Part shown: piece after piece, positions 1 to 64,000 of the stretch
Position numbering within the stretch: position 1 is the first letter of the stretch
How the letters are laid out: every line of letters begins with the position of its first letter
Assembly (NCBI GenBank): GCA_963662655.2
Contig: CAXXTU010000002.1
Location: forward strand, 1,312,001 to 1,376,000
Source: Candidatus Cloacimonadales bacterium
Lineage (GTDB): Bacteria; Cloacimonadota; Cloacimonadia; Cloacimonadales; JAIOQZ01
Reading direction: 5' to 3'
Length of the DNA stretch: 64,000 nucleotides
The notes under the pieces: generated by a model
Database searches by the model: none
What the model saw: the letters and a program-made list of their open reading frames with translations, nothing else
Told to the model about the DNA's origin: nothing
Program-made: the position numbers and the translations under genes

Positions 1-2
1 TT

Positions 3-1718
3 GTGGCGAAATCTAAAAGCAGGATGGAAGGCTGGAAGCAGGTAACCGAGTTTTACAATGCTGGGCTGCTGATGCCAGAGGTGTACGAGAATGAAGGTAA
101 ACGATCGGAAGCTGCCCTGCGCAAATGGCTGAAAGACTATCTGAAATCCGGACGAGATTACATGGCGCTGATGCCGAAGTACCAGGTCGGCAAGGGCGCA
201 TCCATCACCGAATTCGAGGAGAAGGTCATGTTGGCCGGACTACTCGGAAAGGATGCTGATAACTGTCGAACTGTCGGATCGGTGATTGCCCGGCTCAAGC
301 AGCATTGCCACCTCGTGAAGATTGGAGAAGTACCGGACACCATCGAGATCAACGGCAAAGCCTATCAGGTAATCAGCCCTTCATCGGCGGCAACGCTCAG
401 ACGCTGGGCAGATCAATTCAAGCGACACCATCGAGGCGAGTGGATTCTCAAGCGGCATGGCGAAAAAGCGCTCAAGGACACCTTCCTGCCAAGCATCTTG
501 CGTGACGATAGCGATATCAAGCCCGGTGACGTGTGGATTTCGGACGGTCACACGCTCAACTTCATGGTGATCGATCCGGACTCAGGCAAGCCACGCCGCC
601 TGAACCTCATCGCCTTCTTTGACTGGGCATCGCGCATGATCGTGGGTGCTACAGTCGATTGGACTGAAAGCACGCAGGCGATTGCAGACGCCTTTCGCAA
701 CGGTGTGTTGTACACAGGATACACGCCAAAGCTGGTCTATGTCGATAATGGCAAGGCGTATCGATCGAAGTATTTCGGCGGCATCTCCCTGGCGCGTTAT
801 GAAGCTCAAGTAACCGGAATCTTTGCACGGCTGGGCGTGGAGCTGTCCTTTGCGATACCCTACAACGCGCGAACCAAGATCATCGAACGCTATTTCGAGA
901 CGCTGAACAACCAGTTCGAGAAGTGGATGCCCGGCTATTGTGGTGAGTCTATAGACAAAAAGCCAGCGAGAATGCGCAGAAATGAGAAATTGATGCAAAG
1001 CTACAGCGTCAAAGACATTCTCACAGTAGAGCAGGCTATTCTGGCGCTTGAGGGCTGGAATCTCAAATACTACGGACTGAGCTACCACAGAGGAATCAAG
1101 GCGCGACCTATGGAAGTGCTTGAGTCAGCGAATATCCCGCCATCGCGTCATATCTCGGAGGAACGCCTGAACCATTGCATGTTGGTAAGTGATGATCGCA
1201 TCATGAACAAGGAAGGCGTCCAGCTTCACGGCATCCTCTACTGGGATGCCAACATGCTTGATTACGTAGGCAACAAGCTGACGCTCCGCTATTCAATCCG
1301 CGATCGCCGCTATGTGAAGGTCTATAACAAGCGTGGTGATTATATAGCAACAGCAAGGGCTCGCGACCATGTACACGCGATGGTCAAGCTGTCTGATGAT
1401 GCGCTCAAAGACGGCAAGAAGCTCCAGAAACAAATCAAAGAGATCAAACGTCATCAGAGACGTATAAAGGAATCGACCGCTGCCATAGCTGAACAAACCA
1501 ATTCGGTGCCTGAACTGATCGATCCGCAGAATATCAAGCAACTGATGCAGAATCCGGATCCGATACCTGCACCACCTGAGCAAGTCGAGAAAGAGCGCGA
1601 AAACGTTACAGACATCTCTCGCCTGCTGCAGGAGATAAATGTCGAAGAAGCTGATATTGAAAGACCGCAAGAAAGTGAAATGGAACGAATGATAAAAACG
1701 ATGGGAGTAAAAGGATGA
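3..1718 (+). CDS. Mu-type DDE transposase (MuA-like), probably 5'-partial at window edge
   Basis: DDE motifs WISDGH, VYVDNGKAY, KIIERYF; Mu transposase C-terminal-like region; followed by AAA ATPase. Confidence 0.9.
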   Translation: MAKSKSRMEGWKQVTEFYNAGLLMPEVYENEGKRSEAALRKWLKDYLKSGRDYMALMPKYQVGKGASITEFEEKVMLAGLLGKDADNCRTVGSVIARLKQHCHLVKIGEVPDTIEINGKAYQVISPSSAATLRRWADQFKRHHRGEWILKRHGEKALKDTFLPSILRDDSDIKPGDVWISDGHTLNFMVIDPDSGKPRRLNLIAFFDWASRMIVGATVDWTESTQAIADAFRNGVLYTGYTPKLVYVDNGKAYRSKYFGGISLARYEAQVTGIFARLGVELSFAIPYNARTKIIERYFETLNNQFEKWMPGYCGESIDKKPARMRRNEKLMQSYSVKDILTVEQAILALEGWNLKYYGLSYHRGIKARPMEVLESANIPPSRHISEERLNHCMLVSDDRIMNKEGVQLHGILYWDANMLDYVGNKLTLRYSIRDRRYVKVYNKRGDYIATARARDHVHAMVKLSDDALKDGKKLQKQIKEIKRHQRRIKESTAAIAEQTNSVPELIDPQNIKQLMQNPDPIPAPPEQVEKERENVTDISRLLQEINVEEADIERPQESEMERMIKTMGVKG

Positions 1719-2476
1719 ATGATGTTTTAATAGCAACCGAGAACACGAAATTTGCAGACAAGCTGCTCTACAATGTTGGAAAGCAACCTGAAGGCTCAAT
1801 TGTTGTTATAATCGGTGATCCCGGAACTGGAAAGACTTTTTACGCTAAACATAAAGCATATACCAATGGATGGATATACCAGTGTGTAAAGGCGACAGAA
1901 TTGCCGAAATCGTTTTTGCAGGGTGTTCATAGCAGATTGAGCTTCTTGATACACGGCAAAGATTCCCATCCTCGAGGAAACACTCCTGAGCTTCAGGAGG
2001 CATGCAACAAGATGTTTCAACATCCGAAGGTTGCGAACAAGGTCTTTGTCTTTGACGAGATCAACCTTCTTATTCAATTCCGCAAATGGGGCATTCTTGA
2101 GATTATTCGTCAATTTCGCGATATCGCTGGTGCAACAATCATGATGATCGGTGAAAACGACTCAAAGGGACTGATAACAGCATACAACGAGCATTATTTC
2201 AGTCGCTGTAAATTTGTTGAATTTTCAATTCTTTCGATCGCTGACCTGATCAGAATTATTAAGGGTCGAAGTGAGCTTGAATTTGATAACGCCACAGCCG
2301 AATATCTGATTTCGAATGAGACGAAAGATGAGAAAGGTAAAAGCAAGAATGAGTGCCATGGGTCTGTAAGAATTGCAACAGACAGGTTGGAGATTCTTGA
2401 GCAGGAAGCGCGACGTCAGGGAAAGGCAAGAATCATTTTTGAAGAAGTGAAAGGTGTCACCTATGCCGCAATCTGA
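1715..2476 (+). CDS. MuB-like AAA ATPase (transposition helper)
   Basis: Walker A GDPGTGKT, Walker B FVFDE; ATGA overlap with transposase. Confidence 0.85.
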   Translation: MNDVLIATENTKFADKLLYNVGKQPEGSIVVIIGDPGTGKTFYAKHKAYTNGWIYQCVKATELPKSFLQGVHSRLSFLIHGKDSHPRGNTPELQEACNKMFQHPKVANKVFVFDEINLLIQFRKWGILEIIRQFRDIAGATIMMIGENDSKGLITAYNEHYFSRCKFVEFSILSIADLIRIIKGRSELEFDNATAEYLISNETKDEKGKSKNECHGSVRIATDRLEILEQEARRQGKARIIFEEVKGVTYAAI

Positions 2477-2477
2477 A

Positions 2478-2933
2478 ATGACGCAAACTGACCTGATCAA
2501 GAACTTTGCATTCTGTTCGCAGAAACCCTTCACCACGAATGATGTAGTCGAGTTCTGCGGAGTGAAAGAGCGTTATGCCAGGCTGCTTTTGAAGCGCTTG
2601 GTTGATAAAGGCGACCTGAGCATATCTAAAATCGGTGCTCATGGTGCTAATGTATATGTCTGGGGCGTAAAAGGTGAAGTCAAGAAATCACCTTCCTACG
2701 AGATCATCTATAACATCCTCTTCAGCAATCATAAATGGCTTAGGAAAGAAGAGCTTATCGAGAAAACCGGGCTGGCAGAGGCAACGATTGAACGCTGGTT
2801 GCCAGCACTTTTAACCGAGAATGCTGTTATTGCGAAGTACGTCGATGGCAATCTGGCATATTATACAGCCGTTCCCGAAGCCGACTTAACCACTATCAAA
2901 CCACTGAGGGAATATGGCATACGCAATGACTAA
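2478..2933 (+). CDS. Phage protein with tandem winged-HTH-like segments
   Basis: FTTNDVVEFCGVKERYARLLLKRL and KEELIEKTGLAEATIERWL HTH-like patterns; ATG 1 nt after the MuB stop. Confidence 0.55.
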   Translation: MTQTDLIKNFAFCSQKPFTTNDVVEFCGVKERYARLLLKRLVDKGDLSISKIGAHGANVYVWGVKGEVKKSPSYEIIYNILFSNHKWLRKEELIEKTGLAEATIERWLPALLTENAVIAKYVDGNLAYYTAVPEADLTTIKPLREYGIRND

Positions 2934-3438
2934 GAAGCAACTTGCTTACGCAAAGCAACTGCGATCCAATATCATGGCGATATCCAAGACGCAGCCTCCG
3001 TGGAACCAATACGATATCCACGACCTGATGTCAGATTGGGGCTTTGGCAGTTCGCTGCGAGCTCTCTCGATCGACGATTTGCACGAACTCAAGGAACTGC
3101 TCTCAGGGCAATACAAGCCGCATTATACGCCCCTGATGAAAGAGTTCATGAACTATGCACAGAAGACGGATACAGGATTGAAAGCCAGCTCCAGCCAAGT
3201 GAACTATATCTGCATTCTGGCAGGCGGTTACAGTTGGTATAGTAGAATGCGCAGATCGAAGTGGGATGAGAAGTTCCGAGACTGGCTGAAGAAATACGCT
3301 AAGACGGATAATCCCGTGTTTATAACGCCTGATAAGGCAAGGAAGACGATCTACATGCTCGAACGCGAGTTATGGACTACATTTGGCGATTTCGCATTCA
3401 CCCAGATTACAGGCAAACAATATCAAGGAAAGAGATAA
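2914..3438 (+). CDS. GemA/Mu gp16-like regulatory protein (start may be 2926)
   Basis: Position in Mu-like operon; 'GSSLRALSIDDLHEL' and 'ITPDKARKTIYMLE' resemble the GemA family. Confidence 0.45.
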   Translation: MAYAMTKKQLAYAKQLRSNIMAISKTQPPWNQYDIHDLMSDWGFGSSLRALSIDDLHELKELLSGQYKPHYTPLMKEFMNYAQKTDTGLKASSSQVNYICILAGGYSWYSRMRRSKWDEKFRDWLKKYAKTDNPVFITPDKARKTIYMLERELWTTFGDFAFTQITGKQYQGKR

Positions 3439-3450
3439 GGAGATCAAGGC

Positions 3451-3657
3451 ATGTGCAAACTATTTCGAGAAGATCGAGGGTACTCACCTGTTGAAATCGC
3501 AGAAAGGCTTCCCTGTGGCAAGAAAACAGTCTATCGAATGATAAACAATGTCGAAGACCCTCTTCCAGCATACAGATTGAATGGAATGCTACGGGTTCTC
3601 GGCAAAGACCTGAATGTCTATATGGAAAATCATAGAGTGGAGCCCGAGAATGAGTAG
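3451..3657 (+). CDS. Excisionase-like HTH (HTH_17/MerR-type) DNA-binding protein
   Basis: YSPVEIAERL..KKTVYRMI..LPAYRLNGMLRV; SD AAGGAG upstream. Confidence 0.75.
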   Translation: MCKLFREDRGYSPVEIAERLPCGKKTVYRMINNVEDPLPAYRLNGMLRVLGKDLNVYMENHRVEPENE

Positions 3658-4102
3658 TATCAAGAACAAGCTGAACCTGGAGACAATGCGAGATCTCGCT
3701 TACACCATGTATATTGCAGGTGTCCCGATAGACACGATCGCAGCTTCATTCAAGCGTTCCACCAGGACAATTCACGGCTGGCGAAAAAAGTATTCCTGGG
3801 ACACGGACATCGAGGACATGCGAGTGATCGACAAAAAGATCCAATTCGCAGCCAAGAAAGCCCTTCTTCGAACGCTCGAGGAGTATGAGAAGAACCCGCG
3901 AGATGTCGATCTCAAGCTACTTGTGAACCAACTGAGAGAAAACACAAAGCAGGCTGATCCGAAGCAGTATGTCGAAGAGACCTTGAAAAAGTACGTCAGC
4001 ATGACGGTGAAGTTCTTTATTGTCAAAGGTCTGGACGATCTCAGACAGGGATTCCAGCAGAACCTTCACGAGATATCCGAGTACATCGCGGAGAATCTGT
4101 GA
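3650..4102 (+). CDS. Putative terminase small subunit (N-terminal HTH, gpP/DUF1804-like)
   Basis: AYTMYIAG..IAASFKRSTRTIHGWRKKYSWD; directly upstream of terL with TGATG overlap. Confidence 0.65.
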   Translation: MSSIKNKLNLETMRDLAYTMYIAGVPIDTIAASFKRSTRTIHGWRKKYSWDTDIEDMRVIDKKIQFAAKKALLRTLEEYEKNPRDVDLKLLVNQLRENTKQADPKQYVEETLKKYVSMTVKFFIVKGLDDLRQGFQQNLHEISEYIAENL

Positions 4103-4570
4103 TGTATAAGTTCACGAAAGGCTTCAGGAATTACCTCGATGAGATCGCTTCTCTGACTCCCACCATCGAGCCGTTTGTTGACGACTCTCCTGCGAAAAAG
4201 AGTAAGCGAATCAAGCGCGTAACCGGTGAGGGTTGGAAGGCATTCAAAGAGTTCTCTGAGAGCTATTTCCCACACATCTTCAGGCTGAGTTTCTGCGATG
4301 ACCACGAGGAAATGTTCAATCTCATCGAACAACACACCGGGCTGATGGCAATCACAGGCTTTCGAGGATTTGGGAAAACTGTTTTAATGGGTGTTGTTTA
4401 CCCGATCTGGAAGGTCATCAAGGGCGAGCGATATGTTATCAATGTTGCGGCTGATATCGATCTCGCAAAGGAACGCTCTGAGTTCATGCTTTCCGAGCTG
4501 ACGAACAATCGGCGTCTGCTGGCGGACTTCCCTGATCTCGAACCAGATGGAACAGATGAAGAGAACTTCT
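4102..4570 (+). pseudogene. Terminase large subunit, N-terminal fragment truncated by ISL3
   Basis: F..SYFPH and Walker A GFRGFGKT of Mu gp28-like TerL; frame enters the IS inverted repeat after about 156 codons; no Walker B or nuclease domain follows. Confidence 0.8.
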
Positions 4571-5917
4571 GGCACTGTTGCATATTAAGTGGGTGAATGG
4601 GTATTCAGATATCCGCAACATTGCAGAACCTTCAATCTGAAGTATGAGAAGTCCTTGTATCCATACGCTCTCTTTATAATGGTTCGAATGACGTTGTTAA
4701 CCGCTTCTGCCTTGGCATTCGTGATTCTATGCTTGAACCAGTTCAACACAATATGCAATCTCTTCATAATCGTTCTTGCAAGTGCCTTCAGTGGCTCGAA
4801 GACGGTTTTCTGAATAACTCTGCACCACTCTTCAATCATCGGCTTCGCTTCTTCTTGCGTAATATCGTCTTCGAAAATCGATAGTAAATCTTCTTTGAGC
4901 AAATAGGCTTCGTAAAGGGGATGATTTAGCGTCTCCAGTTTCTTGAGTCGGGCTTGATGGTTTTCTTTGTGATTGTGTTTTCTGGTCAAAACCAACCACC
5001 GGTCGTGTTTCTTGCTCTGACGCAACTTGTCAGATTCAAAATCTCTCTGAAGTTCTCGTCGTACTTCTTCCACTTTCCTGTTGACCAGGCGGCTGAAATG
5101 GAAACGATCAAATACGATCATATCGGCACTCCAACACTCGGAAACAGCGCCGATATATGAACCACTGAAATCCATTGTTACGGTATCAATCCAGCGGAGT
5201 CGTCGTTCGTATTTTCGAAACAACTCCTTCGCACTTTCTTTCGATTTGCCCATTGTCAGGTCGATCACACGCCCGTCCTCATGGTTTGTGATAACCGTTG
5301 CATACTTATGCCTTCGCTTATAACCAATCTCGTCAATTGCAATCTGATCGACATTCGGAACTCGTCCTCTATAACCCTTTTCCAACTTGGATAACTCAAT
5401 TTTGTCGATTCGATAAATCGTACTCCGATCCACACCGAATATCCGTGCTACAGAAGCATTGTCTGAACGAAGCGTGAACTGGAGAACCTTATTGCCGAAG
5501 TCTTTAGAGTGTCGATTGAGACCCTCGGCAATATCCTGTTGTTCAGTTTTCACTCCACACTGAGCGCAGTTGATCCGGCGAAGCGTCAGCACAAGTACTA
5601 CGGGACGACAGGATATGGATGCATGAAGAATTTTGCGGACTCGATGATCATAAACTGTTCCCACAATACCGCATGTAGGACAACGTGGCTCATCTTCCTT
5701 TCGAACATGGACTTCAATGCATGGATAAGTTTGATACGTACCTTCGATTATCTGGTCGGCAGAATAACCTTGCAAAGCCAACAACGTTTTACAGACTTGT
5801 TTTCTGAGAGGATCATTCATCTCTATCTCCTTGTTGTGGTGATTAGGAGATTGTACGAGATCGGGTGATTCCTCTCAATCTTTTTTTCGACTTACCCACT
5901 AAGTTTGCAACAGTCCC
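4571..5917 (-). mobile_element. ISL3-family insertion sequence
   Basis: 24-bp terminal inverted repeats 4571-4594 (GGCACTGTTGCATATTAAGTGGGT) and 5894-5917 (revcomp GGGACTGTTGCAAACTTAGTGGGT), 20/24 identical, around a single transposase; flanks GAACTTCT and ATAATATA are not duplicated. Confidence 0.92.
4585..5820 (-). CDS. ISL3-family transposase
   Basis: Zinc finger CPTCG..CAQC, IAIDE, TMD, FDRFH, TNAKAEAVNNVI..IKRAYGYKDF. Confidence 0.95.
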   Translation of the reverse strand: MNDPLRKQVCKTLLALQGYSADQIIEGTYQTYPCIEVHVRKEDEPRCPTCGIVGTVYDHRVRKILHASISCRPVVLVLTLRRINCAQCGVKTEQQDIAEGLNRHSKDFGNKVLQFTLRSDNASVARIFGVDRSTIYRIDKIELSKLEKGYRGRVPNVDQIAIDEIGYKRRHKYATVITNHEDGRVIDLTMGKSKESAKELFRKYERRLRWIDTVTMDFSGSYIGAVSECWSADMIVFDRFHFSRLVNRKVEEVRRELQRDFESDKLRQSKKHDRWLVLTRKHNHKENHQARLKKLETLNHPLYEAYLLKEDLLSIFEDDITQEEAKPMIEEWCRVIQKTVFEPLKALARTIMKRLHIVLNWFKHRITNAKAEAVNNVIRTIIKRAYGYKDFSYFRLKVLQCCGYLNTHSPT

Positions 5918-6072
5918 ATAATATATACAGCGTTTTTTCATTTAAGGGATTAATGATGGTTAAAAATGCTGATTTTCGAATCGAGATTGTGTTCGTAAAC
6001 ATCGAAGGTTGGGTTCCGCAAGATCACATACCCCGTGTAAATGATCGACCGTAGTTTTCGGCTTCATTCACG

Positions 6073-6096
6073 AAAAAACCGCCCCGCGCGCGGAGC
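6073..6096 (-). terminator. Probable intrinsic terminator of the chemosensory operon
   Basis: Minus strand GCTCCG-CGCG-CGGGGC hairpin then GGTTTTTT, just after the stop at 6108. Confidence 0.5.
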
Positions 6097-6107
6097 TGAC
6101 GAACAAT

Positions 6108-7322
6108 TCAAAGCCTGATCATCACCAGCGAAAAATCGTCCTCGAAACTCTCGGAGCCATTCAGTTCAATCATCCGACTCCGGATACCGGCAAGCCGGTC
6201 GCTTCCCTGTCCCGCGCTCTCCCCGACGATCTTCACGAAGTCGTCGTACTCCACCATCTCGTCGGTAGCCTGATCGACGATTTCGTAGACTCCGTCGCTG
6301 AACACAAACAGCCTGTTCTCCTTGCCCACGATAACAGAAGAAGCCTGGAAGAGAATTCCGGGCATTCCGCCTATGACCATTCCCTTTGTCGTAAGCAAAT
6401 CCGTCTTCTTTTCGCTTTCGGAATCGCCGTGAATGAGAATCGCGGCAGGATGTCCTCCGCTCGCATACTTCAGCAGCCTGCTCTCCGCGTGAAAAACACC
6501 GTACCACATGGTGAAGAACTTGTCGCCCTGCTTCTCCATGGGAAAAGCCTCGTTCAATGCGCAAAGCACCTGATCCGGTTCCCGGAAATCCGTATTGGGC
6601 AGCGATTGCGACCGAAGCACATTCATCACGGACACTGAAAGTAGCGCAGCGCCGACTCCGTGACCGCATACATCGAGCAGATATATTGCATAGTGTTCGG
6701 CATCGAGGGGGTGGTAACCAAAGGTGTCGCCGCCCAGGGAGCTGGACGGAATAAATATCCAGTTCGTCTTCACCGGTTCCTCGATCTCCGGCGGCAACAG
6801 CGAAATCACGTATTCCGCGGCCTCACTGAGTTCCGCCGCAAGCGCTTGCCTGCTCTGAAGCAGCGCATTGTATGCCTCGTCTCTTTCCAACAGATGAATG
6901 TACCCGCTTGAATGATAACGAATACGCGCCAGAATCTCCAGCTTGTCCGGCAGCTTGACCATATAGTCGTTCGCTCCCAGTTCGAAGGCCTTGGCCTTGG
7001 TCTCGGGTTCTTCCTTGGATGAAAGCACGATCAACGGTATCCGCTTCGTTGCCGGATTCGCGCGGTAGAATTTGACCAGCGTCAGGCCATCGATCTTAGG
7101 CATAACCAGATCCTGCAGAATCACGGTTGGCTTGAATTCTGTAGCCTGCTTTATCGCCTGCGCAGGATCGTCGCAATGCGTGAACTCGATATCGCTCTGA
7201 TCCGCCAGCATCCTGCGAACGGTTTCGCCGATTATTCTCTGATCGTCCACAAGCAAAACCCTTATTGCGTGCGGATTCCAGGCTTTTTCTTCCTGTATGG
7301 CTTTTACGGTCTCTTCTCCCAT
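6108..7322 (-). CDS. Response regulator with REC plus SpoIIE/PP2C phosphatase domain (RsbU-like, WspR-type receiver)
   Basis: LLVDD, ILQDLVMP, ANDYMVKLPD receiver; LGGD, DVCGHGVGAAL, FSDGVYE, EDDFS PP2C motifs. Confidence 0.9.
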   Translation of the reverse strand: MGEETVKAIQEEKAWNPHAIRVLLVDDQRIIGETVRRMLADQSDIEFTHCDDPAQAIKQATEFKPTVILQDLVMPKIDGLTLVKFYRANPATKRIPLIVLSSKEEPETKAKAFELGANDYMVKLPDKLEILARIRYHSSGYIHLLERDEAYNALLQSRQALAAELSEAAEYVISLLPPEIEEPVKTNWIFIPSSSLGGDTFGYHPLDAEHYAIYLLDVCGHGVGAALLSVSVMNVLRSQSLPNTDFREPDQVLCALNEAFPMEKQGDKFFTMWYGVFHAESRLLKYASGGHPAAILIHGDSESEKKTDLLTTKGMVIGGMPGILFQASSVIVGKENRLFVFSDGVYEIVDQATDEMVEYDDFVKIVGESAGQGSDRLAGIRSRMIELNGSESFEDDFSLVMIRL

Positions 7323-7336
7323 TTCTTTCTCCAGCG

Positions 7337-9913
7337 TTAAATCGTTTCAAGAAGTTCTCTCACCACCCGGATGAAATCCTCTCCCTGAAAATCACCTTTG
7401 TTCATGTAGCGATCGGCTCCAGCGCCCATGCCGCGCACCCGGTCTTCGTCCCGATCCTTGTACGAAAGCATGATCACGGGGATCGCGCTTCGCTTGGGAT
7501 CGCGCTTCACACGTTCCACGAGCTCGAATCCGTTCATTCTCGGCATGTCGACATCCGATATCAGGAGATCGTAGCTCCCGGCGCGGAACTTGTTCCATCC
7601 CTCCATGCCGTCGGCCGCGGTTTCTACCGTGAATCCCGATTCGACCAACACCTTCTTTTCCATCTCTCGCACGGTCGGTGAATCATCCACGACCAGGATT
7701 TTGTGCGCCTGCTCGCGAGAAACCTTCTCCGCGTCGCGGATGTGTCCCGAAGCAGAGCTCAGCATCGCTTTCATCGCAAGCGTCAGGTCATCCATGTCGA
7801 TCACGAGCACTACCTCTCCATGACGCGTCATGGAGGTTGCAGCAATATTCTGCACCTTGCCCAGTCGCTTGTCCATAGGACTCACCACGATGTCCCGCTC
7901 GATGATCAACCGATCGAGCGTCAGCCCCACCGGCTCCCCCATGATCCGAATGACAATGATATAGCGCTGCGAATCGCAGTGGATGTTATCCCCGAATAAA
8001 ACCTTCGCCCCGGTCATCAGGCGTATCTTTTCGCCTCCGAACTCGTAAAAATCACAGCTTTCTCCCGTGATCTCGCTCGGCTCCAGTTCCAGAACCCTCT
8101 CGATCCTCGTTAGCGGGAAAGCGAAGATGCTGCCCATGATTTCGCACAGAAGAACGCGCACCACAGAAAGTGTCAACGGCAGCGTCATCGTGAAGCTCGT
8201 ACCTTCACCGGGGCTGGATTCGATATGAATCTCGCCCCCGACGCCTCGCACCATCGTCTGAACCACATCCATGCCAAAGCCTCTTCCTGAGGTCTCACTA
8301 ACCACCTCGCGCGTCGAGAATCCCGGCAGGAAAAGGAAATCGAGTATCTCGGACTCCGAAAGCCCCTGCATCAGATCGGCAGTAACAAGCCCTCGCTCGA
8401 TGGCACGATCCTTTATCTTCTCGATATCGATTCCATCGCCGTCGTCGGATACACTGATTTTGAGCATTCCGCCCTGGTGAATCGCAGACAGCGTTATCAA
8501 ACCGGTCGGTTCTTTCCCTTTCACTTTGCGCTTTTCGGGAACTTCGATCCCATGATCGACCGCGTTGCGGAGCAGATGCGTCAAGGGGGCCTCGAGCATC
8601 TGAAGAATATCCCGATCGACCTCCGTACGCTTCCCAACGACACGCAGCGTCACCTTTTTTCCGAGTGTCCGGGCAACTTCGCGCACCATTCGCGCGTAAC
8701 CCGCGAGTCCTTCCTCGAACGGCCTCATCCTAATATCTACAAGCTCGTTGTAGAGCCTTTCCGTGTGGGTATTCAGCGTGTTGTTGTGCTGGTCGAACAC
8801 TGCGATCAATTGATTGATGCTCTCCCCGAAGGAATTCATGGAATCATGGATGTCCGTGCGGTCCTCCGGCGGGAGCAGCTTCCTGCGCTCGAGTCGGGTA
8901 AAATGATTGCCGATACGGAAGAAGTCCGTCTTCGTCTTCAGGATGAGATTCGCGATACCCTCTCCCTCACGGGCCTCCACCATCGCCTGCCCGGCAAAAC
9001 TGAGCAACCGGTCGAGTTTCCGGGAAGTAACCCGCACAATGGATTCAAGTTCCTCTTTTTTATCGGCTGAAATCTGTTTTTCTTTCTTCCCTGTACTCGT
9101 GGTGGGAACTGCTGTTCCCCTCTGTTCTGTAAGTTTTCTTATGGCTCGGGCAAGCTCTTCTTTCTGCTCCGGTGAGAACGACTTCTTCGCCTTTGGCAGC
9201 AGGCTCTGGAACACATCAACCGCCTGAAACAGCAGATCGGCGTCACTCGCCGCAAAAGAAGCCTGCCCCTTGATCAACAGCGAAAAGAAGTCCTCCACAG
9301 CGTGCGCAAGCTGCACAATCTCGTCCAGTCCGGCGATCCGCGCAGCTCCCTTGATGGAGTGTGCCGCTCTCATGAGCGGTTCGCAGCCGTAATCGGGTTG
9401 CTGCTCCAAGACGAGAATGCCGTTGGAAAGCGTCTCCGAGTGCGTTTCCATCTCCACGAGGAAAAGCTCCATCATATCCTGATCGAGATTGGGTTGATCT
9501 TTTTCTTGCTCGGCGCTTTCCGCAGTAGATTCCGCTTGATGAAGCGTCGCAAGGTGGGATTCGGTCTGATCCAGCCACGCCTGACGCTCTTCCACAACAA
9601 CCTCGGGCTCCTCGCCAGTCATTCGCTCGAGCAATTGGATCCATTCTCGAGCAGGTTGCACCAGATTGAGTTTGATATCCTCAGCCTGCATCTTTCCCGA
9701 AGCATCCGCGAATCGCCCTGCAACCGCCTCGATCCGGCTCAAGCCCACCAGAGTCGCTGCCGTTTGCACGGACAGGCACAACTGCGAGAATCCCGCTACA
9801 TCCTGATCCGTCATTTCATCCCGAACAAGGCGTGAGATCATATCCCGCGCCTGCTCCAGGTAGCTGGCGACTTCAGACCGAAACAGCTCCATCATGGGCG
9901 ACAAATCGCTCAT
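7337..9913 (-). CDS. CheA-like hybrid kinase (WspE-like: Hpt, HATPase, CheW, REC)
   Basis: RAAHSIKG Hpt; HLLRNAVDHGIE, DDGDGID, FLPGFST, GRGFGMDVV; C-terminal REC. Confidence 0.92.
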   Translation of the reverse strand: MSDLSPMMELFRSEVASYLEQARDMISRLVRDEMTDQDVAGFSQLCLSVQTAATLVGLSRIEAVAGRFADASGKMQAEDIKLNLVQPAREWIQLLERMTGEEPEVVVEERQAWLDQTESHLATLHQAESTAESAEQEKDQPNLDQDMMELFLVEMETHSETLSNGILVLEQQPDYGCEPLMRAAHSIKGAARIAGLDEIVQLAHAVEDFFSLLIKGQASFAASDADLLFQAVDVFQSLLPKAKKSFSPEQKEELARAIRKLTEQRGTAVPTTSTGKKEKQISADKKEELESIVRVTSRKLDRLLSFAGQAMVEAREGEGIANLILKTKTDFFRIGNHFTRLERRKLLPPEDRTDIHDSMNSFGESINQLIAVFDQHNNTLNTHTERLYNELVDIRMRPFEEGLAGYARMVREVARTLGKKVTLRVVGKRTEVDRDILQMLEAPLTHLLRNAVDHGIEVPEKRKVKGKEPTGLITLSAIHQGGMLKISVSDDGDGIDIEKIKDRAIERGLVTADLMQGLSESEILDFLFLPGFSTREVVSETSGRGFGMDVVQTMVRGVGGEIHIESSPGEGTSFTMTLPLTLSVVRVLLCEIMGSIFAFPLTRIERVLELEPSEITGESCDFYEFGGEKIRLMTGAKVLFGDNIHCDSQRYIIVIRIMGEPVGLTLDRLIIERDIVVSPMDKRLGKVQNIAATSMTRHGEVVLVIDMDDLTLAMKAMLSSASGHIRDAEKVSREQAHKILVVDDSPTVREMEKKVLVESGFTVETAADGMEGWNKFRAGSYDLLISDVDMPRMNGFELVERVKRDPKRSAIPVIMLSYKDRDEDRVRGMGAGADRYMNKGDFQGEDFIRVVRELLETI

Positions 9914-10560
9914 TGTAAGTTCTCCAGCACTGTTCTGACCAACTGCTCCAGTTTGAGCCAGTACATAGTTTTACGATTGTGTAAGATGGTTCCCATCGCG
10001 TAATGATTCAGTTCCGAATAAGCTTGTGGTTCACCCAAATCGCTCTCTTTATAGCGGTAGATGCCGATCACCTCATCCACGGGAAACACCCAGGTGGAGC
10101 CATCGACGTAAAGAGACACGAAATATGGGTTGGGGGATACTTCGTTGATCAGGAGCAGCGCATGCAAGGAGAAGCACAACTCCAGCGATCCCTCGATGTT
10201 CACAAGCCCGAGAAAAACGTCACGGGACAGACGGGGAATCGGATAAATCTTCTGCTTCTTCACGATGCTCTTTACGTAGTGTACGGGAATTCCCAGCAGT
10301 TCGCGTCCAAGATTGAACAGCACCAGGGGCGTGCCTTTCTCGGGCTTTCCCTCCTGCTTTTTCAGCCTTTCATAGAAGGATATCAGGTAATCTTCCGGCG
10401 CTTCGCTGCTCAGTTGTTCGGTGCTTTTCTCACGAAAGACATCGCAGAAGCGGCAGTGTATCGCTTCTTCCAGCTTCGGGCAGCTACGATCGCCGCGAAC
10501 CCCGATTTCCTCCCAGCAATAGATCCTGCTACGCTCTATCATCTCTTCGGATTTCATCAT
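9910..10560 (-). CDS. CheW-like coupling protein (WspD-like)
   Basis: N-terminal CWEEIGVRGDRSCPKL..HCRFC typical of WspD; CheW core LGLVNIEG. Confidence 0.85.
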   Translation of the reverse strand: MMKSEEMIERSRIYCWEEIGVRGDRSCPKLEEAIHCRFCDVFREKSTEQLSSEAPEDYLISFYERLKKQEGKPEKGTPLVLFNLGRELLGIPVHYVKSIVKKQKIYPIPRLSRDVFLGLVNIEGSLELCFSLHALLLINEVSPNPYFVSLYVDGSTWVFPVDEVIGIYRYKESDLGEPQAYSELNHYAMGTILHNRKTMYWLKLEQLVRTVLENLQ

Positions 10561-10619
10561 TCAAAATTTTAACGACCTCATTATACGCATTGCAACGTTT
10601 TGGGGTATCGGAGCTATGG

Positions 10620-12131
10620 TTATTCCTCTTCCGTTTCATCGAAGTAGGAGAAATCGAACAGGTGATCGATGATGTCGCTGGGGATGATGGATGCCTTGCC
10701 TCTGGTTCGGGCAAGTTCGTCGGCGGTGAATCCCAATAGCCAGCTTCCGCTGTGAGCGGCTTGCGGAAGATCGAGACCCTGCGCGATGAACGAAGTGATG
10801 ATTCCTGCGAGCACATCGCCGCTACCGCCTGTTGCCAGGCCGTCGTTGCCGGTGATGTTGAAGAGGAATTCCTCGCCGTCGTATAGAATGGACACATTGC
10901 TCTTCAGCAGCACAGGGCACTGGTATTTCTCGAAGAGCGCTTCGAGGGCTGCGATCATATCTTGTTCTATCTCATCGGCTTCCACGCCTAGCAAGCGCGC
11001 GAATTCTCCCACGTGCGGAGTCAGTAGCGGCTGAGGGCATTCCAAGAGCTTCGCCTGAAGTACCTCGCTACGAGCGATGCAATTGATGCCGTCCGCGTCA
11101 ATGACAAGCGGGAGTTCGCAGTTACCAAGCAGAAAATCCATCAGCTCGACGGCCTTGTCGTCTGTTCCGAGACCCGGCCCGACCAGGCATACATCCGAGT
11201 CGTTGAGGATGCGCATCATCGCCTTATGATCGAGTGCGCCGGATTCGAGGTAGGGACGCGGCTGCGTCATGACTTCGGTGAGCTTGGTTTCGTAAACCGT
11301 TTCCATACCCGGCGTGTGATACAGCTTGATAAGCCCCGCGCCGCTGCGAAGGGCAGCTCTGGAAGCCAGCACCGCCGCACCGGAGAGTCCCGGAGAGCCG
11401 GCAAAGATAGCGACCTTACCGTAATCACCCTTGTGCGAAAACTTGGTTCGGGGTGGAAGAGCGGGTAGATTGAGGATGAACGCCTTAGGGTGGTGGATGA
11501 AGTAGAATTCGTGTGGAATCCCGATATTGATTACGTGCAGCGTACCAGTGCAACGCGCGCCATCCATCAGGAAATGGCCGTATTTGGGAGCTGCCATCGT
11601 CAGCGTGTGCGTAGCGATTACGGCAGTCTTGCCAATTCCGGTGTTTGCATCAATCCCGGACGGTATATCGACGGAGTAGATGGGCATGCAACTCTGATTG
11701 ATCAGCTCGATCACATCTCGATATTGTTGGGAGACCTCTCCCTTGAATCCGATGCCGAAGATGGCGTCGACGATGATGTCGTATTCATCCAAGTCGAGCT
11801 CCTCCAGACCGATTACGGGGATATCGAGTTTCTTGCAGAGCGAGAAATTCGTTGCTGTTTCCGGGGACATACGTTCCTCGTTACCCAGAAACACGATGAC
11901 GGGATCGTGCCCCATGACATGCAGCCAGCGTGCGATGACGAATCCGTCGCCGCCATTGTTTCCGTGACCGCAGAAGATCACGGCGAACTTCTCTTCATCG
12001 CCGATCTCTTCCAGCATTGCTTCAACGCAGTTCCGACCGGCGTTCTCCATGAGGATCGCGCTTGATAGACCAAACTCGGTCATTGTGTATTGGTCTGTGT
12101 TTTTCATTTCTTCTCTTGAAAGGATAATCAT
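10620..12131 (-). CDS. nnr: Bifunctional NAD(P)H-hydrate epimerase/dehydratase
   Basis: LMENAG, GHGNNGGDG, DIPSG (YjeF_N); HKGDYGKV, GPGLG, DADG, TPHVGEF, GGSGDVL. Confidence 0.95.
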   Translation of the reverse strand: MIILSREEMKNTDQYTMTEFGLSSAILMENAGRNCVEAMLEEIGDEEKFAVIFCGHGNNGGDGFVIARWLHVMGHDPVIVFLGNEERMSPETATNFSLCKKLDIPVIGLEELDLDEYDIIVDAIFGIGFKGEVSQQYRDVIELINQSCMPIYSVDIPSGIDANTGIGKTAVIATHTLTMAAPKYGHFLMDGARCTGTLHVINIGIPHEFYFIHHPKAFILNLPALPPRTKFSHKGDYGKVAIFAGSPGLSGAAVLASRAALRSGAGLIKLYHTPGMETVYETKLTEVMTQPRPYLESGALDHKAMMRILNDSDVCLVGPGLGTDDKAVELMDFLLGNCELPLVIDADGINCIARSEVLQAKLLECPQPLLTPHVGEFARLLGVEADEIEQDMIAALEALFEKYQCPVLLKSNVSILYDGEEFLFNITGNDGLATGGSGDVLAGIITSFIAQGLDLPQAAHSGSWLLGFTADELARTRGKASIIPSDIIDHLFDFSYFDETEEE

Positions 12132-12132
12132 T

Positions 12133-13428
12133 TCACTTCTCCGGTAGCATTATTTCAATGGTCGTTCCTTCGCCCACGGTGCTTTCGAGCACCCTGATGC
12201 GACCTTTATGATAGTCTTCGACAATGCGCTTGGCGAGGCTCAATCCAAGTCCCCAGCCTCGACTTTTCGATGTGATTCCAGGCTCGAAAATCTTGGAGTA
12301 CTTCGATTTGGGAATACCGATTCCCTCGTCGCGAACCTGGATGTATGTGTTTCCGTTTTTGCTTGTGGCGGTCAGAATGATGTTGCCGCCCTTGTTCTTC
12401 ATGGCGTCGATGCTGTTTCTCACCAGATTCTCGATTGTCCACCGAATCAAGTCGGGATCGACGTTGATGATGATATCGTCAATTTTACTTATAAGATGGA
12501 TTTCGATCTCGTTATCCAGGTTGGGAAGCCTTGTATTGAAGTACTCGATGGTCTCTTCGAGGATTTTATTGATTCCGCAAGGCTTGAGCTTCACCACCGA
12601 ACCGACTTTCCCAAAGCGATTTGCGACCTTCTGAAGATGAGCCACATCCGCCTTCATGTGATCGATCATCTCGATCATGCTCACGTCTTCGCAACTGGAC
12701 TCGATGCGCATTTTCAGGAGATCGAGCCACGCGAGCATGGACGATATCGGGGTCCCGAACTGGTGGGCTGTTTCCTTGGCAAGGCCGATCCAGAGCTTGT
12801 CCTTCTCGCTCTTCTTCACAAGAAACACGCCGTGGAGACCGAATATGACAAACACGAGCACCAGCGCCATCTCGAACACCGGCATATAGCGCAACTGCTT
12901 CATGGAGAACGGCTCGCTGTAATAAACATAGCCGAAGACGCTTGTATCGGGAAAACTATCCGGTGGAGCTTTGGCAAGCGGAATTGCGTAAAGGCTATCT
13001 GTCGAGGTGAACTGAAGCGCTATTTTGTTGGCGCTGTGCATTCCCTTGAGCTCTTCGCGCAGCATCTGTTGCTTCTTGGTATCCAGATAGCGATATGGGA
13101 GATTGTCGACTTCGATATTTTTCCAGGCGATCGGCTCGTTATTGCTGTCCGTCACGATGATCTTGTAGTCGATATTCTGAAAGACATGTTCCTGGATGTA
13201 CTCCACCAGGCGATCTTTCCAAATCTCGCTTTCCCAGTCGCTATCCGTGAGTAGGGTAAAATATCTCGCGAAGAGGTTGGGGACAATGTGAGCGTCTTTC
13301 CTGGCGTGGAAAATGAGTCGATTGGAGTATATCACGAAAAAGAACATGATCAGCGCGCTGCCGAAAATGAAATAGAGTTTTAGCAGCAGGTTTCGATCAC
13401 TTCCTTTTAACAGCTTCCCAAACTTCAT
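12133..13428 (-). CDS. Membrane sensor histidine kinase
   Basis: Two TM segments, AKETAHQFGTP H-box, ENLVRNS, DEGIGI, GWGLGL; start at MKFGKLL. Confidence 0.9.
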   Translation of the reverse strand: MKFGKLLKGSDRNLLLKLYFIFGSALIMFFFVIYSNRLIFHARKDAHIVPNLFARYFTLLTDSDWESEIWKDRLVEYIQEHVFQNIDYKIIVTDSNNEPIAWKNIEVDNLPYRYLDTKKQQMLREELKGMHSANKIALQFTSTDSLYAIPLAKAPPDSFPDTSVFGYVYYSEPFSMKQLRYMPVFEMALVLVFVIFGLHGVFLVKKSEKDKLWIGLAKETAHQFGTPISSMLAWLDLLKMRIESSCEDVSMIEMIDHMKADVAHLQKVANRFGKVGSVVKLKPCGINKILEETIEYFNTRLPNLDNEIEIHLISKIDDIIINVDPDLIRWTIENLVRNSIDAMKNKGGNIILTATSKNGNTYIQVRDEGIGIPKSKYSKIFEPGITSKSRGWGLGLSLAKRIVEDYHKGRIRVLESTVGEGTTIEIMLPEK

Positions 13429-14167
13429 CGAGCTGCTCCAGCGTTTGTTCGTGCATGTCAAGCCCGGCGTTTGCAAATTCCTTTTCCACCTGCCGGAACC
13501 GATTCTCGAATTTTCGTATCGCACCCCGCAAGGCTGCCTCGCTATCGATGTGCAGTTTACGGGCAAGATTCACCACGGTGAAGAGGATATCGCCGATTTC
13601 GTCCTCGATCCGCTCTTGCGGCTCATTTTCCCAGGCCTCTTCGAACTCGGCGAACTCTTCTTTCATCTTCTCGAAGACAGGCTCGGGAGATGGCCAGTCG
13701 AAGCCTACGGATGCCGCTTTCTCCTGCATTCGCTGAGCGACGATGAGTCCGGGCATGGAATGCGGGATGCCATCGATTGCCGAGCGATCCCGTTTCTCTT
13801 TTTCGCGACGTTTGAGCCGCTCCCAGTTCATTTTAACTTCGTCCGCGTCCGTCGCTTTCGCGTCGGAGAAGATATGCGGGTGGCGTATGATCAGCTTTTT
13901 GCAGATGCGGTTGAGAACATCCGCGCCAGTGAAGTCGCCGTTCTCCTCTGCGATGCGAATCTGCATCACAACATGCAGCATGATATCGCCGAGTTCTTCG
14001 CAAAGGTGCGGTTGGTCGTCATGCTCGATTGCCTCGATCGCCTCGTAGAGTTCCTCGATGAAGTTCGGAACCAGCGATCGGGAGGTCTGCTTCAAATCCC
14101 AGGGACAGCCGTTCTCCGGATCTCTCAACCTTGCAACAACTTGTATCAATTCATCAAATTCTTTCAT
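13397..14167 (-). CDS. mazG: Nucleoside triphosphate pyrophosphohydrolase MazG
   Basis: LRDPENGCPWD, EELYE, EELGD, RHPHIF, EDEIGDILF. Confidence 0.95.
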   Translation of the reverse strand: MKEFDELIQVVARLRDPENGCPWDLKQTSRSLVPNFIEELYEAIEAIEHDDQPHLCEELGDIMLHVVMQIRIAEENGDFTGADVLNRICKKLIIRHPHIFSDAKATDADEVKMNWERLKRREKEKRDRSAIDGIPHSMPGLIVAQRMQEKAASVGFDWPSPEPVFEKMKEEFAEFEEAWENEPQERIEDEIGDILFTVVNLARKLHIDSEAALRGAIRKFENRFRQVEKEFANAGLDMHEQTLEQLDEVWEAVKRK

Positions 14168-14274
14168 GGATTCCCTTTCATTCGGTTCATAATATCGGTA
14201 AGAAAGACAGCGGGGAAATGTTTGTCAATGAAAACAAGAATTTCGCGTGCACCATCTTCCATAGCTCACCGACC

Positions 14275-14452
14275 GCGCGGCGGGGCGACGCCGGAAGTCC
14301 ATACGCACCAAAGTAATGGCCCAAACAAAGTCTGTCCGCCGCGACAAAGCCAGCGCTAGTGATCCCTCTCAGGGACTTCCGGGAACGCTTATGAGCTGCA
14401 ACGCAGCTCATAAGCGTTCTGTGTGCGAAGCACACGCGCCGCCCCGCCGCGC
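14275..14452 (+). repeat. Structured intergenic element, copy A (four-way junction)
   Basis: P1 14275-14291/14436-14452; P2 14292-14300/14373-14381; P3 14383-14399/14403-14419; P4 GTGTGC-GAA-GCACAC 14421-14435. Confidence 0.8.
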
Positions 14453-14558
14453 TGAGCTGGTTGAGCAACTCGAACCTGCCGGATTGTTTTCATGGACAAG
14501 CATTTCTCGACAAAAAGAATCGCTCGCAGAATATTCGTTCTGTTATGGAGACCAGGAC

Positions 14559-15779
14559 ATGAGCGAGATCAAAGACAAGCTGCGCCTTCTCGGCCTGAAG
14601 CTTTCCCCGCAGGAAAAGCCCAAAACGAAGATTAGTCGGTTCCGACTGGACAATGATCTCGTCGGAAAATACATAGATACGCACTCCGGTTCGATCTTCG
14701 TGCGGGAGACGGTGCTTCCGGTCGATTACTCTCATGGCTGGCTCTCCCCCATACGATATCCCAGTGAAATGAAGCTCCTCGCCCAATACGCCAGGCTGCA
14801 CGACCACACATCCATCGAACCCAATCAGGTTGTGTACCTCGACACGGAAACAACCGGCCTTGCCGGCGGAACAGGCACATACGCCTTCATGGTAGGAGTC
14901 GGAAGATTCACGCCAAACGGATTCTTCCTCCGGCAATACATCATGGCGGATCCGACCGAGGAGGTCTTCCTGATCGAAGCGCTGCAAAATGAATTCGATA
15001 CCGCCCAAACAACGGTCTCATACAACGGTAAGGCGTTCGACATCCCGCTACTGGAAAGCCGGTTTATCCTGAACGGTTTTCCCATGCCGTTCGAGGAGAT
15101 GCAACACCTCGATCTGCTGCATCCGGCCCGCAGACTCTGGAGGAACCGCTTCGATTCGTGCCGTCTGAGCGCTCTGGAATACTACGTTCTTGGCATCGTC
15201 CGCTCGGAAGACGACATCCCGGGCTCCATGATACCCCAGATGTATTTCGACTTCCTGCAATCGCGCGATCCCGAGTTCTTCAACGGCATACTGTACCATA
15301 ATCAGGAAGACATCGTAAGCCTGGCGGCATTCCACCAATTGATCGCACAAATCCTCGAAAATCCGGATCAATGCGATGAGAAGATTCTGGATTTCTTTGA
15401 ATTGGGAAAACTATACGAGGATTTACATGAAAACGACCGCGCGAGGGACATGTTCAGAAGGATAATAGAGCCCGATAGCGATGTCAACAAGCGACATTCG
15501 TTCCTGCTCAAACGCATTGGGGACTGGCCGGAGGCGGTAGAAATCTGGCTGCGTGAGTGCGATGCCGGTTGCGATTACGCCATGCTTGAACTCGCGAAGT
15601 ACTACGAGCACCAGCGGAGAGATTTCGAGAAAGCCAGGCACTTCTCGACCCTCCTCACCCGGGCAATCATGGATTCAGGCAAGACATGCAGTAACGAAGA
15701 CCTCGACGCGATAGAAAAACGGCTTCAAAGACTCGATCGCAAGATCAGAGCCGCTGAAGCCGATAAAATTTCAGATTGA
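14559..15779 (+). CDS. YprB/MrfB-like RNase H-fold (DEDD) exonuclease with C-terminal TPR-like repeats
   Basis: YLDTETTGL, SYNGKAFDIP, HLDLLH, YHNQEDI; SD-preceded ATG at 14559 (the longer ORF reads through the repeat element). Confidence 0.85.
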   Translation: MSEIKDKLRLLGLKLSPQEKPKTKISRFRLDNDLVGKYIDTHSGSIFVRETVLPVDYSHGWLSPIRYPSEMKLLAQYARLHDHTSIEPNQVVYLDTETTGLAGGTGTYAFMVGVGRFTPNGFFLRQYIMADPTEEVFLIEALQNEFDTAQTTVSYNGKAFDIPLLESRFILNGFPMPFEEMQHLDLLHPARRLWRNRFDSCRLSALEYYVLGIVRSEDDIPGSMIPQMYFDFLQSRDPEFFNGILYHNQEDIVSLAAFHQLIAQILENPDQCDEKILDFFELGKLYEDLHENDRARDMFRRIIEPDSDVNKRHSFLLKRIGDWPEAVEIWLRECDAGCDYAMLELAKYYEHQRRDFEKARHFSTLLTRAIMDSGKTCSNEDLDAIEKRLQRLDRKIRAAEADKISD

Positions 15780-15783
15780 TCGA

Positions 15784-16563
15784 TCAGTGCCTTGCGCGAC
15801 ACAAACCCCTGTTCGAGTTCTGAGCGAATTCAATAAAGAGCTTCTGCTCAGGAGTCGGGTTCTCGATTTCGAGAGCTTTCTCCAAAGCGTCGCCACGATT
15901 CAAACCGGTGCGGAAGAACAAGTCGTAAACGTCTTTGATCGCGTTGATCTGTTCCGTTGTAAATCCTTTGCGCTGCAATCCTACCGTATTGAGACCCGAA
16001 AGCCTGTACGGCATATCCTCGCCGCGGGTATAGGGCGGAACGTCCATCTTGACGCCCGATTTCCCACCCACAAACGCATACGCGCCGATCTGCACGAACT
16101 GATGAACCGCCGTCATGCCGCCAACGGTCACGAAGTCCTGAATCGTGATATGCCCGGCCAGGTTCACCGCATTCGCGATGATGACGTTGCTTCCGATATG
16201 GCAGTTGTGCGCCACATGAACATAGGCCATCAATAGGCACCCGTTATCGATCGTAACCGGCTCTTCCAGCGTTGCGCTCTTGTTGATCGTGGTGAATTCG
16301 CGGAACGTGTTGTTATCGCCGATAATCAACCGCGTTGGGTCACTTTGCTTGAATTTCAGGTCCTGAGGTTCGGTTCCAATCACCGCAGAGTGGAAAAATC
16401 TGTTATTCTTTCCGATTGTCGTGTGACCGTCGATGACCACGTTGGAAACAAGCTCGCAACCGTCGCCGAGAACCACATTCTCACCAATCATACAATACGG
16501 GCCGATCTTCACGTCGTTCCCGATCTTCGCGTTTGGATGTACTATTGCTGTTGGATGAACCAT
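15784..16563 (-). CDS. lpxA: UDP-N-acetylglucosamine acyltransferase
   Basis: Hexapeptide repeats, PQDLKF, HVAHNC, NLAGH, VHQF. Confidence 0.97.
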   Translation of the reverse strand: MVHPTAIVHPNAKIGNDVKIGPYCMIGENVVLGDGCELVSNVVIDGHTTIGKNNRFFHSAVIGTEPQDLKFKQSDPTRLIIGDNNTFREFTTINKSATLEEPVTIDNGCLLMAYVHVAHNCHIGSNVIIANAVNLAGHITIQDFVTVGGMTAVHQFVQIGAYAFVGGKSGVKMDVPPYTRGEDMPYRLSGLNTVGLQRKGFTTEQINAIKDVYDLFFRTGLNRGDALEKALEIENPTPEQKLFIEFAQNSNRGLCRARH

Positions 16564-16570
16564 TTCAACC

Positions 16571-17962
16571 TCATTTCCTCATTAGTTTTGCCAGGAAATC
16601 ACCTTCGCAGACTTTCGTATCACCGACAAAAGCATCTCCGTGCATCTTGACCAGCGTGCGCTTGAGCGAGATAATCTCCAGCTCGAACCGTAGCGTATCG
16701 CCCGGTAGCACGGGCTTGCGGAATTTCACGTTGTCTATTGAAGCGAAGTACGCCACGTAGTTCTCTGGATCGTCGTATTCGTTGAGAATCATAATACCGC
16801 CGGTCTGTGCCATCGCTTCAACGATGAGAACGCCCGGCATTACCGGATGACCGGGAAAATGCCCCTGGAAGAACGGCTCGTTGATGGTAACGTTCTTGAT
16901 ACCCGTGATGTGCTTACCGGTTTCAAACTCGGTAACCTTATCGACAAGCAGGAACGGATAACGATGCGGAAGCATGCGCTGGATCGCGTTGATATCGAAA
17001 ACGACATCCTTGAGCTTCTTGCCCTGAAACGCCTTTTGCATCTCCTGCTTCTTGTGGATTCCGCGAAGCTTCTTCACCAGTTCCACATTCGTCTTATGTC
17101 CGCTACGAGCGGCAAGGATATGCCCTTTGATCGGGAGCCCCAGAAGCGCGATATCGCCAATGAGATCAACCACTTTGTGACGAACGAACTCGTTGTGGAA
17201 GCGAAGCGGCGTATCCATGACTACACCCGTCTTCTCACCGACTTTTACATCCTTGTAGTCGAACAGTTTTTTCACCTTCTCCATATCTTCATCAGTGGAG
17301 TGGCTTCGGGTGATGACCAGAGCATTCTCCAGGCTACCGCCTTTGATGAGTCCCGCTTCCTTCAGCGCAATGATTTCATCAAGAAAACAGAACGTACGGG
17401 CTGGAGCAAATTCTTTTTCGAAGTAATCCATCGAAGGAAGCCAAGTGTATTGGGTTCCCACAAATTTACTGTCAAACTCAACCATGAAGGTCACTTTCAG
17501 CTCGTTGGAGGGGACGATCACGACATCAACATTGTCGTCTTGCGCTGAGAATGAAATAGGCTCGTCAAACTCGAAGTATTCGCGTGGGCTGTTTTGCTTC
17601 ACATAACCAACCTGATCCAGCAGTTTCATGAAAGGCAAAGCGCTTCCATCAGCAACCGGCACTTCCGGGCCGTTGACTTCCACAAGGATATTGTCCAGAT
17701 CGCAACCTTTAATCGCAGCGAGAAGATGCTCGACGGTCGCAACAGATGCTCCGTTTATACCGATTGTCGTCCCGCGGGAGATGTCGATCACGTGGTCGAT
17801 GTCCGCCGGAATCTCCGGATTACCCGGTAAATCGGTACGAATAAAAACGATGCCCTTATCTTCTTTCGCCGGCTTGAACGTCACCGTGGAAATCTCTCCG
17901 TAGTGCAGTCCTATACCGGTATAGCATACCTGCCCACCTATTGTATGTTGATAATCTCTCAT
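16571..17962 (-). CDS. lpxC: Bifunctional LpxC deacetylase / FabZ dehydratase
   Basis: GIGLHYG, TVEHLLAA, ARTF, RHKVVDLIGD (LpxC); LPHRYPFLLVD, FQGHFPGHPVMPGVL (FabZ). Confidence 0.97.
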   Translation of the reverse strand: MRDYQHTIGGQVCYTGIGLHYGEISTVTFKPAKEDKGIVFIRTDLPGNPEIPADIDHVIDISRGTTIGINGASVATVEHLLAAIKGCDLDNILVEVNGPEVPVADGSALPFMKLLDQVGYVKQNSPREYFEFDEPISFSAQDDNVDVVIVPSNELKVTFMVEFDSKFVGTQYTWLPSMDYFEKEFAPARTFCFLDEIIALKEAGLIKGGSLENALVITRSHSTDEDMEKVKKLFDYKDVKVGEKTGVVMDTPLRFHNEFVRHKVVDLIGDIALLGLPIKGHILAARSGHKTNVELVKKLRGIHKKQEMQKAFQGKKLKDVVFDINAIQRMLPHRYPFLLVDKVTEFETGKHITGIKNVTINEPFFQGHFPGHPVMPGVLIVEAMAQTGGIMILNEYDDPENYVAYFASIDNVKFRKPVLPGDTLRFELEIISLKRTLVKMHGDAFVGDTKVCEGDFLAKLMRK

Positions 17963-19026
17963 GATTCATCCTCATCTTTCATTAGAACTTCCTTGATTTC
18001 TTTCAGCGCAAGTCGCGTTTCCTTCATGAAGTCGGGAAGCTTCAATTGGCTGAGATACATACGCTTCTGCTGAATCGCTTCCACAGCGGGAGAACCGAAC
18101 ATCTTCATACCGTCGGGAATATCCTTGGCGATGCCTGATTGCGCTCCCACCATAACTTCATCACCGATATTGCGATGGTCGCCAATGCCCACCTGACCTG
18201 CCAGATAAACCCGGCTGCCGACCCTGGTGCTTCCGGCGACACCCACTTGGGCGCAAAGAATACTATCTTCGCCGATCACCACGTTGTGCCCGACCTGAAC
18301 CATGTTGTCCAGCTTCGTTCGTGCTCCGATCACCGTTGAACCGAGCGTCGCGCGGTCAACCGAAGAATTCGCGCCGATCTCCACGTCGTCGTGGATGATC
18401 ACGTTACCGACTTGCGGAATCTTCACCTGTTTGCCGTCCATCAGAACGTAGCCGAAACCGTCCGCGCCAATGACAACACCCGCATGCAGGATAACCCTAT
18501 CGTGCAAAACACATTCGTCGTAAATCGTAACATTCGGGAAAAACTTGCATCCCGCCCCGATTTTCACGTAATCGCCGATCACGCAGTTGGGACCAATCTC
18601 GCAACCGTCTCCGATCGCACTTTCCCTTCCGATCACAACGCCCGGCGCAATGCTTACATTGCCACCGATCTTCGCGGTTTCGTGAATCGTCGCTTTCCCG
18701 GATACGCTTTTCTCGGAATTCTCAGATTCCTCAGCAAGCAAGCGCGTTACAAGCCCCATGAAAGCTATCATCGGCTTCTCGACAATCAAGCATGGAACAT
18801 GCTTGAATTCCTCGCCATAGAGATTCTCATGAAGCATGAGAAGTCCAGCCTTGGTCGAGCGAGCGCTTTCGATGTAGTCGGGGCTTTCCAGGAAGCAAAT
18901 CGATGAGCCGTCCGCGTTCTCCAGAGAGGAGACGCTCGTAAGCTCGATGGAGCCTTCGCCCATCAGCTTCCCATCGAGGAGTTCGGCAATTTCCTGCGCG
19001 GTATGAGATTTAAGAAAACGCTTCAT
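17959..19026 (-). CDS. lpxD: UDP-3-O-acylglucosamine N-acyltransferase
   Basis: IGADGFGY, KIPQVGNV, DRATLGST, DNMVQVGHN. Confidence 0.96.
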   Translation of the reverse strand: MKRFLKSHTAQEIAELLDGKLMGEGSIELTSVSSLENADGSSICFLESPDYIESARSTKAGLLMLHENLYGEEFKHVPCLIVEKPMIAFMGLVTRLLAEESENSEKSVSGKATIHETAKIGGNVSIAPGVVIGRESAIGDGCEIGPNCVIGDYVKIGAGCKFFPNVTIYDECVLHDRVILHAGVVIGADGFGYVLMDGKQVKIPQVGNVIIHDDVEIGANSSVDRATLGSTVIGARTKLDNMVQVGHNVVIGEDSILCAQVGVAGSTRVGSRVYLAGQVGIGDHRNIGDEVMVGAQSGIAKDIPDGMKMFGSPAVEAIQQKRMYLSQLKLPDFMKETRLALKEIKEVLMKDEDES

Positions 19027-19571
19027 TATTCGTTCGTATCTTCTGTTTCGCCGTCGGTCGCTGAATTCATTTCATCCAGAACGACATCCGTGACATCGAG
19101 GCTTGGAACCGCGTAAAGGATTCCGCCAGCCGCCGCGTCGAGGATTACCGAATAACCGTACTCGTCAGCGACTTTCTTGATGGCGATCTGTACCTTGTTC
19201 ATGATCGGTTCGAGCAGTTCTTCGTTCTTGCGAGCGGCCTTACCGTTCTCACCGAAAATTTCCTGGATCAAGCGCTTGCGTTCGTCGATCTTGTTGTTGA
19301 TCGCGCCCTCGGCTTCTTTCTTGCCGGCGTCCGTCATGGTAAGTTTACGGGCTTCGTATTCATCCGTAAGACGATCGATCTCTTCCTCGAGTTCGGTGAT
19401 CTGGGCTTCCCAAATCTGACGCTCGCTTTCGAAGAGCTTCTCTGCTTCCTGTGTATCCTTGCTTTCTGCCATGATGCGTTCGCTATCGACGTAACCGATT
19501 TTCATTTGATCTTCAGCCATAAGCAACATCGCAAACGCTGTCAAAACCAGTGCCAGTACTATTTTTTTCAT
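19026..19571 (-). CDS. skp: OmpH/Skp periplasmic chaperone
   Basis: Signal peptide, KIGYVD, coiled coil, GYSVILD..ILYA..DVT; upstream of lpxD. Confidence 0.9.
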   Translation of the reverse strand: MKKIVLALVLTAFAMLLMAEDQMKIGYVDSERIMAESKDTQEAEKLFESERQIWEAQITELEEEIDRLTDEYEARKLTMTDAGKKEAEGAINNKIDERKRLIQEIFGENGKAARKNEELLEPIMNKVQIAIKKVADEYGYSVILDAAAGGILYAVPSLDVTDVVLDEMNSATDGETEDTNE

Positions 19572-19730
19572 GATTCCTCCGTTGGAATATATATTTTATA
19601 AATCTCTTTTTGTAAGTTTTCCATAAAAAAAACACGTTTCATAGCGTCAACAGAAAAAAGAGCTCTGCCCATGCAACCTCTTCCTTCGCAATTGAGTTCT
19701 CGAAGCCGCATTCCGTAAAAACGCTCATCG

Positions 19731-22313
19731 TTATTTAGCGGCGAGCACACGCGCCTTCAAATCCTCGATACCCACGAAATCGGGGTTGATCTCTTCGATC
19801 TGACTGATCTCGGCGAGCGAGTCGTCGTACCTTCCACACTCGAAGAAGATACCGGCCGCCACAAACCGGATGTTGATGCTCTCGGGATGCCGCGAGATGT
19901 ACTTGCTCAGAGGTGCGATGACCAGATTGAAGTCACGCGTACGGTAAGCGATGTTCATCAATCCTTCGATCGCGCTGAGGTTATCCGGATTCTGCTCCGT
20001 AAGCTCCTGTAAGATGTCCTTCGCGCTATCCAGATCCCCTTTCGCGAGGAGGATCGATGAAATCCCGTACATGACCTGCACGTTTCCCGGGGCGATCTCG
20101 TCCGCACGCTGAAGCAGCGGCAACGCTTTCTCCGGCTCGTTCAGGATCAGGTAGCACGAGCCCAGCGTGATCAGGATATCCGGGATGGTGTCGTCGATAT
20201 CGTAGGCTTCCTGGATGAAGCTCAGCGCTTCCGAAGCGCGACTGAGTTTGATCAGGAGCTTGGCCTTCAGTGTGAGAACGTGCAGCAGGATGCTTCGATC
20301 GAAAACCGAGAGGGTATCGATCGTCTGAATTTTCTCCAGCGCTTGACCGTACAACTCCTGTTTGTCCAGCGCAACTGCCGCCATCCATGCGACCTCGGGA
20401 TCGGAAGGAATCATCGCCTCGTAAACGTCCACCTTCTCGTATTTGCCTTGCTTGAAAAGGTAGCGAATCAGCTCTTTCACCTTGCTTGTGTCCGAGGGAT
20501 TCTCTTCGATCTGGCGAATCAACGATTCTTCCCTCTCATCGCTCTCCGTGCCGTCGTCTTCCACGATTTTCAACGCACTCGATGTTTGCCGGACATTTCC
20601 GCCGGAACCGCTGTCAAGGTCGTTGAACTGGAGTCCCGGGAAGGAGAATCCGCCTACTTTTTCCAGAATCGAGACCTCTTTACGCGTAATGTAGGAATCC
20701 AGCGCGAGAGCCGAGATTTTCCCGTCGAGATGCATCGCGCGGAAGATTTCCAGCCAGCTCAGGTTTTTCAGCTCCGGATTCGTGAATATATCCGTCCTTT
20801 CCCAAAGCTCTTTCCTGGACGCAAACACCGGCGTTTCCTGGTATACCGTCTCTTTCCACTGGCCTGTCATGGCGTAGGTGAGTTGCCAGCCGATCAGGTG
20901 CTTGGGCATCTCGTCCGAGACGCGCACGTGGAACCGGAGCTGTTGCAACGTCAGTTCATCCGAATCCTCACATAGCGGGATGATCAAACCGATGCGCTCA
21001 TTCAGGAGCAAGTGGTTGTTCAGCAGGCATGCCATCATGGGCGAAAACTCCCACCTGGCATCCGCATAGATAAAATTCTTTGTCTTGATCTTGTCGAGCG
21101 CGTTCAGTACGGTTTGTAATGGCGTTGCGCCCGATTGGATATCGCCGCCCTGCCTTCCCGCGATCAGAATGTCATAACGATTCAAAAATTTCTTGCTGAC
21201 GGACGACACATCGTATCCGTCTGGGTTATCGATGATAATGGTTCCGCGCGCCACATCCTCCTGCAGAAGGGTCAGGGCGCGGCATACGATCTTCTCGGCG
21301 CTGGTTCCGTCGCGAACGCTGATGAATTGCCGGGCAATCTCACGATTCCTGTCGCTCAGCGTCTGTTTCAGCAGCAGCGAGAACACCCTCTCCTGCAACT
21401 GGTCCAGGGAGGTGATTCGCGTCCCGACATCGCGATACTTGTATTCGAGGTCGTCGGGAGAATAGTTCGGGTAGTCCTTCTGGGTCGGGCTATCGAAAAG
21501 CAGCACCGGTTTATCGAGCGCTGCGAACTCGAAGATGACCGACGAGACATCCGAGATGAGGATGTCAGCCGCGGCAAACGATGGCGAGATATCCATCGAT
21601 TCGGAGTAGTATATATTCTCGTCGCGCTCCGCCAGGATGCGATATTCCCGCTTCCATTCCTCAGGAGCAGCGCCGTGCAGCTTGATGATGATATTCAAGT
21701 AGTTCGGCAAGTACTTACGAAAATCGGTCCGCAGATAGGGGACGATGCTCAGCTCGCGGTTGAATGTAGGAGCAAAGAGGATGGTCTTGTTATCGGGATT
21801 GAGCCCCATGCCCCGAAGCACTTCGTTGCGGTTCCACTCGCCCATGAAGAGGCTGTCGAGCTTGGCCATTCCGGTAACTTCGATGGGAACTCGAACCTGC
21901 TTCTCCAGGATTTCCTTGTGAATCGTACCGGGAACACACATCAGGTCGGCGCAGTTCTCCCGTCGGCTGATGAGCTTGTCCGTAAAAAACCACCCTTTGC
22001 TGATGGTGCCGTGCCCCACGTTGACGATCTTCCCGAGCCCTTCCACATACTGGTAGCTGAAATCTGCCAGGAATGTGATATCCGGCTCCCACTGATAAGG
22101 GTCGTCCACCAGTTCGTACGGAATCCGAACGTTTTCTTTGAGGACTTGCCTGCGCAGCCCCCGCCCGGGAATCCCTTCCTGCGATTCAAAATACTCTACG
22201 GTTCCAATTCCTATTTCACCCAGACCGATATCATGAATGTATTCCATCAACGGTACCAGCATGGGTAGATGAAGTTCGCGTTCGAGAAAGAAGAAAAATC
22301 TTCTCTTCATCAT
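19731..22313 (-). CDS. CDP-glycerol:glycerophosphotransferase-family domain plus C-terminal TPR repeats
   Basis: GHGT, TGMAKLD, ILFAPTF, IKLHG, DILISDVSSVIFEFAALDKP; TPRs in the last 280 aa or so. Confidence 0.75.
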   Translation of the reverse strand: MMKRRFFFFLERELHLPMLVPLMEYIHDIGLGEIGIGTVEYFESQEGIPGRGLRRQVLKENVRIPYELVDDPYQWEPDITFLADFSYQYVEGLGKIVNVGHGTISKGWFFTDKLISRRENCADLMCVPGTIHKEILEKQVRVPIEVTGMAKLDSLFMGEWNRNEVLRGMGLNPDNKTILFAPTFNRELSIVPYLRTDFRKYLPNYLNIIIKLHGAAPEEWKREYRILAERDENIYYSESMDISPSFAAADILISDVSSVIFEFAALDKPVLLFDSPTQKDYPNYSPDDLEYKYRDVGTRITSLDQLQERVFSLLLKQTLSDRNREIARQFISVRDGTSAEKIVCRALTLLQEDVARGTIIIDNPDGYDVSSVSKKFLNRYDILIAGRQGGDIQSGATPLQTVLNALDKIKTKNFIYADARWEFSPMMACLLNNHLLLNERIGLIIPLCEDSDELTLQQLRFHVRVSDEMPKHLIGWQLTYAMTGQWKETVYQETPVFASRKELWERTDIFTNPELKNLSWLEIFRAMHLDGKISALALDSYITRKEVSILEKVGGFSFPGLQFNDLDSGSGGNVRQTSSALKIVEDDGTESDEREESLIRQIEENPSDTSKVKELIRYLFKQGKYEKVDVYEAMIPSDPEVAWMAAVALDKQELYGQALEKIQTIDTLSVFDRSILLHVLTLKAKLLIKLSRASEALSFIQEAYDIDDTIPDILITLGSCYLILNEPEKALPLLQRADEIAPGNVQVMYGISSILLAKGDLDSAKDILQELTEQNPDNLSAIEGLMNIAYRTRDFNLVIAPLSKYISRHPESINIRFVAAGIFFECGRYDDSLAEISQIEEINPDFVGIEDLKARVLAAK

Positions 22314-22340
22314 TGCTCCTTACACTGCCGGTTCAAGTTT

Positions 22341-25172
22341 CTATTTTTTCATCTCGTCTTGAAGATATTTCACATACGGGCCGACGGTTTCATCGCCCTG
22401 ATACGCCCTGATCTTTTCGAGGAGAGCAAGACCCTCTTCATACAATTGGGCGTATATGATCGGGCCCACGACCGCTCCGCAAAGCCGCGGATTCAGCGGG
22501 TCGATCTCGATGGCCCTTTCGAGCATCTTCAAACCCTCTTCCTTTCTATCCTGAGCAAGGAGGAAATCCCCCATGTCGATGTAATTGAGGAAATTCTCCG
22601 GTTCGAGATCAATCGCCTTCTGCATGGTCAGAACAGCTCTTTCCGGATTGCCGTTTTGCAGATAGAGTTCCGCAAGTTCAGCGTAGAAGGCGGCACGATC
22701 TCCCCTGGACAGGCTATCGGAAATCGATTCGAGCTGGGATTCCTGAAGTTTGATCTTCTCGATCATCTCGTCGCGCTTCTGATAGAGCGTCTTCAGGCTT
22801 CTGATCACGCCCTGGTTGTCTTTGACAAACGCCGTGCCTTTTTCCATGTATTCGATGGCGGTATTCAGATCGCCGCGTTCGAGGTAGTATCTGGAAGCGC
22901 GCATGATGTACGATGCGCCGTAGTTTCCGAGAAGCCGCAACGTGTTCGGGTCTTTGTACATGGTGCTGTCGAATATCCCGCGGTACTGGTAAATCTCTTC
23001 AACGTTTTCCAGAAGTCTGTCGATATCCGTATTGTCCTCGCGCCTGACCGGTACCAGACGGTCGATCATACCTTCGTTGCGACGGTAGTTCGCGAGTCCA
23101 AGCTTCTGTACAAAATCGGTTGGTTTCGAGTCGGGAACGGTTACCGCGATGTAGATTGGCCGTTTACCGTAGTTGTCGCGGATAATCTGGAGAGCGGCCA
23201 GCTCGTTGCTGTAGAGTACCGTGTTTTCTTTCAGCTCGATGAAGAAGTCATCCGCCGGATTCTCGGATTCGAGCTTGATCTTTCCGCTGCGCGGCAACTG
23301 AACCGGGTAAAGCGGTGTTTGATACTTGGCCGGTGTAATCAGGCTGTCGGGAAGATTGAACTCGATGCCTTCCTTATCACGAAGCTGCCGGATGTACCAG
23401 CCCGTGTTCAGCAGACTGAGGTTCGCCACCGAGACATCGAGGCGTATGCCCTTGCACTGCTCTTTCTTGTATTCCATCGCCTGCGCGATCATTTCCTTTG
23501 TCTTGTCGGTCGGATAGACATCCTTCGCGGGGTACATGTGCTCGATTGCGTCGGGATCATGCACCGCCTGCGCATACCAGAGCGGGAAGGTATCGTTGTC
23601 GCCGTTGGTGAAAACAATCGCGTTTTCTTCCAGGCTGTTCAGGAAGTTCATGCCGTAGTCCAGAGCGATAACGTCTTTGGAGCGGTCATGAATGAAGTAT
23701 TGCGTCGCAAAATTTCCGATGGGAATCAGAAGCGCTATCACCAAAACAACATACGCAAACGGCTTGAAGTTGTCCCAGAAAAAGCGTATGGTTCCGATGC
23801 AACCGATCGCCATCCACACCGTCCAGAGGTAATACGCGTTCGTAAAGAAGTATTCGCGGTCACGAACTTCGGCATCGGAAAGGTTCATCACGAAGATCAT
23901 TGCGATCGAGCTCATGAAGTAAAACGAAAAGAAGTAGGCGAATGAATGCTTGTTACGCTTTGCCTGGAAGTAGATACCCGTGAACCCCAGCAGCGCGACG
24001 ATCAGGTTGGCCATCGTCTGGAAAAGTTGCTGTCCGCCGCCAAGCCATTCACCGATGACATCCGCGCGGAAGAACTGCCACGAGAAATAACGCAGGAAGT
24101 GGAAGTCGAACTGGTAGAAGAGTGAGGCTCTGCGCTCCATAAAACTCGTCGCGCCGTACTGCCGGCGGAGAATGTAGTCCATGAAGAGCGGGATGTTGTG
24201 TGGATAGCCTTCATTGATGAAGGGTCGCAGCGAGGAGCGAACCAGCAGAAACACGTGCGAGCTGAGCCCGATAATCACAAAGAGCAAGGCGAGCTGCCAG
24301 GTTTTGAGCGCGACCTTATCTCGCAGATGGAACCAGAGAAGGCCGATCGCCGTTAGTGCGAACATCCATTTGCCCAGGCTTGGAACGCGAACGCCCTCGC
24401 CAAGCGAGTTGAAGAGAACGTATATGATGACGATTCCGACGAGATAAATGCCGGTGCGTGTCCAAAATCCAGCGCTTCTCGCGTTCATGCGAAGGATCGG
24501 GTAAACCGCCACGAACAGGAACGCTGGGGCGATTTGCAGGGAGGTCTGATGTATACCGAATCCAAGGAAGAATATGTAGATGATCAGAAGCAGGAGATTC
24601 TGGTGCGAAAAATTCCTCGATTTCTCCACCCACACCAGTGTAAGCCACATGATGAGGTTGATGATCAAGCTCAGCCCGGAATAGACTTCCGCCTCGATCG
24701 CGTTGTTCCAGAAGGTGTAGGAGAAGGCGGTCAGCATCGAAGCCAAAATACCAGCGACGTAAACCAGGAGCGGCTTGTCCTCGAACATGCTGACAAGCTT
24801 TACGGTGAACAGGTAAAGGAACATCACGGCGAGCGCAGACATGAGTCCCGAGAGGAAATTGATGACCAGCGCGTGCGGTAAATGCAAACCGAGGATCGCC
24901 GAGAACCTGCCCAGCATGATGTAGAAGGGGTTTCCCGGAGGATGCGGTACACCGAGTATGCTGCTGCATGTGATGTATTCGCCACAATCCCAGAAGGAAA
25001 GCGACCTCGCCTGGGTCATCATGTAAATCGCCAGCGCGATGGCAAACATGGCCAGCGCGATGATCAGATTGGTTCGCTTGTTCACGACCGGTTGCGGGAA
25101 AAGCTTTCGATCGATGTAATAGTCGGCGGGATCCATTGCGCCGGGTCTGATTTTTTTAGTACCGGAAATCAT
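22341..25172 (-). CDS. DUF2723/TMEM260-like membrane glycosyltransferase with TPR tail
   Basis: SFWDCGEY..LGVPHPPGNP, EAEVY, VRDREYFF, FTNGDNDTFPLWY; many TM helices; SD GGAG before ATG 25172. Confidence 0.88.
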   Translation of the reverse strand: MISGTKKIRPGAMDPADYYIDRKLFPQPVVNKRTNLIIALAMFAIALAIYMMTQARSLSFWDCGEYITCSSILGVPHPPGNPFYIMLGRFSAILGLHLPHALVINFLSGLMSALAVMFLYLFTVKLVSMFEDKPLLVYVAGILASMLTAFSYTFWNNAIEAEVYSGLSLIINLIMWLTLVWVEKSRNFSHQNLLLLIIYIFFLGFGIHQTSLQIAPAFLFVAVYPILRMNARSAGFWTRTGIYLVGIVIIYVLFNSLGEGVRVPSLGKWMFALTAIGLLWFHLRDKVALKTWQLALLFVIIGLSSHVFLLVRSSLRPFINEGYPHNIPLFMDYILRRQYGATSFMERRASLFYQFDFHFLRYFSWQFFRADVIGEWLGGGQQLFQTMANLIVALLGFTGIYFQAKRNKHSFAYFFSFYFMSSIAMIFVMNLSDAEVRDREYFFTNAYYLWTVWMAIGCIGTIRFFWDNFKPFAYVVLVIALLIPIGNFATQYFIHDRSKDVIALDYGMNFLNSLEENAIVFTNGDNDTFPLWYAQAVHDPDAIEHMYPAKDVYPTDKTKEMIAQAMEYKKEQCKGIRLDVSVANLSLLNTGWYIRQLRDKEGIEFNLPDSLITPAKYQTPLYPVQLPRSGKIKLESENPADDFFIELKENTVLYSNELAALQIIRDNYGKRPIYIAVTVPDSKPTDFVQKLGLANYRRNEGMIDRLVPVRREDNTDIDRLLENVEEIYQYRGIFDSTMYKDPNTLRLLGNYGASYIMRASRYYLERGDLNTAIEYMEKGTAFVKDNQGVIRSLKTLYQKRDEMIEKIKLQESQLESISDSLSRGDRAAFYAELAELYLQNGNPERAVLTMQKAIDLEPENFLNYIDMGDFLLAQDRKEEGLKMLERAIEIDPLNPRLCGAVVGPIIYAQLYEEGLALLEKIRAYQGDETVGPYVKYLQDEMKK

Positions 25173-25789
25173 GTACACTCCCTGACATTCATTATTTTGC
25201 AAAAAACTATGCTTACTCTAAAACGATCTCGACATCCTGCTTTATATCGCCGGTTTCCATCAGTGTTTGGCCAACCTTTTTTATCTCGCTATCGTTCTCC
25301 GAGATTTTTCTGGATATCTTTCGCAAGTTAATCGCGTTGTTTCCGTATCCGAATACGATTCAGTCATTTCATCATTTCAAGAACGAATCGCTCAAAGGCA
25401 GATTAACGTCAAGCAAATAAATACCGAAATATTGAACGGCTGCGAGGGCGCAGTATTACATTCAGGATTATACCGGGGTACATTCCGACCGGACTTCCGT
25501 TCTATCGAACAACATGCCGGGAAAATACTTTCGGGCGATGTGCTGGCTCGCGGTTGCACTCTCTATCCTGGATATCGTCGTGCTTGACAATTTTTATGGA
25601 TTAATAAGGTTGACATCCTGCATCTGGCATACGTAATCGTGCAGCTACACAGTTTCTACATCGCTATGTCATGAATCCGTACTCCAAGGATTGTGGAAAT
25701 TGTTCTCCTGAAACGATTTTCCGGTTGTTTATCGATCGGATTTATGGTATTTCCATCGGAAAGTCGTATAATAATTTGCGGAGGTTAAT

Positions 25790-28126
25790 ATGGGTATTCC
25801 AGCAATTTGGTATATCGCACCGTTCGGCGCGGTATTCGCCCTTATTTTTGCATTTATCCTTTTTATCAATGTCAAACGGGAGAATCCCGGAAGCGACAGG
25901 ATGAAACAGATCGCCCAGTACGTGCGAGACGGAGCATTCGCTTACCTGAGGCAGCAGTACAAAGGCGTTGGCTTGTTCTTCCTGATCGTGTTCATCTTGT
26001 TCAACATCATGGCATGGGGTCTCAAGGTTCTCCACCCGTTGATCCCGTGGGCATTCCTAACAGGTGGTTTCTTCAGCGGTTTGGCCGGTTGGATCGGTAT
26101 GAACACCGCAACGATGGCTTCGAACCGTACCGCTCAGGGAGCTACTGAAAGCTTGAACAAAGGCTTGAAAATCGCATTCCGCGCCGGTGGCGTAATGGGA
26201 CTGGTCGTTGTCGGCCTCGCTTTGATCGACATCTCGATCTGGTTCTACGTGCTCAACGCGATGGAAATGGATTTACACACCATAACCGTTATCATGCTCA
26301 GCTTCGGTATGGGCGCATCCACGCAGGCGCTTTTCGCGCGTCTGGGTGGCGGTATCTACACGAAGGCGGCGGATGTCGGCGCGGATCTCGTTGGTAAAGT
26401 TGAAGCTGGAATTCCTGAAGACGACCCTCGCAACCCCGCAACGATCGCGGACAACGTGGGCGACAACGTGGGCGATGTGGCCGGTATGGGCGCTGACCTC
26501 TACGAATCCTACGCCGGATCGATTCTCGCGACCGCAGCGCTCGGTATGGCGGCTGTCGCTCAGCTCTTTGGCGGAGCGGAAAACTTCCATGAGCTCGCAA
26601 TCAGATTCGTAACCGCACCGATGGTTCTCGCCGGTGTGGGCGCATTCCTTTCCATCATTGGAATCTACATGGCTTCCACTAAAGAGAACGCAACCATGAA
26701 GGATCTCATGTTCGCGCTCAACAAGGGTGTTTACGGAAGCTCAATCCTTATCGCGATCGCTGCGTTCTTCGTTTGCAAGTACATGCTACCTGAGACCGTC
26801 TGGTTCGGTGTGTTCCTGGCATCCGTCATCGGACTTCTGGCCGGTATCCTGATCGGATACTTCACCGAACGGGCAACCTCCGACGCGTACAAACCCACAC
26901 AGGGAATCGCGGAGCAATCGGATTTCGGTCCTGCTACTGTGATCATCGAAGGTCTTGCCGTTGGTATGCAATCGACCATGGCCCCGGTTATCGTGATCGG
27001 TATCGCGATCCTGGCTGCATTCAGTGTCAGCGGCGGTTTCCACAGTCCCGAGATGGGTCTTTACGGAATCGGCTTCGGCGCAGTCGGCATGCTCGCAACC
27101 CTTGGTGTGACCCTGGCGATGGACGCATTCGGCCCAATCGCGGACAACGCGGGTGGTAACGCCGAAATGTGTCACCTTCCCAAGGAAGTCCGCACACGCA
27201 CCGACGCTCTCGACTCCGTGGGTAACACAACCGCGGCGACGGGTAAAGGTTTCGCGATCGGTTCCGCAGCGCTTACCGCGATGGCCCTCCTGGCAGCCTA
27301 CCTCGAGGAAGTCCGTACCGGATTCCTCATGATGGCCGACAAGATGGGTGTCGATCGCGGCCTGCATCAAATCTACATCGCCGTTTCCGACAAGTGGATC
27401 ACCACCCAGAACGCTACGGCTGTCGATTTCATGTACTTTTTCAATGTCAACCTCATGAACCCGAAATTCCTCGTCGGCATCTTCATCGGCGCAATGGTCT
27501 CCTTCGTGTTCGCGGCCCTCACCATGAAGGCTGTGGGACGCGCAGCGGGGGCGATGGTTGCCGAAGTGCGCCGTCAATTCAAGGAAATCCCGGGCATCAT
27601 GGAAGGTAAAGCCGAACCCGAATACGCCAAGTGCGTTATGATATCCACCAAAGGCGCGCAGAAAGAGATGGTCGCTCCGGCCCTTCTCGGTATCCTCACA
27701 CCAATCGCCGTGGGACTGGTTCTCGGCATCGCGGGTGTTCTTGGTCTGCTTGCCGGCGGACTCACGACCGGTTTCGTGCTGGCCGTTATGATGAACAACG
27801 CCGGTGGCGCATGGGACAACGCCAAGAAGTATATCGAAAAAGGTAACTACAACGGCAAGGGCTCCGAAAACCACCACGCGTGTGTTGTTGGCGATACCGT
27901 CGGCGATCCATTCAAGGATACCGCAGGTCCTTCCATCAACATCCTCATCAAGCTCATGAACATGATCAGTATCGTTTTCGCGGGTCTGATCGTCGCGTAC
28001 TCGCCGAAGATCGAAATGCTCTACTCGAAAGAGCAGGTCGAGAAACGCCTGACACGCACAGCGACAGAGCACGTTGAAATCCAGAAGACGCTTCCGGATA
28101 ACAGCGATATCAAATCAACTCGATAA
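25790..28126 (+). CDS. hppA: Membrane-bound K+-dependent (probably Na+-translocating) pyrophosphatase
   Basis: KAADVGADLVGKVE, DNVGDNVGD, GNTTAA (Ala at the K+-dependence position), GDTVGDPFKD. Confidence 0.95.
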   Translation: MGIPAIWYIAPFGAVFALIFAFILFINVKRENPGSDRMKQIAQYVRDGAFAYLRQQYKGVGLFFLIVFILFNIMAWGLKVLHPLIPWAFLTGGFFSGLAGWIGMNTATMASNRTAQGATESLNKGLKIAFRAGGVMGLVVVGLALIDISIWFYVLNAMEMDLHTITVIMLSFGMGASTQALFARLGGGIYTKAADVGADLVGKVEAGIPEDDPRNPATIADNVGDNVGDVAGMGADLYESYAGSILATAALGMAAVAQLFGGAENFHELAIRFVTAPMVLAGVGAFLSIIGIYMASTKENATMKDLMFALNKGVYGSSILIAIAAFFVCKYMLPETVWFGVFLASVIGLLAGILIGYFTERATSDAYKPTQGIAEQSDFGPATVIIEGLAVGMQSTMAPVIVIGIAILAAFSVSGGFHSPEMGLYGIGFGAVGMLATLGVTLAMDAFGPIADNAGGNAEMCHLPKEVRTRTDALDSVGNTTAATGKGFAIGSAALTAMALLAAYLEEVRTGFLMMADKMGVDRGLHQIYIAVSDKWITTQNATAVDFMYFFNVNLMNPKFLVGIFIGAMVSFVFAALTMKAVGRAAGAMVAEVRRQFKEIPGIMEGKAEPEYAKCVMISTKGAQKEMVAPALLGILTPIAVGLVLGIAGVLGLLAGGLTTGFVLAVMMNNAGGAWDNAKKYIEKGNYNGKGSENHHACVVGDTVGDPFKDTAGPSINILIKLMNMISIVFAGLIVAYSPKIEMLYSKEQVEKRLTRTATEHVEIQKTLPDNSDIKSTR

Positions 28127-28135
28127 ATCATTCCC

Positions 28136-28168
28136 GGAGCGGGATCGAGAGGTCTCGCTCCTTTCTTC
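28136..28168 (+). terminator. Probable intrinsic terminator after hppA
   Basis: GGAGCGGGATC-GAGA-GGTCTCGCTCC hairpin followed by TTTCTTC. Confidence 0.55.
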
Positions 28169-28171
28169 ATC

Positions 28172-29020
28172 ATGAAACGAACACTCATCCTTTTCGGCAT
28201 CCTCATGGTTATCCTGCTTGGATTCTTCCTCTTCAGCAAGACGAAGAACGCAGCGCTAGGATTTGTCGTGACCTCCCCGGAGGCAGCGGAAATCCTCTGC
28301 GCCATCGGAGCGGAGGGCCGGATCGTAGCCGTCACCGCAGAGTGTGATTATCCTCCGTCGCTTCAGCAATTACCCAAGGTGGGATCCTTTTCGCAGATCA
28401 GCATCGAGGAAGTCCTCGGCTACAATCCCAAGCTCGTTTTCGCCACGGTTCCCACGCAGCAGGCATTCATCCATGATCTGGCAAAGCTGGGTGTTCAAAC
28501 GGAAACCGTATACATGCGAACCTTCGACGACCTGCTTCGAACAATCGACCGTTTCGGAACGCTTTCCGATCTGGAATCGGATGCAAGCGCTCTTTCCGCG
28601 CGTCTACGCACGACGATCGAGCAATACACCCTTGCGCCGGACTACCGCCCCTGGGTCTATGTCGAAATCGGCGATCACTTCTGGACCGCGTCCGACAACA
28701 CATTCCTCGGAGACATGATCCGTCACGCGGGGGGACGCGTTCTCTTCCACGATCTCCCTAACGATTATGGGAAGGCCTCGCAGGAAGAGGTTGCCGCACG
28801 GAATCCCGACGTGATATTCGTCACCTACCCGGGCGTTTCCACAAGCGATGTGAGAAGCCGGCGCGGATGGCAGGACATCACCGCCTGCAAGGAGAATCGC
28901 ATCATCACGCTCGAAGACATCGACGCGGACATCGTCAACCGCGCAACGCCGCGCTCCGTTGACGCTCTGCGCGTGCTGGGAGAACTCCTTCACAAGGTTC
29001 CGGTTCATGACGTCGAGTAG
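28172..29020 (+). CDS. ABC transporter substrate-binding protein (BtuF/helical-backbone type)
   Basis: SPEAAEILCAIGA, CDYP, SIEEVL..NPKLV, EEV..RNPDVI. Confidence 0.85.
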   Translation: MKRTLILFGILMVILLGFFLFSKTKNAALGFVVTSPEAAEILCAIGAEGRIVAVTAECDYPPSLQQLPKVGSFSQISIEEVLGYNPKLVFATVPTQQAFIHDLAKLGVQTETVYMRTFDDLLRTIDRFGTLSDLESDASALSARLRTTIEQYTLAPDYRPWVYVEIGDHFWTASDNTFLGDMIRHAGGRVLFHDLPNDYGKASQEEVAARNPDVIFVTYPGVSTSDVRSRRGWQDITACKENRIITLEDIDADIVNRATPRSVDALRVLGELLHKVPVHDVE

Positions 29021-29966
29021 CCATAAAACTATCCATTTTCTGCTTCTCGTCCTCATCGCTTTCGCGATCATCGCCGTGTATCTGTGGTTCGACACCGCCG
29101 ACTCCGCCGCCGTGATGAATTTCCGCCTTCCACGACTGCTTCTGGCCTTCGTGGCGGGATTTGTCCTTGCCGGAGTGGGAAGCACGTACCAAGCCCTGCT
29201 GAACAACCCGCTCGCTGAGCCGTACATCCTGGGGACTTCCGCCGGAGCCGCGCTGGGCAGCACTATCGGGATCATCATGAATCTCTGGTGGCTGGTGCCG
29301 GTTTTCGGTTTCATCGGAGCCCTGGCGAGCATGGCCATCGTGTGGTTCCTGGCTCGAGGCAGCGGACTGCTCGATAAAAACCGGCTTCTCCTCTCTGGAA
29401 TTGTGACCGGCATGTTCTTCTCGGCGCTCATTTCCCTCCTGATGTACCTGAATCAGCAGAAATTGGGAAGCATCATCAACATCCTCCTGGGGAATCTCGA
29501 ACCGGTATTCACCGCGAGCGAGTGGTACTTCTTCCTGGGGGTGTCCGGCATTTCGCTGCTCCTGATGCTCTACCTGTTCATGCAAGCGAATCACCTTACC
29601 GCGCTCACTTCGGGAGACCTCATCGCGACCAGCCTCGGTCTCGACGTGCGCAAGATTCGCATCCGCCTCTATATCGTGTGCTCGATCCTGACGGGAATCG
29701 TCGTATCCTACGCGGGAATCATCGGATTCGTCGGGTTGATCGTCCCGCACATGACCCGCATGCTCTTCGGCGTCAATCAGCGCCGCAACATGATCACTGC
29801 GTCGTTTCTCGGCGCCATCCTCCTGATCCTGTGCGATTTCATCGCCAAGCATGTGGGAAAAATCATCTACAGCGGTGTCGCCATCGAAATCCCTGTGGGT
29901 GTTATCACCTCTTTCTTCGGTGCGCCATTCTTCCTCTGGATCATGTCCCGCAGTTCAAAAAACTGA
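29007..29966 (+). CDS. FecCD/BtuC-family ABC permease
   Basis: FRLPR, NPLAEPYILGTSAGA, GIIGFVGLIVPH, EIPVGVIT..GAPFF. Confidence 0.92.
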   Translation: MTSSSHKTIHFLLLVLIAFAIIAVYLWFDTADSAAVMNFRLPRLLLAFVAGFVLAGVGSTYQALLNNPLAEPYILGTSAGAALGSTIGIIMNLWWLVPVFGFIGALASMAIVWFLARGSGLLDKNRLLLSGIVTGMFFSALISLLMYLNQQKLGSIINILLGNLEPVFTASEWYFFLGVSGISLLLMLYLFMQANHLTALTSGDLIATSLGLDVRKIRIRLYIVCSILTGIVVSYAGIIGFVGLIVPHMTRMLFGVNQRRNMITASFLGAILLILCDFIAKHVGKIIYSGVAIEIPVGVITSFFGAPFFLWIMSRSSKN

Positions 29967-30153
29967 TCCGGTTAGTTTCCTGTTAAAACCATCGCCCATC
30001 CCTAACTCCGTTTATTGCTCCAGCAATAACTGAGCAGCCATTCACCCCATTTACTGCGAGTTTATCAACAATTTACAATCCGAATGTAAGAATCTGTGTA
30101 TCGGGATTTGGAACGGTTTTGAGTATTGGAGAATAAATCATAGAGGAAAGGAT

Positions 30154-32166
30154 ATGCCCAAAGGTATCGCGTCGATGCTCTTCTTATTGCTCCTAACAAG
30201 CTTTCTTCATAGCGACTGGCTGGAAAAACACACCACGCTTGTCGATTCGATCCAGGCGAACACCGATATCCTCGAAGATCGATTGCAGAAGCTTTCGATA
30301 CAAGACACCAATCTATCCCAGCAGGATATCCTGTCATACCTCCTGCTTTCAGGCTACCTGCCCGAGCTGGATTCCACGCAGGTGCGGGAGAATCTACATC
30401 AAGCGCTACAACTGAGTGTCGCGGAGAAGAACCCGGAAGCCCAGACGTTGGCTAGATGGGAAATGGCGAAATTCGAGCGGAGTCAACAAAACACTTCGCA
30501 GGCGCAATCGCTGTACCAGGAAGCAATCCGAATGGCGAGAGCCACACTTCCATCCCACCACATCGCGCTTCTGCATCTGGAAATTGCGTCCTTCTACGAG
30601 GAACAGAATATGATGCGCGCCGCCTCGCGGGAAGCGATGGAAGCCGCGCTGGAGATCGATACACTCGCTGACCGCGATTTAATGATCGAGGCCTACATGA
30701 AGCTGGGCGAGTACTTCGACAGACAGGGAATGATCATCAACAGCCTCGAGTATTTCGAGAAGGCGCACGCCCTCTCCAAGGAGGTTAGCGATCCGGTGCT
30801 CACAGCCGAGCTGGCAATACAGATCGGCAACGGATACCAGCGGAAGGCGAAATACGATATGGCGCTGAAGACGTACTTCGAGGCCATCGACAGCTTTTCC
30901 CGGGCAAATCGCAAAGACAAGCTGGCCATCGTGTATGATCAGGTGGCTTCCATATACAGAAAGCTGGGGGAAATCTCCAAGGCCATCGAGTACATGACCA
31001 ACGCGCAGATCATCAATATCAGCCTGCAAAACTGGGCGCTTGTGGGCGACAACTACCAGAACCTGGGCTTGCTTTACACCGATCTGAAGCAATCGCAGAC
31101 CGCTCTCACCTACCTCAAGAAAGCCCTCGCGACCTATCAGCAGGTCGACAACAAGGAAGGCATCGCGACAACGAGCAGCAAGATAGGCTTAACGCTCTCG
31201 GGCATGGGCGAATACGGGGAAGCGATCCAGTACAGCGAGGAATCGATCAAGGTAGCTCGGGAAGCCGGGCTGACCAACCAGATCACGTCGCTGCTCATCG
31301 ACCTGAGCCAGGTGTTGGCAACGGCCGGAAACAATGCCGAGGCAATTTCCGCGCTCAGTGAGGCATCCGTCGTTCTCCGGGAATCGGGTGGTAACAGGGA
31401 GTTTCAGTTGCAGATCGAGAAGAACATCGCTGAGCTGAAGGAGCGGCAAGGGGACATCCACAACGCGATTGCCCACTACCGGCAGGCGATGGATCTCCAG
31501 GACAAGATGTACGACGACCTCTCGCATCAGAAGCTCTCCGAGATGGAAGTGCTACTGGAAAGCTTCCAGAAAGAGAAGGAGATCGAGAAGCTCGAGAATG
31601 ACCTGACCGCCCAGCGGATCCAGGCCAAGCACGATAAATTCTATTATCAGACACAGTTGGAACTGGAAAACCTCAAATCGCGCAACCAGCAGATCGTCAT
31701 GCTTTCGATGGCTGTCATGGTTATTGGAGCGATTTCGTTTCTGTGGTACATTCTGGTAAGATTCCGCAAAGAGAAAGCCCTTCACAGCAAAATCAGCGAA
31801 CAGCACTTCGCACTCACCGACGCTTACAGCCAGCTTGAAAGAGCCCAGCACGAGCTGATTGAATTCGAGCGCCTCAAGTCGATGTCCGCAATGGCCGTCA
31901 CCATGAACCACGAAATCAACCAGCCGCTCATGATCATCCAGGGCAATCTGGACATGCTGAACATCTACCTGGAGAAGCACGACCTCGATTCCGAGCTCAC
32001 GCGGTTCACGCAACGAATCCAGGAGTCACTCCAGCGCATCATGGGGATCATGGAACGTATCGAGAACCTGGAGCGTGTGCAGTATGGCGATTACACGGAA
32101 GGAACCTCGATGGTCGATCTCGATTGCGCGAGCACAGACGATTTCGCTGAGCTGGACGAGTGTTAA
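30154..32166 (+). CDS. TPR-repeat membrane protein with C-terminal HisKA (DHp) domain and no HATPase domain
   Basis: Signal peptide, TPRs, TM helix, H-box TMNHEINQPL; protein ends about 80 aa later. Confidence 0.8.
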   Translation: MPKGIASMLFLLLLTSFLHSDWLEKHTTLVDSIQANTDILEDRLQKLSIQDTNLSQQDILSYLLLSGYLPELDSTQVRENLHQALQLSVAEKNPEAQTLARWEMAKFERSQQNTSQAQSLYQEAIRMARATLPSHHIALLHLEIASFYEEQNMMRAASREAMEAALEIDTLADRDLMIEAYMKLGEYFDRQGMIINSLEYFEKAHALSKEVSDPVLTAELAIQIGNGYQRKAKYDMALKTYFEAIDSFSRANRKDKLAIVYDQVASIYRKLGEISKAIEYMTNAQIINISLQNWALVGDNYQNLGLLYTDLKQSQTALTYLKKALATYQQVDNKEGIATTSSKIGLTLSGMGEYGEAIQYSEESIKVAREAGLTNQITSLLIDLSQVLATAGNNAEAISALSEASVVLRESGGNREFQLQIEKNIAELKERQGDIHNAIAHYRQAMDLQDKMYDDLSHQKLSEMEVLLESFQKEKEIEKLENDLTAQRIQAKHDKFYYQTQLELENLKSRNQQIVMLSMAVMVIGAISFLWYILVRFRKEKALHSKISEQHFALTDAYSQLERAQHELIEFERLKSMSAMAVTMNHEINQPLMIIQGNLDMLNIYLEKHDLDSELTRFTQRIQESLQRIMGIMERIENLERVQYGDYTEGTSMVDLDCASTDDFAELDEC

Positions 32167-32203
32167 TAAACGCGATGTAAACCACTTATTATCAGGAGAT
32201 AAC

Positions 32204-33010
32204 ATGCTTCGCACAACGTTTCTTCTCGTATTCTCGGCACTATCCATCTGTATCCTGGCCGCCAGCGACAAAATAGCCATCACCGGCTCCACAACCGTCT
32301 TCCCCATCGCGGAGAAATGCGCGGAAGCGTTTGAATCCGAGCATCCGGAAGTCGAATTCGAAATCGCCTCGACGGGATCGAGCGTGGGGATTTCGTCCAT
32401 CATCGACGGCAGCGCAGACATAGGAAACGCGTCGCGTCCGGCCAAGCAGAAGGAGATCGATGCCGCCAGAAAATCCCACATCGAACTGTTTGAGACGCCG
32501 ATCGCGATGGATGGCGTGGCCGTGGTGGTTCATCCCGAAAACCCGGTGACAAACATATCGCTGCAACAGCTTCAGGACATTTACACCGGCAAAATCACAT
32601 CGTGGAAGGCGCTCGGCGGCGAGGACGCGCCCATCCTGATCATCTCGCGCGATCCGTCGTCTGGTACCTTCGAGGTGTTCAACACGATCGTTCTCAGGAA
32701 AAAAGAGCTCTCGCCGACGGCGATTCTCGTGCAGGGCAATCAATCCGTTGCAGATGCGGTTGCCATGACGAGGTACGCGATCGGCTACATCGGTTTCGGC
32801 TTCCTGCAGAACGACCTGAAGGCTGTTTCGATCGAGGATATCGAACCAACCGACGAAACGATCCTCAGCGGCCACTACGCGATTTCCCGCAAGTTGTTCA
32901 TGTACACCGACGGCAAGCCGGAAAAAACCGTCGGGGAATTCATTCGCTTCATCCTCTCTCCCAAGGGGCAGCAGATCGTGCGGGAAACCGGCTTCCTGCC
33001 GGTGCGATGA
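32204..33010 (+). CDS. pstS: Phosphate ABC transporter substrate-binding protein
   Basis: GSTTVFP, GSSVGI, DIGNASR, SRDPSSGTFEVF, AIGYIG, YAISRKLFMY. Confidence 0.9.
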   Translation: MLRTTFLLVFSALSICILAASDKIAITGSTTVFPIAEKCAEAFESEHPEVEFEIASTGSSVGISSIIDGSADIGNASRPAKQKEIDAARKSHIELFETPIAMDGVAVVVHPENPVTNISLQQLQDIYTGKITSWKALGGEDAPILIISRDPSSGTFEVFNTIVLRKKELSPTAILVQGNQSVADAVAMTRYAIGYIGFGFLQNDLKAVSIEDIEPTDETILSGHYAISRKLFMYTDGKPEKTVGEFIRFILSPKGQQIVRETGFLPVR

Positions 33011-33011
33011 T

Positions 33012-33437
33012 TTACTGAATGGGCATGATATCCTGGGGCTTGTCGGGATCGATATCCACGTGGATAAATTGTTTGTCCCTGTAGATCACAATCCGCCGGA
33101 AACCTGCTTGCAGAAGCCCATAGACGATGCGGAAACGCAATGCGTGATCCGTGGCGGAGATGTCGGCAGCCAGTCCCTTCATGTGGCTGGAAGTGGGTGA
33201 ACCGCCGATCTCCCGGTTGTGCTTCTCGCATCGGTAGCCGGAATTGATCCTGAAAGGCACGCCGGCGATCTTCCTGGCGGCATCCAGCATCGAAACGAGT
33301 TGGGCTGATATATTTTGCGAGTTGCAGCAACGGCACTGAAATTCTTCTGCCCGGAAGTGTCGAATCGAACGCCAGTCCGGCGCTGTAATGAGATATGCTC
33401 CTCCTTCCGAAGAAAGAGGAGCTTCCGTTCTCGTCAA
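33012..33437 (-). CDS. Peptidase M15 (Zn D-Ala-D-Ala type) endolysin; start TTG 33437 or ATT 33389
   Basis: HFRAEEFQCRCC, INSGYRC..HN..GG...SSHMKGLAADI, FIHVD; the 197-aa ORF in the track overlaps a separate small gene. Confidence 0.85.
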   Translation of the reverse strand: MTRTEAPLSSEGGAYLITAPDWRSIRHFRAEEFQCRCCNSQNISAQLVSMLDAARKIAGVPFRINSGYRCEKHNREIGGSPTSSHMKGLAADISATDHALRFRIVYGLLQAGFRRIVIYRDKQFIHVDIDPDKPQDIMPIQ

Positions 33438-33610
33438 CGGGCCCACCCGAAGGCGGAGTAGAGAATCAGTTGAAGAATCTCCACCGCGCTGTCGTCGAGC
33501 TTGTTTTCGGTCTTCTCTGCTACATCCTTCAGCCAGTCTAGGAAAACGTCCACGATCACCTTGACGGGCAGAATTCTCATGATGTGCTTCATGATGCTTG
33601 TCCAATCCAT
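33434..33610 (-). CDS. 58-aa small protein next to the endolysin (holin/lysis-accessory candidate); not in ORF track
   Basis: AAGGAGG SD then ATG; MDWTSIMKHIMRILPVKVIVDVFLDWLKDVAEKTENKLDDSAVEILQLILYSAFGWAR. Confidence 0.7.
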   Translation of the reverse strand: MDWTSIMKHIMRILPVKVIVDVFLDWLKDVAEKTENKLDDSAVEILQLILYSAFGWAR

Positions 33611-33633
33611 GAATCCCTCCTTGCGAATACCGT

Positions 33634-34083
33634 TTATACGGTTACACTGATGTTCTTCAAATCGATGTACTCCTGGCTGATCAACTTGAGGTACACGCTG
33701 TCGTACTGCGGATACGGCAAGCCGCTCTCGCCCGATGCGAACGGCTGATATTTCTCGATGACGAAGATCACTTCCCAGGCGTTTGTCCCGGAGGCGTCGC
33801 CGTGAATCCTCAGCTTGATCGTCTCCTGAGCACGTAAAGCCTTGAAAATACCCATGGCGTCACGGTCGAGGTTGTAAACGACGAGCTCCGCTTGCATGCG
33901 TCCGTAGTCCTCGCAGGCCGCCTTCTCGTGTATCGAGATTTTGCCTGTTATCGACGAGGTATGAAAAATCCTGTCCTTTACCCAGGAGTATTCGAAGTTA
34001 CAATCTTCTTGTGAAAGGTCCCAACTGGAACCGTAGGATGTCCCGTAGAAGATGACGGGAGCTTGGGTGCCCCAATATGCCAC
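33634..34083 (-). CDS. Putative tail-tip/distal tail protein
   Basis: 149 aa, beta-rich, abuts the upstream gene with an SD; assigned by position only. Confidence 0.45.
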   Translation of the reverse strand: MAYWGTQAPVIFYGTSYGSSWDLSQEDCNFEYSWVKDRIFHTSSITGKISIHEKAACEDYGRMQAELVVYNLDRDAMGIFKALRAQETIKLRIHGDASGTNAWEVIFVIEKYQPFASGESGLPYPQYDSVYLKLISQEYIDLKNISVTV

Positions 34084-35859
34084 TTATGCCTCCTGTTTGA
34101 TTTCCGAAGTGAAGTTGACCAGATCGTCCACCTTGCGGACGTAACGCTCGTCCGCTTCTGCCGTGAGCTCCGTTTTGACGTTGATATAGGCGATATCGCG
34201 CCGGAAGGTGGAATCGAGGATATCGACGAGCTGTTCTTCGAGCGCGGGACTGATATCGGTGATCTGGTTGCTTGTGCTCGCATGTCTCTGTAGGGTGAAA
34301 TGATCCGTCAGGTTCACGTCGATGACCGAGTTCTTTACCTTGTAGGAGCTGCTGATGTTGTTCGCCGATATCTCCTCCGAATCGGATGACGTCCAGCTAT
34401 CCCAGTAGTTGATTCCCGACGACAGGCGTATTTGATTGACCTGATAATACTTACGCTGCTTTTCGACGCTCTGCCGGAACGCGATGATCTTCTCGTCGCT
34501 GTAAGAAACCGTGCTGTAACTCGTTCTCCGGAACTTCACGACCGAGTCGTCGATCAGGAATGTCAGCCTTAGAGCCAGAAGGAGTTCGCGGAACAGGGTC
34601 AGCATATCGGCGCTGTCGTTGTCCTCTTTGTTGCCCCTGCCGGCGTACATCAGACTGTATTGGCTCACCGCGAACCATTTGTAACTCATTGCGCTGGATG
34701 AATCCGTGTAGTCGGACGCGGCATCAAAAATCCCGGCAGTATCGACGGAGAGGATATTATCGTATTGCAGGAAGTAGATCGCGCTTTTCAGCAGGTAAAG
34801 CGCACTCACCCATCTTCTCGAACTGACGCCGACATCGTAGAAATACTCCGTCGTGCTGTAGTTCGAGCCCGAGAACAGCACCGGCGTAATGTTGCTCCAC
34901 CAGTCGGTTCGCGATGCTGCGAACGTGCTGGAGCCGGTGAGATAGCAATCGGAAGAGACTTGCTCCAGCGCGGTGAAGATGCTCTCGCAGTAAATACGCT
35001 TCAAGCCCTCGTCCTGCTCCTCGATACGGTGCACGCGGTAGAACCAATTCTCCTTACCGAGCGTGACTTCTTCGATGGCGATGGTGTCGTTGATTCGGAT
35101 GGCGTCATCGCCGTACCAGATAAACGACATGTCACACAGCACGGGGGTGCGGAGACTGTCGGTCTCCTGCTTGAGCTGGGAGATGTCCATCACCTGATCG
35201 GAGATATCCGTCTTCGTTGCCCAGAAATCAGAAGGCATTGTACCACTAACGGTTGCATCAAGGATGTTGAAGTGATCCTTGACCGTCATGTAACCGGCTC
35301 CACCGTAGTTTTTGTAACCAACGAGCCTTCTATGCGTGGACGATCGCGTGTACCAGAAATCGAAGATCGTACCGGTGAAGTGTCGCAGCGGAGCGTTTGA
35401 GACATCGCTCGTCGCTCCCACAAACAGATTTGACGTTGCCAGCGTTCCGGATGAAACGCACGACCTCGATTCCGAGAACACCGGGTTGTTGTATTGATCC
35501 CGGACGGCGAGGACGATCTCCGGTGTGGCGGAAATGTACACGCTGACGTTGTAGATTTCATCGGCATTGAGCTCCAGATCGCCGAAATCGTAATCGGTAT
35601 CCAGATAGCGGACGCGCAAGTAGAAGTTATCGCTTGCGTTGAGTATCTTCAAGCTGTACACGTCGTCACCATTCCCCATGCCCCAGACACATTGCTCGGT
35701 TGGTAGCAGCAACATGGACGACAGCCGGAAACGGCACTTGACGGGCGAAAGGATGTCTGTTGTTGCCAGCGTCGCGTTCGTATCGACATACACCGCCCCG
35801 TTGAACTTCATGCCGTTGTAGTGGTCTCTATAATGCCAGATTTTCACCTGTGCCATCAT
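34084..35859 (-). CDS. Putative tail tip/hub protein with N-terminal LamG/ConA-like domain
   Basis: Follows tape measure; NLFVGA..HFTGTIFDFWY resembles the LamG core. Confidence 0.5.
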   Translation of the reverse strand: MMAQVKIWHYRDHYNGMKFNGAVYVDTNATLATTDILSPVKCRFRLSSMLLLPTEQCVWGMGNGDDVYSLKILNASDNFYLRVRYLDTDYDFGDLELNADEIYNVSVYISATPEIVLAVRDQYNNPVFSESRSCVSSGTLATSNLFVGATSDVSNAPLRHFTGTIFDFWYTRSSTHRRLVGYKNYGGAGYMTVKDHFNILDATVSGTMPSDFWATKTDISDQVMDISQLKQETDSLRTPVLCDMSFIWYGDDAIRINDTIAIEEVTLGKENWFYRVHRIEEQDEGLKRIYCESIFTALEQVSSDCYLTGSSTFAASRTDWWSNITPVLFSGSNYSTTEYFYDVGVSSRRWVSALYLLKSAIYFLQYDNILSVDTAGIFDAASDYTDSSSAMSYKWFAVSQYSLMYAGRGNKEDNDSADMLTLFRELLLALRLTFLIDDSVVKFRRTSYSTVSYSDEKIIAFRQSVEKQRKYYQVNQIRLSSGINYWDSWTSSDSEEISANNISSSYKVKNSVIDVNLTDHFTLQRHASTSNQITDISPALEEQLVDILDSTFRRDIAYINVKTELTAEADERYVRKVDDLVNFTSEIKQEA

Positions 35860-36913
35860 AGCCTCCCCTGTTCATTCGTCTGCGCGCCGAGTCGATCCGC
35901 ATGATCGCCGTTTCAGCGTCTCCGCTCCCGCCTGCCGTCACGCTGAATTCTTTCTTGATCAGGTTGATGTTCAGCGCACGGAGTTGCGTGGAAATCCGGT
36001 CGAGCTTCTCCCCCAGGCTACCGGAGCTCCCGTGGTTGATTGCATGGAGAAGATCGAGATTCCCGCGCGCCGCTTGCGCGCTGATTACATACTCGCCGTT
36101 GCTGAGAAGCGCGGGGATCGAGTCGGAAGTCGAGCTTCCCGGGCCGGACACGTAACCGCCGTAGGCGTAGGTTTGCGCCTCGATTTCCGCGACGTTCGCC
36201 GCCGTTTTCGCTGTCGCGACCGCTGCCGCGGCCGCCGCGACCAGCGGCGCAGCCGATCCACCGTATTTCATGCCCCATGCGTATGCCGATTGCACCGCCT
36301 GAAGCCCGTCCAGGATCGCCTGGATCATGGACAGACGCTTCCAGGTCTCGAAGCCCTTGCGTCCATACGCGCGAGCGATGTCCGCAAGGTCGCCGAACAT
36401 ATCCGCGGTACCCTCCAGAAGCTCCCTCTGACGGGCCTGCTCCCGCTTGAGGTACTTCTGGCGAATCCCGTCGCGATCCTTCTCATAGTACTCCAGAATC
36501 GTGCGACGCGCTTCCTCGTGCTCCTCGTACATCGCGCGCTGCTTCTCGTACTCCTGCTGCTGGAGCTCGGTCCTGGCGATGATCAATTCCTGCGCTCCGG
36601 CCAGCGATTCCTTTGCGTACTGCTCCTGGGATTCCACCGCGCTGAGCAGCAACTCGTTGCGACTTCTCGCCTCGTCCCGCATCCACTGCACCTGCTGCTG
36701 ATGGCGTTCGCGCATATCGGAAGCCGAAGATTTTCCGGGAAGCATCTTGCGGGACGCTTCTCCCAGAGCCGACATCGAACCTCTGGTCGCATCGAGCGTC
36801 TTCTGAAGGTTCTTCAGCAGTTGATCGGTGCTGCTCAGCGAGTCGTTGAGCGTGCGCACGCTTCTACCGCCTTCAATGAAAATCTGGTTATCCCATGTTG
36901 TATTTCTTTTCAT
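35828..36913 (-). CDS. Short tail tape measure protein (361 aa)
   Basis: Long helical Q/E/R-rich region, Ala-rich segment, C-terminal YAYGGYVSGPGSSTSDSIPALLSNGEYV motif; SD before ATG 36913. Confidence 0.85.
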   Translation of the reverse strand: MKRNTTWDNQIFIEGGRSVRTLNDSLSSTDQLLKNLQKTLDATRGSMSALGEASRKMLPGKSSASDMRERHQQQVQWMRDEARSRNELLLSAVESQEQYAKESLAGAQELIIARTELQQQEYEKQRAMYEEHEEARRTILEYYEKDRDGIRQKYLKREQARQRELLEGTADMFGDLADIARAYGRKGFETWKRLSMIQAILDGLQAVQSAYAWGMKYGGSAAPLVAAAAAAVATAKTAANVAEIEAQTYAYGGYVSGPGSSTSDSIPALLSNGEYVISAQAARGNLDLLHAINHGSSGSLGEKLDRISTQLRALNINLIKKEFSVTAGGSGDAETAIMRIDSARRRMNRGGYDGTGENLAL

Positions 36914-37633
36914 TCTGTCCTCGTTCCTGCTTTTCCGCCAGCGTCTCCTGCTGGATTCGTTCCGCGAGCGAATAGAGCTCCATGAACCACCCGGGCTGAG
37001 CCCGTTGGTCACCCGGCCACGGATACCGCACTCCACCGCGTGAATTCTCGATCAGATAGCTCAATACAAGCTTCACGGCCGGTAACATCCTCGGAAACGG
37101 AGTTCCATCTCTAGCTCTCTTGCACGTCTCTCTCGCGAGACAGTTCCCACAGAAGGTATGATCCCCGGCGAAGCTGGTTATAACGCCCTCCCAGCGATCT
37201 CCGGAGAAGATCATCAATCGGAGGGCGTGCGTTAGTTTTTTCGGATCGCCTCGCGGTTCCGGCGATACTCCTCTTCCATCGAGCCGATCTCTTCCCAGAG
37301 AAGCTCCAGAACATCCTCCCTCAGCAGATTGACGCTCTCCAGCGTCACCGAGCGCTCAAATACCCAGCCCTCGCGGTCTACGCGACGGCTCACACCGTCC
37401 AGCTCTCCGCCCAAAGCCAGCACAACCTTCGCCAGGCGGAGGGTTTCAGGCTGGACACCTTCGTATACCGGTTCTTCTCCGTTGAAGGACATCTTGCCCA
37501 TGAATGGCAGCAGCGCGTCCCGGTCCAGGGGCCGTAAATGACGGATGGTCGCGATCCGCTGACCGTCGAGAAAGACGTCACGCGTCAGAGCGGCCCCGTG
37601 ATCCTCGAAACAGTTCTTGATTTTATCGCTCAT
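36888..37633 (-). CDS. Tail assembly chaperone gpGT-like, produced by -1 frameshift at 37241-37235
   Basis: A AAA AAC just before the gpG-like stop; the -1 frame runs without a stop into ORF 36888..37217. Confidence 0.75.
37232..37633 (-). CDS. Tail assembly chaperone gpG-like (133 aa)
   Basis: Between tail tube and tape measure; ends ..IRKN at the slippery site; start MSDKIK just after the tube stop. Confidence 0.75.
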   Translation of the reverse strand: MSDKIKNCFEDHGAALTRDVFLDGQRIATIRHLRPLDRDALLPFMGKMSFNGEEPVYEGVQPETLRLAKVVLALGGELDGVSRRVDREGWVFERSVTLESVNLLREDVLELLWEEIGSMEEEYRRNREAIRKN

Positions 37634-37641
37634 ACCGCCCC

Positions 37642-38598
37642 CTACGTAACGATGATCTTTACGGAGGGATTCGTATTGTCCGCCATGAGCTGCACGGTTG
37701 CGGAAAACGCGAATATCTGCCTCTCGGGATCGGCCGGATTCACCGCGGTGATCTTGCCGTTGGTTTCGACGACCCACTGATGCGTTCCGTCCGTGAGTGT
37801 GAAATCGACGTTGCCATAGGTAACATCGCTGGAAAGCAGCTCATCCTCGAACCAGCCGCTGGCGGAGTCGTAATTCGTATCGAAGGTCGCCTCTCCGCTG
37901 AAACCTTCGATGAGCTCCCGCCGCTTGGTGAATGAATTCTGGTAAAGCGCGTTCTCGTTGATGAAGCGATTCGCCAGTGAGAGGCTGAATGAATTGAAGC
38001 TGCTATAGGCGGCATCGAAGAGATTGATCGAGTGGATGTCGCCAACCAGGAAAGGCTTTACGTGCGGCGTCGCCACCATTCCATAGGCTGCGTAATCGCC
38101 GGATGACAAATCGACCTCCGTCTCGATGCTTTTAACCCTGAACACCGCTTCGAAGGTGACCGTGCCGTTGCTTTCGCCGGTGATGTTCATGCTCTCCAGG
38201 ACGCATCCCGTGGCGACATTGCCCTTTGCATCGTCCGTGAAATATTGGTGAATCTCATACGAGAAGGGGGTGTTGCCCGATTGAACCTGGTATGGCGAAG
38301 CGCTCTTGGAGAAAAGCCCTTGCAACATGATTGCGTGCAGGTGGGAAAGCTCGCCGCTGATCGTGACCGCTCCCCCTTTCCTGCCGGCGAGAACCTCGGA
38401 GTGGTAAGGCTCGATTTTCCCTGTCTTGGCACGTACGGTGATTGCTTCACGCGTGGGCTTCATCACAATCGAGTTCGCCAGAATGATATCGATCGAGCTG
38501 TAGTCTCCCGCATAGCTTCCATAACCGCTTCCCGTACCGGATTCCTGTTCCTTGAACAGAGTAATCAAATACCTGTTCCCATATCGATATGCGCACAT
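37642..38598 (-). CDS. Major tail tube protein (non-contractile type)
   Basis: 318 aa, beta-rich (ATGCVLESMNITGE, FSLSLAN); canonical position; no sheath gene present. Confidence 0.7.
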   Translation of the reverse strand: MCAYRYGNRYLITLFKEQESGTGSGYGSYAGDYSSIDIILANSIVMKPTREAITVRAKTGKIEPYHSEVLAGRKGGAVTISGELSHLHAIMLQGLFSKSASPYQVQSGNTPFSYEIHQYFTDDAKGNVATGCVLESMNITGESNGTVTFEAVFRVKSIETEVDLSSGDYAAYGMVATPHVKPFLVGDIHSINLFDAAYSSFNSFSLSLANRFINENALYQNSFTKRRELIEGFSGEATFDTNYDSASGWFEDELLSSDVTYGNVDFTLTDGTHQWVVETNGKITAVNPADPERQIFAFSATVQLMADNTNPSVKIIVT

Positions 38599-38612
38599 AG
38601 TTCCTCCTTTGG

Positions 38613-39065
38613 TCAGTCGTCGTCTCGCGTGTCGAGAATCTGCATTCTGAAGCAGATCTTGCGGATGTTGAGATTGTTGTAGATGCCCGGCTCATGGTAG
38701 TCCGTCGCTTCGCCGCGAACCTCACCCTTTTCGATGGAAACCGCTTCCAGATTGTGGATGTATTCGGCAATGCCGACCGCACCTAGTACCTTGTCGATGA
38801 TCACGTCCCCAAGGACGTTCATCGTAATGACCCGGTTCTGTCCCGGGCGATGATATAACCAGACATTGATCTCGTAGGAGTAGCGAATCTGGCCGCCGGC
38901 CAACATCACGTATTCCGGCTGATCTCCATCCTGAACCAGAACCGCAGGCAGTTTCCTTCCGATGCGATCGATGTCGTCCGGAAACTCTCCCACATACTCG
39001 AATAAATCCTCGCTGCTGAACAGGGTTTTAATCCAGTTGATTACTTCGTTTTGATATGCGTGCAT
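38613..39065 (-). CDS. Putative tail terminator/completion protein
   Basis: KLPAVLVQ motif, 150 aa, between adaptor and tube. Confidence 0.55.
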   Translation of the reverse strand: MHAYQNEVINWIKTLFSSEDLFEYVGEFPDDIDRIGRKLPAVLVQDGDQPEYVMLAGGQIRYSYEINVWLYHRPGQNRVITMNVLGDVIIDKVLGAVGIAEYIHNLEAVSIEKGEVRGEATDYHEPGIYNNLNIRKICFRMQILDTRDDD

Positions 39066-39074
39066 TGGTTCACC

Positions 39075-39812
39075 TCATCGTTTGATTCGCGTTGAATAGT
39101 TGATGTTCGCTCGATACTTGTCTACGGCGCCGTCGAGAGTCGTATCCAGATTGACGGCCTTGGACGCCGCGTCGAAGTGGTCCTTGAACACGCGATGGTA
39201 AAACTCGGCCTTCGTCCAGTACATCTCTCGGCCCATCGCATTTGCCAGATCGGTGTAGATCAGGTGCAAGGAGAGGTAGTCGCTGCAGATGTCGAATAAA
39301 TCGGGATTGGCAACAATATCCAGGAGGACTTTTCCGGAGGCTTCGTCCACGGAGTAACCCTGCGTCGAGAGAAGATTCTCCAACCTCCTGCCGATGATCT
39401 TCTTCGCCATGGCGATCTTGTCGAGCCAGTTGGCGCTAACCGTATAGGTTGCGTGAACGTCTGTTGAATCCAGCTCCGCATGGTTTCCGTTTCCCGAAAC
39501 GTCCAGAGCGGTCAACTCCACGCCCTCATCGCAGTGATACTCGGCGATCCTCGTTCCGTCAATATCGTAGCCGATGATCTTGAAGATAAATGTCTTCTCG
39601 GGCAATACCCAGATTTCATCGACATCCACCGATCTCATACTTCCCACCGGATTGAACCACTCGATACGTCTGATCTCGGGAGGAAAATAGAGCCTGTGCC
39701 CTGTGGAACCGCTGTAGCATTGGTGAACCGATCCCCCGGCAAGGATGTTTACTTCCGCATCGATTCGGGCAATTGAACTGGGCGTCGATAGAACAACGTT
39801 TTCCCAAGCCAT
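39075..39812 (-). CDS. Putative head-tail adaptor protein
   Basis: Position after capsid and cement; helical C-terminal half ending ..KAEFYHRVF. Confidence 0.5.
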   Translation of the reverse strand: MAWENVVLSTPSSIARIDAEVNILAGGSVHQCYSGSTGHRLYFPPEIRRIEWFNPVGSMRSVDVDEIWVLPEKTFIFKIIGYDIDGTRIAEYHCDEGVELTALDVSGNGNHAELDSTDVHATYTVSANWLDKIAMAKKIIGRRLENLLSTQGYSVDEASGKVLLDIVANPDLFDICSDYLSLHLIYTDLANAMGREMYWTKAEFYHRVFKDHFDAASKAVNLDTTLDGAVDKYRANINYSTRIKR

Positions 39813-39833
39813 AGATGATCTCCTTTTGATTGC

Positions 39834-39855
39834 GGGGAGAGGTTTCCCTCTCCCC
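39834..39855 (-). promoter_or_regulatory. GNRA-capped hairpin after the capsid/cement genes (attenuator or mRNA stabiliser)
   Basis: GGGGAGAGG-GAAA-CCTCTCCCC, perfect 9-bp stem, no U tract. Confidence 0.6.
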
Positions 39856-39863
39856 CGATTTCA

Positions 39864-40319
39864 CTATGCGAGTGTGTGCAGAAACGCGTCGATTTTCTGC
39901 GCTGAATTGCTGGTCGTGGTCGTGTAATGAAGCTGCACGTAGGGGCGGTCTCGCAGCAATCCTTCAGGGATTGCGATGGCAGTGATGAGATCGCCGGCGC
40001 TGAAGGAAATCGCTCCATGGGTTGTATCTTTATACAAGAGATGGAAGCAGGCATTATTCAGCCAGCCGTTGGCGCTGTTCTTGAATGGAGGTGCGGCGCT
40101 GGCTGCATTTGCCGTTGCGGAGCATTCCAACTCGATTAGCAACACCTCGTCCGTCGCAATGGTTATCGCCGTGTTCGCGTATACGCGCAGCTCGACAATC
40201 CCTCCGCTGTCTCCCGCATAGCAGATATTGGTCGAGTCCATACCCGTTCCGTCGAATACGGCCTGGGCGTCCGAAAGCTTCATGTCCTCTTCTACAAGGT
40301 ATCCGTAAAATTTGCTCAT
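39864..40319 (-). CDS. Capsid cement/decoration protein (BPP-1 Bbp16-like)
   Basis: LSDAQAV..STN, AGDLITAIAIP..RPYVQLHYT..KIDAFL; directly after the major capsid gene. Confidence 0.65.
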   Translation of the reverse strand: MSKFYGYLVEEDMKLSDAQAVFDGTGMDSTNICYAGDSGGIVELRVYANTAITIATDEVLLIELECSATANAASAAPPFKNSANGWLNNACFHLLYKDTTHGAISFSAGDLITAIAIPEGLLRDRPYVQLHYTTTTSNSAQKIDAFLHTLA

Positions 40320-40328
40320 GGCTTGCTC

Positions 40329-41288
40329 CTAAATGGTTTCACTGGACGAGATGTTTTCTTCCAGAACAACAGGAATTCCATTCCAGCGTTCGATCAGCTT
40401 GTTGTAATCGGTATCCGCGCTCGAAACCTGCATTTTGCTTTCTTTGAGTTCCCAAAGCAGCCTGCGGCCGGTTCGATTGCAGTAGATGAATGTGTCACTC
40501 ACGCTTCCGCGAACCATGTCAATCAACTTGTCCATGTTGCCGGAAGTAGGCTTCTTCCCTGTCGCATCCTGGATGGAAACGTAAGCCGCGACGTTATCGG
40601 TTGTCGCGACAAGCAATCCCATGTAGGCTTCGTATAGGGCCTGATATACGGGCTTCACGGCGCCGGTTGAAGTATTGACGACAACCATCACCGGAGTTCC
40701 GTTGTTCAACGGGCGCACCGTTATCAGATGACCTTCCGCGAAGGCGTTCTCGTTGAAGAGACCGCAGCATGTGCCGGGTTTCCAGCGCACGGCGAGGATT
40801 GTGGTCCTGCTTCCCGAAGCTCCGGTCGCGTCGATAGTATTGCTGTTTGCGACAGCGTGCTGGCGGAGACCGGTGAATCCCTCCTCGTTGCCGAGAGATG
40901 TGTCGGTTCCGTAAACAAGCTGGCGCGCCGCCGTCTGGCCGAGTCCCTCGACAAACGAGGGAAGCTCATCGGCAAAGTACTTCTCCACGCCACCCGGGTA
41001 ACTCTCGCAGATCGCCTTGTCTTCCTGCTGGATGTCGGTGAGAATCTTGAGATCGGATTGTTGCACGATGTCCTCGGTGGTATGCGGAACGATGGAGCCG
41101 TTCACGGCACGGAAACCGCCGCCCGGGAGTTCCGGCTTGATTTTGAACTTGTGAAAGATGCCATGACTCGCCTTGATGAACGGCATGGTTGAGAGAATTC
41201 CGGATTCTCTGATCAGAGAATCGATGATCGATGTCTGGTTCGGTACGTTGTATGCCGCAGCCAGTTTCATGAGTGTTGCACTTGCCAT
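40329..41288 (-). CDS. Major capsid protein (HK97 fold, epsilon15 gp7/BPP-1 Bbp17-like)
   Basis: IIDSL..SGIL..MPF, LP..FRAVN, DKA, FVEGLGQ..LVYG..FTGL, IDATG, WNGIPV..I...E. Confidence 0.85.
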   Translation of the reverse strand: MASATLMKLAAAYNVPNQTSIIDSLIRESGILSTMPFIKASHGIFHKFKIKPELPGGGFRAVNGSIVPHTTEDIVQQSDLKILTDIQQEDKAICESYPGGVEKYFADELPSFVEGLGQTAARQLVYGTDTSLGNEEGFTGLRQHAVANSNTIDATGASGSRTTILAVRWKPGTCCGLFNENAFAEGHLITVRPLNNGTPVMVVVNTSTGAVKPVYQALYEAYMGLLVATTDNVAAYVSIQDATGKKPTSGNMDKLIDMVRGSVSDTFIYCNRTGRRLLWELKESKMQVSSADTDYNKLIERWNGIPVVLEENISSSETI

Positions 41289-41855
41289 TTATCCTCCAAA
41301 TGCCTTGAAAACTTCAGTTAAATCCGTCCGCTTGCAGGGCTTGATTCCCTGAATCGGGCGAGCGCTGTCGTAGGTTTGTTCTTTCTCGAAGTATCCTGCC
41401 TTGAGATACGGCTTGATCGTCTGCAAGTTGTGATTGATGTCATCGGGAGAAAGAGGTTCCGTATCCGTTCCGAACCGGAAATCATCCCGGATCCGAAGCA
41501 TCTTCATGTACCGGGGATCATCCTCCGGAACTTCAAAGAAACGCTCGTACTCCTCCCAACGCTTTCTCCTGGATTCCTGAACCTGAACCCTCAGACCCTC
41601 GAGTTCTTCCTGAAGCGCTTCGACGTTCAGGTCTTCGAATCCCTTGAGCTTCCGCTTGTAACCTTCGAGCTCCAACTGCAGCTCCCGGACCTCCTCACGA
41701 AGTTCGTTTCGCTGAGAAATGACTTCGTCGAAGCGTGATTTGGGTATCTGGTTTTCGCTGGAAGCTGTCTGGATTTCGTCGAGAACCAGTTGCAGATCGT
41801 TCAGCAGATCGTTGTTCTCAATGGCGTGTTTCGCCAGGATATCCGTTAATGTCAT
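41289..41855 (-). CDS. Putative capsid scaffolding protein
   Basis: IPKSRFDEV motif plus coiled coil, immediately upstream of the capsid gene; SD GGAGG. Confidence 0.75.
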   Translation of the reverse strand: MTLTDILAKHAIENNDLLNDLQLVLDEIQTASSENQIPKSRFDEVISQRNELREEVRELQLELEGYKRKLKGFEDLNVEALQEELEGLRVQVQESRRKRWEEYERFFEVPEDDPRYMKMLRIRDDFRFGTDTEPLSPDDINHNLQTIKPYLKAGYFEKEQTYDSARPIQGIKPCKRTDLTEVFKAFGG

Positions 41856-42099
41856 TGTCCCTCCATTTGCTATCGCTGTTTTGTCAGCGTGTATTGGCGT
41901 GTGATCCGTTCGATAGGCACAGCGGTGCCATTAGTCTTACGGCCAAGAACTAAAGGTGAACTTGAATAGTTTGAAACGAAGCGCTCAGTACAACGTGATC
42001 ATGGGAATGATTCGCTAGCTGAGTCGCGTAAGATGTCATCATTTTTTACGGTGCATGCCACCGGTTTCACAAATTTGTCCGAGCTACATACTCACCGGC

Positions 42100-42128
42100 A
42101 ATATATACGATACCTAAATAATTGTCAA
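42100..42128 (-). promoter_or_regulatory. Sigma70-like promoter for the virion module
   Basis: TTGACA (42128-42123), 17-nt spacer, TATATT (42105-42100). Confidence 0.7.
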
Positions 42129-42290
42129 GCAAAAAGTTATAAATTTATATCTCTTGTTATTTCTTAGATTTTCCTTTCCGAACAACAGTTACTTTTCGTT
42201 TCGTTTAACAAATCTAACCGCCGTACATGAACCTTTTTTTATTGACGTAAATGAATCCGTTCGTCTTTACATGCTTACAAAGGAGAAACG

Positions 42291-43832
42291 ATGTTCGGGA
42301 AAACTTTATCATACGCCATTCAGGGGATCGATGCCGATCTTGTGGCTGTCGAAGCAGATATCAAAGGGGGAATGAGCAAGTTCTCTATAGTCGGGCTTCC
42401 ATCCAATTCCGTCAAGGAGAGCCGTGATCGCGTTTCAGCGGCGATCAAGAACAGCGGATACAAGTTCTTTTCGTACAACTACACGGTCAATCTCGCGCCT
42501 GCCGATCTGCGCAAAGAAGGCGTATCCTTCGATTTACCCGTCGCGGTTGCGATTCTTGCCGCTTCGCATCAAATCAAATCCGAGCATCTTGAAGACACGG
42601 TAATCGTCGGAGAGCTTTCCCTAGATGGAGAAGTACGACCCGTTCGCGGGATCCTCCCCATCGCCATGAGCTGTAAACACGACAAGATAAAGAGGATTAT
42701 CGTGCCCCGTGAGAATGCGGAAGAAGCGGCCATTATCGACGAGCTAGAGGTGTATCCCGTCGATACATTGACCGACACCGTCGACTTTCTGCAGGACTTC
42801 CTCCAGATCGAGCCTGCGAAGGTCGATCGGGAGAAGATATTCTCCAACTTGAACATCAGCATGGTGGACATGTTCGATGTGAAAGGGCAATTCCATGTGA
42901 AGCGAGCTATGGAGATTGCCGCTGCCGGCGGTCACAACCTTCTGATGATTGGCCCTCCCGGATCGGGTAAAACCATGCTCGCGCGTCGCCTACCAACAGT
43001 TTTACCGGATTTGAGTCTCGAAGAAGCGCTTGAGACCACCAAGATTCACTCTGTTGCCGGCCTGATTGCAAACAACGGCAAAGGTGTCATATCGGAGCGA
43101 CCCTACCGCTCGCCGCACCACACGATTAGCGACATCGGCCTGATCGGCGGAGGAAGCTATCCCAAACCGGGCGAAGTATCGCTCGCGCACAACGGAGTGC
43201 TCTTCCTCGATGAGCTACCCGAGTTCAAGAAATCCGTTCTGGAAGTATTGCGTCAGCCGCTCGAAGACGGAGTCGTCAACATCACCCGCGCCACGCAGAG
43301 TCTCTCCTTTCCGGCGGAATTCATGATGGTGGCCTCGATGAACCCATGTCCATGCGGGTACTACGGCAACTCCATCCCGGGGCACACATGCTCATGCCCC
43401 ATGACAAGCATTCAGCGATACCGCTCCCGGATTTCCGGTCCGCTTCTCGATCGCATCGACATCCATATCGAAGTACCAGCGGTCAAATACGAAGAGCTGA
43501 GCTCTCTGCCGACCGGCGAGAAGTCCGACATGATCCGACAGAGAGTTAACAAGGCCCGAAACATACAGTTGAAGCGCTTCGAGGGCACCAGCGTTTTCTG
43601 CAACGCACAGATGAACTCGAAGATGATCCGCAAATATTGCGCGATCGACGATCAGGGAAAATTACTGCTGCGTAAAGCGGTCGACAGGCTGGGACTCTCC
43701 GCCAGGGCGTTCGATCGTATCCTTAAGGTTTCAAGAACCATTGCCGATATGGACGGTTCTGATCATATTAACAGTTCCCACCTCAGCGAAGCTGTCCAAT
43801 ACAGAAGCATGGACAGGAAATTTGTGGAATAA
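42291..43832 (+). CDS. comM: YifB/ComM Mg-chelatase-like AAA ATPase
   Basis: [71 protein letters not shown]. Confidence 0.95.
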
Positions 43833-43843
43833 GCTCCCACCCA

Positions 43844-44046
43844 GCGGCGGGACGGCGTTGAAAACTCATTCGCCCCGCGTTGATTCATGCAACACCGAAT
43901 TCTGAGAACCAATTATGAGGCATGAACCAGCGCGGGGCTTTCCATGAGTTTTCTGGGAACGATTTCCCGTACAACCATAATCCATTTCGTGGTTCATCAA
44001 GCGGGAAATCGTTTCGTGCGCGCAGCGCACAACGCCGTCCCGCCGC
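43844..44046 (+). repeat. Structured intergenic element, copy B (four-way junction)
   Basis: P1 43844-43859/44031-44046 (16 bp perfect); P2 43860-43869/43944-43953; P3 43956-43969/44002-44015; P4 GTGCGC-GCA-GCGCAC 44016-44030. Confidence 0.8.
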
Positions 44047-44140
44047 GGCAGCCGGTTGAGCAGACTCGAAGTTTCCGCTTCCCGAAGAAAAAGGTCGCAA
44101 GTAATACTTGCGACCTGAAGAAAGTGAGAGTTTTTGCAGC

Positions 44141-47100
44141 TTAGGGCTGGTCACTCACGACGATTTTGTAGAACAGCTTCGAATTAGCTCCGGGATCAAC
44201 CTGCAAGCTGCTGTCCTGCGTCGTGTACAGATAGGTTGTCTCGTCGCACGGGAAGTCGGGAGACTGCCCGGCATAGACCTTGTACCACACGCCGTTGAGC
44301 TCGCTGTAGCTGTTGCCTTCGAATGTTCCATTCGTCACAGCCGACCATTCCAGATTCACGTCGGAACCGTCCCTGCTGATCGTAACCATTCGAACGGCAT
44401 CCGGAGCGATGTTATCCACGGAGTAGCCGCTCATGGTGTCCGACGACCACAGACCTTCCGCCCGATGATGCATCACCATGAACGTTGCCTCGTTCGTGCC
44501 CGAAGCCGATGAATCGGCGAGCGTCGGAGCGTTGAAGATGTAGTAGTCGTTCATGATTGCCGGGACGGAAGCGATGTATGCCCAGTAGTAGTCATCGTAA
44601 CGAAGATAGAGTAGGTCTCTCGATTCCTCAGACGCAGCAATCAGCGTCTCGGGATTATCGAACACGACATAGCCGTTTGACCTAACAACTTCGTCCATGC
44701 GCCATACGCTGTAGTAAGCGCTGAAATCGTACGTGCTGTCAAAAGAGCTTCCTTTCCAAAGTAGCTGAACCTGGTGTCCCTGATCGCCGGGGATATCTTT
44801 GACATGCGCCATCGCCGGCGCCGATTGGTCGAAATAGGTGTATCCGATATCCGCTCTCGTACCATCCAGATCATTTTCAGTCAAAGGATTACCGTTATCA
44901 ATCAACGGCGACTTCGTCTCGTCTTCATCTGGATACGATGCCCAGGTTGGAGCATATGACGAATCCCATAACGGATCTGCATCTATGATGGATTCTTCGT
45001 TCACAGTAATGTTATTACCACTATACGAACCTCCATCGGGCAAAACGCAGTAGAAAACATTGGCCGATGTTGCACCGTTTCCAGCGCTTCGAATTAGTTT
45101 TGTACAGCTATCCCAAAATACCGTATTGTTAATTGAAATGTGAAGGATAGTGCCCACTTCGGGATACGCATATATTTCTGAGTCATAATAGGTAGCGTCA
45201 TTATCCGTTATGGTGCAATTATCGATAAATAACTCATCGTCCAAGCCTAGGAATATGATTGCTCCGGAATCCGAGCTGTTTCTTTCAAGCAAACAATGAT
45301 CGAGATGCAGATACGACCTGCTAGCACAAAAAACACCACCATAATTTACAGCGAAATTGTCGGCAAATCTGCAATCGGTGATAGAGGCCGAAGCTCTAAA
45401 TAATCCGATAGCTCCACCCTGGTGCCCCGACATGTTGTTCGAGAAATTGGAATTCGAGATTGTTACACTGTGGGATTCATTTAGCATAATGGCTGCTCCG
45501 TTTCCATATACAAAATCTTGATTTTGTAAATTCATCTCGGTAAAGCTACACCAATCGAATATACAATTTCCGGAATCATTTCCATCAACAACGACGTGGC
45601 CTGTCTTGATACCGGAGAATGTCGGTCCGAACGTGACAGGACTTTCTCTCGTTCCTTCTGCTTGGATATCGCCCAATACAGTCAGATCCCACTCACCGTT
45701 GAACTGAACGTCCACACCGGGCTCAATTATCAAAGATTGACCTTCAGGCACTGTGACAGGTCCTCCAATCTTGTATGGACTTCCGGCAATATCCCAAACG
45801 CCATATTCTTCACCCATCACATGCATCTCTTGTTCGTAAGCCTTCCAACCAACATCCGTTACCGTGTTATCCGCATCCGGCGAGAACTCCGGATCTCCGC
45901 CATCAATCAGCGGCGATCTGAAGGAATCATGATCCGGATATGAGCTCCATGAAGGGCCATAATCAATATCGAACAACGGATCCTTATTGAAGTTGTTCTC
46001 CAGTGTTTCAGCTCCGGTCGCACCGTGAATGGTTCCTCCCCCCTGAATATCGCAGTACTTTACCGTAAGATCCATGATACCCGCGCCTGTACAATAAACA
46101 TAGTACGTTTCGTTATCCCAAAATACGGAGTTGGTGATGCTCAAATCTATCGTACTGCTTGGCATTACAAGGATATCCGCAGAAATGGTCGGAGAATCGT
46201 TATAACTGATTGTGCAATGATCCATCGTGATTTCACCGGCAGATTCAAAACTAAGGGCTCCACCGTAAGACCCTATTCCACCGGCAAACAGGCAGTGATC
46301 GATTGAAACCGTTGAATTGTTTGTAGCAATCGACCCGCCATACATTGCAGAATTATTCTCAAACCGGCAGTTTGAAACCGTTCCGATTGAATTCATGAAA
46401 TAGAGTGCACCACCACGGTCACCGGCAGTATTGTTATAGAAAACACAATCGGTAAAATCCACTCCCATCATACTTTGCACACTAACGGCAGCGCCCTGAT
46501 TCCCATCACCCAAGCCATCGGGTGTTTCCAGGTTGAGGAAATAGCAATTGCTGAAAGTCGAGGTTACACCACTGTTGCTCGTTATAAAAATATGCCCAAC
46601 TTCGCTGCCAACAGTAGCAGGAGCGAAAGTTATAGGGTCATTCGACGTTCCATTGGCGAAAATCTCGCCTTGTGCTTCAATATTGTACTGACCATGATAA
46701 TAAACCGTTACGCCTTGCTCTATCGTTAGTGATTCCCCGGCTGGGATCAATAAGTTTTCCGTAACATTAACCGTCTGCCCGGCCGTCCATAAACCGTAAA
46801 CCATTGAAACATCTGCGTCAAGAAGCACATCATCAACACTGAAATAGTTGATATAATAAGAGTCGCCACTAAAGAAGAACCTGAATTGGAAATTCTGGGT
46901 ATCAACCAGAGAATTATCGATATCAAACGACATCTCAGTCGGTGCAATATGTGCGGAAGGAGACACGCTCCAGATCGTCGTCCACGTCTCGTCCGAACCG
47001 TAAATCATCAATCCAACAGTGTATTGGCCAATCCCATCGAAATGACTTACGTTGTATCTGAATGACAGCGTAATATCACGATAACTCGATGTATTGAAGC

Positions 47101-47338
47101 CCGGGCTTGTGAAATACTGGTCACCGGTTGTTTCCGGATTGTATGCAAACCTCGCTTCCGGAGCAGTTCCTCCGGCAAAGCTCGAGGCTCCCTGAACCCA
47201 GTTATCTCCATTGTTCGCTCCGCTTCTGGCCCACCCGCTTGGCGGAAACGTCCCCGAAAAATCCTGTACGTGAAGATTGGCTGCGCTTATGTTAACCGCA
47301 ACCAATAACAACAGCAATAAAAAATGATAGGTTTTCAT
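44141..47338 (-). CDS. Secreted protein with duplicated right-handed beta-helix modules and an FN3-like C-terminal domain
   Basis: Signal peptide; GGA[I/L] and FxxN repeats; two modules from LxIExGVxV to SPLIDxGxP..DxG. Confidence 0.75.
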   Translation of the reverse strand: MKTYHFLLLLLLVAVNISAANLHVQDFSGTFPPSGWARSGANNGDNWVQGASSFAGGTAPEARFAYNPETTGDQYFTSPGFNTSSYRDITLSFRYNVSHFDGIGQYTVGLMIYGSDETWTTIWSVSPSAHIAPTEMSFDIDNSLVDTQNFQFRFFFSGDSYYINYFSVDDVLLDADVSMVYGLWTAGQTVNVTENLLIPAGESLTIEQGVTVYYHGQYNIEAQGEIFANGTSNDPITFAPATVGSEVGHIFITSNSGVTSTFSNCYFLNLETPDGLGDGNQGAAVSVQSMMGVDFTDCVFYNNTAGDRGGALYFMNSIGTVSNCRFENNSAMYGGSIATNNSTVSIDHCLFAGGIGSYGGALSFESAGEITMDHCTISYNDSPTISADILVMPSSTIDLSITNSVFWDNETYYVYCTGAGIMDLTVKYCDIQGGGTIHGATGAETLENNFNKDPLFDIDYGPSWSSYPDHDSFRSPLIDGGDPEFSPDADNTVTDVGWKAYEQEMHVMGEEYGVWDIAGSPYKIGGPVTVPEGQSLIIEPGVDVQFNGEWDLTVLGDIQAEGTRESPVTFGPTFSGIKTGHVVVDGNDSGNCIFDWCSFTEMNLQNQDFVYGNGAAIMLNESHSVTISNSNFSNNMSGHQGGAIGLFRASASITDCRFADNFAVNYGGVFCASRSYLHLDHCLLERNSSDSGAIIFLGLDDELFIDNCTITDNDATYYDSEIYAYPEVGTILHISINNTVFWDSCTKLIRSAGNGATSANVFYCVLPDGGSYSGNNITVNEESIIDADPLWDSSYAPTWASYPDEDETKSPLIDNGNPLTENDLDGTRADIGYTYFDQSAPAMAHVKDIPGDQGHQVQLLWKGSSFDSTYDFSAYYSVWRMDEVVRSNGYVVFDNPETLIAASEESRDLLYLRYDDYYWAYIASVPAIMNDYYIFNAPTLADSSASGTNEATFMVMHHRAEGLWSSDTMSGYSVDNIAPDAVRMVTISRDGSDVNLEWSAVTNGTFEGNSYSELNGVWYKVYAGQSPDFPCDETTYLYTTQDSSLQVDPGANSKLFYKIVVSDQP

Positions 47339-47717
47339 CCATCTCCCCTCTTGTTATTTTTTTTCTCTGCTCTTACATCTGAACATCCTGAGCTGAATTC
47401 CCCTGCTCTTCAGATGCACATCGTTCCCATTTTACCACGAAAAACTATATTGGTAAAGTGAATTAATTTCATCGCTGTTCTTTTTTTCGCTTCAAGAGCT
47501 AAGTACACTGTTCTTTCTCTCCGATTGTTAGTTTTATCTTGACGCAATTACCCTGAAACGCGCTTTTGCAGACGTAACAATCGTTATCTTGCGTTCCTAT
47601 AATGAATTATGGAGACGCTTCCTGAGCTTTTCGTTGGTGTTTTCGTGGAAAATTGTGAATGCGGATTTCCCGAAATCAAACGAAGAACCCGCAAAGAATC
47701 GATATGAAAGTTTTTTT

Positions 47718-48449
47718 TTATTTCTTGAATGCCTGAACGATCCCGCGCATAATCTCGGCGGCAGATCCCTTGAGAAAAATATCCGTTATGGATCGGGAGA
47801 AAGCGGAGCGTTCCGTGTTGATCTCGATGATCTTCGCTCCGTTCTCTTTCGCGAGGTACGGAACCATGCAGGCAGGCATCACCTGCCCCGTTGTTCCGAC
47901 GACGAGCATTACATCGGCCAAAGCCGCCTGCTCAAAGGCTTCGTCTCGTGCCTCGTCCGGAATCGGCTCCCCGAAGAAAACGAAATCCGGCTTGAGAAGT
48001 CCGCCGCAATTTCCGCAACTCGGCGGCAGCATATCGAGGTTAACCGTCGATGCTGCAAAGCGCTCCTTGCACTTCAGGCAAATCATCTGCTGCGAATTCC
48101 CGTGGAACTCGATCACTTTCTTCGTCCCGGCGATCTGATGCAGATTGTCGATGTTCTGCGTAACTACGGTGTCGATCCCGACTTCCTTCAGCAGCAGATG
48201 AGCGTCGTTGGGCCGGGCGTCTCCGAATTTTTCAAAGAAGATCGTCTTGATCCACTCCCAGCTATCCTCGGGATTGTTCAGAAAATATCCAATCTCAAGA
48301 AAGGATGGATCGTAGCGATTCCACAAACCGTTTTTTCCACGAAACGGAGGTATACCGCTTTCGACCGATATACCCGCTCCGGTAAAGGCTATCGGGTGTT
48401 TTGCATTCTTGAGAATTTGGGCGGCTTCCGTCACTTTATCTGATGGCAT
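47718..48449 (-). CDS. cobB: NAD-dependent protein deacylase (sirtuin)
   Basis: TGAGISVESGIPPFRG, TQNIDNLHQ, FHGN, CxxC..CxxC, KPDFVFFGE. Confidence 0.93.
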   Translation of the reverse strand: MPSDKVTEAAQILKNAKHPIAFTGAGISVESGIPPFRGKNGLWNRYDPSFLEIGYFLNNPEDSWEWIKTIFFEKFGDARPNDAHLLLKEVGIDTVVTQNIDNLHQIAGTKKVIEFHGNSQQMICLKCKERFAASTVNLDMLPPSCGNCGGLLKPDFVFFGEPIPDEARDEAFEQAALADVMLVVGTTGQVMPACMVPYLAKENGAKIIEINTERSAFSRSITDIFLKGSAAEIMRGIVQAFKK

Positions 48450-48550
48450 CGGGACTCCATTTTCATGTTTTTGTTTACAAAAAAAATTTACTTCTCAGAA
48501 TTGTTAAGCTTTTATTCTATAAAAATCTGGTGGAGAGAAGTGACCCTAAA

Positions 48551-49678
48551 ATGAAGAGAATGTTTCTGCTGCTTTTGACTCTGGCAATCGCGTTCGCGCT
48601 TCGCGCAGAAGTCACCGATATCACAATAAAATACAACGACGGCGCAGCCCCGGAAATCCTGGCAGCCGTCGAAATGAATGGCGTTCCCTATTTCAACGTT
48701 TACGAGCTGAACAAAGTCTTCAACGCCCGTATCCGCGAGGATGAAACCGACCAGCGACTCCGGGTGGATTTATACGGCGCTCAACTTATCTTTCTGATCA
48801 ACTCGGCGTGGTTCCAGGCTACGGATAAAAATTACCGCATGCTGTATCCGCTTCGAAGCGAAAACATGCGCTACTACCTCCCGCTATCGTTTATCGAGCA
48901 GAATCTTGCCGGCGTCCTCGGCGGAAAAATCGCCTATGATGCTTCGAAGAAAATCGTCACGGCCGAAGCCCCTGTCGATCACTCCATCAAGCGCATCATC
49001 CTCGATCCCGGACACGGCGGCGTCGACCCTGGCGCGATCGGATTTTCAAAGGATAACCACGAGAAGAACATCGTCCTCGATATCGCGAAAAAGCTGAAGA
49101 AACGTCTCGAATACGAGCTGGACATCGAAGTCCTCATGACCCGCGACACGGACGAATTCATCTCGCTCCGCAATCGTTCCAAATTCGCGAACGAGAATCA
49201 GGGCGACCTCTTTATTTCGATTCACTGCAACGCCTCCCCAAACAGGAAGACCACCGGAATCGAAGTTTTCTTCCTCTCCCCCGCCAAAACCAACGACGCC
49301 CGGGCCGTTGAAGCGCTGGAGAACTCTGTTGTCCAGAAGTACGAAGGCGGTGAGGACGCCGTGCGCCGTTACGACGACCTCTCGTTCATCCTGATGGACA
49401 TGGCGCAAACCGAGCAGTTGCAGGAGAGCTGCGACCTCGCGTGGAAGCTCCAGGCGAATCTCGTCTCTGCGTCCAGGAGCGTCGACAGGGGTGTCAAGCA
49501 GGCGGGATTCTACGTGCTTCGGGTATCCTTCATGCCGGCGGTGCTCGTCGAGCTTGGCTTTATTAGTAACAAAGACGAAGAGAAGAAGCTCTTGAGCTCT
49601 TCCTATCAGGATAAACTCGTCGCTGCCCTCTACGAGGGCATCAAAGATTTCAAATTCAAGTACGATCGCGTTCGCTGA
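48551..49678 (+). CDS. N-acetylmuramoyl-L-alanine amidase (Amidase_3)
   Basis: Signal peptide; ILDPGHGGVDPGA, EK, FISIHCNA, MPAVLVELGFISN. Confidence 0.93.
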   Translation: MKRMFLLLLTLAIAFALRAEVTDITIKYNDGAAPEILAAVEMNGVPYFNVYELNKVFNARIREDETDQRLRVDLYGAQLIFLINSAWFQATDKNYRMLYPLRSENMRYYLPLSFIEQNLAGVLGGKIAYDASKKIVTAEAPVDHSIKRIILDPGHGGVDPGAIGFSKDNHEKNIVLDIAKKLKKRLEYELDIEVLMTRDTDEFISLRNRSKFANENQGDLFISIHCNASPNRKTTGIEVFFLSPAKTNDARAVEALENSVVQKYEGGEDAVRRYDDLSFILMDMAQTEQLQESCDLAWKLQANLVSASRSVDRGVKQAGFYVLRVSFMPAVLVELGFISNKDEEKKLLSSSYQDKLVAALYEGIKDFKFKYDRVR

Positions 49679-49693
49679 TCGTTGGGAGACTGA

Positions 49694-51700
49694 ATGAAAA
49701 AAGCAGGTCTTTTACTCGCTTGTTTGCTATGCGCATTCGCCATTTCGGCAATGGACCACCTGAACGAGCTGAACATCATCCTCTTCGATACGTCGATGAG
49801 CATGCAGGGGATCGGTGACGGAGCCGGAATCGATATCTTCGACAAGGAGAAAGAGGCGGCGATTTTCCTCGTGGAGCACGTGCCGGACAACAGCTATCTC
49901 ATGGTCATGCCGTTCAACGAGGACATCGACAAAAACATGTTCAAGGCGCGCGTCGCAGGCGATGTGGAACGCATCCAGGCCGCGGACTACATCCATTATC
50001 TCGATGCGAAAGGAATGCAGACATCCCTGACACGCTCTGTTCAATCCGCGGTACAGGCAAGTGATCTCGCGGTTACGATGGAGCGATTCATCCCGGAATA
50101 CGCCAACCTGTACATCTTCTCGGACGGCAAGGGAAACGACGCACTCGACCGCGACATTACAAACCTGATCAAGGCCATTACCATCGACGACCCGCTCATT
50201 CCGCCCCTCAACACCCAAATCATCGCGATCGGCAATATATTCTCCGAAGAAGAGATGGAAGCCCTCGCCCAGGCAAACGCCCGGGTGCTCTCCTTCGACC
50301 GGGAGCATTTCAAGAAAATCAACATCTACGTTACCAGCCTCGGTTCCTACTCTCTCGGCACCGTCATCTACCAGATGATGAAGCTGGAAACCAATCGCGA
50401 AATGATCGGCAAGCAGATCGATCTGGGCGTCGTCGTTAAGGAATTCGAGGATATCGTGATCCCTATAATCCTCGAGAAAGCGGTTGAGCTCAACACGAAA
50501 GAACTGCTCGACAGGAAGGGATTCAAGATCGGAAACCGGGAAAGCTCCACAACCGTCCACGAGGCGATCCGGACTCGTTTCGCAATCATCGACAGTCTCT
50601 ACGACACCCAAGTCGTCGCGCTGCTTGATTCCGTAGACGCGCCATCGCTTCTGGCATGCTTCACCGCACTAGATTCCCTGATAGAGGACGAAATCAAGCT
50701 CAATCTCAAGACTCTGGAAAACCTGGCGAACTACCAGGCGGTGGGGCTGGACACGCTTTTCGCCAAGCCGAAAAAGATCACCATCAACCGAGCGACAGTG
50801 GTCGACACCATCGCTTTCAACGTTGCCGAGTACCGCACGTTCATCGATAGCCTATACGGAGTCGACCTGCAAAAACTGGGCCTCGATCAGCTCCATACGT
50901 CGCTTCAGTTCTCGGTAGATGTCCGTGAGACAACCGGGCACGAATCCGCAATCTTCCCGGGAGACGAGATCGAATACCTTACAAGAGTCGGAGACGACAC
51001 GTTCGTCCCCCTGCAACCCGAACTGGGTAAAAAGAAGCACAAGACGAGATTCACCGTCGAGGTTGGATTCCGGAAAATTGTCATCTACCTCGCTGTTCTT
51101 CTGCTGGGAGCTGTCGTGACGATCATGCTGTATCTCTGGTCGCGTTCGGCGCATGTGAGAACAACGCGCGATTATAAATACGTCGATGTCACGTCCTACC
51201 TCGAGGATGCGCCGGAAACGATCGATCTCCAGAAAACGATCGACGATATCCTGAAGAAGGAAAAAGCTCTGCTGCAGAACATCCGCGTGCAACGTCATTA
51301 CGCCCACAGCAAGCTGCCGCAGGTAACCGCCATTAAAACCGCCGCCAATTACGTACTGGGAGAACTGATCCGCAACGCCGGAGACGCCCTCTCCTCTGCG
51401 GACGATTCCCGCCTGGTCATAAAAATCGGTGAGGACATAAAGTCCGTGAAGGTATTGATTCAGGATAACGGTATCGGCGTTCCGGAAGACATGAGAACGA
51501 ACGTTTTCCGCAAGAAGTTCTCGATCAAGGGCAGAGAAGGGGCCGGCTTGATCAAGTGTCATAAAATCATGAAGTGCATGAACGGAAGTTTGATCTACAA
51601 GCCGATCACCCGGCTCGAGACGGACACGGTCACCAGGTCACACAAGGTGATCGATAACGGCTCGTTGTTCATTGCCGAGTTTTCCCGTAACGGCAAATAG
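49694..51700 (+). CDS. vWA-domain membrane protein with C-terminal HATPase_c domain and no evident H-box
   Basis: MIDAS DTSMSM and FSDG; TM helix; ELIRNAGDA, QDNGIGV, GAGL. Confidence 0.7.
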   Translation: MKKAGLLLACLLCAFAISAMDHLNELNIILFDTSMSMQGIGDGAGIDIFDKEKEAAIFLVEHVPDNSYLMVMPFNEDIDKNMFKARVAGDVERIQAADYIHYLDAKGMQTSLTRSVQSAVQASDLAVTMERFIPEYANLYIFSDGKGNDALDRDITNLIKAITIDDPLIPPLNTQIIAIGNIFSEEEMEALAQANARVLSFDREHFKKINIYVTSLGSYSLGTVIYQMMKLETNREMIGKQIDLGVVVKEFEDIVIPIILEKAVELNTKELLDRKGFKIGNRESSTTVHEAIRTRFAIIDSLYDTQVVALLDSVDAPSLLACFTALDSLIEDEIKLNLKTLENLANYQAVGLDTLFAKPKKITINRATVVDTIAFNVAEYRTFIDSLYGVDLQKLGLDQLHTSLQFSVDVRETTGHESAIFPGDEIEYLTRVGDDTFVPLQPELGKKKHKTRFTVEVGFRKIVIYLAVLLLGAVVTIMLYLWSRSAHVRTTRDYKYVDVTSYLEDAPETIDLQKTIDDILKKEKALLQNIRVQRHYAHSKLPQVTAIKTAANYVLGELIRNAGDALSSADDSRLVIKIGEDIKSVKVLIQDNGIGVPEDMRTNVFRKKFSIKGREGAGLIKCHKIMKCMNGSLIYKPITRLETDTVTRSHKVIDNGSLFIAEFSRNGK

Positions 51701-51810
51701 TTACACGACCGCTCAAGATTTTCTGTGATCGTAATTGACAGGATCATGCCACCGTGTAAATATTGAATATTATATGTGAAGTTGAAGAAAAATCAGGCAG
51801 GAGAATACGT

Positions 51811-52272
51811 ATGAGAGTCTTTGAAGGCAATTTGAACGCTGAAGGAATCAAGCTCGGCATCGTTGTGAGCAGATTCAATGAATTCATCAACAAGAAGCTG
51901 TTGGAAGGCGCGCTGGATTGCCTCAAGCGCCACGGAGCGTCGGAAGAGGATATCGATATCGCCTGGGTTCCGGGCTCGTTTGAAATCCCTCTCACAGCGC
52001 ATAAGATGGCACAAAGCAAGAAATATGACACCATCGTGTGTCTGGGCACCGTTATCCGCGGTTCCACACCGCACTTCGATTACGTAAGCGCCGAGGTTAG
52101 CAAAGGCATTGCCAATGTGGGATTGAATACCGGCGTCCCGGTGGTTTTCGGCGTGCTTACGACCGACACCATCGAACAGGCCATCGAGCGCGCGGGAACC
52201 AAGATCGGCAACAAAGGCTGGGACGCAGCGCTTTCGTCCATCGAACTCGTAAACCTTTATCGGGGAATGTAG
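51811..52272 (+). CDS. ribH: 6,7-dimethyl-8-ribityllumazine synthase
   Basis: [28 protein letters not shown]. Confidence 0.97.
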
Positions 52273-52273
52273 A

Positions 52274-52738
52274 ATGGGAATGAGGCGTAAAGGCAGGGAA
52301 CTTGCCGTTCAGACAATCTATTCGCTCGATTTTTCAGATACGGACGAATACCTCGGCATGATGGAGTGGATCGGCAAGTATAGCGAATACCTCGACTACA
52401 TCGCCGAGAATTCAAGTATCGTGCAGGATAGTACAATATACACTTTCGCGGACGACCTGGTACAAAAGGTCATCCGCAATATCGACGCTGTCGATAGCGC
52501 CATCAAGGATAAAGCCGTAAACTGGTCCTTCGAGCGCATCGCAGCGATGGACAAGAACATCATGCGCATCGCGGTAGCGGAAATCCTGTTCACGGATACA
52601 CCTTCCCCCATCATCATAAACGAAGCGATCGAGATCGCGAAGAAATTCAGCTCGGAAAACTCCGGCAAGTTCATCAACGGTATCTTGAACACCATAGCAA
52701 AAGAAAATGAAGAACCCCAGGAAGAAAATAACGTGTAG
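52274..52738 (+). CDS. nusB: Transcription antitermination factor NusB
   Basis: RRKGRELAVQ, NEAIEIAKKF, FINGIL; follows ribH. Confidence 0.95.
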   Translation: MGMRRKGRELAVQTIYSLDFSDTDEYLGMMEWIGKYSEYLDYIAENSSIVQDSTIYTFADDLVQKVIRNIDAVDSAIKDKAVNWSFERIAAMDKNIMRIAVAEILFTDTPSPIIINEAIEIAKKFSSENSGKFINGILNTIAKENEEPQEENNV

Positions 52739-53612
52739 CATCGGCGTCATCGTTTACAACGAGGCCGAAAACATCGGGAAGCTGCTCACGAGCCTGACGA
52801 AGCAAAAGACTTCCGTTGCCGACATCAAAGAAATCATCGTCGTGTCCAGCGCATGCACGGACGGCACGGACGATATCGTCGAGGCCTTCAACGATCCTCG
52901 TGTCCATCTGATCAAAGAACCGCAACGGCGCGGGAAATCGTCCGCCATCAACAATTTCCTCAAGAAGGCAACGGGCGATATCCTCATCGTGGAAAGCGGC
53001 GACACCCTCCCGGGGAAATCCACCGTGGAGAAGATGGTACGTGCCTTTCTTGATCCAACCATAGGAATGGTGGGAGGAAGACCCGTTCCCGAGAACACCG
53101 TACGGACGTTTGTCGGCTACAGCGTGAACCTGCTGTGGAAATTGCACCATCGCATGGCGCTGGTCTCTCCCAAACTCGGCGAGATGATCGCGTTCCGCAA
53201 TATCGTGAAGGAGATTCCGGAGAAAAGCGCGGTGGATGAAGCCAGCATCGAGGCGATCGTACTCTCGCAGGGCCTCAAGCTCCGCTACATCCCGGACGCG
53301 ATTATTCATAACAAAGGCCCCGAGAACCTCCCGGATTTCATCAAGCAGCGCCGCAGAATCGCCACCGGGCATCTCTGGCTCAAGAAGACCCAAAACTATA
53401 CCGTGATATCGCAAAACTCCGGTCTGCTGGCATCGCTGGCTTTCAAAGAGCTTTGCCATCACCCCCATCGCGCGTTCCATCTTACAGGAACCGTATTGCT
53501 GGAGATTTATTGCCGATTCCTGGGCTGGTACGACTTCGTCGTGCTCAAGAAGAATCCCTTCACCTGGGACATCGCAAAATCCACCAAGAAACTGGATAAA
53601 CAGGTTATATAA
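52707..53612 (+). CDS. Glycosyltransferase family 2
   Basis: VYNEAENI, CTDGT, GKSSAIN, QRRRI. Confidence 0.85.
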   Translation: MKNPRKKITCSIGVIVYNEAENIGKLLTSLTKQKTSVADIKEIIVVSSACTDGTDDIVEAFNDPRVHLIKEPQRRGKSSAINNFLKKATGDILIVESGDTLPGKSTVEKMVRAFLDPTIGMVGGRPVPENTVRTFVGYSVNLLWKLHHRMALVSPKLGEMIAFRNIVKEIPEKSAVDEASIEAIVLSQGLKLRYIPDAIIHNKGPENLPDFIKQRRRIATGHLWLKKTQNYTVISQNSGLLASLAFKELCHHPHRAFHLTGTVLLEIYCRFLGWYDFVVLKKNPFTWDIAKSTKKLDKQVI

Positions 53613-54694
53613 TGCTGAGCATCATCCCTCGAATTTTACTCTACAAAATGTCATATTCATTGGGCTTCCCTCGTATGATGCCCATGAACTACACCGTTAG
53701 CCTCACCTATGCGTGCAATTCGCGCTGCATGACATGCAACATCTACGAAAAGAAAGCCGACAACCTTCGTCTGGAGGAATACGATAAGATTTTCAGGAAG
53801 ATCGGGAGATCCCCGTACTGGGTTACGCTCAGCGGTGGAGAACCGTTCCTGCGAAAGGATATCGTGGATATCTGCAAGCTGATATACAATCGCTCGCGAC
53901 CTGCGATCATCAATATCCCCAGCAACGGAATCCTCACGGAGAAGATCGTCAACGCTGTTTGGGATATCGCCGCGTATAGCCGTAAATCAAGGATCGTCAT
54001 CAACCTCTCTATCGATGGTATCGGCGAGCAACATAACCGCATCCGAAACGTCCCGGACAATTACGATAAAGTCATGGCGACCTACAACGCCCTCAGGGAG
54101 CTCAATCTGGAGAACCTCTCCATTGGGATTCATACGGTCATCTCCAAGTTCAATGTCGATTCCTTCGCATCGATCGCCAATACACTGCTTGAGCTCAAGC
54201 CGGACTCCTACATTACGGAAATCGCGGAAGAGCGCGTGGAGCTGGATACCGTGGGGCAGGAGATCACACCGAATCCTCTGGAGTATCGCTCCGCCATCGA
54301 TTTCCTGATTCACCGCATCAAGAACCGGGATTTCAAGGGACTCAGCAAAATCACACAGGCGTTCCGCATCGAGTACTACAACCTCGTGAAGCAGATCCTT
54401 CGCGATAAGACGCAGGTAATACCCTGTTACGCCGGAATCACATCCGTGCAGATCGCACCGGACGGCGACGTGTGGTCGTGCTGCATCAAAGCGGAAAGCA
54501 TGGGAAACCTGCGCGATTTCAATTACAACTTCCGTCGCATCTGGAAATCCAAGGAAATGGATAGAGAACGCAGATCAATCAAGCGGAAAGAATGCTATTG
54601 TCCGCTCGCCAACGCAGCCTACACGAACATGCTGATGGACATCCCCACATTGATGCGCGTATTCTACAGAAGCTTCATACACTGGTGGAACTAA
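53612..54694 (+). CDS. Radical SAM protein with SPASM/twitch domain
   Basis: CNSRCMTC, SGGEPFLR, SIDG, CYAG..GDVWSCC. Confidence 0.9.
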   Translation: MLSIIPRILLYKMSYSLGFPRMMPMNYTVSLTYACNSRCMTCNIYEKKADNLRLEEYDKIFRKIGRSPYWVTLSGGEPFLRKDIVDICKLIYNRSRPAIINIPSNGILTEKIVNAVWDIAAYSRKSRIVINLSIDGIGEQHNRIRNVPDNYDKVMATYNALRELNLENLSIGIHTVISKFNVDSFASIANTLLELKPDSYITEIAEERVELDTVGQEITPNPLEYRSAIDFLIHRIKNRDFKGLSKITQAFRIEYYNLVKQILRDKTQVIPCYAGITSVQIAPDGDVWSCCIKAESMGNLRDFNYNFRRIWKSKEMDRERRSIKRKECYCPLANAAYTNMLMDIPTLMRVFYRSFIHWWN

Positions 54695-54699
54695 CCGAC

Positions 54700-56190
54700 A
54701 TGTTGAACATTCAATCGCTTTCCAAGAACGCACAGCAGCAGTTCACTTTTTCGGATTTCTTCAGCCATCGAAGAAACAATTTTCTCCTGATGACCGAGAG
54801 CTACGATCATCTCCCCTTCTACGACGATATCAATCGCTCGATCCTCCAGCAGATCCTTTCACTTGGATTCGATCAGGGCAAGAGCATCGCCGACCACGAT
54901 CTTCAGGAGCTGTTCCGTCAAATCAACTGGCAAGTGAACGCAACCCTGAAGAAGAGCCCCGTAAACATGGAGGGGAAAAGCCTCGAAACAGGCATCTCAC
55001 TCCTGTTCGTGCTGTTCCGCGAGAATCGCCTTACCGTCGTGCAGTTCGGGAGAATTCTGTGCGGGACCATCAGCGCAACCGAGAAAGTTGAGATCGGACA
55101 CCCCTGGGAGAATTTTTCTGTCAAATCCCGCGATGCTCTGAACCTGTTGGGGTATGTTGACGATAATATCCCGGTGAAGATACACAACATTGCGCTTGAA
55201 CCCGGGCAAAATTTTGTCGCATTCTCGTCGCGACACGCAGCGAGAATCGGCCAGACAGGTCTGAAGCCGAGGCTGTGGAAGATCCTCTTCAAAGAATTGA
55301 ACGACGATTCGCCTTTCCTGCACTGCCTGATCGAAAATCCAATGAAGCCCGATTACCGAATCAGCTTTTTCCGCCGCCTCAAACCGTTCCAGATTACCGC
55401 CGGCATCCTCACCGTCATCATTCTGGTAACCGCCGCATACTGGTTCTGGGGTAGAAACGAAGTGGAAACGCAACTCATCTCCCTGAAAGAGCGTTACCGC
55501 GAGCTGGAACGCAATCAGGATCCGCAAAAAGCACCTGAATTACTCGGAAACCTGATCCAGTCGGTGTTCCCCACAGCGGACTCGGCAAGCATCAAGGAAA
55601 TCGAGCAGAACATCCGCGAGACGATGGAGATAACCAATCGTCTTGTCAAGGGCCCCATCGATCAGATCGGCTTGATTCGCGAGTGGTCGCGCCCAATGGA
55701 AGGGAAATCCGGCATCGTCCCGAAGTTCGATTCGAAGGCCATCTATTACGGATACAAAAACAACGTTTGTGCAATCGACAAGAGCACGCGCAAAGAGCTC
55801 TGGAAATACGAGGCGGACTCTTCTGTGGAACAGATTCTCCTGACCGATGCGAACCGTCTCCTCGTTGCGACAATGAGTGGAAAGTTATTCTCTTTGAAGC
55901 GCGTAGGGGGAGACATGGAGTGGGTTGCCACCAACGTTACCATTCAACGTGAAGTCACGTCTTTCCCGATACAGCTCAACTATATAAAGGATCGCAGGCT
56001 TCTTTCCAGCGTACTCCTGTTCCCGGAGGGAGATGACCTGTTAGCACTTGAGTCTCGAGACGGCAAAGAGATTGCCAAGCTCGAACTGACATCCGATTCG
56101 ATTCAAATCAGCGAGTACGATATCCTCGAGAAGTGCTGGTATATCGTCGAAGGGAGCAAACTTTCCAAAATCAGGTTTGATGTATTCTGA
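54700..56190 (+). CDS. Membrane protein: degenerate PP2C-like N-terminus, TM helix, C-terminal PQQ-like beta-propeller repeats
   Basis: Central TM helix; AIDKSTRKELWKY, LFSLKRVGGDMEW and ALESRDGKE repeats. Confidence 0.5.
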   Translation: MLNIQSLSKNAQQQFTFSDFFSHRRNNFLLMTESYDHLPFYDDINRSILQQILSLGFDQGKSIADHDLQELFRQINWQVNATLKKSPVNMEGKSLETGISLLFVLFRENRLTVVQFGRILCGTISATEKVEIGHPWENFSVKSRDALNLLGYVDDNIPVKIHNIALEPGQNFVAFSSRHAARIGQTGLKPRLWKILFKELNDDSPFLHCLIENPMKPDYRISFFRRLKPFQITAGILTVIILVTAAYWFWGRNEVETQLISLKERYRELERNQDPQKAPELLGNLIQSVFPTADSASIKEIEQNIRETMEITNRLVKGPIDQIGLIREWSRPMEGKSGIVPKFDSKAIYYGYKNNVCAIDKSTRKELWKYEADSSVEQILLTDANRLLVATMSGKLFSLKRVGGDMEWVATNVTIQREVTSFPIQLNYIKDRRLLSSVLLFPEGDDLLALESRDGKEIAKLELTSDSIQISEYDILEKCWYIVEGSKLSKIRFDVF

Positions 56191-56204
56191 CAATGAGGTG
56201 AGAA

Positions 56205-56432
56205 ATGAAAAAGCAGAGGACCCAATTGTACATTCAGCTACTCACGTTGTTTATCGGATTCATTTTTCTCTGCGTCGTGTATCTGGCGCTGACGGATATC
56301 TGGCACGGCGAAGAACCCGATCTCAAGGGGGAATGGGACATCGTTCAGATCGGAATCAAGATTATCGGCGGCAGTATTCTGATATCAATTGTGATCAGCG
56401 TCGTCAATCTGTTCCGGAAAAAACAGGGGTGA
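56205..56432 (+). CDS. Small two-TM hypothetical protein
   Basis: SD GAGGTG, two hydrophobic segments. Confidence 0.6.
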   Translation: MKKQRTQLYIQLLTLFIGFIFLCVVYLALTDIWHGEEPDLKGEWDIVQIGIKIIGGSILISIVISVVNLFRKKQG

Positions 56433-56539
56433 TCTTCGAATTTCTTGTCGCGATGCGATCGAATTTCCAATTTACTTGACAAATCGATTCCATGAATTTG
56501 AGTATAATAAAAACACACAGAATAATCAAAAAGGATTGT

Positions 56540-58093
56540 ATGATGACAAAACGTTTATTGATTTTCCTCATTCTTCTGCTTCCGTTATTCATTGCAGCTC
56601 AGGAGATTGACTCCACGTCCGTTAGCGCTACCGCGAGCACGGGCTTTGGATTCGGCGGAGCATTCGGTAGCATGACGATGAACGGTAAAACCTACGCGCA
56701 AATCCGGCTGATGCCGGAACTGGTTTTCGGAAAATTCGGTATCGGCCTGGACGCGGATATTCTGATCGATGAAGAAGGAAACATCCGTGAAGAAGACTGG
56801 GACGAGTGGGAAGACTACGTGAACAAGGTCTATTATATCCGCTACGGACAGCGTGGCGATAAGTTCTATGGCAGAATCGGTGGCTTCAAGAGCTATACGC
56901 TCGGCCATGGACTCATCATGAGCAATTACACGAACATGCTCCTCTACCCCGAGTATCGCCAGATCGGTCTGCAACTCGGTGGAACGTACCCCGGCGAACT
57001 CTTCGAGCTCGAAGTATTCACTTCAAACGTGCTGGAGAACGACATCCTCGCCGGCAGGGTTGCCGTAAAACCTTTAAGCAAGATGCCGCTTCCGATTCTC
57101 AATAACTTGAAGATCGGCGTCTCGGCAGTTACTGATCGCGATCAGTACAAAGGCTTGCTGGATGACGACGACGACAATTACGCCAATGAGTTCGACGATT
57201 TCCCATACGACGAAGACAAGCACAATCTTGTGGACGAACCGGATGAAGTGGCATACCAGATGGAAATCTATCAGGAAATCCACGGCGACACGCTGGGATT
57301 CCATCAGTGGTTCTGGGACGATTCCCAGGCTATCGAGAGCCGTAGAAATCGATCCCTTGACGATTTCGAGGAAGACGATGTGACTGTGTTCGGCCTCGAT
57401 TACGAACTTCCGCTCATCGAGCTTCCAAAGTTCTATCTTTCAAACTACGGTGAATACGCTCAGATCGTCGATCACGAGTGGGGCTTCATTTTCCCGGGTT
57501 TCTACATGAAATTCCTCATCTTCAACATGAACCTCGAGTATCGTTACTATCACGAGGACTTCGAGCCTTCATTCTTCGACAACCTGTACGATGAGAACCG
57601 CGTAAGCGTTTATACGATCCAGGATACGGTGAATGGTGCAACGGAGGTCACTGCAGTTACGAAGGAAGAGACGCTTTCCCGTAATCCTGAAATGCAGGGC
57701 TGGTATGGCAGCATTACCGCCAATCTCTTCAATACAATCTATCTCACGGTTGCGTACGAGGATATGTACACGGATGTGAAAGACGAAGATGCAGACAACT
57801 GGAACACGCACAACAAGTCGATCTGGGGTAAACTGTCCCTTGCTCAGACCGTGATTCCGCAACTGAAGGAACTCTCCGTGGCGTATCAGCAAACCCGCGT
57901 TGAAGAGGTGCTGAAGGAGTGGAAAACACCTTCCACGCTGATAACCGGGACAGCCGTTTATGGTATGGCCGCCAACACGAATCTCGTGGTGAAATACCAG
58001 GAGCGTTATGTGGATTACGATGGAAACGGTGAGATCAAGGGCGAAGACGAGACCATCAAGACGATGGCTTTCGGCGTTGAGTTCCGTTTCTAA
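56540..58093 (+). CDS. Putative outer-membrane beta-barrel protein with an acidic Ca-binding-like loop
   Basis: Signal peptide, amphipathic strands, DDDDDNYANEFDDFP, terminal Phe (GVEFRF). Confidence 0.6.
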   Translation: MMTKRLLIFLILLLPLFIAAQEIDSTSVSATASTGFGFGGAFGSMTMNGKTYAQIRLMPELVFGKFGIGLDADILIDEEGNIREEDWDEWEDYVNKVYYIRYGQRGDKFYGRIGGFKSYTLGHGLIMSNYTNMLLYPEYRQIGLQLGGTYPGELFELEVFTSNVLENDILAGRVAVKPLSKMPLPILNNLKIGVSAVTDRDQYKGLLDDDDDNYANEFDDFPYDEDKHNLVDEPDEVAYQMEIYQEIHGDTLGFHQWFWDDSQAIESRRNRSLDDFEEDDVTVFGLDYELPLIELPKFYLSNYGEYAQIVDHEWGFIFPGFYMKFLIFNMNLEYRYYHEDFEPSFFDNLYDENRVSVYTIQDTVNGATEVTAVTKEETLSRNPEMQGWYGSITANLFNTIYLTVAYEDMYTDVKDEDADNWNTHNKSIWGKLSLAQTVIPQLKELSVAYQQTRVEEVLKEWKTPSTLITGTAVYGMAANTNLVVKYQERYVDYDGNGEIKGEDETIKTMAFGVEFRF

Positions 58094-58111
58094 TCGACAG
58101 TTGTTTTAATT

Positions 58112-58139
58112 AAAGCCGGCATAACCTGCCGGCTTTTTT
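58112..58139 (+). terminator. Intrinsic terminator
   Basis: AAAGCCGGC-ATAACCT-GCCGGCTTTTTT. Confidence 0.85.
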
Positions 58140-58168
58140 GCGCTCTTCGATTCACCTCAGCAATCCCC

Positions 58169-58333
58169 GCGCGGCGCGGCGTGGAATCCCCCACATCCCA
58201 ACAGGATATTCACATTCATTCTCTTTAGCAGACGTAGAGTATCCTGTTGGGATTCCGGGAGGGATTCCTGGTAAGTTGCGAATGCACCGCATTCGCAACT
58301 TACCGTGTGCGAGGCACACACGCCGCGCCGTGC
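58169..58333 (+). repeat. Structured intergenic element, copy C (four-way junction)
   Basis: P1 58169-58182/58320-58333; P2 58183-58190/58261-58268; P3 58270-58285/58289-58304; P4 GTGTGC-GAG-GCACAC 58305-58319. Confidence 0.8.
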
Positions 58334-58516
58334 TTGTGTTCCAGCTCAATTCATCGAGGAGATTTCTCGTTTTCGAGGTTGAATTATTCAAGTTTGAACG
58401 GCGGACAAATCGAGAAAATTGAGGAATCATAAAAAAAAAGCTTTACAAGCTACATACGGGATATAGTGTAATAGGTTTTGCGTATTGATACGTATAATAA
58501 TCCAATGGAGGTTACG

Positions 58517-61500
58517 ATGATAAAGAAAATGATCCCTCTTTTATGTCTGATGAGTCTGGTCATCGGCTTGAACGCCTTTACGCCGATCATTGACGGAACG
58601 AAGGATGCGGAGTGGGGCGAAACACCCACTGAAGGTACCTTTACAACAATGCAGCCAACGAACTTCAATCTTGAAGGCGGCTGCTACGTTACCGATGACT
58701 CAAACTATATCTACTTCGGTATTCCAACCGATGTCGACCCGTGGGGTGACGGTAATTCGATCCACTTCCATCTTTCGATCGACATTCGCAATACTGCCGC
58801 AGGCGGTACCGGCGACGCGTGGGGAAGCCAGGTACATTATGGACAAACCTATCTTCCCGACTTCGATATTATTTGCCAGTGGAACGACACCGCTCCGACT
58901 CCCGGTTACACCGGTTTCATGACTTGGAACGGCACCGGCTGGGATCAAGTTCAGCTCGATCCGGCCAACATCGCCGGTGGCGGCGGCGCGTTCACAGAAA
59001 TCGCCATCCCCAGAAGCATGCTCGACAACATCGACTTGAACGATGATATCAACGTATCGCTCTGGCAGCGCCCGGCCTGGAACAAGAACAACGCCAACGC
59101 GTGCTGCCCCGCAGACGCGTCTTTCCCGTCCGATTATGGCGACGGAGCAGGTGGTACTCAAACCACCCAGTTTGCATACACCGTATCTACCCAGCTTGCC
59201 GATACGACGGCTCCGCGCATGTCTTCGGCCGTGCAGACCGCTCCAGACATGGTTCGCGTTACGTTCAACGAACCAATGGGTAGCGGCGCACAGGCAGCCG
59301 GAAACTATTCTATCGACAACGGCGCGACCATCAACAACGTATCCATGATCTCATCGAGCGTCTACGATCTTACCGTCGGCGGACTGGTGGCAGGTACGGA
59401 GTACGAACTGACAGCAAGCTCGGCGATCATGGACGCATCGGGCAATCCGATCGATCCTTCTTACAACAGCGATACATTCACAGCCAGCGCTTACACCGAT
59501 GTGACCTTCACAATCAACGACAACAGCCGCATTTACGAAGACATCAACGTTAAAGGCAGCTTCGACGAGTGGACGCTTCATCAGGCTTACGACGATGGAA
59601 CAAACGGCGACCCTACCGCGGGTGACCACTCCTGGACCTGCGTTGTGACAAACGTAGCCGAAGGTAGCTGGGAATGGGGCGCGATCGAAGACGACGGTTC
59701 CGAATACGGAATCTGGCTCATCGATGGCCCGAACCTTCAATTTGCCATAGACAACACCGGCGCGATCACGGGCGATACATCCTACGACATCGCCGGCGGC
59801 ATCGCACAGGATGTGGAAGTCACTTTCCGCGTAAACATCGGTGGTCTCGAGGTCGATAATATCTCGATCCAGGGAAGCGTTCTTCCGCTCAACTGGACGC
59901 CGGGAAGCAATCTCCTGACAGACGTAGATAACGATAAAGTCTATGAAACAACGATTACTTTTCCCACCGGAAGCAATTTCGACGTCGACTACAAATTCAC
60001 GCGTGAAATTGCCTCCGAGCGCGAATGGCTTTGGGAAGATGTCGAAAACCGCACGTTCACCATAGACGACACGCAATCGAGCATGACGCTCGATACGGTC
60101 TACTGGAACAATCAGCAGGTTAACGAGCTGACCGCAGTATCATTCCTGGACAACACCGCATCGGAGTACACCAACTTCGCTAACGGCGATGAATTGGGAG
60201 CCGGCAGCAGCATCGATATCGAAGCGATCACCGAAGGCGCTGACCTGAACGGCAACTCCGGATTCGGTCTCACGCTTCGCTACCGTGTAAACCAGGGCCT
60301 GGAACAGTCCAAAGCATTCACCTGGCAGACCAACACCGATACAACTTCCTTCTGGCGCGTATCGATCCCTTCGGAAGACCTCGATGAAGGCGACGAAGTT
60401 CTCTTCCGTATTACCGGTACCGACTACAATGGCCCGGTCGTGGAAGACAACAACGGCGGTCAGAACTATAGCGTATCCATCGGTACATCGGGAACCCAGC
60501 AGGATGTGGATGTCACGTTCACATTCAATCTGGGAAGCTCCGACGCAACGCAGGTTGGTATCGTCGGAACCGTTCAGCCGCTTGGAGAATCGGGCGCTGA
60601 CAACCTGATGGTTGACGACAACGGCGACAAGATTTTCACCAAGACCGTTACATTCCCAGCAGGAAGCCCCTACTCGGTTTCATACAACTACGCCCGTTAC
60701 ATGGCTGAAGAACGCTCATGGCAAATCGAGCCGAGCATCTCCAGAAGCTTCAACCTGGACGACGTGACCGGCACGATGGACCTGGGCGTCGAATACTGGG
60801 AGGGCGTCGCAGTTTCCGAGCTGACAGATGTATTCTTCCTCGACAGCGGTACTTCGGTTTATTCGAACTTCGTTAGCGGCGGCTCGGTCGAAGTCGACAA
60901 CAACATCCAGATCGAAGCGCAGGTCGCAGGCGAGGATGTCAACGCGAACTCGAACTTCCAGGTCACCCTTTACTACCATGTGAACTCCGGCGAGCTTCAG
61001 TCCAAATCATTCGGCTGGGCGAGCAACTATGAAGGAAACTCGTGGTGGCACGTGATGCTCGAGAACGGTGTCGACGTGAGCAACGGCGATGACGTCAGCT
61101 TCTACATCGAAGCATCCGATTACAACGGTCCGGTCATAACCGACAACAATGAAGGCAGCTCCTACACGGTCAGCGTACTCGGAGAAACCACTTCGCAGGA
61201 TGTTACCGTGACTTTCTCCATCAACATTGGCGCGTTGAACGCAGACAGCATCTCGGTTCAGGGTAGCGTCGCTCCTCTCGACTGGTTTGGCGGTTCGATG
61301 CCGATGAACGACGATGACGGCGACTGCACCTACACCGTTGACGTGTTCTTCCCTGCGGGATCTCCGTTCACCGTACAATACAAGTTTACCCGCCTGACGA
61401 CCTCCCTCCGCGAATGGGCGTGGGAATACGTCGGCAACCGCAGCTTCCAGATCGACGACTCCGAATCGACACAGGTTCTGGAACTCGACTACTGGAACCT

Positions 61501-62107
61501 CAACGAAGTCCACGAGTTGACCAGCGTTGCCTTCGCGGACAGCGCAGCATCCGATTACACCAACTTCGTCAGCGGCGATGTCCTCGCAGAAGGTAGCGAC
61601 GTCCTGATCGAAACCAAGACTGGTGGCCTCGATCCGAACTACAACTCCGGCTTCGAAGTGACCCTGCACTACACCGTCAATGGCGGCGCAGAGCAGTCTG
61701 TCGTCTTCAACTGGCAGGGTAGCGACCCCGAATACAGCTGGTGGCGTATCGGCCTTGAGAACGGCGTAGATATCGTGGATAACGATGTGATCGCTTTCTG
61801 GATTACCGCAACCGATTACAACGGCCCGGAATACACCGACAATAACGGAGGCGCGAATTACACGGTCACCGTGGGTCAGGCAGCTCCGCCGGCTGCGCCG
61901 CAGAACGTGACGATCACCGTGGTCGGAAGCGACGTACAGCTCTCCTGGCAGGCTGTCGCCGGCGCGACGAACTATCGTCTTCAGTCATGCGCTTCACCCG
62001 ACGGAACCTTCACCAATGTGATGATCACACCGAACACCTCGCTTACCATCATAGGTGGCGCGGGTTCAGCGAACATGAAATTCTATCGCGTCAAAGCGAT
62101 TCAATAA
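58517..62107 (+). CDS. Large secreted modular protein with CBM20-like/Ig-like repeats and an FN3-like C-terminal domain
   Basis: Signal peptide; three repeats of about 231 aa starting QDVxVTF..GSVxPLxW..YKF; no catalytic motif recognised. Confidence 0.7.
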   Translation: MIKKMIPLLCLMSLVIGLNAFTPIIDGTKDAEWGETPTEGTFTTMQPTNFNLEGGCYVTDDSNYIYFGIPTDVDPWGDGNSIHFHLSIDIRNTAAGGTGDAWGSQVHYGQTYLPDFDIICQWNDTAPTPGYTGFMTWNGTGWDQVQLDPANIAGGGGAFTEIAIPRSMLDNIDLNDDINVSLWQRPAWNKNNANACCPADASFPSDYGDGAGGTQTTQFAYTVSTQLADTTAPRMSSAVQTAPDMVRVTFNEPMGSGAQAAGNYSIDNGATINNVSMISSSVYDLTVGGLVAGTEYELTASSAIMDASGNPIDPSYNSDTFTASAYTDVTFTINDNSRIYEDINVKGSFDEWTLHQAYDDGTNGDPTAGDHSWTCVVTNVAEGSWEWGAIEDDGSEYGIWLIDGPNLQFAIDNTGAITGDTSYDIAGGIAQDVEVTFRVNIGGLEVDNISIQGSVLPLNWTPGSNLLTDVDNDKVYETTITFPTGSNFDVDYKFTREIASEREWLWEDVENRTFTIDDTQSSMTLDTVYWNNQQVNELTAVSFLDNTASEYTNFANGDELGAGSSIDIEAITEGADLNGNSGFGLTLRYRVNQGLEQSKAFTWQTNTDTTSFWRVSIPSEDLDEGDEVLFRITGTDYNGPVVEDNNGGQNYSVSIGTSGTQQDVDVTFTFNLGSSDATQVGIVGTVQPLGESGADNLMVDDNGDKIFTKTVTFPAGSPYSVSYNYARYMAEERSWQIEPSISRSFNLDDVTGTMDLGVEYWEGVAVSELTDVFFLDSGTSVYSNFVSGGSVEVDNNIQIEAQVAGEDVNANSNFQVTLYYHVNSGELQSKSFGWASNYEGNSWWHVMLENGVDVSNGDDVSFYIEASDYNGPVITDNNEGSSYTVSVLGETTSQDVTVTFSINIGALNADSISVQGSVAPLDWFGGSMPMNDDDGDCTYTVDVFFPAGSPFTVQYKFTRLTTSLREWAWEYVGNRSFQIDDSESTQVLELDYWNLNEVHELTSVAFADSAASDYTNFVSGDVLAEGSDVLIETKTGGLDPNYNSGFEVTLHYTVNGGAEQSVVFNWQGSDPEYSWWRIGLENGVDIVDNDVIAFWITATDYNGPEYTDNNGGANYTVTVGQAAPPAAPQNVTITVVGSDVQLSWQAVAGATNYRLQSCASPDGTFTNVMITPNTSLTIIGGAGSANMKFYRVKAIQ

Positions 62108-62120
62108 TCATCGAGTAAAT

Positions 62121-62157
62121 AAAAAACGCCCCATCCGCAAGGACGGGGCGTTTCTTT
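62121..62157. terminator. Bidirectional intrinsic terminator between convergent genes
   Basis: AAAAAACGCCCCATCC-GCAA-GGACGGGGCGTTTCTTT. Confidence 0.85.
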
Positions 62158-62170
62158 ATAAAGCTAATAA

Positions 62171-62992
62171 TCATCGTGCCAGGTATTCGATAAGTCTGTC
62201 TGGGATAATAATCGTCTGCCGTAGTTCAAACTCGTTGCATTCACTCATGTTATTGACGGATATCGAGGAACTGCTGATGATGATGAAGTCTTTCCCGCGT
62301 ACATAATCCAGCGTTGCAATGGTGTATTGAATCTGCAGATAATAGTTGTTCACCTCTTGATATCCCTTCAAGCAGTTCGCCGGAAACGTGAATGCCCTCT
62401 CCTCCGCACCGATTTCCGAAAAGAACTCATCCACTGGCGCGGTTTCCCATGTTGTGGTATTGACCAGCGATGTTTGCCCCCAGGCGACCTGCGTTGGATT
62501 ATCTGCATCCAGCGTCCATGAAAACGCGGCTTCATCTTCGAGTCCGTGAATTTCATACGGGAACTCCCAAACAGCGGGATAGGCTATTTGCACCGTCCCC
62601 TCTACCGTGCGGGAGAATGTCATGAGGTCATCGTCGAGCAACTTGTATGTGTAGCTGATTTCACAGCTCTCACCCGGGACGAGACGCCCGGCAAGATCGA
62701 ATCCCGCTTCTTCGGGTCGCAAGAAATATGTGCTGTCGGAAACGTCTTCGCCATCGACGAGAAGAATATGCTGAAATTCACCTCCGAACGTATCGGGATC
62801 CACGATTTCTTCAGACACCGATACCCAGGCATAGGCGCATCCTTCTAACGGACAGGCGACACTTACTTTGATATCTACCTTGTTCGCTTCCTTCAAAGGA
62901 TTGAAAATCGAATCTCCATCGCTATCGTCGCTGCAGCCCACGAGCAGGATTAACATCAGTGCCAAGCATGATATCACAACATTCTTTCTCAC
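62171..62992 (-). CDS. Hypothetical lipoprotein (paralog of the next gene)
   Basis: GAGG SD, GTG start, lipobox LVGC; shares DGED, PGE, RTVxG, F.WTL..N..Q and TFPAxC with 63018..63830. Confidence 0.75.
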   Translation of the reverse strand: MRKNVVISCLALMLILLVGCSDDSDGDSIFNPLKEANKVDIKVSVACPLEGCAYAWVSVSEEIVDPDTFGGEFQHILLVDGEDVSDSTYFLRPEEAGFDLAGRLVPGESCEISYTYKLLDDDLMTFSRTVEGTVQIAYPAVWEFPYEIHGLEDEAAFSWTLDADNPTQVAWGQTSLVNTTTWETAPVDEFFSEIGAEERAFTFPANCLKGYQEVNNYYLQIQYTIATLDYVRGKDFIIISSSSISVNNMSECNEFELRQTIIIPDRLIEYLAR

Positions 62993-63017
62993 TTCACCTC
63001 CAGAATTCAGTTCTAAT

Positions 63018-63830
63018 TCAATCGATTTGCAGCAAGTACTCAGCTTCGGACCATATTTGCCTGTAGACCACATCCTTGTCCAGCGAGGAATTGGAATTCG
63101 AGCAAAAACCCGCGTTACTGCTTACGATCAGGCACCCATCGCCGTAAGAGAAATTCATCGTATAAACAACGCATGAGTAGTGCACTTCCTCCGAATCTTT
63201 CGGCAACCCGAACGATCCCACACAATCGGCGGGGAATGTATATTGCGACGCCATTACGGACAACTCTTCGTAGAATTCCTCATAATCGGAGCCATCATTC
63301 AAATAGCTCAAGGCGTATGCATATTGTCGCTGATTGTTCTCTGTAAGAGTCCAATAAAATGTAACTTCATCGTCAAACGTGTCAAATCGCTCGGGCACGT
63401 TCCAGAATGCCTTATTGCAAATCACGATGTCCCCGTTCACGGTTCTGGCGTATGTTGGCTGGCCGTTCTCGGATAACGTGAGGCTTAACTTGACCGTATG
63501 ATGTTCTCCAGGAAGCATATAATCCGGTAACATGTACTCCACCAGGCGACAATTCTCATGCCACTTGTACTGGGATATGTCCTCGCCATCGAGCATGACC
63601 CGATACTCGTATTCGCCATCGTAGTAAAGCTCGACAATGTCGCTCGACGTGATACACGACAGGATTGTCCAGTCGCTCTCCTCGTTGGGAAGGAACTTTA
63701 TGATGAAAGAAGCGGTATCTTCCAGCTCGTCGATACCAACCAATCCTCCCCCACTGCCGTCATCGTGAGTACAGCCAATAAATAACGAAGACAGGATTAC
63801 CGACACGATTATCATGGATAAACATTTCAT
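63018..63830 (-). CDS. Hypothetical lipoprotein
   Basis: Lipobox FIGC; paralog of the downstream gene. Confidence 0.75.
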   Translation of the reverse strand: MKCLSMIIVSVILSSLFIGCTHDDGSGGGLVGIDELEDTASFIIKFLPNEESDWTILSCITSSDIVELYYDGEYEYRVMLDGEDISQYKWHENCRLVEYMLPDYMLPGEHHTVKLSLTLSENGQPTYARTVNGDIVICNKAFWNVPERFDTFDDEVTFYWTLTENNQRQYAYALSYLNDGSDYEEFYEELSVMASQYTFPADCVGSFGLPKDSEEVHYSCVVYTMNFSYGDGCLIVSSNAGFCSNSNSSLDKDVVYRQIWSEAEYLLQID

Positions 63831-63859
63831 TGCGCGCCTCCGGCATAAGAATTGTTATG

Positions 63860-63887
63860 ATTTTAATAATTACACAGAAGGTGTCAA
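63860..63887 (-). promoter_or_regulatory. Sigma70-like promoter for the lipoprotein pair
   Basis: TTGACA, 16-nt spacer, TAAAAT, about 30 nt upstream of the ATG at 63830. Confidence 0.55.
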
Positions 63888-64000
63888 GAAAAAGAAAAAA
63901 ACCTCCCCGACTCACCGCAATGATTGTCCAAGTCGATCACGGAAATAATAAATTGGATTCTCGGAAGTTTCAAGCGATTAGCTTGTAGCCGGTTACCGAA

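Follow-up and report, generated by a model that had tools for sequence, protein, structure and literature searches.

The genome of a Candidatus Cloacimonadales bacterium (two contigs, 3.81 Mb, 99% complete; G000 in what follows) carries 76 complete and three partial copies of a gene-less intergenic element with a predicted four-way-junction fold, called here the 4WJ repeat, of which three congeners (G001, G002 and G003) have one copy each. Its copy number, dispersal, polarity, covarying stems and presence at gene-order breakpoints are observed directly. The explanation that we prefer, and in which our confidence is evenly poised, is that of a dispersed DNA element, 105-203 bp long, which likely acts as single-stranded DNA (ssDNA) and was likely spread by a putative structure-recognising nuclease or transposase, the one-sided cuts of which would leave copies at rearrangement junctions. 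Three copies, A, B and C, are found in the window, that is, the whole stretch of 64,000 nucleotides that was analysed.

REP-like repeats have more than once been the way to a new ssDNA enzyme, as with RAYT and, in 2025, Ssn. A conserved four-way junction for which no partner gene is known suggests a further enzyme or hijacked host junction processing. Furthermore, 76 diverged copies make a natural data set tying gene-order breaks to a defined DNA structure, with which the question of cause or consequence, for small palindromic repeats in bacterial rearrangements, becomes testable.

Anatomy of the 4WJ repeat

Copies A, B and C (Table 1) each fold as a closing stem, P1, bearing three arms, P2 to P4, and the coordinates at which the earlier note had placed their closing stems were exact (14275-14452, 43844-44046 and 58169-58333). 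The z-scores of DNA folding are -9.3, -10.5 and -14.4, respectively, with none of 200 shuffles equally stable. As that note had also seen, P4 has the form GTGYGC-GNN-GCRCAC in the three copies, A and B have a common 3' flank, and the lengths of P2 are similar (92, 94 and 86 nt), a similarity that is lost at the level of the family, where P2 is bimodal (short in 33 copies, long in 43). A mechanical ORF starting at 14316 reads through copy A, the gene caller preferring the downstream start of the RNase_H_2-family gene.

Table 1. Copies A, B and C of the 4WJ repeat in the window, and the features that adjoin them
Feature	Position in window	Strand	Remarks
Copy A, 5' leader	14264..14274	+	about 10 nt, weakly conserved; from flank consensus
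Copy A, P1 5' arm	14275..14290	+	conserved GC-rich core
Copy A, P2	14291..14382	+	basal stem conserved, long interior poorly paired
Copy A, P3	14383..14419	+	perfect hairpin; sequence hypervariable across the family
Copy A, P4	14421..14435	+	6-bp hairpin, GAA loop (GCGNAGC mini-hairpin; motif as in part of PMC13037366)
Copy A, P1 3' arm	14437..14452	+	
Copy A, 3' tail	14453..14474	+	polar, starts TGAG, belongs to the element; from tail profile
Copy B, core	43844..44046	+	
Copy B, P1	43844-43857/44033-44046	+	
Copy B, P2	43860-43953	+	
Copy B, P3	43958-44013	+	
Copy B, P4	44016-44030	+	GCA loop
Copy B, 3' flank	44047..44071	+	distal tail motif common to copy A; proximal flanks may be swapped
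Copy C, core	58169..58333	+	
Copy C, P1	58169-58181/58321-58333	+	
Copy C, P2	58183-58268	+	
Copy C, P3	58270-58304	+	
Copy C, P4	58305-58319	+	GAG loop
Terminator-like hairpin and T run	~58113-58140		upstream of copy C
mazG-family gene	13397..14167	-	left of copy A
RNase_H_2-family gene	14559..15779	+	right of copy A
Mg-chelatase/ComM-like gene	42291..43832	+	left of copy B
1065-aa gene	44141..47338	-	right of copy B; no Pfam hit; distant from comM in 3/3 congeners
533-aa gene	56492..58093	+	left of copy C
1209-aa CBM_20 gene	58478..62107	+	right of copy C

The three copies initially counted belong to a much larger family. A search with a P4 plus P1 pattern retrieved 71 copies in G000, to which profile searches added five complete and three partial ones, a fourth 5'-only match, inside a gene, being left out of the count; a looser form of the pattern gave 71 matches in G000 against none in a 3.8-Mb Markov simulation. 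Each of the 79 parsed copies (76 from G000, three from the congeners) has exactly two helices between P1 and P4 and is predicted to fold as a four-way junction. The tight junction described at first, with 0-2 unpaired bases, holds as a total for 46 of the 76 copies, the remainder having up to eight. Three classes can be recognised: long P2 with long P3 (n=34), short P2 with long P3 (n=33) and long P2 with short P3 (n=9), and the long form of P2 has a recurrent bulge and loop.

Sequence is conserved in the P1 core, the P2 base and P4, and it varies in P3 and in the interior of P2. The recognition by shape proposed earlier would not be a matter of shape alone, as the three conserved stem segments and the polar 3' tail are also kept in sequence. 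P1 forms a terminal inverted repeat of 10-17 bp in most copies, and its arms pair at 14.0 of 15 positions within a copy, as against 11.5 between copies. The whole is polar, in the order leader, P1, P2, P3, P4, tail, the latter being some 25 nt that start with TGAG or TGG after P1. A profile of this tail finds 50 element sites and two weak sites elsewhere, and no vacant target site in the genome, on which ground the reading of the flanks as a pre-existing target was rejected. In 55 of the 76 copies the loop of P4 is a GNA triloop with a closing C-G pair, and in five it is the complement, TNC; GNRA tetraloops are absent from P4.

Copies are scattered: 79 of the 80 listed sites lie outside long called genes, all four classes of orientation relative to the neighbouring genes are represented (22/22/20/15 of 79), there is no replichore bias (40 vs 37), and spacing is Poisson-like (mean 48.6 kb, sd 46.8 kb), the copies being single and no closer than 4 kb to one another. 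A collapsed copy, reduced to P1 arms without interior, and two 3'-half copies, at C2:100900, C2:1165330 and C2:3617689 of G000, are consistent with deletion or exchange within the element.

A second repeat family, of about 125 nt, made of two hairpins and a short linker, is represented in the window at 25647-25772 (+), and has 22 profile matches genome-wide in G000 and four in the searched part of G001. Copy B's P3 resembles the second hairpin of that family, a likeness in sequence that suggests the capture of a module. The proposal that the interiors are captured host DNA or guide sequences was discarded, as this P3 is the exception among interiors that have no convincing match outside elements. 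The window also has phage-like genes at 3-4596 and 28938-41855. A Mu transposase C-terminal domain lies at the left end; the genes for GP7 major capsid and peptidase M15 belong to the phage-like block that ends beside the comM-like gene, the upstream neighbour of which is a different gene in G001 and G003. An ISL3 copy at 4571-5914 is one of about 13 near-identical copies in G000. Far from the window, a non-coding stretch of G000 (C2:~2900680-2900800, minus strand), almost identical in G001, ends in a terminator just upstream of a 4WJ copy; it looks like a conserved RNA gene, possibly 6S.

Association with gene-order breakpoints

Gene order was compared between G000 and 2.4 of the 3.9 Mb of G001, with both orthologues found for 22 of the 79 element junctions. 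Twenty of these 22 are at gene-order breaks, one of them borderline (orthologues 1.1 kb apart, in swapped order), as against 118 of 360 control gaps (p 6e-8), and, with matching for orientation and gap length, two syntenic junctions were seen where 10.8 were expected (p 4e-5). When gene order is considered at the level of blocks, 30 of 33 gaps with a 4WJ repeat are at breaks, compared with 196 of 488 without repeat; the corresponding counts are 8/9 for insertion sequences (IS), 6/15 for the SRM-type repeat of the same genome and 4/6 for the two-hairpin repeat. By these counts the 4WJ repeat behaves like IS and unlike the SRM-type repeat. This concentration at breakpoints is the new feature of the family, the SRM-type repeat of G000 being without such bias.

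We are inclined, if mildly, to think that the element causes the breaks rather than follows them. The main rival, which we regard as rather improbable, makes the element a passenger: a mobile palindromic repeat would have colonised, or survived in, unconstrained spacers that had been made by earlier rearrangements, IS-driven or other. Most breaks, indeed, are free of the element on both sides (217 of 264), repeat-free gaps longer than 700 nt are often breaks (70 of 107, at block level), and the neighbours of four of the six gene ends that adjoin the window copies vary among the congeners, a different one in each. Nor do G002 and G003 polarise the breaks. In six stretches of G001, picked for two element-linked breaks each and tallied by hand, 9 of 12 element-linked adjacencies are kept in G002 or G003, as are 8 of 12 others, a comparison that is uninformative on the direction of change; with those nine kept and three varying among congeners, the borders are not always variable. 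Yet if free spacers were all that mattered, the SRM-type repeat should enjoy them as well, and it stays at background (also at gene level, with 4/13 at breaks). The bias persists in short gaps: of the element gaps below 700 nt, 19 of 21 are breaks, against 55 of 127 matched gaps (p 7.5e-5).

The neighbours of copies A, B and C illustrate the situation, being apart in G001 and G003 and, in G002, on different contigs or far apart. The mazG-family gene and the right-hand neighbour of copy A are non-adjacent in G001 and G003, and in G002 the mazG-family gene is on another contig; the CBM_20 gene on the right of copy C has a different upstream neighbour, common to the three congeners.

Among the broken adjacencies of G001, 47 touch an element, only four having one at both ends (2.5 expected), and a relaxed rule gives six against 3.6. 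This rarity of pairing makes plain recombination between copies unlikely as the main route, and simple reciprocal recombination was set aside because both-end cases are not enriched. The same figures bear on the possibility that the 4WJ repeat is a classical MITE, mobilised by a DDE transposase acting in trans, with homologous recombination between copies shuffling the genome, for which we see little probability. The likeness to MITEs such as Correia, RUP and QMITE, as PMC10969869 portrays them, is considerable, as it comprises a size below about 500 bp, a terminal inverted repeat, an intergenic location, no coding capacity, a stable predicted fold and the need for an enzyme in trans; moreover, copy C and the copy at C2:1966945 have the orientation needed for an inversion between the two. 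The 4WJ repeat is, however, GC-rich and polar, keeps the pairing of its interior without keeping its sequence, has ends unlike those of the two multi-copy IS families of G000, and shows a compatible orientation in only two of the six both-end cases. Nor was a target duplication detected, since direct repeats at the ends are in no excess (6-mers in 15 copies vs 19 in the control, 8-mers in 2 vs 1, of 76); the copies are old, and target duplications of MITEs decay (PMC10969869, in part).

Mobility and distribution

That the 4WJ repeat is a mobile repeat seems to us very likely, because near-identical interiors are found at unrelated loci and in another species. Within G000, unrelated loci have interiors with 91% and 84% identity, the similarity ending at the base of P1; the copy of G002 is 91% identical to one of G000 with unrelated flanks, in genomes the genes of which are about 75-79% identical. 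The genes that flank it in G002, which we take to be FadL-like and orotate-phosphoribosyltransferase-like, are absent from G000 (no clear orthologue; best match 37% over 75 aa). Of the two options that the earlier note had left, a non-autonomous mobile element is the one that fits, with copies dispersed and intergenic. A further pair of G000 (C2:2159048 and C2:2239177), in which a copy, together with 100 nt or more of its 3' flank, recurs in inverted orientation at 97% identity beside ISL3 copies, is a segmental duplication and gives no evidence of the element's own movement.

At the site beside queD, G001 and G003 have a copy and G000 has none, and in G002 the site is about 160 nt shorter. 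The interiors of these two copies are unrelated, but their fold is intact and their outer inverted repeat is longer; the single copy of these genomes is within a long imperfect inverted repeat that reaches the -35-like boxes of two divergent genes. Their persistence at one and the same divergent-promoter site would suit a domesticated DNA signal, read by host proteins (as a primase or replication-restart, nucleoid or recombination site) and derived from one ancestral copy that was amplified in the lineage of G000. GCGNAGC-type hairpins, such as that of P4, do occur at the phage G4 origin, the RSF1010 ssiA site and N4 promoters (PMC13037366, in part). We give this reading a low probability: the site lacks a copy in G000 and, apparently, in G002, the other 148 genomes sampled from the phylum yielded no copy, and neither replichore bias nor any departure from Poisson-like spacing is seen.

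The distribution is narrow. Among 40 relatives, a strict pattern matches only G001 and G002, once each, and a looser one has a single real copy, that of G003, among four matches. With the covariance model, a sample of 151 genomes of the phylum (G002 excluded) yields G000, G001 and G003 only, and nothing in the other 148, 18 candidates being scored per genome. In a viral collection there are no real copies (three pattern matches, at most 12 bits), in metagenomes none of nine matches has the 4WJ fold, and plasmid and phage collections have no copies. A scan of GTDB genomes gave nine matches, two from Cloacimonadales, two from Polyangiales and five due to chance. No close strain offers a clean empty site, the alignment of the relatives being too diverged. 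Contigs of two sequencing runs, which may stem from the source sample, span copies B and C unchanged. Searches of the open-access literature, supplements apart, yielded no description of the 4WJ repeat.

Probably DNA rather than RNA

The stems covary strongly, as had been noticed on three copies. In an alignment of 22 short copies, 81.9% of cells pair, against 66.7% when shuffled and 35-55% when slid, and 32 of 43 pairs have two-sided change; P3, which is imperfectly in register in this alignment, is 66.8% paired. In P1, 133 positions are off consensus, 103 of them mirrored in the opposite arm. Across 12 close, non-independent pairs of copies, 34 pair-restoring double changes stand against 2.4 expected, beside 54 one-sided ones. 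The covariation first described is thus real, while part of it may arise from copying between arms and not from selection. Among the 17 triloops other than GNA, five read TNC, its exact reverse complement (p 0.003), which we infer to be the outcome of loop inversion through template switching; at least one copy has its leader and tail clearly swapped. Covariation, even when strong, is not necessarily a sign of RNA, since flipped loops and few wobble pairs suggest that arms are copied at the level of DNA.

We think it probable that the 4WJ repeat acts as DNA and not as RNA, given the scarcity of G-T pairs, the GCGNAGC mini-hairpin of 55 of the 76 copies and the lack of bias relative to gene orientation. 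Stem positions hold 4,319 Watson-Crick pairs, 57 G-T (1.3%) and 27 A-C, in a counting scheme that favours G-T. GCGNAGC is an unusually stable DNA mini-hairpin, the RNA counterparts of which are much less stable (PMC13037366, in part). The earlier note had used the G-T pairs to choose the plus strand, an argument that these numbers weaken and that is further weakened by both strands folding within about 3 kcal/mol of each other as DNA; a better guide to the strand is the loop of P4, mostly GNA and rarely its complement, TNC.

Its other option, a new non-coding RNA family, fits poorly, with 76 copies in G000 and one in each congener. It is very unlikely that a structured RNA, or retroposed copies of one, was selected here for its RNA structure: the covariation just described, a ratio of G-T to A-C of about 2:1 on one strand, the recurrent bulge and loop of long P2 and two weak promoter-like matches close to copy A, downstream in both cases, speak for such a family, and against it stand the few wobble pairs, a P4 triloop of the DNA type with no GNRA, the mixed orientation to genes and a sole reverse transcriptase that is not linked to the repeat and whose match is interrupted by a stop. 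Rfam has no match at gathering level in the window, in agreement with the initial failure to recognise a known family, and 17 sub-threshold hairpin matches in 18 further sources.

Search for a partner enzyme

It is somewhat more likely than not that a dedicated enzyme moved the 4WJ repeat. Linkage to RAYT/IS200, IS110 or reverse-transcriptase genes had been suggested, and none of these genes is linked to it. G000 has no Y1 (RAYT/HUH) gene, no IS110 transposase (PF02371) and no DUF559 gene; a search for Y2 was silent too, as was its control. Among the relatives, none of 30 Y1 loci carries the 4WJ repeat, nor does any of the eight IS110 loci examined among the 17 of G002 (IS110-family matches are confined to G002 among the four genomes of the genus), while DUF559 and RAYT loci carry other repeats. 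The one reverse transcriptase, six tyrosine-recombinase matches and two GIY-YIG matches of G000 are unlinked to the 4WJ repeat, no small gene or paralogy recurs among its neighbours, and the ends of the two multi-copy IS families do not match it in any meaningful way (1.7 bits at best).

In G001 and G003, a RAYT-like gene with its own GTAG repeats is present between a xer gene and dinB, and in G000 a 4WJ copy follows the xer gene; this RAYT was rejected as partner, its repeats being unrelated to the 4WJ repeat. A GIY-YIG (Ssn-like) gene of G000, at C2:885122, is short, broken and flanked by CGTC-type hairpin repeats, a repeat with 47 motif matches in G000 and 16 in the searched part of G001, matching the Ssn/SRM arrangement described in part of PMC11893778.

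Known systems and the proposed mechanism

The 4WJ repeat works like REP/REPIN, SRM and MITE repeats and differs from each of them in defining features. With REP, BIME and REPIN sequences, as they appear in part of PMC3333891, it shares a gene-less, intergenic, palindromic, multi-copy and polar nature, a presumed action as ssDNA and a short conserved word at the foot of a hairpin. REPs are, in contrast, paired hairpins of 20-40 nt (PMC3333891, in part), where the 4WJ repeat is a single four-way junction; a GTAG foot on the 5' side is found in one of 76 copies on the plus strand and in none on the minus strand (none and one for GGAG), the TGAG/TGG word of the 4WJ repeat is 3' of the stem, and G000 is devoid of Y1 genes, with no RAYT flanked by the 4WJ repeat among the 30 Y1 loci of relatives.

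With SRM/NTS repeats and the Ssn GIY-YIG nucleases (PMC11893778, in part), the common points are a lineage-specific expansion, polarity and a link to recombination, to which recognition of sequence plus structure on ssDNA, a feature of SRM/NTS in the same source, may be added as a probable likeness. SRMs, however, are single hairpins of about 30 nt (PMC11893778, in part) and are not enriched at breakpoints in G000; a CGTC leader is found in 3 of 76 copies of the 4WJ repeat, either strand considered, and the Ssn-like gene of G000 is flanked by another repeat family.

No DEDD transposase of the IS110/bridge-RNA type was found in G000, and cis-regulatory RNAs (riboswitch, leader, terminator) would have a fixed orientation to genes, which the 4WJ repeat does not have. 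Integron attC sites vary in sequence and length and conserve an ssDNA fold that is a substrate of recombination; unlike them, the 4WJ repeat is branched, dispersed singly and in mixed orientation, with no cassette arrays.

The closest precedent for the mechanism that we propose would be the action of RAYT on single-stranded BIMEs, for which cleavage and strand exchange were obtained in vitro with the E. coli system (PMC3333891, in part). A strand of the 4WJ repeat exposed by a replication fork, by transcription or by DNA uptake would snap into a cross, with the GCGNAGC hairpin as its cap. An enzyme provided in trans, acting as RAYT does on REPs or Ssn on SRM hairpins, would then read P1, the P2 base, P4 and the tail, nick the DNA and join the piece elsewhere without target duplication, its gene being by now lost or unrecognised. 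A cut, or a stalled fork, at one end, rejoined to distant DNA, would leave the element with one old and one new neighbour; the fragility of palindromes is reviewed in PMC7999016. As P2 and P3 would need only to pair, template switching from arm to arm could rewrite them, with two-sided changes and flipped loops as its traces. Several facts count against this preferred explanation: no partner enzyme was found, the breaks are unpolarised and most of them are element-free, IS, long repeat-free gaps and the two-hairpin family are also often at breaks, and the border between genes at which G001 and G003 have their single copy is stable.

A similar repeat in Polyangiales

Finally, one Polyangiales genome (G158) has a dispersed repeat of about 300 bp, with near-perfect inverted arms of 85-100 bp and a branched apex. 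A bold extension of the preferred explanation, speculative and on balance doubtful, would place both repeats in an unrecognised class of selfish DNA spanning two phyla, Cloacimonadota and Myxococcota, whose members would be ssDNA mimics of a Holliday junction with a GCGNAGC-capped arm; an undescribed enzyme, or the junction-processing machinery of the host, would cut and rejoin them one side at a time, causing spread, rewriting of arms and active scrambling of gene order. The Polyangiales P4 pattern was not found in 60 relatives, and the sole Y1 gene of the genome is not flanked by its repeat. Scores with the 4WJ model are 14-36 bits, and size and arm length set the Polyangiales repeat apart from the 4WJ repeat, the two being alike in a predicted four-armed fold and a GNA-loop hairpin, the same P4 sequence adjoining the closing stem. 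This repeat has 75 BLAST matches and 13 exact matches to the P4 pattern; at its apex P4 adjoins a small hairpin and an arm that varies, an arrangement that may be drawn as a four-way junction, although minimum-energy folds differ among the 12 copies examined.

What the first reader, a model, noticed from the sequence alone, without database searches (positions are those of the whole stretch)
33012..42128. Intact head+tail+lysis module with no terminase, portal or integrase: candidate new gene transfer agent or domesticated virion system
Seen: about 13 tightly coupled minus-strand genes (scaffold, capsid, cement, adaptor, terminator, tube, chaperone G/GT, 361-aa tape measure, two tail proteins, 58-aa protein, M15 endolysin) with no evident nonsense or frameshift damage. 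The boundaries are clean: the endolysin stop is 1 nt from the pstS stop, and the other end is a promoter region shared with comM. No integrase, repressor, replication, terminase or portal gene, and no remnants of them. By eye the base composition resembles the host genes, unlike the AT-richer Mu-like prophage. Known: GTAs are host-regulated virion gene sets, often split over several loci, and RcGTA has a short tape measure; decaying prophages usually leave debris. Inference: a domesticated particle whose packaging genes lie elsewhere, or a module that borrows or jams a helper phage's portal and terminase.
Basis: partly seen in the sequence, partly recalled or inferred. Interest (0 to 1): 0.88.

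Follow-up and report, generated by a model that had tools for sequence, protein, structure and literature searches.

The report
Split domesticated phage, candidate gene-transfer agent
A family of little-studied anaerobic bacteria (Cloacimonadales) keeps one host-adapted set of phage head, tail and lysis genes and keeps the matching DNA-packaging genes elsewhere on the chromosome; this is the layout of a gene transfer agent, a particle that carries host DNA between cells, although no particle has been observed.

Summary
Thirteen full-length minus-strand siphophage head, tail and lysis genes lie here, with no packaging, integrase or replication gene beside them.

The missing packaging genes exist: an orphan terS-terL-portal trio 380 kb away (C2:1,733,634-1,736,683) among host genes. 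The two loci are halves of one ancestral phage operon. In 22 of 31 viral loci with this portal family, homologues of the module follow the portal; in two family genomes the trio sits beside the module.

The capsid gene occurs in 8 of 8 genomes of the host family but only 10 of 232 in the phylum. dN/dS is 0.06-0.13, the tree agrees with the host tree at supported nodes, and the tape measure is short (317-361 aa against 610-899 in intact relatives).

It is very likely domesticated (about 0.9) and most likely a gene transfer agent of independent origin (about 0.6).

Against or open: no expression or particle data; TerS here keeps its helix-turn-helix; Neck1 is lost; this genome lacks three fibre-like genes its congeners carry; comM adjacency is not conserved. 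Borrowing a helper's terminase is not needed.

The parts
42133..42146 (-). AT-rich dyad just upstream of the -35 hexamer; possible regulator site (inferred)
   Evidence: 1 mismatch to a 14-bp palindrome, the best of 7 genome sites with up to 2 mismatches; conserved in G001-G003
42100..42128 (-). sigma-70-type promoter TTGACA-17-TATATT of the head-tail-lysis operon
   Evidence: CTTGACA with a -10-like hexamer conserved upstream of the scaffold gene in G001-G003 and G005, CTTGACA also in G004 and G007
42049..42063 (-). conserved leader dyad CGGTG-N5-CACCG (operator or RNA hairpin; no covariation)
   Evidence: present in G000-G003, G005, G006 (6 of 8 family genomes); the 16 matching loci of 139 are all these genomes, none viral; no Rfam match
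41874..41889 (-). conserved hairpin-like element just before the scaffold ribosome-binding site
   Evidence: 5 of 8 family genomes
41289..41855 (-). capsid scaffolding protein, 188 aa
   Evidence: PF06810 E 1e-5 and phrog_194; 23-62% to family orthologues
40329..41288 (-). major capsid protein, 319 aa, epsilon15/BPP-1 gp7-like family
   Evidence: PF20911 E 5e-23, NF045672 over cut-off, PDB 3j4u/3j40; 64-91% in 7 of 7 family relatives
39864..40319 (-). probable cement/decoration protein, 151 aa
   Evidence: position after the capsid gene; phrog_427 E 0.003; homologues in phages; function inferred
39075..39812 (-). probable head-tail adaptor, 245 aa
   Evidence: no family hit; homologue at the same position in related phages; function inferred
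38613..39065 (-). probable tail terminator, 150 aa
   Evidence: homologue between Neck1 and tube in related phages; function inferred
37642..38598 (-). tail tube protein, 318 aa (non-contractile; no sheath gene)
   Evidence: PF18906 E 9e-5, phrog_290 E 5e-7
37232..37633 (-). tail assembly chaperone G, 133 aa, ending in a slippery A-AAA-AAC (37241-37235)
   Evidence: slippery site in 6 of 7 family genomes printed, with an open -1 frame into the next gene
36888..37217 (-). T part of chaperone GT
   Evidence: homologues in phages
35828..36913 (-). short tape measure protein, 361 aa
   Evidence: PHROG tape-measure hits E 3e-16; 317-361 aa in the family
34084..35856 (-). tail tip protein, 590 aa, probable N-terminal laminin-G-like lectin domain
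   Evidence: Atlas look-alikes scoring 0.96-0.97 are viral clusters carrying PF13385 in 39-98% of members; 19 relatives among 1.84 billion representatives
33634..34083 (-). second tail protein, 149 aa
   Evidence: 42-81% in family orthologues; no family hit
33434..33610 (-). 58-aa lysis-cassette protein (holin role not shown)
   Evidence: phrog_402 E 7e-6; 40% homologue beside an M15 gene in the Mu-like remnant
33012..33437 (-). peptidase M15 endolysin, 141 aa, SSH..D..HVD zinc motif intact
   Evidence: PF08291 E 1e-21; motif read from the sequence
32075..33010 (+). host pstS-like gene, conserved right flank
   Evidence: PF12849; adjacent in G001 and G003
42291..43832 (+). host comM-like gene; adjacent only in this genome
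   Evidence: PF01078/PF13541; amt and pilin-like genes lie upstream in G001-G003 instead

Best explanation
A vertically inherited, domesticated siphophage late operon of one Cloacimonadales family, split into a head-tail-lysis locus (this window) and a terS-terL-portal locus (G000:C2:1,733,634-1,736,683), working as a gene transfer agent. SHOWN by sequence: both loci exist, each behind its own conserved sigma-70-type promoter; they come from one phage type; they are single-copy, lack integrase and replication genes, and are under purifying selection. INFERRED: (1) in some cells both operons are switched on by a host regulator acting near the conserved leader dyads; (2) scaffold, capsid and portal build a prohead; (3) TerS-TerL cuts the unexcised chromosome and fills heads by a headful mechanism; (4) a short non-contractile tail is attached; (5) the M15 endolysin lyses the producer; (6) particles bind kin through the lectin-like tail protein and deliver DNA, which recombines with the help of the host competence machinery. 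Because the loci are far apart and cannot excise, a particle cannot carry the whole system.
For: Capsid gene in 8 of 8 family genomes and 10 of 232 phylum genomes, one orthologous copy each. A capsid gene from another prophage of this genome is in 0 of 5 relatives. The portal orthologue is in 6 of 8 family genomes and a terminase of either of two types in 7 of 8; G002 (90% complete) also lacks the orthologue of the flanking gene. In G004 and G007 terS-terL-portal directly follows the module. In 22 of 31 viral loci found with the portal profile, module homologues follow the portal (many loci are near duplicates). TerL Walker A (GGGKT), Walker B (GFDE) and nuclease aspartates are intact, with a weak PBSX-family terminase hit. 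dN/dS is 0.08-0.13 for head-tail, 0.06-0.12 for packaging and 0.03-0.065 for host core genes. The concatenated head-tail tree matches the rpoBC/ribosomal tree at supported nodes. No integration, head, tail or replication hits among 60 ORFs flanking the module in G001 and G007, only one lone HTH gene. The tape measure is 317-361 aa against 610-899 aa in six unbroken viral loci. ComEC is in 11 of 11 genomes searched (also outside the family, so permissive only). BhGTA is a precedent for a structural cluster with a lone distant terL (PMC9662315, passages).
Against: No expression, particle or transfer data exist. TerS here keeps an N-terminal HTH (PF13384 over cut-off), whereas RcGTA TerS appears to lack one (PMC6854486, passages). 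Neck1 is lost in genera g1 and g2 and appears broken in G005; its loss blocks assembly or lowers infectivity in several phages (PMC11784142, passages). This genome lacks the fibre-like genes of G001-G003, and no endolysin is seen in the G004/G007 locus. Between G004 and G007 dS of tail and packaging genes is 1.5 to saturated against 0.37 for core genes, so parts were exchanged or evolved fast, although two flanking host genes show the same. Two unrelated TerS-TerL types occur in the family. dS is near saturation in most pairs, the capsid-only tree is unresolved, and purifying selection is also known in ordinary defective prophages (recalled). The portal call rests on profile hits in 3 of 19 homologues, phrog_533 E 7e-6 and gene order; there is no PDB sequence match and no structure model.
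Confidence: 0.6

Rival explanations
1. Site-primed transducer: TerS still recognises a pac site in or near its own gene, so the unexcised locus starts headful series that mobilise mainly the chromosome downstream of the portal (like lateral transduction) rather than random DNA.
For: HTH retained in TerS of G000, G001, G003 and G006. Host genes downstream of the portal have dS 2.1 to saturated in both G001/G003 and G004/G007, above core values.
Against: The dS signal is uncontrolled: those genes are variable secreted-protein types, and pstS shows the same. In G004/G007 the TerS candidate lacks about 33 N-terminal residues.
Confidence: 0.14
2. DNA-filled killer or otherwise non-transducing particle (PBSX-like phagocin, decoy, or controlled DNA release by lysis).
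For: Neck1, needed for DNA delivery in some phages, is lost. Tail-tip and fibre genes vary most. The lysis cassette is swapped (M15 in g1, GH108 in G006).
Against: The tail is short and non-contractile with no sheath gene; known tailocins keep no head or packaging genes (recalled). Capsid, portal and TerL are among the most conserved parts.
Confidence: 0.13
3. Anti-phage or helper-dependent module that interferes with, or borrows from, co-resident phages.
For: The genome holds several prophage regions, and the module shares endolysin and 58-aa gene homologues with them.
Against: It has its own cognate portal and terminase. The four PF04860 portals of the resident prophages are a different family. 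No resident prophage has a capsid like this one.
Confidence: 0.06
4. Ordinary defective prophage, slowly decaying or repeatedly acquired from related temperate phages.
For: The locus differs between genera; genes were lost piecemeal (fibres, Neck1, lysis). G011 of another family carries what looks like a prophage of this type (56% capsid, short contigs, GC3 about 0.3).
Against: 8 of 8 presence in single copy across genomes whose RpoB differs by up to 19%; no broken gene in this genome; conserved promoters and frameshift site; no viral-contig capsid inside the family clade of a 54-sequence tree; best viral capsid identity 46%.
Confidence: 0.07

Closest known systems
BhGTA / VSH-1 of Brachyspira (Brachygtaviriformidae)
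   Same: Structural and lysis cluster without terL, a single conserved terL elsewhere, co-diversification with the host and no synteny between species (PMC9662315, passages).
   Different: Different phylum. Here nearly every gene has clear viral homologues, the portal travels with the terminase, and no transfer has been shown. Sequences were not compared directly.
RcGTA of Rhodobacter (Rhodogtaviriformidae)
   Same: Vertically inherited siphophage-type head-tail set, short tail with a short tape measure (about 216 residues by the segments given; 49-nm tail; PMC7296036, passages), several loci (PMC11841831, part 1 of 5).
   Different: RcGTA keeps terS and terL in the core cluster (PMC6854486), has a stopper protein and a TerS without HTH. 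This system has an epsilon15/BPP-1-type capsid, an SPP1-type portal, no recognised stopper and, in this genome, an HTH TerS.
Uncultured siphophages of IMG/VR (for example L056, L086, L090, L094)
   Same: Homologous terL, portal, scaffold, capsid, adaptor, terminator, tube and chaperones in the same order.
   Different: They are contiguous, carry minor-head (PF04233) and Neck1 genes and 610-899 aa tape measures, and are at most 51% identical.
PBSX-like defective phages of Bacillus (recalled)
   Same: Host-retained phage that packages host DNA; TerL has a weak TIGR01547 PBSX-family hit.
   Different: PBSX is one locus with its own repressor and a contractile killing tail (recalled); none of that is seen here.

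Membership tests
Gene transfer agents (functional class) | Head, tail and packaging genes of phage origin in the host chromosome | tested here: met
Gene transfer agents (functional class) | No linked integrase or replication genes | tested here: met
   (tyrosine integrases by family search; other recombinases only through flank ORF inspection)
Gene transfer agents (functional class) | Vertical inheritance and purifying selection | tested here: met
   local exchange in g2
Gene transfer agents (functional class) | Genes spread over several loci | tested here: met
   380 kb apart here; on separate contigs or distant positions in G001, G003, G005, G006; adjacent in G004 and G007
Gene transfer agents (functional class) | Particles package host DNA without preference for their own genes, in pieces too small for the whole system | not testable with these tools
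   needs particles
Gene transfer agents (functional class) | DNA is delivered to and recombines in recipients | not testable with these tools
   ComEC present is only permissive
Gene transfer agents (functional class) | Host-controlled expression in a subpopulation | tested here: inconclusive
   conserved promoters and dyads; shared-operator test negative; regulator not identified
RcGTA-like (Rhodogtaviriformidae) | TerS without an N-terminal HTH | tested here: not met
   PF13384 over cut-off in this genome; the G004/G007 candidates lack the N-terminal segment
RcGTA-like (Rhodogtaviriformidae) | terS and terL inside the core structural cluster; stopper gene present | tested here: not met
RcGTA-like (Rhodogtaviriformidae) | Homology to the RcGTA gene set | tested here: not met
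   no GTA-named model among Pfam or NCBIfam hits; capsid is PF20911/NF045672; no direct pairwise comparison was run
BhGTA-like (Brachygtaviriformidae) | Homology to BhGTA capsid, endolysin and TerL; Brachyspira host | not tested
   host is Cloacimonadales by the titles of relatives; sequences not compared
Inducible temperate prophage | Integrase, repressor, replication and packaging genes in one element | tested here: not met

The most novel reading that the evidence does not exclude
A gene transfer agent domesticated independently in Cloacimonadota from an epsilon15/BPP-1-capsid siphophage that integrated with its late operon cut at the minor-head gene. That left the permuted order scaffold...tail, terS-terL-portal seen in G004/G007; the packaging half later moved away in other genera. 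The family holds TerS with an HTH (g1, G006) and a truncated TerS (g2), so it would be a natural series for the step from site-directed to random packaging.
Probability: 0.3. Interest if true: 0.92.

Novelty: new variant of a known kind. Interest (0 to 1): 0.8.

Why it matters
How common gene transfer agents are outside Alphaproteobacteria is an open question, because they resemble remnant prophages and arose several times (PMC11841831). This is a sharply defined candidate in a largely uncultured phylum, from a different capsid and portal lineage, with both loci identified. It can be tested without culture, by long-read sequencing of capsid-protected DNA and by proteomics. The TerS variants within one family also allow a direct test of the proposal that loss of the DNA-binding domain makes GTA packaging random.

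Tried and rejected
Shared operator at both promoters: AAAnTT at -18 occurred at only these 2 of 155 sigma-70-like sites, but the pattern was chosen after the fact. Cross-validation ranked the other promoter 58 of 146 and 18 of 146. Rejected.

comM as part of the system: adjacent only in this genome.

Link to the Mu-like prophage in the window: absent beside amt in G001, and no such genes beside the G004/G007 locus.

Orphan minor-head gene: the 6 PF04233 hits in this genome are taken to lie in or beside other prophage regions by position; the L056 minor head has no tblastn hit here.

Sequencing runs: no RNA holder listed. Two contig sets of one sample, possibly the source of the assembly, show flat depth and no joints; contigs cannot show excision or expression.

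Codon usage: does not separate the module from all prophages. Rfam on the leader: nothing; the leader stems are invariant, without covariation.

Metagenome scan: 23 loci, all 48% or less, phage-like where long enough to judge. Atlas on the g2 TerS candidate: leads under 0.9 only. No structure model was obtained, so folds are unconfirmed. Earlier-finding look-ups were empty.

Literature: 'gene transfer agent' with 'Cloacimonad' or 'Cloacimon' gave 0 papers. Searches listed 2 of 4 and 1 of 1 papers, off-topic by title and start of abstract. Subscription papers and supplementary tables of GTA surveys were not seen and could list this locus.
Full report
OBSERVATION. Thirteen minus-strand ORFs run from 41855 to 33012 with gaps of -29 to +51 nt and lengths matching their orthologues. 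Profiles identify the scaffold, an epsilon15/BPP-1-type capsid (PF20911, NF045672; PDB 3j4u, 3j40), the tube, the tape measure and an M15 endolysin. The rest are named by position and homology to phage genes. The chaperone gene ends in A-AAA-AAC with an open -1 frame, and this site is present in 6 of 7 family genomes printed. The endolysin stop is 1 nt from the pstS stop. Each module protein has one close copy in the genome; only the endolysin, the 58-aa protein and the tape measure have distant homologues in other prophages. Titles of relatives name the host order as Candidatus Cloacimonadales.

THE MISSING HALF. A terminase family search (PF03237) of the genome gave one hit, 380 kb away. It belongs to a three-gene unit: terS (C2:1,733,634-1,734,056; phrog_309 E 3e-14), terL (1,734,047-1,735,288; phrog_2 E 2e-41) and a 458-aa portal (1,735,307-1,736,683; phrog_533 E 7e-6; PF05133 in 3 of 19 aligned homologues). 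It lies between an ABC transporter gene and secreted-protein genes. TerL motifs are intact. A conserved sigma-70-type promoter precedes terS in G000, G001 and G003.

THE TWO LOCI BELONG TOGETHER. In G004 and G007 the portal orthologue (50-51%) with a terL and a small upstream gene follows the tail genes within about 2 kb. Of 31 viral loci found with the portal profile, 22 show scaffold, capsid, neck or tube homologues of the module downstream; the other 9 end at the portal or show only the minor-head gene. Many are near duplicates. In 21 of the 22 a minor-head homologue lies after the portal; this is the gene missing at the split. The g2 order (head-tail first, packaging last) is a circular permutation of the phage order, which suggests integration through the minor-head gene followed by loss of the early genes (inference).

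DISTRIBUTION. The capsid query matched 10 of 232 phylum genomes: all 8 of the family (64-91%), G011 (56%) and G119 (36%). A second copy in G004 (32%) lies in a prophage with a 989-aa tape measure. The portal matched 6 of 8 family genomes. This TerL type matched G000, G001, G003 and G006, and a second type G004, G007 and G005 (3 of 5 searched). G005's terS-terL also sits among host genes at a contig end. G002 (90% complete) lacks the trio and the orthologue of its flanking gene, so its absence says little. As a control, the capsid gene of another prophage in this genome matched 0 of 5 relatives. No tyrosine integrase lies within 100 kb of either locus here, and 60 flanking ORFs in G001 and G007 gave no virion, integration or replication hits.

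SYNTENY. pstS flanks the endolysin in G000, G001 and G003; G002 has the next genes of the G001 neighbourhood. amt and two pilin-like genes lie upstream in G001-G003 but about 40 kb away here, so comM adjacency is a local rearrangement. Other genera use other sites.

EVOLUTION. By Nei-Gojobori counts, dN/dS is 0.08-0.13 over the head-tail genes in 7 genome pairs, 0.06-0.12 over the packaging genes in 3 pairs (a fourth is saturated) and 0.03-0.065 over 10 host genes; the least saturated pair, G002/G003, has dS 0.58 against 0.42. Trees of five head-tail proteins and five core proteins agree on the genus clade, its internal order (support 86/58 against 100/93) and the g2 pair. Deeper order is unresolved, G005 has no rpoB, and the capsid-only tree is unresolved. 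In a 54-sequence capsid tree the family forms a clade with six unnamed proteins (support 0.85) and no viral-contig sequence. Against clean descent: dS between G004 and G007 is 1.5 to saturated for tail and packaging genes against 0.37 for core genes, though two downstream host genes behave alike; two terminase types occur; and the endolysin is M15 in g1, GH108 in G006 and unseen in g2.

STREAMLINING. The tape measure is 361 aa in g1, 319 in G006 and 317 in g2. The gene at that position is 610-899 aa in six unbroken viral loci and 333-410 aa in three loci whose terL or portal are fragmented; two more are cut by contig ends. Neck1 is intact only in G006 within the family. This genome has also lost three fibre-like genes that G001-G003 carry; homologues of two lie in its Mu-like remnant (52% and 26%), so incipient decay or use of those genes in trans cannot be excluded.

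REGULATION. The scaffold leader holds a promoter, an upstream dyad, a CGGTG-N5-CACCG dyad (6 of 8 family genomes, no viral locus) and a hairpin before the ribosome-binding site (5 of 8). A common operator for the two loci failed cross-validation. No regulator was identified.

MECHANISM. The anatomy gives everything needed for a DNA-filled, short-tailed particle and nothing needed to excise or replicate. Long retention of capsid, portal and motor argues that filled heads matter. With no phage genome to pack, the substrate must be the chromosome or co-resident elements (inference). I put domestication with paired loci at about 0.9 and a gene transfer agent at about 0.6. The main rivals are site-primed regional transduction (0.14) and a non-transducing killer or decoy particle (0.13). 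TerS bears on this: it has an HTH in G000, G001, G003 and G006, while the 108-aa g2 candidate lacks about 33 N-terminal residues of its G005 homologue (that segment looks HTH-like by eye only, with no family hit). RcGTA TerS appears to lack this domain (PMC6854486, passages).

COMPARISON. It works like BhGTA in layout (PMC9662315, passages) and like RcGTA in its short tail (PMC7296036, passages). It fails the RcGTA-like tests made here and was not compared by sequence with BhGTA. The functional criteria of a GTA (PMC11841831, part 1 of 5) could not be tested. Neck1 loss is a concern (PMC11784142, passages). PMC7947584 on headful packaging in GTAs was seen only as a listing. Searches for a GTA or such a locus in Cloacimonadota found nothing on topic, within the limits of the library and without supplements.

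VERDICT. A real, family-wide, domesticated and split virion system; an independently derived GTA candidate, function unproven. Interest 0.8.

Noticed in passing
window 1-5820 and G000:C2:345,000-367,000: The Mu-like prophage at the window start ends in a terL fragment at an ISL3. What looks like the rest of terL and the late genes lies about 950 kb away beside another copy of the same IS, suggesting an IS-mediated split.
   Followed up: partly
L014 14800-20000; L015 1-4000; G000:C2:1,305,400-1,316,600: Related Mu-like prophage genes sit next to amt in G000, G002 and G003 but not G001: an ancestral insertion or a hot spot.
   Followed up: no
G000:C2:3,384,000-3,419,000 (L073): Another phage structural region with a 338-aa capsid-like gene, a 1042-aa tape measure and nearby integrases; its capsid gene is in 0 of 5 relatives.
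   Followed up: partly
G000:C2 near 2,000-7,700; 477,000-491,000; 2,744,000-2,756,000; 3,309,000-3,315,000: Several related prophage copies with M15 genes 53% identical to the module endolysin and PF04860 portals.
   Followed up: no
L016/L017 17100-18300 (G004, G007): Two lipoprotein-like genes and a small antisense membrane-protein gene lie between the tail genes and terS, and no endolysin is seen in the locus.
   Followed up: no
L020 3927-5862 (G011): Two tandem tail-tube paralogues in the G011 element.
   Followed up: no
L012 12748-13038: A tandem repeat of about 75 bp directly downstream of the portal gene in this genome, seen as a repeated translation.
   Followed up: no
L034 11259-16207; L038 5557-10517: Host genes downstream of the portal have unusually high synonymous divergence in two genome pairs; uncontrolled.
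   Followed up: partly
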